This document shows, in pieces, positions 1 through 64,000 of a stretch of 64,000 bases of DNA. Source of the stretch: an uncultured Chloroflexia bacterium (GTDB taxonomy: Bacteria; Chloroflexota; Ktedonobacteria; Ktedonobacterales; Ktedonobacteraceae); contig CAVPEB010000014.1 of NCBI GenBank assembly GCA_963702765.1, positions 1-64,000 on the forward strand, given 5' to 3'. The translations under genes were made by a program, and so were the position numbers. The notes under the pieces are model-generated. The model was not told the origin of the DNA. It was given only the letters and a program-made list of their open reading frames with translations, and did no database searches. The stretch's first letter is position 1. Each line of letters starts with the position of its first letter.

Positions 1-45
1 TTTTCTCTCCCCTTGCTGGTATATCGAAGCCTCTACGCCTGGTTC

Positions 46-892
46 TCAGCCGGTCATTGACGCCAGAAAGCGTTGCAGCGTTATTCGTGTTACAGCATTC
101 GGTGTGTAGATCATGATCCTGATATCTGGATTGGTGAGTACCTGTAAATTAAAATGTTCGAATTCCAGATATCCTAACGTTGGATGCTCAATAACTTTGT
201 GACCGTCTAGTGCGCTACGAACATCATGATGTGGCCACCACTGACAAAATTCAGAGCTGACTTGTTTCAAATCCTCAATCAGTTCCTCGAACCAGGGATC
301 CCCAGGATAGCGAGCACTGGCCGTACGGAACTCTGCTAACGTGGCCCGCGCGACCAATTCCCAATTAGGGCGCTCTCGCGTCATCGGGTTGGTGAAGAGT
401 CTCCATACCATGTTACGGGCGTAAGGAGACGATGCATCCGAAATGATGTCCGCAATGGAGAAAAGAGCGTCGGCAGCTTTGTTCCATGCCAGATAGTCGT
501 ACCGTCTTCCCAGAACATACGCGGGACTCGGGTTGAGGTCATCCAGCACTTGTTGGAGCGCTGGACTGATGCACTCATTCTGCAGGAGAATAAGGAGGGG
601 GAGGAAGTGGTTGACCAGCAAGCAGAAACAGATGCCGACGCTCATTGGGTGTCAGTCTGAGCGCTTGAGCCAGGCTTTCTAGAACTGCCGCTGAGGGATG
701 CACATCACGTCCTTGCTCCAGCCAGACGTACCACGAGGTGCCCATATTGGCAAGTTGCGCAACTTCCTCACGGCGCAAACCTGGTGTCCTTCGGCGAAAG
801 CCAGGTGGCAAATCCACATCAGTGGGAGACAGGTGAGCCCTTCGCTGGCGTAAAAAATCGGCGAGAGCCTGGCGACGCTCTTGCTCCTGCAT
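46..892 (-). CDS. XRE-family HTH regulator with MmyB-like C-terminal ligand-binding domain; reading frame broken into two overlapping ORFs (575..892 and 46..645)
   Basis: N-terminal ORF has an HTH_XRE-like segment (EVAQLANMGTSWYVWLEQGR); the ~200-aa C-terminal ORF has the length and character of an MmyB-like domain; the frame switches near a G-run at ~600-640. Confidence 0.55.
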
Positions 893-1076
893 CTGAGCTG
901 CTCCTTTATCCTGGTGGTCATAGACCTATGATCAAGTAACCCTGGTACTCATATTACGCCCATAGCATACTCAAGGAGAGCAACAGCGTCAAGATGCTAT
1001 TTGCACCTGGCGAGAGGATTGCTCCTATTCAGGAAGAAGAATGTTCTTCCAGTATTCGCAGAATCGAGAGAGGTGC

Positions 1077-2021
1077 GTATGTCTCTACAATTTGGTGTGT
1101 CCCTGCCGCAAGGCTGGAACATGGAACTGGCAGGCATCAAGGATCCCATTGAAGCCTACGAGGTAATGACGCGTGTCGCGCAGACCGCTGACGAAGTCGG
1201 TTTCGCATCCGCCTGGCTTGTCGATCACTTTCATACGACCCCACGGCCATCTCAAGAAGTCACGTTTGAGTGCTGGACGACCACAGCCGCTCTTGCGCGT
1301 GATACCAGGCGTATTCGCATTGGTCAGACGGTCACATGCAACGGCTTTCGCAATCCCGCCCTACTCGCCAAAATGGCCAGCACGGTCGATATCCTTTCTC
1401 ACGGGCGACTCAATTTCGGCATTGGGGCTGGCTGGAACGAGCATGAGTATCGCGGTTATGGCTACGACTATCCCGATACTGCTGAGCGGCTGAGACGTCT
1501 CGGTGAGGCCGTGCAGGTGATCCTGGCCATGTGGACTCAGGAAGAAGCAGTCTTCGAGGGAAAATACTACCAGGTACGCGGTGCGATCAACCAGCCCAAG
1601 GGAGTCCAGCAACCGCATATCCCCATCCTGATCGGCGGCGGTGGCGAAAAGGTAACCCTCAAACTGGTTGCGCAGTACGCCGATGCCTGTAATGTGTTTG
1701 GCGATCTGGAAACGATCAAACACAAGTTCGACCGTACTCAAAGCCCACTGTGAAGCCGTCGGACGCGATTACGAGAGCATCCACCGAACGGCAGGAGCCT
1801 TCTGCTGTATCGGCGAGACCAACGAGCAGGCGCAGGCCAAGTTCCCACCCGCACTCCTGGGTCGTCCTGTGGCCGCAGGAGCGCTGATTGGCAGCCCGGA
1901 GACGATCCGTCAACGCCTGGTAGAGTTAGAGGCGATCGGTGTTCAAGAAATCATCCTCGGGTTCCCCGATATCCTGCAACTGGATACATTGCGCTTCTTT
2001 GCGCACGAGTGTATTACATAA
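1077..2021 (+). CDS. Luciferase-like monooxygenase (LLM) family oxidoreductase, probably F420-dependent; frameshift near 1735-1745
   Basis: ORF 1001..1753 (likely ATG 1077 after GAGAGG) has an LLM-like N-terminal/central region; the C-terminal part continues in ORF 1668..2021 in another frame (..LKAHCEAVGRDYESIHRT..). Confidence 0.6.
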
Positions 2022-2148
2022 ACTGGAAAACGCTAGACCAATAAAACGATGGCCGAAGCTTCGATCCGAGACTCCTTGCATTGTGATAAATTCTCTGACT
2101 ATAATCAGAGAATAAGAAGTCACTGCGTAAGAATGTTTGGAGGTTTGC

Positions 2149-3035
2149 ATGGAGATGCCCTTGGTTGAACAGGTTCGAAGCTTCAATCGCACGATGACTG
2201 AACGTATTGGCGTATTAAACGACCACTTCCTGGGTCGAAACCATCCTCTCGGCGAAGCACGGCTGCTGTGGGAGATCGGAGAACAGGGGGCTGAGGTGCG
2301 AGAACTGAGAAGTCGGCTTGGGCTTGATTCTGCCTACGTCAGCCGCTTGCTGCGTTCGCTCGAGGGGCAAGGCTTGATCGTTGTTGAGACAAGTGGCGAT
2401 GATGGAAGAGTGCGCATAGCCCAACTCACGGAAACTGGCCTTCGCGAGCGAGCTGAGCTGGATCATCGAGCCGATGCCTTTGCACAATCGCTTCTGGAAC
2501 CGCTAAGCGAGAGCCAGAGATTGAAGCTCGTGGCAGCCATGGCACAGGTCGAGAGGCTGCTGATCGCATCACAGGTCTCAATCTCCCTCGCTGATCCAAC
2601 AAGCTCAGATGTGATATGGTGTTTCGAGCAGTACTTTGCAGAACTAGGCGAGCGTTTCGAGGACGGTTTCGATCCAGCTCTGCAGCATTTCGGCGCATGC
2701 AGCACGAACTCATGCCTCCCAGACGGACTGGTACTCGTGGCGTATCTGAGAGAGGAGCCAGTCGGCTGTGGCGCGTTGAAGATTCACGAGAACTCCATCG
2801 GAGAGATCAAGCGCATGTGGGTCGCACCCCGGGCACGTGGACTTGGCCTTGGACGGCGTCTTCTGGAGGCTCTGGAGCGCCACGCACAGGGAAGCGGGAG
2901 TTGACGGTTCTGCACCTGGAAACGAACCGCAGCCTCATTGAAGCTATCCAGATGTACCGGGATTGTGGATACCAGGAAGTGGATGCCTTCAACGACGAGC
3001 CGTATGCTCACCATTGGTTCGAAAAACGCCTTTGA
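2149..3035 (+). CDS. MarR-family HTH fused to GNAT N-acetyltransferase; frameshift near 2890-2905
   Basis: Winged-helix MarR-like N-terminus; GNAT motifs (..VGCGALK..RMWVAPRARGLGLGRRLL..) continue after a frame change into ORF 2616..3035; GGAGG RBS 5 nt upstream of ATG 2149. Confidence 0.6.
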
Positions 3036-3102
3036 ACAAGTAGAAGAGACTCTGCCTCTCCGAAAAAAATGCAACTAGAGGAACAATAAAAGGAGTGAAA
3101 TA

Positions 3103-3510
3103 ATGGCCGAAAACGAATTTCCAACGGAAGGAGTTGCTCTGACCCTCCTGTTGGTAGTCAGCGATATGGAACGCTCGCGACACTTTTATCGCGATGTGTT
3201 GGGAGCTACAGTCTATCGTGAATATGGCGGCACATCATGCGTCCTCAGTTTTCAGGGAGCCTGGCTGCTCCTGGTAACTGGCGGTGGGCCTACAAAGGAC
3301 AAGCCTACGGTTACCTTTGCGCCACCGACACAACCAGATATTGTGAGTCATGAGTTGACAATTCGCGTGCCAGATTGCCAGGCCGCCTACGAGATACTCA
3401 AGAAGCGAGGCGCTACCTTCCTGACATCACCAGTTGATTGGGGTGGAGAGATCAGATGCTTTTTCAGAGATCCAGACGGTAACCTTCTTGAGATCAGTGA
3501 GGCCAAATAG
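3103..3510 (+). CDS. VOC/glyoxalase-bleomycin resistance family protein (copy 1)
   Basis: 135-aa ORF with VOC-like fold signature; ~98% identical to 6681..7088. Confidence 0.7.
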   Translation: MAENEFPTEGVALTLLLVVSDMERSRHFYRDVLGATVYREYGGTSCVLSFQGAWLLLVTGGGPTKDKPTVTFAPPTQPDIVSHELTIRVPDCQAAYEILKKRGATFLTSPVDWGGEIRCFFRDPDGNLLEISEAK

Positions 3511-3522
3511 ACATCTTTGTGT

Positions 3523-3539
3523 GCAGTTCCAGGAACTGC
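3523..3539. terminator. Short GC hairpin (gcagttcc-a-ggaactgc) between convergent genes; weak intrinsic terminator candidate (also at ~7101-7117)
   Basis: Inverted repeat followed by a T-poor tract; position between convergent CDSs. Confidence 0.3.
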
Positions 3540-3550
3540 TTTGACTTTCC

Positions 3551-6500
3551 TCACTCCTCAGCCAGGCGAAGTTTTTTGTTAATCGCTGACCCCGTTACAA
3601 CACGCACCATGATGATCAGTGCGAGAATATAAATGCTCACGAGTGTAAGCAGGACGAAGGGAATCCATGTTGGCACTATGATCTGTGTTGATAGCAAGGA
3701 TTGTAAGGCAAAGAATTGTTCGTTGCTCAGATTTGAGTTGAGATCTGTAAATGTGAGAGATGGAATCACCGACATGATGAGGAGCGTGCCAAAGCCTGCT
3801 CCAAGAAGCAAGCCTGTTATATAGACGATGGATTGCTCCCAAATTAAAATATTCGAGGTCTGCCTGCTGCTGGCGCCAAGCGCTTGTAGTGTGATATAGC
3901 TCAACTGTCTTGTGCGTGCGCTTAACCATGAAGCTAGCACTCCTCCAACCAGCGCCACGAGAAACGCGGTTGCTGTCCCCAAAATGAGCACGCCATCCAA
4001 GACGAGATACAGCGGGTCAGATTGCAAAGTAGAAAGTAGCAAGCGTCGATCGACGAGATGAGCAATACTATACTTTGGATTATCAAGAGCTGTTCGTACA
4101 CTTGCTACTGAAGCTGCATCATTTTTCGTACTGCAACCAGATTTGATTCATAAGCGGTGGAATGGTTTGTCCAGAGATATTCTTGCTCTTTTTGAGATCC
4201 TGCTGATAGGCATTGAGATAGGTTTGATAATCGATTAATACACCACCCGTCACAACAGGGTTGATAAGCGTATTGATGGTTGGGATGCGATTCACCACGC
4301 CAATCACGACACAGTGTATGCTAGAAGGATTGACACTAGATACCGACATGGTGAAGAAAGAACCAACATGAAGCAGTGACTTATTGATGGATGTTTGATC
4401 AACAATAGCGGGTACAACATCGCTTGTGGTTGGAGTTTTCCGGAAAGAGACTAGCTGTGACAAAAGCGGGCGCATAGACTGGTAATCAATTTCTGAAGAC
4501 CATGTGACCGTCTGACCGTAGCTAGAAGCATCGACAGCTTGAAGATTCAGAGGAAGGTTAGCGGTTCCTCCATAGCCCTGTCCAACGAAACCTACATTGG
4601 CAGAGAGTACACCTGGTATAGATTGGTACTGGTTCGTGACCTGTGAAACGCTGGTTCCTGGCACAAGCAGTTGCGCGCTAAAGTCCGCGCCCGTTTGATA
4701 CGTGACAATTTCTTGTATATGCTCGGCTTGCGTTGTCAGAAAGACAAGTGTGAAGAGAGCAAAAGAGGTCGCAAGCGCGAAGAGCATGATCATGCGTAAT
4801 GACTGTCGTGGCGAGCGCGCCGTCTGTGTAAATGCAAGCATGATGACCGCGCCTCTTCCTCTCGCGGCAAAGCGTGCCCCTAGCCTTAGAAAGAAAGGGA
4901 AGATACGCAGGAAAAGCAGCAGAAAACCTACCATCAGGAGGAGAGGCGCGATAATCGATAAGGGAGTCGCAATGAGAACCTGTGCATTGCCTTGCAACGC
5001 TGGTCCGATACTCGTTACATAGAGAGAGAAGCTATACGCAACCAGTGCGATAATCCCCGCTATCACATCGAGTTGGAGACGCTGCCAGAGCGGACGATTG
5101 CTACTGCGAGTCGCCTCGCGTCGCAGTGAGAGAATATTCATGCGAGAGGCCATGAAGAGTGAAATGCCCATGGTAAAGAGTGCAATAAGCGTGATTGCCA
5201 GGGCGTACCAGATCGATCCTAAAGTAGTTTGAAATGGATGACTTGTTATACTATTCAAGGCGTCTAGATCTGCCGGCGGCAACACGGACTGTGAAATGAG
5301 CAGCACGGTAATTGTTGCTAAAGGCAATCCGATCACAAGAGCGATCATTCCCAACCCGATGCTTTGTAGAAAGAATGCGCCGAAAATCTGCGTTCGGCTG
5401 GCTCCACGACTTCGTAAAAGCGCTATGGTATCCTGCTGGCGATCAACAAGCAACGTAGTCAACAGGCTTATAAAAAAGAGGATAAATGAGAGGATGAGTA
5501 AGGTAAAGACGCCCGTGGGAATCCGTGCCACATCGATGCGGCTTTGAAACGCGTCGAGAATGCTGGCATTCCCGTTGAAGTTAAGCGCTTGTCCCGCGAG
5601 CTCGACATGTATGAGATATGGATATTCTATCGTGAAATCAGATGATCCTCCATTCTCCAGGTATCCGTACTGACTATCGAACGTTGTCTGAAGCCCTGCT
5701 AATTGGCCAATAAGCGTATCGAGTCCATTGATGTCAAGCTGTGAGGAATCCAGTTGGTAATGCCAGATAAAGCTGTAACCACTGGAGTTCAGAGTATGAA
5801 TTGCATCCGTATGGTTGATAGAGACAAGGTGATCGATAACTGCCAGCAGAGCAGTATCTGAGACCAGGAAGGTATACTGGGACAGCGTTGATGTACTTTC
5901 AAGGGCAAGTTTAACTGGTTTGAAATCTTCACCATGCCAGTAGGGAGCTTGCGATGAAGTCAAATTGAAAAGCCCGGCCACACGTGCAGTGATCAGCGCG
6001 GTCAGTTGTTGAACACTGTTATCAGGATGAAATACGACGTATTGGAACGTGAGTTTGAATGTAGATCCGATATGAACACCCAACAGCTGCGCAGTATCCG
6101 GAGTCATCATAATTTCGATCACGCTCGATGGGACGCTGCTCGTTTGAGCAAGTTGACCCTGTATCACACGTAGATGAGGAGCCGCCTGTTGCATTGAAGT
6201 GCCATAGATGGTGAGCGATGTATTTTTTTGTGGAGGATCAAAGGAGAAGTCCTCGCTTAAAATGGCGAAGAGATCGGGTTTGATGGTGTTTCCTAAGTAA
6301 CGATAGAAAAGTGGATCAAATTGATCGTGGATTTTCTGTGCAACCGGCGTCGATATTCCATTGGCTTGTGTAAGCAGTTGAATATCAGCGCTATCGGTCG
6401 TTGCCCTGAGCGTATTGCGAAGCCCGGCAGTCAACATGACATTGGAAAGGAGAGGTATAGCAGAAGCGATGACAATGGCTGCGATCATGCCGAGTGTAAT

Positions 6501-6617
6501 GAAAAGGAGTAGGAACCATGTTTGCCGTAACTGCCAGAAAGCCAATGTCGTAAATGTTGGTATCAACAAACGAATCCTGTGCCTTTGTCGCGGCTGTCTT
6601 GCTCCAGGCATACGCAC
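3551..6617 (-). CDS. ABC transporter permease, FtsX/MacB-like family with large extracytoplasmic domains (~1180 aa as one gene); 1-nt insertion frameshift near 4050-4140 splits it into 832-aa and 163-aa ORFs
   Basis: Several FtsX-type TM bundles separated by large soluble domains; compared with copy 2, the sequence ..tactgcaacc.. vs ..tacgcaacc.. shows a 1-nt indel giving ..QIWLQYEK*. Confidence 0.7.
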
Positions 6618-6680
6618 CTCATTTCATACACTTATCAATGGGAATGTTATTCTCGTATCTTAGAAGGTTTAGGCAAATGA

Positions 6681-7088
6681 ATGGCCGAAAACGAATTTCC
6701 AACGGAAGGAGTTGCTCTGACCCTCCTGTTGGTAGTCAGCGATATGGAACGCTCGCGACACTTTTATCGCGATGTGTTGGGAGCTACAGTCTATCGTGAA
6801 TATGGCGGCACATCATGCGTCCTCAGTTTTCAGGGAGCCTGGCTGCTCCTGGTAACTGGCGGTGGGCCTACGAAGGACAAGCCTACGGTTACCTTTGCTC
6901 CACCGACACAATCAGATATTGTGAGTCATGAGTTGACAATTCGCGTGCCAGATTGCCAGGCCGCCTACGAGATACTCAAGAAGCGAGGCGCTACCTTCCT
7001 GACACCACCAGTTGATTGGGGTGGAGAGATCAGATGCTTTTTCAGAGATCCAGACGGTAACCTTCTTGAGATTAGTGAGGCCAAATAG
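6681..7088 (+). CDS. VOC/glyoxalase family protein (copy 2)
   Basis: Identical to copy 1 apart from 2 aa (Q>S, S>P). Confidence 0.7.
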   Translation: MAENEFPTEGVALTLLLVVSDMERSRHFYRDVLGATVYREYGGTSCVLSFQGAWLLLVTGGGPTKDKPTVTFAPPTQSDIVSHELTIRVPDCQAAYEILKKRGATFLTPPVDWGGEIRCFFRDPDGNLLEISEAK

Positions 7089-7128
7089 ACATCTTTGTGT
7101 GCAGTTCCAGGAACTGCTTTTACCTTCT

Positions 7129-10100
7129 TCACTCCTCAGCCAGGCGAAGTTTTTTGTTAATCGCTGACCCCGTTACAACACGCATCATGACGATCAGTGC
7201 GAGAATATAAATGCCCACAAGTGTAAGCAGGACGAAGGGAATCCATAGTGGCACTATGATCTGTGTTGATAGCAAGGATTGTAACGCAAAGAATTGTTCG
7301 TTGCTCAGATTTGAGTTGAGATCTGTAAATGTGAGAGATGGAATCACCGACATGATGAGGAGCACGCCAAAGCCTGCTCCCAGGAGCAAACCTGTTATAT
7401 AAACGATAGCTTGCTCCCATATTAATATATTCGAGGTTTGCCTACTGCTAGCGCCAAGCGCTTGTAATGTGATATAGCTCATCTGTCTTGTACGTGCGCT
7501 TAACCATGAAGCTAGCACTCCTCCAACCAATGCCACGAGAAACGCGGTTGCTGTTCCCAAAATGAGCACTCCATCCAGGACGAGATACAGAGGGTCAGAT
7601 TGCAAAGTAGAAAGTAGCAAACGTCGATCGACGAGATGAGCAATACTGTATTTTGGATTATCAAGAGCCGTTCGTACACTTGCTACTGAAGCTGCATCAT
7701 TCTTCGTACGCAACCAGATTTGATTCATAAGCGGTGGAATGGGTTGTTCAGATAGATTCTTGCTCTTTTTGAGAACCTGCTGATAAGCGTTGAGATAGGT
7801 TTGATAGTCGATCAATATGCCTCCTGTCACAACAGGATCGATAAGCGTATCGATGGTTGGGATGCGATTCACCACTCCAATTACGACACAGTGTATGCTA
7901 GAAGGATAGGCGCTGGACACCGATATGGCGAACAAGGAACCAACATGAAGCGGGGATTTATTGATGAACGTTTGATCAACAATTGCGGGCACGACATCGC
8001 TTGTGTTTGAAGTTTTACGGAAAGAGACTAACTGTGACAAAAGCGGGCGCATAGACTGGTAATCAATTTCTGAAGACCAGGTGACCGTCTGACTGTAGTT
8101 AGAAGCATCGACAGCCTGGAGATTCAAAGGAAGGTTAGCGGTTCCTCCATAGCCCTGCCCAACGAAACCTACATTGGCAGAGAGTACACCCGGTATTGAT
8201 TGATACTGATTCGTGACCTGTGAAATAGCTAGTTCCTGGAACAAGCAATTGCGCGCTAAAGTCAGCACCCGTTTGATACGTGACAATTTCTTGTATATGC
8301 GCAGCTTGCGTCGTCAGAAAGACCAGTGTAAAGAGTGCAAAAGAGGTCGCAAGCGCGAAGAGCATAATCATGCGTAATGACTGTCGTGGCGAGCGCGCCG
8401 TCTGGGTAAATGCAAGCATAATGACCGCACCTCGTCCTCTCGCTGCGAAGCGTGCCCCTAGCCTTAAAAAGAAAGGGAATATACGCAGGAAAAGCAACAG
8501 GCAACCTACAATCAGGAAGAGAGGCGCGATAACCGATAAGGGAGTCGCAATAAGAACTTGTGCATTGCCTTGCAACGCGGGTCCGATACTCGTTACATAG
8601 AGAGAGAAGCTATATGCAACCAGTGCGATAATCCCCGCTATCACATCGAGTTGGAGACGCTGCCAGAGCGGACGATTGCTACTGCGAGTCGCCTCGCGTC
8701 GCAGTGAGAGAATATTCATGCGAGAGGCCATGAAGAGTGAAATGCCCATGGTAAAGAGTGCAATAAGCGTAATTGCCAGGGCATACCAGATCGATCCTAA
8801 AGTAGTTTGAAATGGATGACTTGTTATACTATTCAACGCGTCTAGATCTGCCGGCGGCAACACGGACTGTGAAATGAGCAGCACGGTAATTGTTGCTAAA
8901 GGTAATCCGATCACAAGCGCGATCATTCCTAACCCGATGCTTTGTAGAAAGAATGCGCCGAAAATCTGCGTTCGGCTGGCTCCACGGCTTCGTAAAAGCG
9001 CTATGGTATCCTGCTGGCGATCAACAAGCAACGTAGTCAACAGGCTTATAAAGAAGAGGATAAATGAGAGGATGAGTAGAGTAAAGACGCCCGTGGGAAT
9101 CCGTGCCACATCGATGCGGCTTTGAAACGCATCGAGAATGCTGGCATTCCCGTTGGAAGCTAAGAGCTTGTCCCGCGAGCTCGACATGAATCAGATATGG
9201 ATATTCTATCGTGAAATCAGATGATCCTCCATTCTCCAGGTATCCATACTGACTATCAAACGTTGTCTGAAGCCCTGCTAATTGGCCAATAAGCGTATCG
9301 AGTCCATTGATGTCAAGCTGTGAGGAATCCAGGTGGTAATGCCAGATAAAGCTGTAACCACTGGAGTTCAGAGTATGAATTGCATCCGTATGGTTGACAG
9401 AGACAAGGTGATCGATAACTGCCAGTAGAGCATTATCTGAGACCAGGAATGTATATTGGAATAGCGTTGATGTACTTTCAAGGGCAAGTTTAACTGGTTT
9501 GAAATCTTCACCATGCCAGTAGGGAGCTTGCGATGAAGTCAAATTGAAAAGCCCGGCCACACGTGCAGTAATCACTGCGGTCAGTTGTTGAACACTGTTA
9601 TCAGGATGAAATACGACGTATTGGAACACGAGTTTGAATATAGATCCGACATGAACACCCAACAACTGCGCAGTATCCGGAGTCATCATAATTTCGATCA
9701 CACTCGATGGGACGCTGCTCGTTTGAGCAAGTTGACCCTGTATCACACGCAGATGAGGAGCCGCTTGTTGCATTGAAGTGCCATAGATGGTGAGCGATGT
9801 ATTTTTTTGTGGAGGATCAAAGGAGAAGTCCTCGCTTAGAATGGCGGAGAGATCGGGTTTGATAGTGTTCCCTAAGTAACGATGGAAAAGTGGATCAAAT
9901 TGATTGTGGATTTTCTGTGCAACTGGCGTCGATATTCCATTGGCTTGTGTAAGCAGTTGAATATCAGCGCTATCGGGCGTTGCCCTGAGAGTATTGCGAA
10001 GCCCGGCAGTCAACATGACATTGGAAAGGAGAGGTATAGCAGAAGCGATGACAATGGCTGCGATCATGCCAAGTGTAATGAAAAGGAGTAGGAACCATGT

Positions 10101-10196
10101 TCGCCGTAACTGCCAGAATGCTAATGTCGTAAAGGCTGGTATCAACAAACGATTCCTGTGCTTTTGCCGCGGCTGCCTTGCTCCAGACACATGCAC
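7129..10196 (-). pseudogene. FtsX/MacB-like ABC permease, copy 2, with at least 2 frameshifts (ORFs 7129..8286, 8135..9187, 9021..10196)
   Basis: Three successive overlapping ORFs in three frames, all homologous to the copy-1 permease. Confidence 0.7.
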
Positions 10197-10276
10197 CTCT
10201 TTTCATGCACTTATCAATGGAAATCTTATTCTCGTATCTTACAAGGTTTAGATACGTCGAGTAAAGGGATAACACC

Positions 10277-10324
10277 GAGATCCTTCGCTCGACGCTCAGG
10301 ATGACAAGACATGCGAAGGATCTC
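10277..10324. repeat. Dispersed repeat family A (GAGATCCTTCGCT..CTCAGGATGACA) as a stem-loop with 12-bp inverted arms (gagatccttcgc / gcgaaggatctc)
   Basis: Direct sequence; second copy at 10339..10368; relatives at 15362, 47835, 47907. Confidence 0.7.
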
Positions 10325-10338
10325 GTACCCAGTGTGTG

Positions 10339-10368
10339 AGATCCTTCGCTCGACGCTCAGGATGACAT
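10339..10368. repeat. Dispersed repeat family A copy
   Basis: gagatccttcgctcgacgctcaggatgaca, identical to 10277..10306. Confidence 0.7.
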
Positions 10369-10395
10369 TCGATTGACGATTCGTTTCTCTTCTTA

Positions 10396-10468
10396 TGAGT
10401 CAAACGCACAGGGCCACACCACATCCTACATCCACATCCACATCCCACATCCCACATCCCACATCCCA
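10396..10468. repeat. Microsatellite-like (CACATCC)n / (CCACAT)n tract
   Basis: catcctacatccacatccacatcccacatcccacatcccacatcccacatccacat. Confidence 0.8.
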
Positions 10469-10673
10469 CATCCACATAGTCCTTGCCCAAACAATTGGGA
10501 TATACAGTGATCCTCCAATGCAGTCGATATGACTTTATGATATATTGAATTTTAAGAAGCGAGGACAGGGGCAAGCCCAGTCTCCTATTATATACGAGCC
10601 TGGGAAGGCGACTCATCGTGTATAGTTGGGGCACTGGCTATCCTAATTCTTACGTTAACGTTTATGTATACAC

Positions 10674-10712
10674 CCCAGACCCTGGCAAAGGACTCCGTCC
10701 TCTGCACTCCTG
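10674..10712. repeat. Dispersed repeat family B (..CCCGGCAAAGGACTNCGTCCTCTGCACTCCT)
   Basis: Shares a core with 15791, 15881 and 29026; contains the GGACNNNGTCC palindrome. Confidence 0.65.
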
Positions 10713-10747
10713 ACTTTTTGATTTCCCTATGATAGGAGTATTATTAT

Positions 10748-11581
10748 ATGAGCGTTATACCGCGCTTGAACCGATTGCTTGCCAGTGATGGGCATTGTTT
10801 TGATGTTGCTATCGATCATGGTTTCTTCAATGAACGAGCCTTCCTGGACAATATTGAGGATATGAAACGTGTCGTCTCAACAATCATTGAAGCCAATCCC
10901 GATGCGGTTCAGCTAAGTCCCGGCCTGGCGCCATTGCTACAGGAGGTTCCTGGAAGAGCCAGGCCTTCACTCGTCTTACGCACCGATGTTGCGAATATTT
11001 ACGGCAAATCATTGCCCAGCTACTCGTTCAGCCGATTGATTGAGGATGCGGTAGAGCAGGCGCTTGCACTCGACGCGGCATGTGTTGTAGTAAACTTGTT
11101 TTTGATGCCCGATCAGCCCGAGCTACACGCCCAATGCATTGAGAATATTTGCCGCCTGAAACCGCAGTGCAACCGCTATGGCATGCCACTGATGATCGAG
11201 CCTCTCGTGATGCAAACGAACTCCAAAGGTGGAGGCTACATGGTTGATGGTGATCTCAACAAAATCCTTCCCCTGGTACGCCAGGCAGTTGAACTCGGCG
11301 CCGATATCATCAAAGCCGATCCATGCGATGATGTATCCCAGTATCACAAGGTGATCGAGATAGCTTCTGGCCGACCTGTGCTCGTGCGCGGTGGCGGCAA
11401 GACAACCGACGAAGAGATTGTGACACGCACCTACCAGCTTATGCGCCAGGGGGCAGCAGGGATCGTGTATGGACGAAATGTCATTCAACATCAGCACCCT
11501 GCCCAGATGACGCGTGCGCTCATGGCTCTTGTTCATGAAGAAGCGACCCCAGAACGAGCTCTCAAGCTTCTATATGGTTGA
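10748..11581 (+). CDS. Class I aldolase, DhnA/FbaB (DeoC-like TIM barrel) family
   Basis: 277-aa ORF with a class-I-aldolase-like TIM-barrel signature; AGGAG RBS upstream. Confidence 0.55.
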   Translation: MSVIPRLNRLLASDGHCFDVAIDHGFFNERAFLDNIEDMKRVVSTIIEANPDAVQLSPGLAPLLQEVPGRARPSLVLRTDVANIYGKSLPSYSFSRLIEDAVEQALALDAACVVVNLFLMPDQPELHAQCIENICRLKPQCNRYGMPLMIEPLVMQTNSKGGGYMVDGDLNKILPLVRQAVELGADIIKADPCDDVSQYHKVIEIASGRPVLVRGGGKTTDEEIVTRTYQLMRQGAAGIVYGRNVIQHQHPAQMTRALMALVHEEATPERALKLLYG

Positions 11582-11615
11582 AATCTGTGGTAATGCCCAA
11601 CTTTGTCATAAAGAA

Positions 11616-30178: not shown

Positions 30179-32557
30179 ATGATGGCCGTGAATCCAAGCG
30201 AAGAAGAGTCTATTGCGTTCTCGCATGTGACTGTTGAAGACCTATTGGCAGAGGTTAGCCAGTACTTGACTCCACATGATATGGAGACAATTCAACGTGC
30301 CTATTATGTTGCAAAACAGGCTCACCAGGGGACGGTGCGGCGCTCTGGAGAGCCATATATACAACATCCATTGGAAGTTGCGCTCTTACTAGCAGATATG
30401 CGCATAGATGCGGATAGCATAGTAGCAGCCTTGCTGCACGATGTGGTTGAAGATACTGACTTTGCCTTAGATGAATTACGGCAACAGTTTGGGGATGCGG
30501 TTGCAAACATTGTGGATGGAGTCACCAAATTCGACAGCCTGGCAGGAAATTCACTGGATCCGGCTCTTGAAATAGGGACACAAGGAGTGACTCGCCCACA
30601 GACTTTACCCTTATCGCTAGCAACGAATGCTGGAGGGCCTGGAGCTACACATACGCCTGAACAGGTGGAGCAAAAGCAACGCCTCGCGCGCGACATGAAA
30701 AAACGCCAGCGTTCAGAGACTGTGCGAAAAATGCTGCTGGCTATGGCCGAGGATCCACGCGTTGTAGTGCTCAAATTAGCAGACCGACTGCATAATATGC
30801 GCACTCTCAGTGTCATGAATCAGGCACAGCAACAAAACAAAGCTCGCGAGACACGAGAGATTTACGCGCCGCTTGCCAGGCGTCTGGGCATGGCATTGGT
30901 TCAGGCTGAATTGGAAGATCTGTCCTTTAGCTACCTGGAACCTGAAAAATATACCACTCTTGCTCGTGAAGTTGCAGAAGAGATACAAAAGCGCCAGCCT
31001 ACAATCGATAGAATTTGCCAGGCATTACAGGATGAGATGCAGAAAGCGGATATTCACGCGGAGATTCATCCCTGGCAGAAACACCTGGCCAGTATCAATC
31101 GTAAATTAGAGCAGAGTGGAGATGAACTCAGTCAGATACATGATCTTGTCTCTTATCGTATCCTGGTCGACACTATTCAAGATTGCTACCTGGCCCTGGG
31201 ACATATCCATGCATTATGGCGTCCTAAAGATGGAAGAATTAAAGATTTTATTGCTACACCCAAACTCAATGGATACCAGTCACTACATACGACAGTGTTT
31301 TGCCTGGACAATCAACTAGCGGAAATACAGATTCGCACGCATGAAATGCAGCGTATTGCTGATTATGGCATAGCCAGCTACTGGTATCTGAAAGAACGTG
31401 GCGCAGCGCGACTCTCAACTCGAGAAATGGTTGCGTGGATCGAACAACTACGTGAGTGGCAGCGTGAATTGCCACAAAATGCAGATGAGTTTGTGGAAGC
31501 TGTCAAAGGTGATATCTTTCAGGAGCAGATTTTTGTGTTTACGCCCAAGGGTGAAGTGAAAGATTTGCCACGAGGTTCGACGCCATTGGATATGGCATAT
31601 CGAATTCATACCGATATTGGCGATCATTGTGTGGGCGCACGCATTATTACTAACCTGGATGATGGGGGTCGCCTGGTAACCCGTATAGTACCCCTCGACT
31701 ATGAACTGAAAGGCGGCGAGATTGTAGATATCCTGGTGAGTGAAGAGGCACATCCGACACGCGATTGGCTTTCGTTTGCTCGTACAGCAACAGCTCGCAC
31801 AAAGATACGCCGCTACCTGAAAACATACGAGCGCGAGGTAAACCTGCAGTTGGGACGTGAACGTTTGGATCTGGCACTGAAAGCTGTTGGAGCATCGGGA
31901 TTACGTGTCGTGCATGATGAGGATCTCATTCACTTCAACTCACCAAAAAAATACAACTCTGTTGATGATCTGTATATAGCATTAGGTCGTCAGGATTTAG
32001 CGGTAGGAGAAGTACTCGAGTATCTCACACCGCTCATGCAAACGCGTGGCGAGATAAAGCCCGAGGCTGAACCAGCCGTAAATGGGCATTACCATAGTAG
32101 TGTTGGTGAATACGAGACGTCACAGGCATTTGTGAAATTGGCAAATTGTTGCTGTCCACTTCCAGGCGACCCAATTGTGGGTGTCTTGAATCCAAATAAA
32201 GGCATCATGGTGCATCGCAGTGATTGTCGAACGCTACGCCGTTACCGCGGACACGAGGCTGAACGTTTGATTGAGGTCAACTGGTTGCAAATTGAACCTC
32301 AGCACTACCTCACGCCAATCATCATCATTGCTCATGATCGGGCTGGTCTTTTACGCGATGTAGCCGCAGTCGTTGCTGATGCTGGCATCAATTTGACGGC
32401 AGTAGCCACAACGACTAATGCCTCATTGCAAAAAGCGGTAATTACAGCCACATTAGAGATTACATCGATCAATCAAATCGAGCCAATCTTCGAACGGTTG
32501 CAACAAATAAAGAATGTAGTAAGCGTTAGTCGCGATCTAGGCCGCAGAGCTGGATAG
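30179..32557 (+). CDS. rel: Bifunctional (p)ppGpp synthetase/hydrolase, RelA/SpoT (Rel) family, paralog 1 with intact HD and synthetase motifs
   Basis: HD domain (HPLEVA..LLHDVVEDT), synthetase (RIKDFIATPKLNGYQSLHTTV), TGS, ZFD (CCPLPGD) and ACT regions. Confidence 0.93.
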   Translation: MMAVNPSEEESIAFSHVTVEDLLAEVSQYLTPHDMETIQRAYYVAKQAHQGTVRRSGEPYIQHPLEVALLLADMRIDADSIVAALLHDVVEDTDFALDELRQQFGDAVANIVDGVTKFDSLAGNSLDPALEIGTQGVTRPQTLPLSLATNAGGPGATHTPEQVEQKQRLARDMKKRQRSETVRKMLLAMAEDPRVVVLKLADRLHNMRTLSVMNQAQQQNKARETREIYAPLARRLGMALVQAELEDLSFSYLEPEKYTTLAREVAEEIQKRQPTIDRICQALQDEMQKADIHAEIHPWQKHLASINRKLEQSGDELSQIHDLVSYRILVDTIQDCYLALGHIHALWRPKDGRIKDFIATPKLNGYQSLHTTVFCLDNQLAEIQIRTHEMQRIADYGIASYWYLKERGAARLSTREMVAWIEQLREWQRELPQNADEFVEAVKGDIFQEQIFVFTPKGEVKDLPRGSTPLDMAYRIHTDIGDHCVGARIITNLDDGGRLVTRIVPLDYELKGGEIVDILVSEEAHPTRDWLSFARTATARTKIRRYLKTYEREVNLQLGRERLDLALKAVGASGLRVVHDEDLIHFNSPKKYNSVDDLYIALGRQDLAVGEVLEYLTPLMQTRGEIKPEAEPAVNGHYHSSVGEYETSQAFVKLANCCCPLPGDPIVGVLNPNKGIMVHRSDCRTLRRYRGHEAERLIEVNWLQIEPQHYLTPIIIIAHDRAGLLRDVAAVVADAGINLTAVATTTNASLQKAVITATLEITSINQIEPIFERLQQIKNVVSVSRDLGRRAG

Positions 32558-32586
32558 ATGTTTATTCATTCTTTTTACATGATATA

Positions 32587-35046
32587 TTGGAAATTTTTAT
32601 GATAAATACGTCCTTACATACTCAATTTGCAGCGGATGACACGACAACAAAGCAGGCGCAACAGTTACTCGAAATTGTAGAGCAGTATATGCCTCCTGCT
32701 GATGTTGAGCAGGTTTCGAGAGCGCTTCAGCTTGCTCGCGAAACCTGCGAAGGTGTTCGAGGTGAGAGAGCTATTCCCCCATTAGAACACGCCCTGGCTA
32801 TAGCAACAATTCTAGCTCAAATCATGCATATAGACGCGGTTGGTGTGGCATCCGGCCTTATCTTCGAAGCTGTCGATTCCGATCTGCTTCCACTTGAGGA
32901 TGTTGAAACCAAGCTTGGAATTCCAGTTGCGCGTGTCGTGGGAAGTATGCTCCGCATGAACATACTAGAGCGCAAAAAGCGCGTTGGAGCTCAATTGATT
33001 ACTCCTGAGAAAGCTGGCGTGCCGAACGCAGGTGCAGGTGAGAACGAAAGTAACCGCGAACAGAAGAAGCAGCGAATACGCGAAGCGTTGCGGCGCCAGC
33101 AAGCTGAGACCGTCAGGAAAATGTTTTTCGCTATGTCAGAGGATCCCCGTGTCGTCTTGCTCAAACTGGCATATCGATTACATGCAATGCTGATGATATC
33201 AGCACATAGATCTTCCGCAAGCCAACAGGAAATGTTGACGATGGCCGAAGAGACGCGCGAAATTTATGCACCTCTGGCGGGACGACTGGGAATGTCGATT
33301 GTGGAAAGCCAGTTGGAAGACCTGGCATTTGAAATCCTTGAACCCGACAAGTACGAGTGGGTACGCAGCGAAGTGGAGGCAGAAAGCAAACAATGGCGAT
33401 CGTATGTAGATCGGGTCTGCGCCGTCTTAAGCGAAGAAATGCAGAAGCTTGGTTTGCATGCTGTGGTCTCCGGACGAGTGAAGCACCTGTACAGTTTTTA
33501 TAAGAAATTACAACGCAATGCTGGAGATGTTGAACGGTTGGAAGATCTGAAAGCTGCCGCCGATTTTAGTCAGATCCACGATATCATAGCGTTCCGTATT
33601 CTGGTAGATTCAACGCCTGAATGTTATGTCGCGCTTGGCCATGTGCATAGCCTGTGGAAGCCTAAAGATGGGCGTATCAAGGATTTTATCGCAAATCCTA
33701 AACCGAATGGCTACCAGGCATTGCATACGACGGTTTTTTGCCTGGATGATCAGCTTGTAGAAATTCAGATCCGCACTTTTGCTATGAACGAGATGGCGGA
33801 ACATGGTGTAGCGATGCACTGGCATTATAAGGATGTCGGGGACCGTGCTACAGCTTCTGCTAAAGAACTGCTCACATGGTTACGCCAGCTCACAGACTGG
33901 CAACGAGAATTACGGTCTGCTACCGCCAATGATACCGAATTTGTCGAAGCCGTCAGAGATGAAATTTTTCAGGAGCAGATTTTTGTGTTTACGCCGAAAG
34001 GCGAGGTCAAGGATTTGCCCGTTGGTTCGACTCCGCTTGATTTTGCGTATCGCATCCACACAAAAGTTGGAGACAAGTGTGCAGGAGCGCGTGTAATCAC
34101 CGAGAGTGGGAGCGGTGATAACGAGCGGCTTGTGACACGTATGGTTCCTCTGGACTACGAGTTGAAGAGTGGAGAGATTGTCGATATCGTCACGAGCCGC
34201 TCGGCTCATCCAACTCGGGACTGGCTGAATTTTGCCCGTACTGCGGCGGCAAAGAGCAAAATTCGGCGTTATCTCAAAATACATGAGCGAGATATCAATA
34301 TCCAGATTGGGCGAGAGCGGTTGGACCGCGAACTCAAAGTGATGGGCGTTCGTGGCGTCGACATGCTGACTGAAGATGCGCAAAACTGGTTGACCCATGA
34401 GTACCACAAAGAGTCATTTGAAGATGTGCTGGCCGCTATTGGGTGGGATGACATTCGACAGCATGGCGTTGCAGTGAAACTCGTCGATTTCTGGCAACAA
34501 CGCGAGCAGAGAGACGGCAAAGAGGTAAAAGAGGAAGAGGAACCACTTACTCTGCCTGGAATCAGCAAACAATTGCCCTCGGCTCATTTGCAGGTGGCAG
34601 GTGTCAGTGGATTGCTAACCAGCCTGGCGAACTGTTGTTGCCCTCTACCCGGAGATGAAATTGTGGGCTTCATTAGTCGCGGGAAGGGCGCGATTATTCA
34701 TCGTGCCGACTGTAAAAATATTGGCCGTTATCGCGAACGCGAACGCGAACGATTGGTGAACGTGAGCTGGACGACAATGGGCTACCAGCATTATCTTGCT
34801 CCTGTGCTGATTACCGCTCGCGATCGTTCAGGGTTGATTCGTGATATTGCAACGGTTGTCTCTGAAATTGGTGTCAACATGGCTTCTGTAAGCTCAAATG
34901 TCAGTCTGGGCAAGGAGACAGCTGTTATCAGCGCCACACTTGAGATCGATGGGTTGGAGCAGTTGCAGCGCGTGTTCACTCGACTTGAGAAGGTCAAAGG
35001 CGTCATGCATGTCGAGCGGGATCTAGGGAAGAGTAAAAAGCGATAA
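32587..35046 (+). CDS. RelA/SpoT-family paralog 2: degenerate HD hydrolase domain (HD replaced by FE) but intact synthetase; probably synthetase-only
   Basis: ..GLIFEAVDSD.. where paralog 1 has ..LLHDVVEDT..; the synthetase motif RIKDFIANPKPNGYQALHTTV is conserved. Confidence 0.88.
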   Translation: MEIFMINTSLHTQFAADDTTTKQAQQLLEIVEQYMPPADVEQVSRALQLARETCEGVRGERAIPPLEHALAIATILAQIMHIDAVGVASGLIFEAVDSDLLPLEDVETKLGIPVARVVGSMLRMNILERKKRVGAQLITPEKAGVPNAGAGENESNREQKKQRIREALRRQQAETVRKMFFAMSEDPRVVLLKLAYRLHAMLMISAHRSSASQQEMLTMAEETREIYAPLAGRLGMSIVESQLEDLAFEILEPDKYEWVRSEVEAESKQWRSYVDRVCAVLSEEMQKLGLHAVVSGRVKHLYSFYKKLQRNAGDVERLEDLKAAADFSQIHDIIAFRILVDSTPECYVALGHVHSLWKPKDGRIKDFIANPKPNGYQALHTTVFCLDDQLVEIQIRTFAMNEMAEHGVAMHWHYKDVGDRATASAKELLTWLRQLTDWQRELRSATANDTEFVEAVRDEIFQEQIFVFTPKGEVKDLPVGSTPLDFAYRIHTKVGDKCAGARVITESGSGDNERLVTRMVPLDYELKSGEIVDIVTSRSAHPTRDWLNFARTAAAKSKIRRYLKIHERDINIQIGRERLDRELKVMGVRGVDMLTEDAQNWLTHEYHKESFEDVLAAIGWDDIRQHGVAVKLVDFWQQREQRDGKEVKEEEEPLTLPGISKQLPSAHLQVAGVSGLLTSLANCCCPLPGDEIVGFISRGKGAIIHRADCKNIGRYRERERERLVNVSWTTMGYQHYLAPVLITARDRSGLIRDIATVVSEIGVNMASVSSNVSLGKETAVISATLEIDGLEQLQRVFTRLEKVKGVMHVERDLGKSKKR

Positions 35047-35089
35047 AAAAGAGTGCGTTTGTGTCATTGACACAAACGCACTCTTTTTT
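35045..35089. terminator. Bidirectional intrinsic terminator (near-perfect 18-bp hairpin flanked by A-tract and T-tract)
   Basis: aaaaaagagtgcgtttgtgtcattgacacaaacgcactctttttt, between convergent paralog 2 and the sigma factor gene. Confidence 0.85.
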
Positions 35090-35096
35090 ATCTGTA

Positions 35097-36317
35097 TTAG
35101 CCGCGCAACCGCTCAAGTACAGGTGGCTGACGTAGCTTAGCAAGCGCTCCTGCCTCAATCTGCCGCACGCGCTCGCGTGTAATACCCAGTTCGCGTCCCA
35201 CCTGTTCCAGTGGATGAGCCTGACTATTGCCAAGGCCAAAGCGCAACTGTAGGACAAGACGCTCGCGAGGAGTCAATACGGATTCAAGCACGCGCTGAAC
35301 TTCATCCTTTAATGTCTGAGTTGTAGCTATATCCTCAGGTGATGCAGACTCTGTATCGGCAAGCACATCTCCCAATTCTTGCTCCTCATCCTCGCCAACA
35401 GGTAACTCTAACGAGATAGGAGCACCGGGAGCAGATTGTAATTCAACCATACGAATAGGATCCAGGCCTGTTGCCTCTGCCAACTCTTCTTCAGTAGGTT
35501 CACGGCCAAGCTCCTGCAAAAGGCGCTGGCGCTCTCTGCGGATGCGGTTTAAAGCAGTATTTACATAGACAGGAAGACGAATAGTCCGGCCTTTATCAGC
35601 TACGGCCCGGCTGATTGCCTGGCGAATCCACCATGTAGCATGTGTAGAGAATCTATGGCCACGCCGCCAATCATAGCGTTGCACCGCGCGGATCAAGCCA
35701 ATGTTCCCTTCCTGGATAAGATCGAGCAAGGTAAGGCCACGTCCAACGTAACGCTTGGCAATACTGACTACCAGTCGCAGATTCGCTAGAATAAACTGTT
35801 TCATGGCCTCGCGATCACCCATTTCAATGCGCTTCGCAAGCTCGATTTCGCGCTCGTGCGTAATCATGGGGACACGCCCAATCTCTCGAAGGTAGGTCAT
35901 TACCGCGTCTGATTCACCTGCATCAGTTGAATTAACAGCATTCTCGTCTTGATCTTCTGAACGACGCCTGCGCATGGCAACACGCCTGATAGGGGGTACA
36001 TCATCTGCTACGATTTTTGGCAGAGCCAGTATAGGGGGATTCTCAAGGTCTGGTGTGGTCGGCAATTGGGTGAGATCTTCATGTGTATCTGACAATTCTT
36101 CTAATTCAAGAGGACCTGTATCCATATTAGCGATATCCTCTTCAAACTCCTGTTCGTCTTTGCCAACGTTCTCTATGTCTTCGTCGTTATATTCGAGATC
36201 TTTTGTTAGCAACCGATCGACAATTTCATCGCATTGCTTCGTAAGATCGGTATTTTCTGTGTCTGTACCATCCAGAACAAGTGGGGTTCTTGTAGTGGCA
36301 TTCTCTAATTCAATCAT
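35097..36317 (-). CDS. rpoD: RNA polymerase sigma-70 factor, group 1/2 (RpoD/SigA-like) with acidic N-terminal region
   Basis: Regions 1.2-4 conserved (..[44 protein letters not shown]..); GGAGGG RBS. Confidence 0.88.
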
Positions 36318-36661
36318 TTTGCGCCCTCCATGAACAGTAGCATCTTAAGCAGCAAGATAGCAATCTCCTCTGTCGGTTCGATCCTATACTCAGGGAAAGT
36401 AAACCTTGGATCTGGACACTGTAACTGAGTACCGAGTTGGGAGGAAGTTATAGACGCACACAATTCTGTCTCTCTATCCTCTAAAGTAAACACAGAAAGA
36501 ACAGAAAATATTCCTTCGATACTCTAATTATAACGCAAATACCTCTTTTCATCAACCGATACAGCTATGAATGCACTTCAATTCCAAAATGAGAGCATTA
36601 TGCTATACATATCGTCCCTGGTAACAACATAGATACTTCTATAGATTCATACGTTTCAGAC

Positions 36662-37396
36662 TCACAAAAGTGGCAAGTTGCCAGATGGCTTCGTAGAAAC
36701 CTCAGCATTCGCACTCATGGGGACTTCCTCAAGGTCACTCTGAGCGCCTTCTTCAAGGCTGGCATCTTTCGCATTCGCCTGTTTCAAAATGCGCGCATTC
36801 TTGATCAAACGCGATACTAATATAATGACTATCAACAGGCTCAGAATTAAAAATGAGGAATAACCAAGTACATCGCCTACGGCTTCCCAACTCGCTCCAA
36901 AGACATAACCAAGCATGAGTGGAATAATTGCACCCAGGGCTTCTCCAGAGCTGTCAAAAAGGAGAAAGTAACGATAGGGATAGAGTTCTGAGCCAGAGAG
37001 CAAATTGATAATACCACCTAATGCCGAGAAGAGAAAACGACTCAAAAAAATTGCCCACCCGCCACGAAGTCGAAAATATTGGCGGGATTGCACAATTCGC
37101 TGTGGTGGGATAAGGCGGTTCCACCTTTTTGAACGCTCGATCCAGTTCAGGGCTCTGCTGCCCCAGATGCGACCAATCCAATAACCAGTATTGTCCCCAC
37201 ATATCAATGCACTAAAGGAGACAACAAAAAGAAGTGCAAGATTGAAATCACCCAGCGCTGCGAAGGCTCCCGCGGCTAGCAATAAGAGTGTGATGGGAAT
37301 TGGAATGCCAACGGCTGCCACATAGACGGTGATCCAGAGCGCAATATATCCATAAGTCTGAAGGAAAGTGAGTAAAAGAGATAGAAGATTGCTCAC
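36662..37396 (-). CDS. DedA/SNARE-associated (TVP38) family membrane protein
   Basis: DedA core ..GDNTGYWIGRIWG.. Confidence 0.8.
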   Translation of the reverse strand: MSNLLSLLLTFLQTYGYIALWITVYVAAVGIPIPITLLLLAAGAFAALGDFNLALLFVVSFSALICGDNTGYWIGRIWGSRALNWIERSKRWNRLIPPQRIVQSRQYFRLRGGWAIFLSRFLFSALGGIINLLSGSELYPYRYFLLFDSSGEALGAIIPLMLGYVFGASWEAVGDVLGYSSFLILSLLIVIILVSRLIKNARILKQANAKDASLEEGAQSDLEEVPMSANAEVSTKPSGNLPLL

Positions 37397-37701
37397 GTCA
37401 TACTCCTTTCCAATGCAAGCAAGGCATTGACATGCAATTTGGAAAAGGAAAGACGATGAGGATTTTGTTTTCGATAGGTCTTGATAGCTGTTTGAATATC
37501 CCTGATGATGCTATCGACTGATCGATTATAGCGCACAGCCAGAGTACGAAGAGGAACATGGGCAACAGGCTTGGTATCAGTGACGTTTAAGGACCCAACC
37601 AAATATCCCTCGGGAACAGAGTAGACACGAGATATATAGTGGATGGTCATCCAGGGCTGGATGGCATTAACATCACCCTGAAGCCGCGAGCGAACGAGCA
37701 A
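37393..37701 (-). CDS. Hypothetical protein, translationally coupled to the downstream DedA gene
   Basis: ORF overlaps the DedA start by 4 nt. Confidence 0.35.
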   Translation of the reverse strand: MLVRSRLQGDVNAIQPWMTIHYISRVYSVPEGYLVGSLNVTDTKPVAHVPLRTLAVRYNRSVDSIIRDIQTAIKTYRKQNPHRLSFSKLHVNALLALERSMT

Positions 37702-37863
37702 GCTGAAAACGCTGTATTGCGCGTACGGTCTGAAAAGCGCAGAATATCGTTGCGCCCAGTGCCAGGCATAATAGTATGCTTGTTACAAAGAGTCTGGAGC
37801 GTATACCCACTAGTTGCACTACTTCCTCAGTAAAAATTCGTGATGCAATAATTCGAGCCGTGG

Positions 37864-37960
37864 GGCACCAGGACAGCGCAAGCACCCCGACTTCTCACGT
37901 CCGCATATGTGAGGCACCAGGACAGCGCAAGCACCCCAACACCACATCCTCACAGCCCCT
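37864..37960. repeat. Two tandem copies of family C repeat (ggcaccaggacagcgcaagcacccc ...) in the intergenic region
   Basis: Direct sequence; copies at 37864-37888 and 37913-37937. Confidence 0.7.
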
Positions 37961-38043
37961 GTCCCTACATCTGGATGCCGACGGTGATACCATCGGAAAG
38001 CTATCACTTGACGTTGCAGGGTGTCTCCTCTAGAATAGCAGAC

Positions 38044-38493
38044 ATGGATATTTCTACGCAACTCTTACACGTCGCAATCAAACGCATTGATACAGACTTA
38101 CCGCTACCTACCTACGCTACAGCAGGTTCGGTTGGTTTTGATTTGATGTGTCGTGAAGAAACAGAGATTGCCCCACGAACGGTGGAGCTTATCCCCAGCA
38201 ATGTCATTGTAAAGATACCTGCTGGTTATATGCTGATGCTAACGTTGAGAAGTAGCACGCCGCTGAGAAAAGGGTTACTCATTCCAAACGGTGTCGGCAT
38301 CATCGACCAGGATTATTGCGGAGAGGGAGATGAGTTGAAGGTGCAGGTCTTTAATTTCCGAGAGGAAGCTGTGACGGTTACACGTGGAGAACGTATTGCC
38401 CAGGGGATCTTCATCCCTGTCATGAGTGTTCGATGGCATGAAGTCGATGAAATGGGTCAGGGGAGAGGTGGTTTCGGAAGTACGGGTATATAA
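38044..38493 (+). CDS. dut: dUTP diphosphatase
   Basis: Conserved dUTPase motifs (..AGSVGFDL.., ..GVGIIDQDY.., C-terminal GGFGSTG). Confidence 0.9.
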   Translation: MDISTQLLHVAIKRIDTDLPLPTYATAGSVGFDLMCREETEIAPRTVELIPSNVIVKIPAGYMLMLTLRSSTPLRKGLLIPNGVGIIDQDYCGEGDELKVQVFNFREEAVTVTRGERIAQGIFIPVMSVRWHEVDEMGQGRGGFGSTGI

Positions 38494-38831
38494 TGTTGGA
38501 TTATTACGCTATTCTTGAAGTCTCATCTTCAGCAAGCACTTCTGAAATCAAAAAGTCGTATCGCCGCCTTGCCCGTCTCCATCATCCCGACCTGAATCAG
38601 GATGCTCGTGACACTCAGATCAAACGCCTCAACGAAGCCTATGAAGTGTTGCGCGACCCGAAAAAACGCGCAGCTTACGATATGCAGCGCAGGGAGAAGC
38701 AACAACAAGCAGAAGCACAGGCAGCATTCGTACGCAGCCAGCAGCAGGTCAAGCGAGAACCAAAAATGACATGGATCGAAGGAATTATTGGCTTTGTCAG
38801 AGAATTAAGAAAGGAGTTGAAAGACGAGTAA
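38493..38831 (+). CDS. J-domain (DnaJ-like) protein, small, with Gln/Ala-rich tail
   Basis: DYYAILEV..KKSYRRLARLHHPDLN..AYEVLRDPKKRAAYD. Confidence 0.85.
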   Translation: MLDYYAILEVSSSASTSEIKKSYRRLARLHHPDLNQDARDTQIKRLNEAYEVLRDPKKRAAYDMQRREKQQQAEAQAAFVRSQQQVKREPKMTWIEGIIGFVRELRKELKDE

Positions 38832-38949
38832 TTAGCATGGCTGCCATAGATGCACTGCCTCGTCACTCGCTGACGCAATATACTGCCCATCACTCGACCA
38901 GGCAACAGTTCGTACCCACCGCGTATGACCCCTATACATGCTGACCATT

Positions 38950-39726
38950 TTACCGGAAATAGCTTCCCAGATCATGCACAGTTGTATCATCACCACCAGA
39001 GGCAATATACTTGCTATCAGGTGACCAGGCTAACGATTTCACAGCATTGTTATGACCTTTATAGATGCACATGCTCTTCCCTGTAGCGGCTTCCCACACC
39101 TGAATTGTCTTGTCCTCACCACCAGAGACGATATAAGCGCCATCTGGAGACCAGGCGATTGCGTAGATCGGGCTGGAAGAAGTTCCGTACTTTATAAGAT
39201 TGAAGCCGGTCAATGCATCCCAGGTTTGTACTGATCCATCGAAACTTCCAGAGGCAATACGTTTTCCATCAGGCGACCAGGCGATGCCAAATATTCTATA
39301 TTGCTGAGTGTGAGTATACAGGCGATTGCCGCTAAAAGCAGCCCATACTTGCACTGTGCTATCCCCATATTCCCCACCGGATGCTATATATGAGTTATCA
39401 GGCGACCAGGCGACGCTACGCACGAATCTCGTGTGACCATGGTATGAGACCAGGTCACTACCCGTACTGCTCTCCCACACCTGCACAACACCTCCTGTAT
39501 CGCCACTGGCAATAGAATTACCGTCGGGCGACCAGGCGACCGAGAGCAGGTATGAAGCATGCCCCCGATAGATGCAGTGAACATGTCCTGTATATGCATC
39601 CCAGACGTGGACGGTCTTATCTCTTGACCCGGAAGCTATAGAGGCACTATCAGGAGACCATGCAACTGCAAATACATTGTCAGAATGGCCATGATAGACG
39701 AATAAGGGGGTCTCAATGGGCATCAT
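38950..39726 (-). CDS. WD40-repeat beta-propeller protein
   Basis: Six to seven repeats of ..SVAWSPDG..IASGS.D.TV.VW. Confidence 0.9.
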   Translation of the reverse strand: MMPIETPLFVYHGHSDNVFAVAWSPDSASIASGSRDKTVHVWDAYTGHVHCIYRGHASYLLSVAWSPDGNSIASGDTGGVVQVWESSTGSDLVSYHGHTRFVRSVAWSPDNSYIASGGEYGDSTVQVWAAFSGNRLYTHTQQYRIFGIAWSPDGKRIASGSFDGSVQTWDALTGFNLIKYGTSSSPIYAIAWSPDGAYIVSGGEDKTIQVWEAATGKSMCIYKGHNNAVKSLAWSPDSKYIASGGDDTTVHDLGSYFR

Positions 39727-40212
39727 TTAGTGTTCCCGGGGTCCCTCGATAAGCAGATTGACGGCATGGGGCAATACAGGTAGAACATACTCAAGGCACT
39801 CTTTTACTGCTTTAGGGCTACCCGGGAGATTGAGAATGAGTGTACGGCCGCGCGTGCCTGCGATGCCTCTGGAAAGCATGCCAAACGGGGTATGTTGGAG
39901 ACTGACTGCACGCATAGCTTCGGCTAATCCAGGAGCTTCGCGGTCGATGACAGCTCTTGTTGCTTCTGGTGTGACATCCCGCGGGGCCAATCCTGTTCCA
40001 CCTGTGGTGATTATGAGATTGAGATGCTTATCATCACTCCATTCGCACAATGTGCCTTCAATCAGATCGCGTTCGTCGGGGATAATGGCGCCAGCGCTAA
40101 TGACGGCTTCAGGTAGTTGCATGACCATTTCGCGGATCTTTTCGCCACTGGTATCCTGTCTCGCGCCTTTGGCCCCGCTATCACTGATAGTAAGCACTCC
40201 AATGGTAATCAC
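39727..40212 (-). CDS. moaB: Molybdenum cofactor biosynthesis protein B (MoaB/MogA family)
   Basis: ..ITTGGTGLAPRDVTPEA.. and the GxPG motif. Confidence 0.8.
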   Translation of the reverse strand: MITIGVLTISDSGAKGARQDTSGEKIREMVMQLPEAVISAGAIIPDERDLIEGTLCEWSDDKHLNLIITTGGTGLAPRDVTPEATRAVIDREAPGLAEAMRAVSLQHTPFGMLSRGIAGTRGRTLILNLPGSPKAVKECLEYVLPVLPHAVNLLIEGPREH

Positions 40213-40243
40213 AAAAGCATTCCTCTATCCCTGATATGAGCAA

Positions 40244-40903
40244 TCATCGCGCAGCCAATTCTCGCATAATAGCTCCAATCTGGCGGCGCGATCCAAACAT
40301 CCAGACGGTAAATTCATCGGTCAGATCTTCCACCTCGATCTGGCATTGCATTTCTTGAGCAAGTTTGCGTGCTATATGCAGGAACTGCCCGCGTTCGGCG
40401 CTGTCACGACTATAGGTATTCAATGCAATTCTGCCAAGGCGCTCTTCCTGACTCAAGACTGCATTGATAAGCACATGCAATTGATCCGTACCAAAGACAA
40501 CTTGCAATGGCGGGATTTCCTGGGCCTGGTCTGATAGGTATACAGCACCTTGCATGCTATCATTTTCTCGGCCATTCCCATTGTTAGAGTGTTCTTCGCT
40601 ATCGCCCACAATGGATGTATAGACGTCGCTCAATTTATCAAGAATCATGAGCCTTGCTTCTTCTGGCACGTCGTTGCGCGGGTACACATATGCAAGTAGC
40701 TTATGGGCTGAATCAGAGTAGATAAATGGGCGCGAGATAGCAGATCGCCTCCCGCAGGCGGGACACGAGGAAACATTCAACAGGCCAGCCAACACGGTGT
40801 ATTGCAACTGCGGGTCTGTCGAAACGTTGACGTATTCATAAATTTTGCTGTCAAACACCTCACCACAAGGGCAGGTGAGCGTGTGATTGGTTGAACGAGA
40901 CAT
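40244..40903 (-). CDS. CpXC-domain protein
   Basis: Two CPxCG motifs (TCPCGE.., SCPACGR..). Confidence 0.55.
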   Translation of the reverse strand: MSRSTNHTLTCPCGEVFDSKIYEYVNVSTDPQLQYTVLAGLLNVSSCPACGRRSAISRPFIYSDSAHKLLAYVYPRNDVPEEARLMILDKLSDVYTSIVGDSEEHSNNGNGRENDSMQGAVYLSDQAQEIPPLQVVFGTDQLHVLINAVLSQEERLGRIALNTYSRDSAERGQFLHIARKLAQEMQCQIEVEDLTDEFTVWMFGSRRQIGAIMRELAAR

Positions 40904-40920
40904 ACTACGTTTTCTCTAGG

Positions 40921-43900
40921 TTAGACGGTGACATATGAAAAGTGTTTCTGAGGAAAGTATATCATATGAGAATAGATGGCCAGAATCATAGACTGATCTT
41001 TGTCAGCACGATTATCCAGGCTACCCTGCAGCCTACCTCCCAGATCGTAGTAATGCAGGTCGCTGGAGTGGCTGCCGGTGGCGGTGTAGGTGTGCTCTTC
41101 GAGTCCGAAGGCGTAGACGGTCATGGTGGTACCACTACTGGTGGTGATCCGACGCAGCACACGGTTGCCCGAGGCGTCGTACACGTAGAGGTCTTTGTTA
41201 GCTGAGCCGGCATTCCAATTGACGAAGTGATCGAGCAGGTCGTAGGTCAGGGTCGCGGTGGTGCCGCTGTAGGTGCGGCTGGTGACGTTGCCCTAGTTGT
41301 AGTAACTGCTGGTAGATCTGCTAGGATTTGCTGGAACAGGTCGAGATGGTGGCATACATGTCGGTCAGTATATGAGGTATGCTGGTGCTGCTGCCACAGT
41401 AGAGATACTGTTACTGGGTGCTGCCTCCGTTGAGCGGCTCTTGCCACAGCTGCCAGAGATGCGTATAGACAAAGGTGTTGCTGTAGTTGGCTACACTTAA
41501 GCTGTTGGAGAGGGTGGAGCTGACACAGGTGTAGTTGATTGCTCCTGGCTGGGTGCCTGAGTTGCCTGCTTACACCAGACGGTTCTGTTAGTCGTAGCAG
41601 AAGTTCTGGCTCTCACTCTCTCCTGAGCTGCTTTTGCCTGGCACGGCAGCCTGGGTGGTCGCGAGGTTGGTGACGTTGCTGGCAGGGTCATAGGCCAGGG
41701 TTTGCGCAAAGACGGCGCCACTGGTGCCACTGCCGCTTTGCCAGGTGGCGCTGGCGCTCGTAGGACGCAGGTTGGCGTAGTAGCGTACTGCTAGGAGGCC
41801 AGCGGGTTGCTCAGCGAGGTCTGGAAGTTGATGGTATATAGTTGGGCGCGGGCATTGTAGACCAGGGTGGCCAGGTTGGCAGATGTGGCATTGGCCTGGT
41901 TACTAGTAAGGTGGGAGTGCTAGTCGTGGTGTCATAGATCTGGGTGGTGGTGTACTCTTGCTCGCTGGGAGTGGTACTGGTGGCGGTGGTGGTCAGCTGG
42001 TCAGCGTCGTTGTATGTAGTACTGTGCTAGGTAGCTGGGTAAGCTGGTGGTGATGCCACAACTACTAGGGAGGGTGCAGAATTGCATCTGTTCGGCTGAG
42101 AGCCTGCCACGGGCGTCGTGTTCGAAACGACTCGGTCGTGGTGACAGTATCACACCGGGAGTGCCTGTGAGATAGGTTTTGGAGAGGCTCTGGGTAAACT
42201 CTCCTTTGGGGTAGTTGGTGGTGACTGAGACGGTCAGCTTGTTGGTATCATAGGTGTTTTGCACGTAGATGTTGCCTGCGCTACAGGCACTGGTAGCGTT
42301 GATGGTGGGCGTGGCGTACTGCACGCAGCTCACGCGTCCTAACAGGTCGTAGTTGTAGCTGATGAGATGTTTGTTTGATCAGACGGTCGCATCGTCGGTG
42401 AGGACGTTACCGTTGGGATAGAGGGTGTAATTGTGCGTGCCGCGATCAGGATAGACGACTGCGTGAGCCGTCCCAGGTAGTCGTACTGCGCGGTGGTGGT
42501 GACACTGGTGATGGTCTGGCCTGTTTGGGGCGCTTTATCATAGACTTTGACGGAAGTGGGTTCGTTGAGCACGTTGTATTGCATGGTCTTTTGTTCGTTG
42601 AGTGTGAGGGTGCCTCCATAGAGACCACTATCGAACTGCTGGTAGACGCTACGACCAGGGCATAGTTGAAGCTGATACTGACGTGTTTGTTGGGGTAGAC
42701 GCTGGTCACGCTGGCATAGGTATAATTGTTGGGATCGCTTGCAACGGTGCCGGTGGAGTAATTGGTGCAGGCGGTATACGTGCCAGTCAGGGTGGCGGAA
42801 CAGGCGATGCTAGGCTCCTGGCTGGATACAAAGAGGGGGTACTGTGCTGCAATGGCTCTGCCTAAGGCGTCGAAGAAGGTGACGATACCGCCTGGTGCGA
42901 CGCCTTGATAGTCTTTGACGCCATTGGGGTACACTCAGCCGCTGCCATGGGTCACTTCAAAGGGCACGCTCTGCCAGACGGAGTGCGCCTGGTAGTTGTA
43001 GGTGGTGATCACTAACGTGTAGTAGCTAGAGCTCGGTCCCGGCGTGCGCGTCTCTGATGGCTCTGCTCAGGCTGTCGTAAAAAGGTGCTGGACTGCACAG
43101 TGCTGTACAGGTACGATTTACTATCGGCTTCATAGCAGGGCAGGGTGCTGCTGTTGGTACAGCTGGAGTTGGTCTTGGACAGAGTGGTGTAGCCGCTGAT
43201 ATGCAGGGGCAGTTTGAGCTGCACGGCCGGATGCTGCTGGAGTCATAGGTATAGCTGGTGCTGGTGGTCTGGCTGTTGACATCGGTGGTGCTGGTAGGCA
43301 GAAGACCTCTGCGTGTAGTCATAGCTGGTACTGGTGGAACAGGTCAGGGCATTGGTCATAGTTGTTGGTTGGGCGTTGTAGCTATAGTAGGATGTGCAGG
43401 TTGTGTAGTGGCTCTGGCTATAGGCGCTGCTATAATAATGTACGGGGCAGTGGAGAGCGTGTAGCTGTTGCTTGCGTACAGTGAGCTGTTCGCAGCAGCC
43501 AGCGACATAGACGCTGGCGACGGCATTGCTATAGGCGTCATAGCTCTGGTAGCTGGTGGTGAGAACGGCACCACGCGTTGGAGTGCAGGCGCTGTTGCTG
43601 TAGGTCTTGACGGTGGTGGGCAGGCTTTTCTGAGGGGGTCAGTGTCCCCGAGGGTGCTCCTTGTCGTAGGTGCTATCCTGGCACTGCCAGATATGACTAG
43701 TGTTATCGGTGCTATCGCTGTGCGTCACGTTGTTGATGGAGTAGTAAGTCCACTCTCCTGACGTTGTCTGGTAGTTGAACGTATATGCTCAGTTTTTATT
43801 GAGCGGGTAGATATTCGTAGGGAGGTTAGAGCCGCTGACCTGGTCTTGCTGGAGCACGTGGTACCCGCCACTGGCTACAAGCTCATATTAGAGGGAATAA

Positions 43901-46575
43901 TAGTCGTAGGTATAGGTGTGTTGGACTATGGGAGCGCTGCTACTGTTGCTGCTCTCGTAATAAATGGCCTGGGTGTAGACAACGACCTGCTCGCAGGCGG
44001 GATAGGTGATGGTGGTGCTGCGGCACGCATTAGAGTTTGTTGCATAATAGGTATTGGTGCGAGTGAGCAGGGTAGTGGGGGTAAAGCTAGTGCCGCTGTA
44101 GACCTCCTCGCGCCACAGCATGCCGCAGGAAGTTCTGATAATCGGACATGGGCGTCCGCCAGCTCTCGGTACTGTAGTAGTAATACACGGTCAGGTCATT
44201 GGCTGGGCTGACTGTACAGACCTGCGAAAAGCTCTGGTACTAGGCATGGTAATAGTCTTCTCAATACGTATCACTAGCAGGTAACTAGTTGTCACTCACG
44301 CAATCCTTATCAACTTGGTTTTGATAGGGGTAACAAAAGATATTCTCGATATAGGTCTCTGTTTTCGATAGGCGGTAGTAACTGAAGGTGGTTTTGGCGG
44401 GCTGCAAGGAGGAGGAACTGCTATAGGTGCAGAGAGCGGTGATGCTGGTGACTACCTGCTAAGCTAAGGTATGATCATCAGGATGAGAGTAGTGGACTGT
44501 GCAGGTGCTGTTGTTGGTGCAGAAGAGCGCGTAGTAAGGGTCATAGAAGATGGTATTCTTATTTATGATGGTGGGAGTGATATGGGTATTGTTATAGGCT
44601 CTGGCATAGGTGATGGTTACACTCACTTCGGTATTGCGATCTTGGTAGAAGTTCAGGTAATCTCAGCTAGTCTGCGTGCTGTAGGACTGCGAGCTGACCG
44701 TTTGTGTACTGTCGTAGTACGTGTCTGTGAGCAAAGATGTGTAGCTAAACTGGACACTGTGCAGCGTATGACCTGTCTGGTTCTGATAGATGGTGGGGGT
44801 GACGCTGTGAGCAGGTGTTCAGGCGCAATACTGCTGCGCGAGGGTCAGGGGATCGGTGCAGGCGGAAAATGGGCTGTCCGCAAAGGGCGGGTTCGCAGTG
44901 TAGGCGAAGGCATAGCTGCTATCCTCGTAACTCGGCGTGTGCGTCGATGCGACGTAGCTGGTCACACTATCAGGGTGAGCGTACTCATGACGAGGGGTGC
45001 TCTCGCTGCTATCATCTAATGGGTATCACAGCGCAAGGTCGTCGAGGTCGGGGAGCACTTCGCAGTCGTAGTTATTCCATAGGCGCACCAGCACAGAGCG
45101 GGATGAGTCGCTACTGGTGGAGGAGATCGTACTCGGACTATGATAGAGATAGTCGACGATGACAGACACATCGGTGACCGAACCAGTGGTGCCTTGACCA
45201 TAGCCGTAGATGATCTGCTAGAGAGAGGTATCGCGGATGTTGGTATAGCTACAGTGGGGGTGTTCTAGTCTAGCACATAAGTGAATAGAATTATCTAGTA
45301 GTAGGTACTATTGGAGATTTAAATAGGAGATAAGATATAGTAGATGTATAAGAGATATTTGATGAGAGAGATGATATTATAGGTATAATATTGTAGAGAG
45401 TAGATGATAAAGATAAGTTAGTAGTAGGTGTTAGATTTGTATAAAAAGTGAAAGAAAGGATATTTGTTGAAGATAATTTGATAGATTTTAAAGTAGGAGA
45501 TATGTTAGATATAGTAAGAGTTGTATGTGAATGTAATGAGATGATAGATGATATAGGAGATGTTGTTGAGAAAGTAATAGGTGTTATTTGAATTGATTGA
45601 ATAAATTTATGAGATGATGGAAATAAAGTTGAGAGATAAGTTATATATTTAGTAGATTGAGAGTGAGATGAAGTTATGAAGTTAATTGGGTAAGATGATG
45701 GAATAGGTGAGAGTTAGATGAGAGATAAAATTTATGATGATGAGAGGAATTGTAAGAGATAGAGTGCTGCTATGAGGAGTTGTGCAAGAGAGAGAGGCAG
45801 TTCAGCAAAGCTGATTGAAATTTTTGTTTGAAGTGATAAATGAGTTGGTGTTGAGTAATATGTTATGGGTGTTAAGGGTATGAGTTATTGGGTATATGTA
45901 TGGGAATGTTGAGTTTGGTGTTGGGTTGTTTGGTTTGTAGGGTGCAGAATGAGGGTGGGTTAGTTTAGGATTACGTTATTAGGGTTAAGGTTTAGATATG
46001 TTAGTTAGGAGGGTTGGTAGTGATAGATGGTGGTCATAGGTGTATGTAAGGTTAGTTTGTTGATGATGTTGTTTTGGTTGTGGATGAGTTGTAGTTGTTA
46101 GTGTTAAGTAGGTTATTCTGGTTGGTGGAATGTTTATAAATTGGATGAGATGTACGCTTAGCGCGTTTACAGGCGCGCTGCTACTTGGTGGTATGTGAGA
46201 GATAAGAGATATTAGCTGGATATGTACTTCGAGGCGGATATGCTGTTGTGAGATCAAGGGCTGATGCTGTAGCGCTGTCTGCGAGAAAGGCCGAAGTCAA
46301 CGTAGAGGTGATGGGTGCATGCTGGCAGGTTCGGCACTCGGGGGCAGGGTGTAAAATAGGCATACTGCGAGACCCTTGCCCGGAGGTGGCGCCAGTGGAT
46401 GGAAAGGTGACGGGACCACGATAGGTGTGTCCTGACGGCCCTCCGAGAAATGATCGAAGGTCATGGTGGCAGGTGCGCTCGTCAGGGGGTCAGCCGCGTG
46501 ACTGGTGAACACGCCGGTACTCCAGCCTGCGATGACGCCTGAGAGGACGACGATCAGCAACAGGGCTGAGAGCAA
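40921..46575 (-). pseudogene. RHS/YD-repeat family protein gene (~1.8 kaa) with signal peptide, heavily decayed: dozens of in-frame stops, and no toxin-like C-terminus
   Basis: Minus-strand fragments carry YD-repeat motifs (MYDASGNRV..YAFGLEEHTY..YYDLGGRL; YDYLGRLTQ; EHDARGRLSAEQ); an N-terminal signal-peptide ORF at 46297..46575; the longest intact ORF is ~160 aa. Confidence 0.7.
45290..46145. other. ~860-bp stretch with essentially no C on the plus strand (no G on the minus strand), inside the decayed RHS gene, with sharp boundaries
   Basis: By eye fewer than ~10 C in ~860 nt, against ~25-33% C in neighbouring DNA; A/G/T-only, AT-enriched. Confidence 0.8.
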
Positions 46576-47033
46576 CAGGTGCCGAGTGTGAGGCGGCGGG
46601 ATGTCTGAAACGGAAAACGAATATGAGGACGAGGGCGAGGAGAGCGTGAACCGGGATCAGCAGACAGCATGGGACATACTCCATCTCTTCCAAAGGAAGC
46701 ATCTCAAAAAGAGCAAGTAAAGGATACAATTATCATAGTGAGATAGGTAATGGAAATAAATATGATTGATATATTGTGGAGCAAATTTTAATGGGAAAAT
46801 AATGATATATAAGTGAATAGGAGAAAAGTCATAATGGAATAAAAATTGATATATAATGTATTGTATAAATATTATTAGAAATATATCAATACAAGCTAGA
46901 TAATTCAAATAAATGCATATAAGTCCCTCGCGAAATATGCTATACTCAGCGAGGAAATTTCATCGACCCAACGACGCGTGTGAAGCTATTTTCGCATCTT
47001 CTTGATAAATAGGATTTGCAGGAGGGGATTTCG

Positions 47034-47777
47034 ATGGCCCGTGACGCAACAAATATGCCTTTTGAACGATCCACATCCTACAGGAATGACGACTCAAACG
47101 AACAAACAAATGGCACCGATCGACCATTTGATACATCGCTCAAGATAGAGAATATGCTCCTCGAAGAGTTCAACTACGCGAGTGTGACGGCATATCAAGC
47201 CATGGAGGATCGAGCGCGTATCTCCAGTTTCTATTACATCCTGCTCGGAGTTCTGGTGTCCGGTCTGGCAGCGGTGTATCAATTCAGCGGGGGCACGCGC
47301 ACTATTCCACAGGCCTTAGTCGCTCTATTGCTTTTCATTGGCGCTTTCATCAGCATCTGCTTTTTCGTTACTCTCATTCGCCTGAGACAGGCATATAAAG
47401 AGAGCCTTCTCACCATGAATGTGATCAAAGAGTACTATATAGATCAATTTAAACAGCAGATGCCGACGATTGAAAAGGCCTTCCGCTGGCGGCTTACAAC
47501 AATGCCTAAGGGCGAACGTATCGGCAGTGTCACTTTTATGATTGCTACCCTGAATGCTTTTATTGGCAGTCTCTGTCTTGCTGGAGCAGTGTTCTTCATT
47601 ACTGAGCAAACGCTTTCTAATACATGGGCATCCATCGTGGCGGGAGCAGTATTCATCTTAGCCGTGTCTGCGCATATTTACTACTATCGTTATTCTCTCA
47701 GCAAGGAAAATGATACAAAAACCATAAATGAGCAGGTAGAGGTTTTGGAGACTGCATTCAATAAGGGTGATGAATAG
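47034..47777 (+). CDS. Hypothetical integral membrane protein (4-5 TM)
   Basis: AGGAGGGG RBS 7 nt upstream of ATG; hydrophobic helices; no family recognised. Confidence 0.4.
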   Translation: MARDATNMPFERSTSYRNDDSNEQTNGTDRPFDTSLKIENMLLEEFNYASVTAYQAMEDRARISSFYYILLGVLVSGLAAVYQFSGGTRTIPQALVALLLFIGAFISICFFVTLIRLRQAYKESLLTMNVIKEYYIDQFKQQMPTIEKAFRWRLTTMPKGERIGSVTFMIATLNAFIGSLCLAGAVFFITEQTLSNTWASIVAGAVFILAVSAHIYYYRYSLSKENDTKTINEQVEVLETAFNKGDE

Positions 47778-47834
47778 TTTTCATTTCTTTTGCTTACATT
47801 TGTGGCGTGTTGGCCAGGCTCGTCGTACCGCGCG

Positions 47835-47864
47835 ATAGATCCTTCGCTTCTCTCAGGATGACAA
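47835..47864. repeat. Family A repeat copy (gatagatccttcgcttctctcaggatgaca)
   Basis: Direct sequence; second direct copy 43 nt downstream. Confidence 0.7.
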
Positions 47865-47906
47865 TTCAGGCTTGTGGGGAGTAGGCAAGGTTCATGGTTC
47901 TGCGCG

Positions 47907-47935
47907 GTAGATCCTTCGCTTCTCTCAGGATGACA
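47907..47935. repeat. Family A repeat copy
   Basis: ggtagatccttcgcttctctcaggatgaca, followed by further caggatgaca half-sites. Confidence 0.7.
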
Positions 47936-47980
47936 TTTTAGCAGGATGACAAATTGGCGGGATGACGCACCAGGCAATTA

Positions 47981-49255
47981 TCATCTTCTTCTACTTTTGC
48001 TAACCGATTTGGTTGAGAAGGTGAATTTTAGTCCCTGTCTCTCCATAAAAGTCTGGAACAGGCCGTAAAACTCGGCTCGATCTTGCATGGTAATTACGGC
48101 TACTGCATCGGCAGCTTCAATGGCATAGGGATAGCCCTGTCCAGCAATGACTTCAGCACGGACTGCGTCAAGGACAGGTTCGAGTATTCCGTCATCCAGC
48201 ATCCAGCGGGGGAACTCCAGGCGGGCAGGCGGGCGCGTTGAGGTTGTTTGCACATAACAGAACGCTACTTGCTCACGATAGGATCCATAACCTTCCAGTA
48301 TGTCGCCACGAGCGCAGATCATGGCGGGCGTGCGATCTCCCCAACGCAGTTGACCCTGCCATAATAACGCGTCATGGATATTTTTTGTTTCGCGCAGTAC
48401 AGGCTGGCGCTCTATAGAATCCAGGCGGCGAAGCATGGTAATCATGTCGCGTGCATAGCTTGTGTCTATGTAACCGATGAGCGGCACGCGTTGTTGCTCG
48501 GAGGTTTGTAAGAGCGAGATGGCGGAAGCAATATAACGTTCCCTGTAGGGACTGGGCATCGTCAAAGCGAATGAAACGACGAGGGAACCATCGAAAAAGA
48601 CTATAGGGCTGTGGGAGGGATCACCCTCACGGCGCTGCTGACCATGCTGTTCCATCTGATTGCAAAGTGTCTCTACTTCTAACATGTAGCGGCGAAGCGT
48701 CACCTGCATTTCGGAATAGGGATAGCTATCGGGGTCTTTATTCTCGGTGAGAGACTCTTCCATGATTTCATCAGGGGAAAGCACCTCCAAGCGAACATCT
48801 TTTGTGTACGGACGCCCCTGAGCATGGGGATTGGCAAACAGGCCGACCTGGATCAACGCCACTGGAATAGAGGCATCACGCCAGGGCTGTAGCTGGCTGC
48901 CATCGACGGCAATTGTGGTTATGCCTTCTATACATTCGGCCCATTGGCGAGATTGTTCGTGGTTCTCAAACTCAATGCCAAAGGGAAATTTTGGGGCATG
49001 ATAATTGCCTTGCGCGGCATGAACCAGCCAGCGGTCGTATTCCATAGTGGGGCGCGCACCCGCTGATGGCGCACCAGTAGTGTCGGGTGGGAGCCGGTTG
49101 TCTAATGCCGTGCTTGAAGCATAGCAATTGTACAACGTTTCGAGAGCGTGACGATATGCTTGCAATTGATCGATAAATGAAGCATCGAAAGCGTTGAATT
49201 GGCCGCGTTTAAGGTTTAAAGCAGCCTGAAGTTTGCCTTTATGAAGCATGCACAC
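47981..49255 (-). CDS. NurA-like 5'-3' nuclease domain protein (tentative), overlapping and downstream of the SbcC-like ATPase gene
   Basis: Two DGS motifs in the spacing typical of NurA (..IAVDGSQLQ.. and ..IVFFDGSLVV..); start overlaps the upstream ATPase gene by 17 nt. Confidence 0.4.
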   Translation of the reverse strand: MCMLHKGKLQAALNLKRGQFNAFDASFIDQLQAYRHALETLYNCYASSTALDNRLPPDTTGAPSAGARPTMEYDRWLVHAAQGNYHAPKFPFGIEFENHEQSRQWAECIEGITTIAVDGSQLQPWRDASIPVALIQVGLFANPHAQGRPYTKDVRLEVLSPDEIMEESLTENKDPDSYPYSEMQVTLRRYMLEVETLCNQMEQHGQQRREGDPSHSPIVFFDGSLVVSFALTMPSPYRERYIASAISLLQTSEQQRVPLIGYIDTSYARDMITMLRRLDSIERQPVLRETKNIHDALLWQGQLRWGDRTPAMICARGDILEGYGSYREQVAFCYVQTTSTRPPARLEFPRWMLDDGILEPVLDAVRAEVIAGQGYPYAIEAADAVAVITMQDRAEFYGLFQTFMERQGLKFTFSTKSVSKSRRR

Positions 49256-52200
49256 GTTCCTGTTCTTCCACTATCATTCCATCGTCCTCGGTTATGATAG
49301 AGGTTTTGTTATCCAATTTACGCAGTCGGATGATGCTATCAAGCCCTTGCTCAAAGGTATCGTCGTGGCTGATGACAAACAATTGATCGAAGCCACGCAC
49401 GCGTCGGATTTGCTCCGCCAGGTTGGTGCGGCGGAGTTCATCCATATTTTGAGTCGGCTCGTCAAAGAAGGCGATATTCAACGTAGAGAGCTTCTTAAGC
49501 AGGGCGAGGCGTACCGACAGTGCCGCGCTCATCTGCTCACCTCCACTCAATTGTGCAAAGGTGCGGTCGACTCCCTGGCGATGCAGGATGATTTCGTAAT
49601 CATTTTGCCAGGAAAGTTGGGCGCTGCGATCACCCATGATCTCGCCAAAGATGCGATTGGCTTCAATTGAGATATCATTCATCATTGCTTTCAATACATG
49701 TGGGGCAGCTTCTTTGATCAATTTGCGGAACTGCTCCAACATTTTGTATAGCTCTTCAAGCGTGCTTTTTTCCTTTTCAGCTACTTTCAGCTCTTCTAGC
49801 AGTAGTTCGGCGAGTTCTATCCTTTGCTCGAGGTTGTTGATTTCTGCCTGTAGTTTTTGCATTTCCGCGGCTAACCCGGCTAATTCACCCGTGAGCCTGT
49901 TGATTTCAAGTTCCAACTCGACAAGTTCCTGTTCGTTGAATATATCCCGCGCTTCCTGGTATGCCCGTTCGGCAGCGTAGCAAGGCCTGTTTTGCTTGCT
50001 CAGCTTTTTGAAGCGCCCGATTGTACATTTGCGTGCGCTCGGGGAGCATCTTCGCGGTATCTATATTTTTAAGATAGGTCGAGTAGCTTGCTCCACAATC
50101 TTGTTGAATAGATTCCTGCTGGACAATTTGCACATCGAGATCAGCGTAGCGGTTCAAGTGCTGTTCCAATTGTGCTAGCTGCTCTTCTATCTCTTGAGCT
50201 TTTCGCTGTTCAGCTTGCATTTGTTGCTGATAGGTAGATTCTTTCTGAATGGTATCCTGTTGTGTCTTACTTAGCGAGCGAGGATCATTGAGCACTTGTA
50301 ATTTCTGATTGACGTCTTTCAGTTCATCTCCGCTTTTAGATAGCTCGTCAGCCTGTTGTTGACGCTGCAACAAATCGATTCCAGACTGCTCAATCTGTGT
50401 TTGCAAATGCTGCATTTGTGTCCGGAAACCTTCAAGTTCGCGAACCCTCTGATCTGCTTTTTCGCTTTCATCGCGCTCAGATCTGGCCTGGACTATTTGC
50501 TGATCGAGATTTTTCAGCTCCTCAAGATCCAGCCCTAAATCCGATATTTCACGTTCCAGACGAGTAATATCTTGTGTCACTGCTTTTAGACGCTCAACTT
50601 GAGCATCACGGCTCTCAATATACTGCCCCAGTTTATTCAATCCATCTGCAAATTTTCCAACAAATGAAATGCGGTCGTTCACGGCAGTTAGTTGCAAGCT
50701 GAGACTAGCAAATTGTTTCCGCTCTTGAGCGAGTTTCCCATCAAAGTAGGATTCCAGGCTAACAATGCCATCCTGTTTGATATTCAAGCATGGCTGATGT
50801 AGTAATGGACACTGACCACCCGCGGAAAGCTTTCGCGACCTTACAAAGCCTTCAATATTCCCCTCAAGACGGTGTTGTTGCGCAGAGAGTTGCTCGTGCT
50901 GAATTTGTAAAGTTGTTAGCTCTTCAGCTTCCTGACGGTGTTCTTCAATTTTAGTGATCACATCATCGGCTTTACGCAGGTAGTTTGTGATTTTCTCGCG
51001 ATCAGCATTCTTCTCTTGTAATTGCTTGCGTTTTTCCTCAAATTGCAACCGCTTTGTACTTCGTTCGCTTGTTCTAGATTGTAGATGAGCTAACCTCTCG
51101 ACACGTGCTGTCAGGAGTCCTGCCACATTTTGCAGTGGTTCAATCACGTCTATTCGTTGCTTGATATCTCTCTGCTGCTGCAAGAATTTTGCTCCCTGTT
51201 GCTGCATGCGCTGTATTTCCTTGAGCAGCCTTTCATATTCATTAACCTGAAGAGTAAGGATATCCCTTCTCTTTTCTAATTGATGCTGCTGTTCTACAAG
51301 CGGCAATAACTCCACCAGTCGTTGATGGGCAGCAGCTACATCCTGGAGCCTTCCGCTCAGGTTCTCAATATTCGCCCGGTGCGTTGCTAGGGTTGTTTGC
51401 AATTTTGAGTGTTGTTGCCGCAATGTATTGCGTTGCTGTTCATCTGCGCGGAGGCGTTTTAAAGACTGCGTTGCCTGCAAGTAGCGTTCGTAATCAGCCT
51501 GACTCTCTTGTATAGCTTGGCTGGCTATACGAGCTTCACTCACTTGATTCTGTCTGTCCATAAGCATTTCTTGAGAGGTTGTATGAATTGTTCTTTTTTG
51601 ATGGAGTTGCGATTGGCACTCATTGAGGTGATCACGCTGTTGTTTCAGCAATTCAGCGCGTTCTTTGCATACCGTCAACCGCCGGGCGCTTTGCGCATTT
51701 TGTTCTTTTTTCTGCTGGTCTTCCAGGCGTGAACTTTTCAGGCTTGCCCGCCACTCATCCAGGTCGCGCGTTTCAATTTCAAGGCGTTGGATTTCACTTT
51801 TTTGTGTTTGAATCTGCTCCTGATATACTTTCGAGGTATCTAACAGGTAATCTGCAGCAGTTTTGTAGTCTTCGATTTGGAGCAGAGCATCGAATGTCTG
51901 CTTGCGTTTACTGGCAGTTTCGAGAAAAATAGAGGTAAAGGTTCCTTGAGGTACACCTAACGCATCACGGAAAAGCACATCGAGTGGCCGCTCGCGATCG
52001 ATGCCAAATAGCTCGTGGAGCTTATCCAGCACATCGGTGCGTTGTTCGACGCGCAGGTCTGCTTCGCGATCAAATACGACCCATTTCGCGCCTGTTCCGC
52101 AACGCCGTTCGACTTCGTAGGGACGATCATCACCGCCAATGAGATGGACAACGACACGCCCGTATTTTTCGCCTTCGCGCACAAATTGCGACTGGTTATA

Positions 52201-52377
52201 GGAGAGATGGTCGAAGAGCGCAAATCCAATGGATTCGACGATGGTTGTTTTACCGGAACCATTTGGACCATGGATAGCAGTCGTGCCTCGTCGAAAATCT
52301 ACAGAGACATTACGATAACTTTTGATATTCTCTAATTCGATGCATGTAATGAGCATAATGATGCGCCTTCCCAACAA
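49239..52377 (-). CDS. SbcC/Rad50-like SMC-family ATPase (~1040 aa) with long coiled coil; frameshift near 49906-49916 splits it into 823-aa and 225-aa ORFs
   Basis: N-terminal Walker A GPNGSGKTT; C-terminal signature LSGGEQMSAALSVRLAL; Walker B/D-loop FFDEPTQNMD; H-loop ISHD; central Cys pair CPLLHQPC as a possible hook. Confidence 0.8.
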
Positions 52378-52508
52378 CTGTGAAATACTATTCTCCCACT
52401 TTCTAGTTCTTGCACGAACCTGGGAAAGTGGAAATGCACAGGCGCATTATAACATGTGTTCTTTATGCAATATAGAGTCTTGGACAGGAGATATTAACAT
52501 TTGAGGCG

Positions 52509-63808: not shown

Positions 63809-64000
63809 TTACTTCCCCCAGTCTCCTCGCAACTCGACCTCCAACTCCAAATCTACCCCAAACTGGTCGTGTACGCTGTTGCGAGCTTCAACTATCAAAG
63901 CTATGACGTCGGCTGCACTGGCTCCGCCTAAGTTGATAAAAAAGTTAGCATGGCGTTGTGAAATCTGTGCCTTACCGTGTGTTCTGCCCTTCAAGCCTGC
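63809..64000 (-). CDS. murB: UDP-N-acetylenolpyruvoylglucosamine reductase, C-terminal end only (gene continues beyond window)
   Basis: ..KAQISQRHANFFINLGGASAADVIALIVEARNSVHDQFGVDLELEVELRG.. Confidence 0.75.
   Translation of the reverse strand, partial: AGLKGRTHGKAQISQRHANFFINLGGASAADVIALIVEARNSVHDQFGVDLELEVELRGDWGK

Follow-up and report, generated by a model that had tools for sequence, protein, structure and literature searches.

The window, a stretch of 64 kb from the chromosome of an uncultured Ktedonobacteraceae bacterium, carries between a membrane-protein gene (47016–47777, plus strand) and a CpXC gene (40244–40903, minus strand) a segment that is absent from its closest relative, L092. 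Alignment revealed that the flanks in L092 match window positions 52000–46902 and 40973–30234 and that only 29 nt separate them in that genome. Other relatives harbor different cargo at the same chromosomal position, including orphan modules in related strains (L093), and the site is a hypervariable spacer, or insertion hot spot, of the Ktedonobacteraceae chromosome. A few other genes in the window, those for Rad50 and an FtsX-type permease, are split.

The segment contains a dead, 3′-truncated RHS toxin gene. The YD motifs that the initial annotation had read on the minus strand were borne out: a protein search with the read-through translation returned 89 proteins (best E = 5e-297), YD-repeat shell proteins for most of which PF05593 or PF25023 is recorded, and the sources of some use the names 'RHS repeat-associated' or 'YD repeat-containing'. 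At the DNA level, blastn aligned the remnant colinearly over ~5.7 kb with the homologue L001 (6286–11940; 77.9% identity, 5720 nt) and with L002 (9895–12895) at 86.5% identity. A direct Pfam scan of the remnant gave no match, and the intact P0001 itself gave only a sub-threshold RHS_repeat match. The homology ends past YYDLGGRL, at ~41010–41024, with no DPxGL-type core end or C-terminal toxin recognisable, just as had been proposed; L001 goes on for ~1.1 kb beyond this point, and it has the last ~100 core codons and the toxin that the remnant lacks. The gene range first assigned, 40921–45290, proved too narrow. The gene reaches ~46651, and the 5′ 1.4 kb that had been left out holds its most extreme feature, a G-free core at 45300–46160.

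The reading frame is thoroughly disrupted, as the initial annotation had stated. Compared with L001, stop triplets occupy 28 sense-codon positions of the remnant, of which 17 fall within 40921–45290, and there are 51 indel events, 42 of which shift the frame; fixed reading frames across 40900–46750 contain 49–69 stops per 1950 codons. The longest minus-strand ORF in 40921–45290 has 162 aa, in line with the limit of ~160 aa given earlier, and the plus strand has a spurious 182-aa ORF.

The changes private to the window, as polarised in a three-way comparison, are concentrated on a single base of a single strand: 124 of 614 ancestral coding-strand G were altered, whereas of the 1903 other sites 103 were (Fisher p = 7e-25). 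Of the ancestral G, 20% have changed (64 to A, 47 to T, and 13 to C), while the figure for A, C, and T is only 3–7% each. Small deletions follow the same rule, with eight of nine taking out a G (p = 9e-5), and the ratio of indels to substitutions is ~1:13. Balanced spectra were found in the L001 and L002 lineages and in both flanks of the remnant, and there is no sign of a general mutator. The mutagenesis is specific to the coding (minus) strand and to one base, in which G is replaced by A or T or is deleted, and A, C, T, and the flanking genes are spared.

The initial annotation had attributed both the composition and the stops to directional, transition-biased hypermutation, and this view holds in part. 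The plus strand is indeed C-poor (8–29% C per 100 nt), but the skew cannot be assigned wholly to hypermutation, since ~60% of it is inherited and common to the closest homologues: the coding-strand (C-G)/(C+G) is 0.27 in the remnant, 0.16–0.17 in L001 and L002, and 0.04–0.08 in more distant homologues. Transitions account for ~9 of the 17 stops within 40921–45290 (seven at TGG and two at CAR codons), but ~5 are G-to-T transversions of GAR, GGG, or GAC codons. The process is directional but not transition-only, as seen from the 47 G-to-T against 64 G-to-A changes, the G deletions, and the abundant frameshifts. The two outcomes that had been named as speaking against directional mutation, an unbiased spectrum and a frame restorable by a few indels, were both absent.

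The intensity of the effect varies along the remnant (Table 1). It is saturating in two tracts of ~0.35 and ~0.46 kb. Upstream, a 0.2-kb patch has lost ~60% of its G; downstream, the loss is ~20% over 4 kb, and the intervening 0.44 kb shows none.

Table 1. Features of the RHS locus and zones of G loss; all lie on the minus strand.
Feature	Position	Strand	Characteristics or basis
Segment absent from the L092 spacer	40974–46901	-	RHS remnant and its upstream region
RHS/YD-repeat gene remnant	41024–46651	-	Colinear with near-intact homologue L001; many stops and frameshifts; core end and toxin missing
Zone U, AT-rich upstream patch depleted in G	46700–46880	-	Comparison with ortholog L095
Untouched 5′ gene end (N-terminal basic and transmembrane segment)	46260–46699	-	0/37 G lost in 46401–46550
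Zone A, essentially all G replaced, almost solely by A	45830–46259	-	Residue-by-residue alignment to L001
G-retaining island (some G kept)	45767–45829	-	~45 nt not colinear with L001
Zone B, coding strand G-free (plus strand C-free), 458 nt	45309–45766	-	Run-length scan
Diffuse zone, approximately the region first described	41300–45308	-	~20% of ancestral G to A or T or deleted; three-way polarised spectrum, deletion count, context statistics
Old RHS relic and junction beside the CpXC gene	40974–41299	-	Common to several relatives; not hypermutated

In the core (45300–46160), G makes up 1.6% of the coding strand, compared to 24% in the homologous part of L001. The remaining positions are well preserved: ~73–97% of non-G positions per 150-nt bin are conserved relative to L001 (83% for the saturated zone B bins), indels are few and almost lacking in the saturated stretches, and the edges of the tracts are sharp. 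The C-free plus-strand run of zone B is the longest found, the next outside the locus measuring 65 nt in the window and at most 54 nt in 106 related loci. Zone A has a partial edge (46161–46259) and is saturated from 46160 down. Where L001 has G, zone A has A at 67 positions, T at 16, and C at five, with 16 still G; polarisation of 46259–46003 with both L095 and L001 yielded 31 G-to-A, six G-to-T, and four G-to-C changes, with every other change together amounting to seven. The balance shifts in 45300–45829, where L001 G became T at 63 positions, A at 48, and C at 13, and where C was also replaced by T at 48 of 180 sites (27%). In zone U, with only 4–6% plus-strand C, 16 of the 26 G present in L095 were lost (seven to A, four to T, two to C, and three deleted) and 17 of 156 non-G sites changed. 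Between zones U and A, in the untouched 5′ gene end, window-private changes are balanced. The changes in the diffuse zone are mildly clustered (runs test p = 0.01). In the old relic, an alignment that took in L093, L095, L099, L103, L001, and L002 gave private changes at 4/51 G, 2/53 A, 4/49 C, and 5/37 T, with no G-specific excess.

The strongest determinant of the outcome at a given G is its 3′ neighbour, which would be the template base copied just ahead of the G if the plus strand were being made. GA became TA rather than AA in a ratio of 28:2, and GG became AG rather than TG in a ratio of 36:7 (p = 2e-10). In addition, a G before a purine is three times as mutable as a G before a pyrimidine, which corresponds to a plus-strand 5′-YC preference. 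The change to A favours a 3′ G and is indifferent to a 5′ T; the 5′ neighbour does count in that AGN almost never goes to T. Sites that went to A lie intermingled with sites that went to T (runs test p = 0.44), an indication of a single process.

L095, from another metagenome, has the orthologous 5′ gene end in unmutated form, and the flanking genes are spared; the event therefore occurred in place and in this lineage. Within the island, 26 nt (45794–45819) are identical to the L092 spacer, and the island and both junctions recur in independent assemblies of other samples (L092, L095, L099, and L103). The mutated allele itself was seen once, as exact-protein look-ups and a protein search with the tract ORFs returned no sibling. 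It is also a single instance of its kind, with no other base-free tract in ~1.3 Mb of related loci and no second example among 91 RHS-bearing or related loci.

We tentatively favour, at less than even probability, an explanation in which patchy, error-prone resynthesis of the plus strand was unable to place C opposite G. Here, the plus strand would have been remade patchwise on the minus-strand template by a polymerase of low fidelity, lacking proofreading, that placed no C opposite template G as a result of dCTP starvation or unreadable guanines. Insertion of T opposite G would then appear as G to A, insertion of A as G to T, and a skipped base as a G deletion, with the choice governed mainly by the nucleotide just added: A would follow T (GA to TA) and T would follow C (GG to AG). 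In zone B, A would have been misinserted opposite about one quarter of template C as well, producing the C-to-T changes. The mutant strand would then have segregated at the next replication and may have persisted because the gene was dead by then. The G-specific, strand-coordinated spectrum, the nearly G-free core, the G deletions, and the sharp edges are in keeping with such resynthesis. It is further favoured by the dependence on the base copied just before each G and by zone B, where G-to-T and C-to-T changes both amount to insertion of A in the plus strand. Biased dNTP pools are known to cause hypermutagenesis in vitro and in viral genomes, and with reverse transcriptase in vitro they yield G-to-A hypermutation; a lack of dCTP forces misinsertion opposite all template G, with strand-specific G-to-A change as the outcome, and would account as well for the influence of the nucleotide inserted just before. 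We are aware of no tract in a natural chromosome attributed to biased dNTP pools, nor of any precedent for the extension in vivo of more than 100 consecutive forced mismatches that also escaped mismatch repair. Nucleotide-depleting defences are described in bacteria (10.1101/2021.04.26.441389, in the part cited here). Also weighing against resynthesis are the occurrence of only one instance, the failure to identify a polymerase, reverse transcriptase, or dCTP-depleting gene, none of which lies in the 64 kb, the 5′-neighbour effect at AGN, which the model does not account for, the 5′-YC preference, which is equally expected of a cytosine deaminase, and zone A, whose pure G-to-A change in any context, taken alone, fits a deaminase more simply.

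Deamination of cytosines in exposed single-stranded plus-strand DNA, by a host deaminase, a deaminase toxin delivered by a competitor, or chemistry, is a close rival, possible if on the unlikely side. Copying of the uracils would give G to A, and uracil excision followed by abasic bypass would give G to A, G to T, and G deletions. One-strand, one-base mutation storms are familiar from retroviruses, fungi, and tumours. Those caused by APOBEC3/AID, namely retroviral G-to-A hypermutation and kataegis in tumours and yeast, resemble the present case in being clustered and strand-coordinated over kilobases and in altering a single base of the G:C pair; the APOBEC3G-type footprint is GG to AG, and there too the mutated strand is comparable to the antisense or first-strand-cDNA strand. 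Abasic sites are known to lead to single-base deletions and mixed insertions. The strand coordination extends here across 5.6 kb with one member of the G:C pair altered, mutability is raised at plus-strand 5′-YC, and in zone A the ~100% G-to-A change regardless of context is what a deaminase would produce (C to T only, or with C to G after uracil excision). Outside zone A the products are different, with G to T at ~40%, and GA gives TA instead of the predicted AA. Unlike the APOBEC3/AID cases, the DNA is a bacterial chromosome, saturation is ~100% over 0.9 kb and far denser than kataegis, deletions are G-specific, and no gene of the AID/APOBEC type came to light. Abasic bypass on a plus-strand template should moreover follow the other neighbour, the C-to-T changes in zone B would call for the other strand to have been attacked as well, an R-loop of the gene's own transcript would expose the wrong strand, and no deaminase gene lies within the 64-kb window. 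Bacterial sources of context-independent C-to-U change on single-stranded DNA do exist among the deaminase toxins DddA and SsdA/BaDTF2, often borne on polymorphic toxins, and SsdA acts on C after any base (PMC7901873; PMC12494967, in the portions cited). These toxins give transitions only, the RHS remnant has no toxin domain of its own, and the cited portion of PMC7901873 concerns mutagenesis in populations of target cells that survived, and saturated local tracts in natural genomes are not its subject.

Damage aimed at guanine (oxidation, alkylation, or enzymatic modification) in a single-stranded or unrepaired coding strand, later miscopied to G to T, G to A, and deletions, would place every effect at G, deletions included, and would favour G before a purine. 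Oxidation most readily strikes the 5′ G of GG and GA, and both 8-oxoG and abasic sites at G classically lead to G to T. We regard this as unlikely, as we know of no guanine lesion that gives both the clean 100% G-to-A change of zone A and GA to TA, it would be difficult for chemistry to saturate all G over 0.9 kb and spare A, C, and T, and the zone B C-to-T changes are left over. Decidedly improbable is a programmed process, either RIP-like editing of a duplicated toxin gene, directed by repeats or homology, or RNA-templated conversion via cDNA made by a G-misreading reverse transcriptase, repeated until G was exhausted. The effect is limited to the RHS remnant, with both flanking genes spared; several separate tracts of differing intensity suggest repeated hits on the locus; RHS genes are multi-copy in these genomes; and the mutated strand is the one that first-strand cDNA of the gene's mRNA would replace. 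Fungal RIP likewise ruins a repeated or dispensable gene by dense G:C-to-A:T changes, with flanks spared, one polarity per strand per event, and an AT-rich product. However, RIP is confined to C-to-T transitions with a CpA/TpG preference and is bound up with the sexual cycle, whereas this locus has frequent transversions, deletions, and a GR context. Diversity-generating retroelements also mutagenise one template base specifically and repeatedly, but they target A within ~100-nt regions, depend on a template/variable repeat pair together with a reverse transcriptase, and preserve the ORF. Here the affected base is G, and our Pfam scan of the 44 window ORFs of at least 150 aa and a repeat search of the window detected no reverse transcriptase, no template/variable repeat pair, and only trivial tandem repeats. 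The absence of a second case among the 91 loci and of such a spectrum in the close homologues L001 and L002, from other samples, also speaks against programming.

A sequencing or assembly artefact in one assembly is improbable too. It would fit the single sighting of the allele, the split genes elsewhere in the window, and the resemblance of related ENA contigs to long-read assemblies with frameshifts. Nevertheless, the agreement of the core's non-G positions with L001, nearly free of indels where saturated, means that A, C, and T were read faithfully, the changes obey a strict context rule, the island and junctions recur independently, and we know of no platform error that strips one base from one strand in a consensus of reads from both strands. 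Ordinary neutral decay of an old pseudogene with a family-inherited skew has scarcely any credibility. The shared part of the skew and the unremarkable indel ratio would suit it. Other RHS remnants and orphan modules likewise comprise a truncated core adjoining a variable region; ordinary ones decay, as L002 does, with a spectrum like that of neighbours and relatives and without base or strand specificity, whereas the spectrum here is 4-fold G-specific, deletions included, a 458-nt run lacks one base, and a 440-nt stretch of the same pseudogene is untouched. Neutral decay is refuted for the core, and in the diffuse zone the polarised spectrum is not unbiased.

A full-text literature search found no bacterial precedent for saturating one-strand, one-base chromosomal mutagenesis. 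Provided that the tract is real, such mutagenesis has left a natural footprint in the chromosome of a soil bacterium; its signature (GA to TA, GG to AG, G deletion, and sharp edges) is a testable fingerprint for finding the responsible enzyme or condition and for scanning other genomes. It would also mean that bacterial DNA is able to survive the rewriting of about one quarter of a tract's bases at once, which bears on the inactivation of pseudogenes, mobile DNA, and toxin genes. It is conceivable, though unlikely, that this bacterial group has a locally acting one-strand, one-base hypermutation, enzymatic or polymerase-based and possibly aimed at silenced, duplicated, or foreign DNA; such a process would parallel RIP or APOBEC editing among prokaryotes, bear a signature of its own, and be able to erase all G from one strand of a gene. 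A further lesson, for annotation and methods based on composition, would be that mutated relics, and not only foreign DNA, can form G-free, AT-rich blocks.

The initial annotation described a directionally mutated RHS gene on the minus strand at 40921-45290, and this observation is confirmed and extended here while its interpretation is partly supported. The YD motifs are present on the minus strand of that range, where the longest ORF measures 162 aa, and the plus strand contains 8-29% C per 100 nt. The gene exceeds this range, however, as the full remnant matches positions 6286-11940 of L001, a metagenome contig of Ktedonobacteria type, end to end with 77.9% identity over 5720 nt, and window positions 44035 to 41015 match a second homologue, L002, with 86.5% identity. 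L001 is almost intact, with zero in-frame stops and its C-terminal toxin region present. Compared to L001, sense-codon positions of the window copy are occupied by stop triplets in 28 cases, and 42 of its 51 indel events shift the frame; the copy terminates past YYDLGGRL with about 100 core codons and the toxin absent. The closest homologues are also flawed; L001 (6286-13099) carries about three frame changes, and L002 (9895-14088) is 5'-truncated and interrupted ahead of its PT-HINT module.

Immediately upstream of the originally described range, plus-strand C is nearly absent. The longest plus-strand run without any C, 458 nt, is followed by C-free runs of 133, 82 and 60 nt. Outside the RHS locus the longest run in the window missing any one base is 65 nt; no run of at least 70 nt missing a base was found in 91 loci (1.1 Mb), and across 106 related loci (about 1.3 Mb) such runs reach at most 54 nt, and at most 52 nt in the later-added ones. 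The alignment to L001 is unambiguous across the G-free region, with about 73-97% conservation of non-G positions per 150-nt bin, and all L001 G residues are replaced in the saturated tracts. On the coding strand, G is replaced by A nearly exclusively in zone A, while in zone B it is replaced by T (63), A (48) and C (13) and 48 of 180 C sites are changed to T (vs L001). An island between the G-free tracts retains part of its G. Ordinary decay is excluded for the G-free core.

Coordinates of the RHS remnant, its G-free tracts and neighbouring genes in the window
Feature	Coordinates	Strand	Remark
RHS/YD remnant	46651-41024	minus	
Plus-strand C nearly absent	45271-46160	plus	
Longest C-free run	45309-45766	plus	458 nt
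Second C-poor patch	46711-46910	plus	
Zone A	46160-45830	minus	
Zone B	45829-45300	minus	
Island	45767-45829		
Island piece shared with L092	45794-45819		26 nt
Stop-free stretch	45290-45740	minus	150 codons
Spacer (insertion hot spot)	40904-47015		
CpXC gene	40244-40903		
Membrane-protein gene	47016-47777		
NurA and Rad50 genes	47981-52377		just upstream of remnant
Rad50/SbcC ORFs	49239-49916, 49906-52377		overlapping
dUTPase gene	37909-38493		2.5 kb downstream of remnant
Two long RelA/SpoT-family genes	30179-35046		neighbouring
Three overlapping ORFs	7129-10196		two with FtsX-type permease domains
Intact paralogue	4119-6617		832 aa

The 150-codon stop-free stretch in this region lies in a frame that differs from the original one and is open because, with G absent, TAA is the sole possible stop. 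Selection for an open frame was rejected, as the original frame is full of stops; without G no ATG, GTG or TTG start is possible in the tract. Rfam gave no structured-RNA match to the tract at E <= 1, and a repeat search of it revealed trivial tandem repeats only.

To polarise the changes, those private to each lineage were tallied from a three-way alignment of the window, L001 and L002 spanning 41000-44060. The window lineage has 227 private changes, which affect 124 of 614 G (20%) compared to 3.4% of A, 6.3% of C and 6.6% of T (G excess, p = 7e-25). There is no excess at G in the private counts of the L002 lineage (129 changes; G 5.2%, A 4.3%, C 6.4%, T 4.6%) or the L001 lineage (316 changes; G 11.7%, A 8.3%, C 13.5%, T 15.7%). 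The 124 G changes gave A in 64 cases, T in 47 and C in 13. The mutation is directional, as had been claimed, but specific to guanine and not to transitions. The window also carries 17 private indels vs 6-7 in L001 or L002, and its small internal deletions take out G in 8 of 9 cases (p = 9e-5). The next base affects the outcome: before A, G turned into T in 28 cases and into A in 2, while before another G it turned into A in 36 cases and into T in 7 (p = 2e-10). G was mutated more often before a purine (31%) than before a pyrimidine (11%; p = 2e-9), and AGN almost never yielded T. The A and T outcomes are intermixed along the gene (runs test p = 0.44), so they appear to stem from one process. 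At the protein level this produced 37 D to Y compared to 8 D to N changes, 30 G to S changes, and stops from E (10) and W (8). The mutated G sites show mild clustering (p = 0.01), and the last 300 nt of the remnant show no excess of G changes.

The by-eye strand skew that had been read as a sign of hypermutation is real, but most of it is common to the closest homologues. The coding-strand (C-G)/(C+G) value is 0.27 in 40921-45290 and 0.90 in the G-free core, compared to about 0.16-0.18 in L001/L002 and 0.04-0.08 in remoter RHS genes; with homologue values of 0.16-0.17 set against 0.27, most of the by-eye skew is therefore inherited.

An ortholog of the remnant's 5' end from a different sample, L095, corresponds to window 46901-46003; it has the same left junction, AT-rich upstream region and RHS 5' end, followed by an internal deletion, and is free of hypermutation. 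This comparison is decisive for where and when the changes arose. In 46259-46003, polarised with L095 and L001, the window-private changes comprise 31 G to A, 6 G to T, 4 G to C and 7 of other kinds, while the 11 L095-private changes are balanced. In the patch upstream of zone A, 16 of 26 G are gone in the window, and the 440 nt separating the two are untouched. Changes in both flanks of the remnant are balanced, and symmetry also holds for the 97 window-private changes counted across 10.7 kb of flank, among them 22 G to A, 27 C to T and 2 G to T. The unmutated L095 copy and the balanced flanks show that the mutagenic event(s) occurred in place and in the window's own lineage, confined to the dead gene and with no general mutator state. 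A lineage-wide mutator or general strand bias was rejected given the symmetric flank changes, and hypermutation of taken-up, damaged DNA before or during its insertion was rejected because L095 shares the insertion junction and 5' end unmutated.

The hypermutated allele is known from one assembly, and a sequencing or assembly artefact is possible, if of lower probability. Exact look-ups of two neighbouring proteins gave no sibling allele (the best genome-scan match is 87% identical), and ORFs translated from the G-free tract had no matches in a protein search. Arguments against an artefact are that reading of A, C and T is faithful inside the tract, where indels are very rare, that the changes follow a rule set by sequence context, and that the junctions are found again in independent assemblies. 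In addition, the 26-nt island piece is identical to positions 9901-9926 in the spacer of the closest relative, L092, and is found neither in the rest of the window nor elsewhere in the 98 loci compared. The L092 spacer looks like the product of a double deletion leaving just the island; the chance of the surviving piece landing there is about 1%. The 26-nt stretch contains a small hairpin, TCAGC-TTT-GCTGA, and some 45 nt of window sequence surrounding it depart from colinearity with the RHS homologue. Shielding of the G-retaining island by a hairpin was rejected, as z-scores near 0 were obtained when the window sequence and its L001 counterpart were folded as DNA.

The process needed must work on the G:C pair with a single polarity along 5.6 kb, be able to reach 100% in sharp-edged tracts, spare A/T, and leave A, T or a deletion in place of G depending on the neighbour base. 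We prefer patchy resynthesis, in which the plus strand would be remade in patches on the minus-strand template by a low-fidelity polymerase incapable of inserting C opposite G, owing to dCTP starvation or an unreadable G. The primer terminus would then be set by the last template base copied ahead of G, with A added after T, and T added after C. Resynthesis is favoured because the outcome depends most on the template base copied right before G, and because two kinds of change in zone B, G to T as well as C to T, correspond to A inserted in the plus strand. In a close rival model, exposed plus-strand DNA would be attacked by a cytosine deaminase, which accounts simply for zone A and the 5'-YC preference; bacterial single-stranded DNA deaminases active in any context exist (PMC7901873; PMC12494967). 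Deamination leaves the GA to TA changes and the coding-strand C to T changes unaccounted for. Guanine damage, or an RNA-templated or RIP-like targeted process, may also be considered at lower probability. Resection in both directions from a double-strand break at the island was rejected by reasoning, as it predicts opposite polarities to either side, but both zones lose plus-strand C. A literature search found no bacterial precedent for such a tract, and this striking footprint is apparently unreported for a bacterial chromosome; it is a single case, and the chemistry proposed for the loss of G is inferred.

The window belongs to the core chromosome of a Ktedonobacteraceae member, with FtsQ/A/Z, cytochrome oxidase assembly, Rad50/NurA, sigma-70, RelA/SpoT and TGT genes. 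The spacer between the membrane-protein and CpXC genes is an insertion hot spot among relatives (loci L003, L004 and L092-L106 compared). It holds almost no cargo in L092 and L004, an IS110 transposase in L103-L105, a RelA/SpoT-like gene (in some relatives with one more gene) in L096, L098, L101 and L102, a WD40 gene in L099 and orphan RHS modules in L093; a short RHS relic adjoining CpXC is common to many of these loci. The window itself has two long RelA/SpoT-family genes next to each other elsewhere, and the hot-spot cargo of some relatives includes a shorter third, RelA/SpoT-like one. The closeness of the dUTPase gene and of NurA and Rad50, which function in DNA-end resection, to the remnant is probably coincidental, because they occupy the same positions in relatives lacking it. 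Rad50/SbcC, a single 1038-aa gene in relatives, is split into two ORFs here, through a frameshift that is real or else an error in the consensus. Finally, the three overlapping ORFs adjoining the intact 832-aa paralogue are probably one gene broken by frameshifts.
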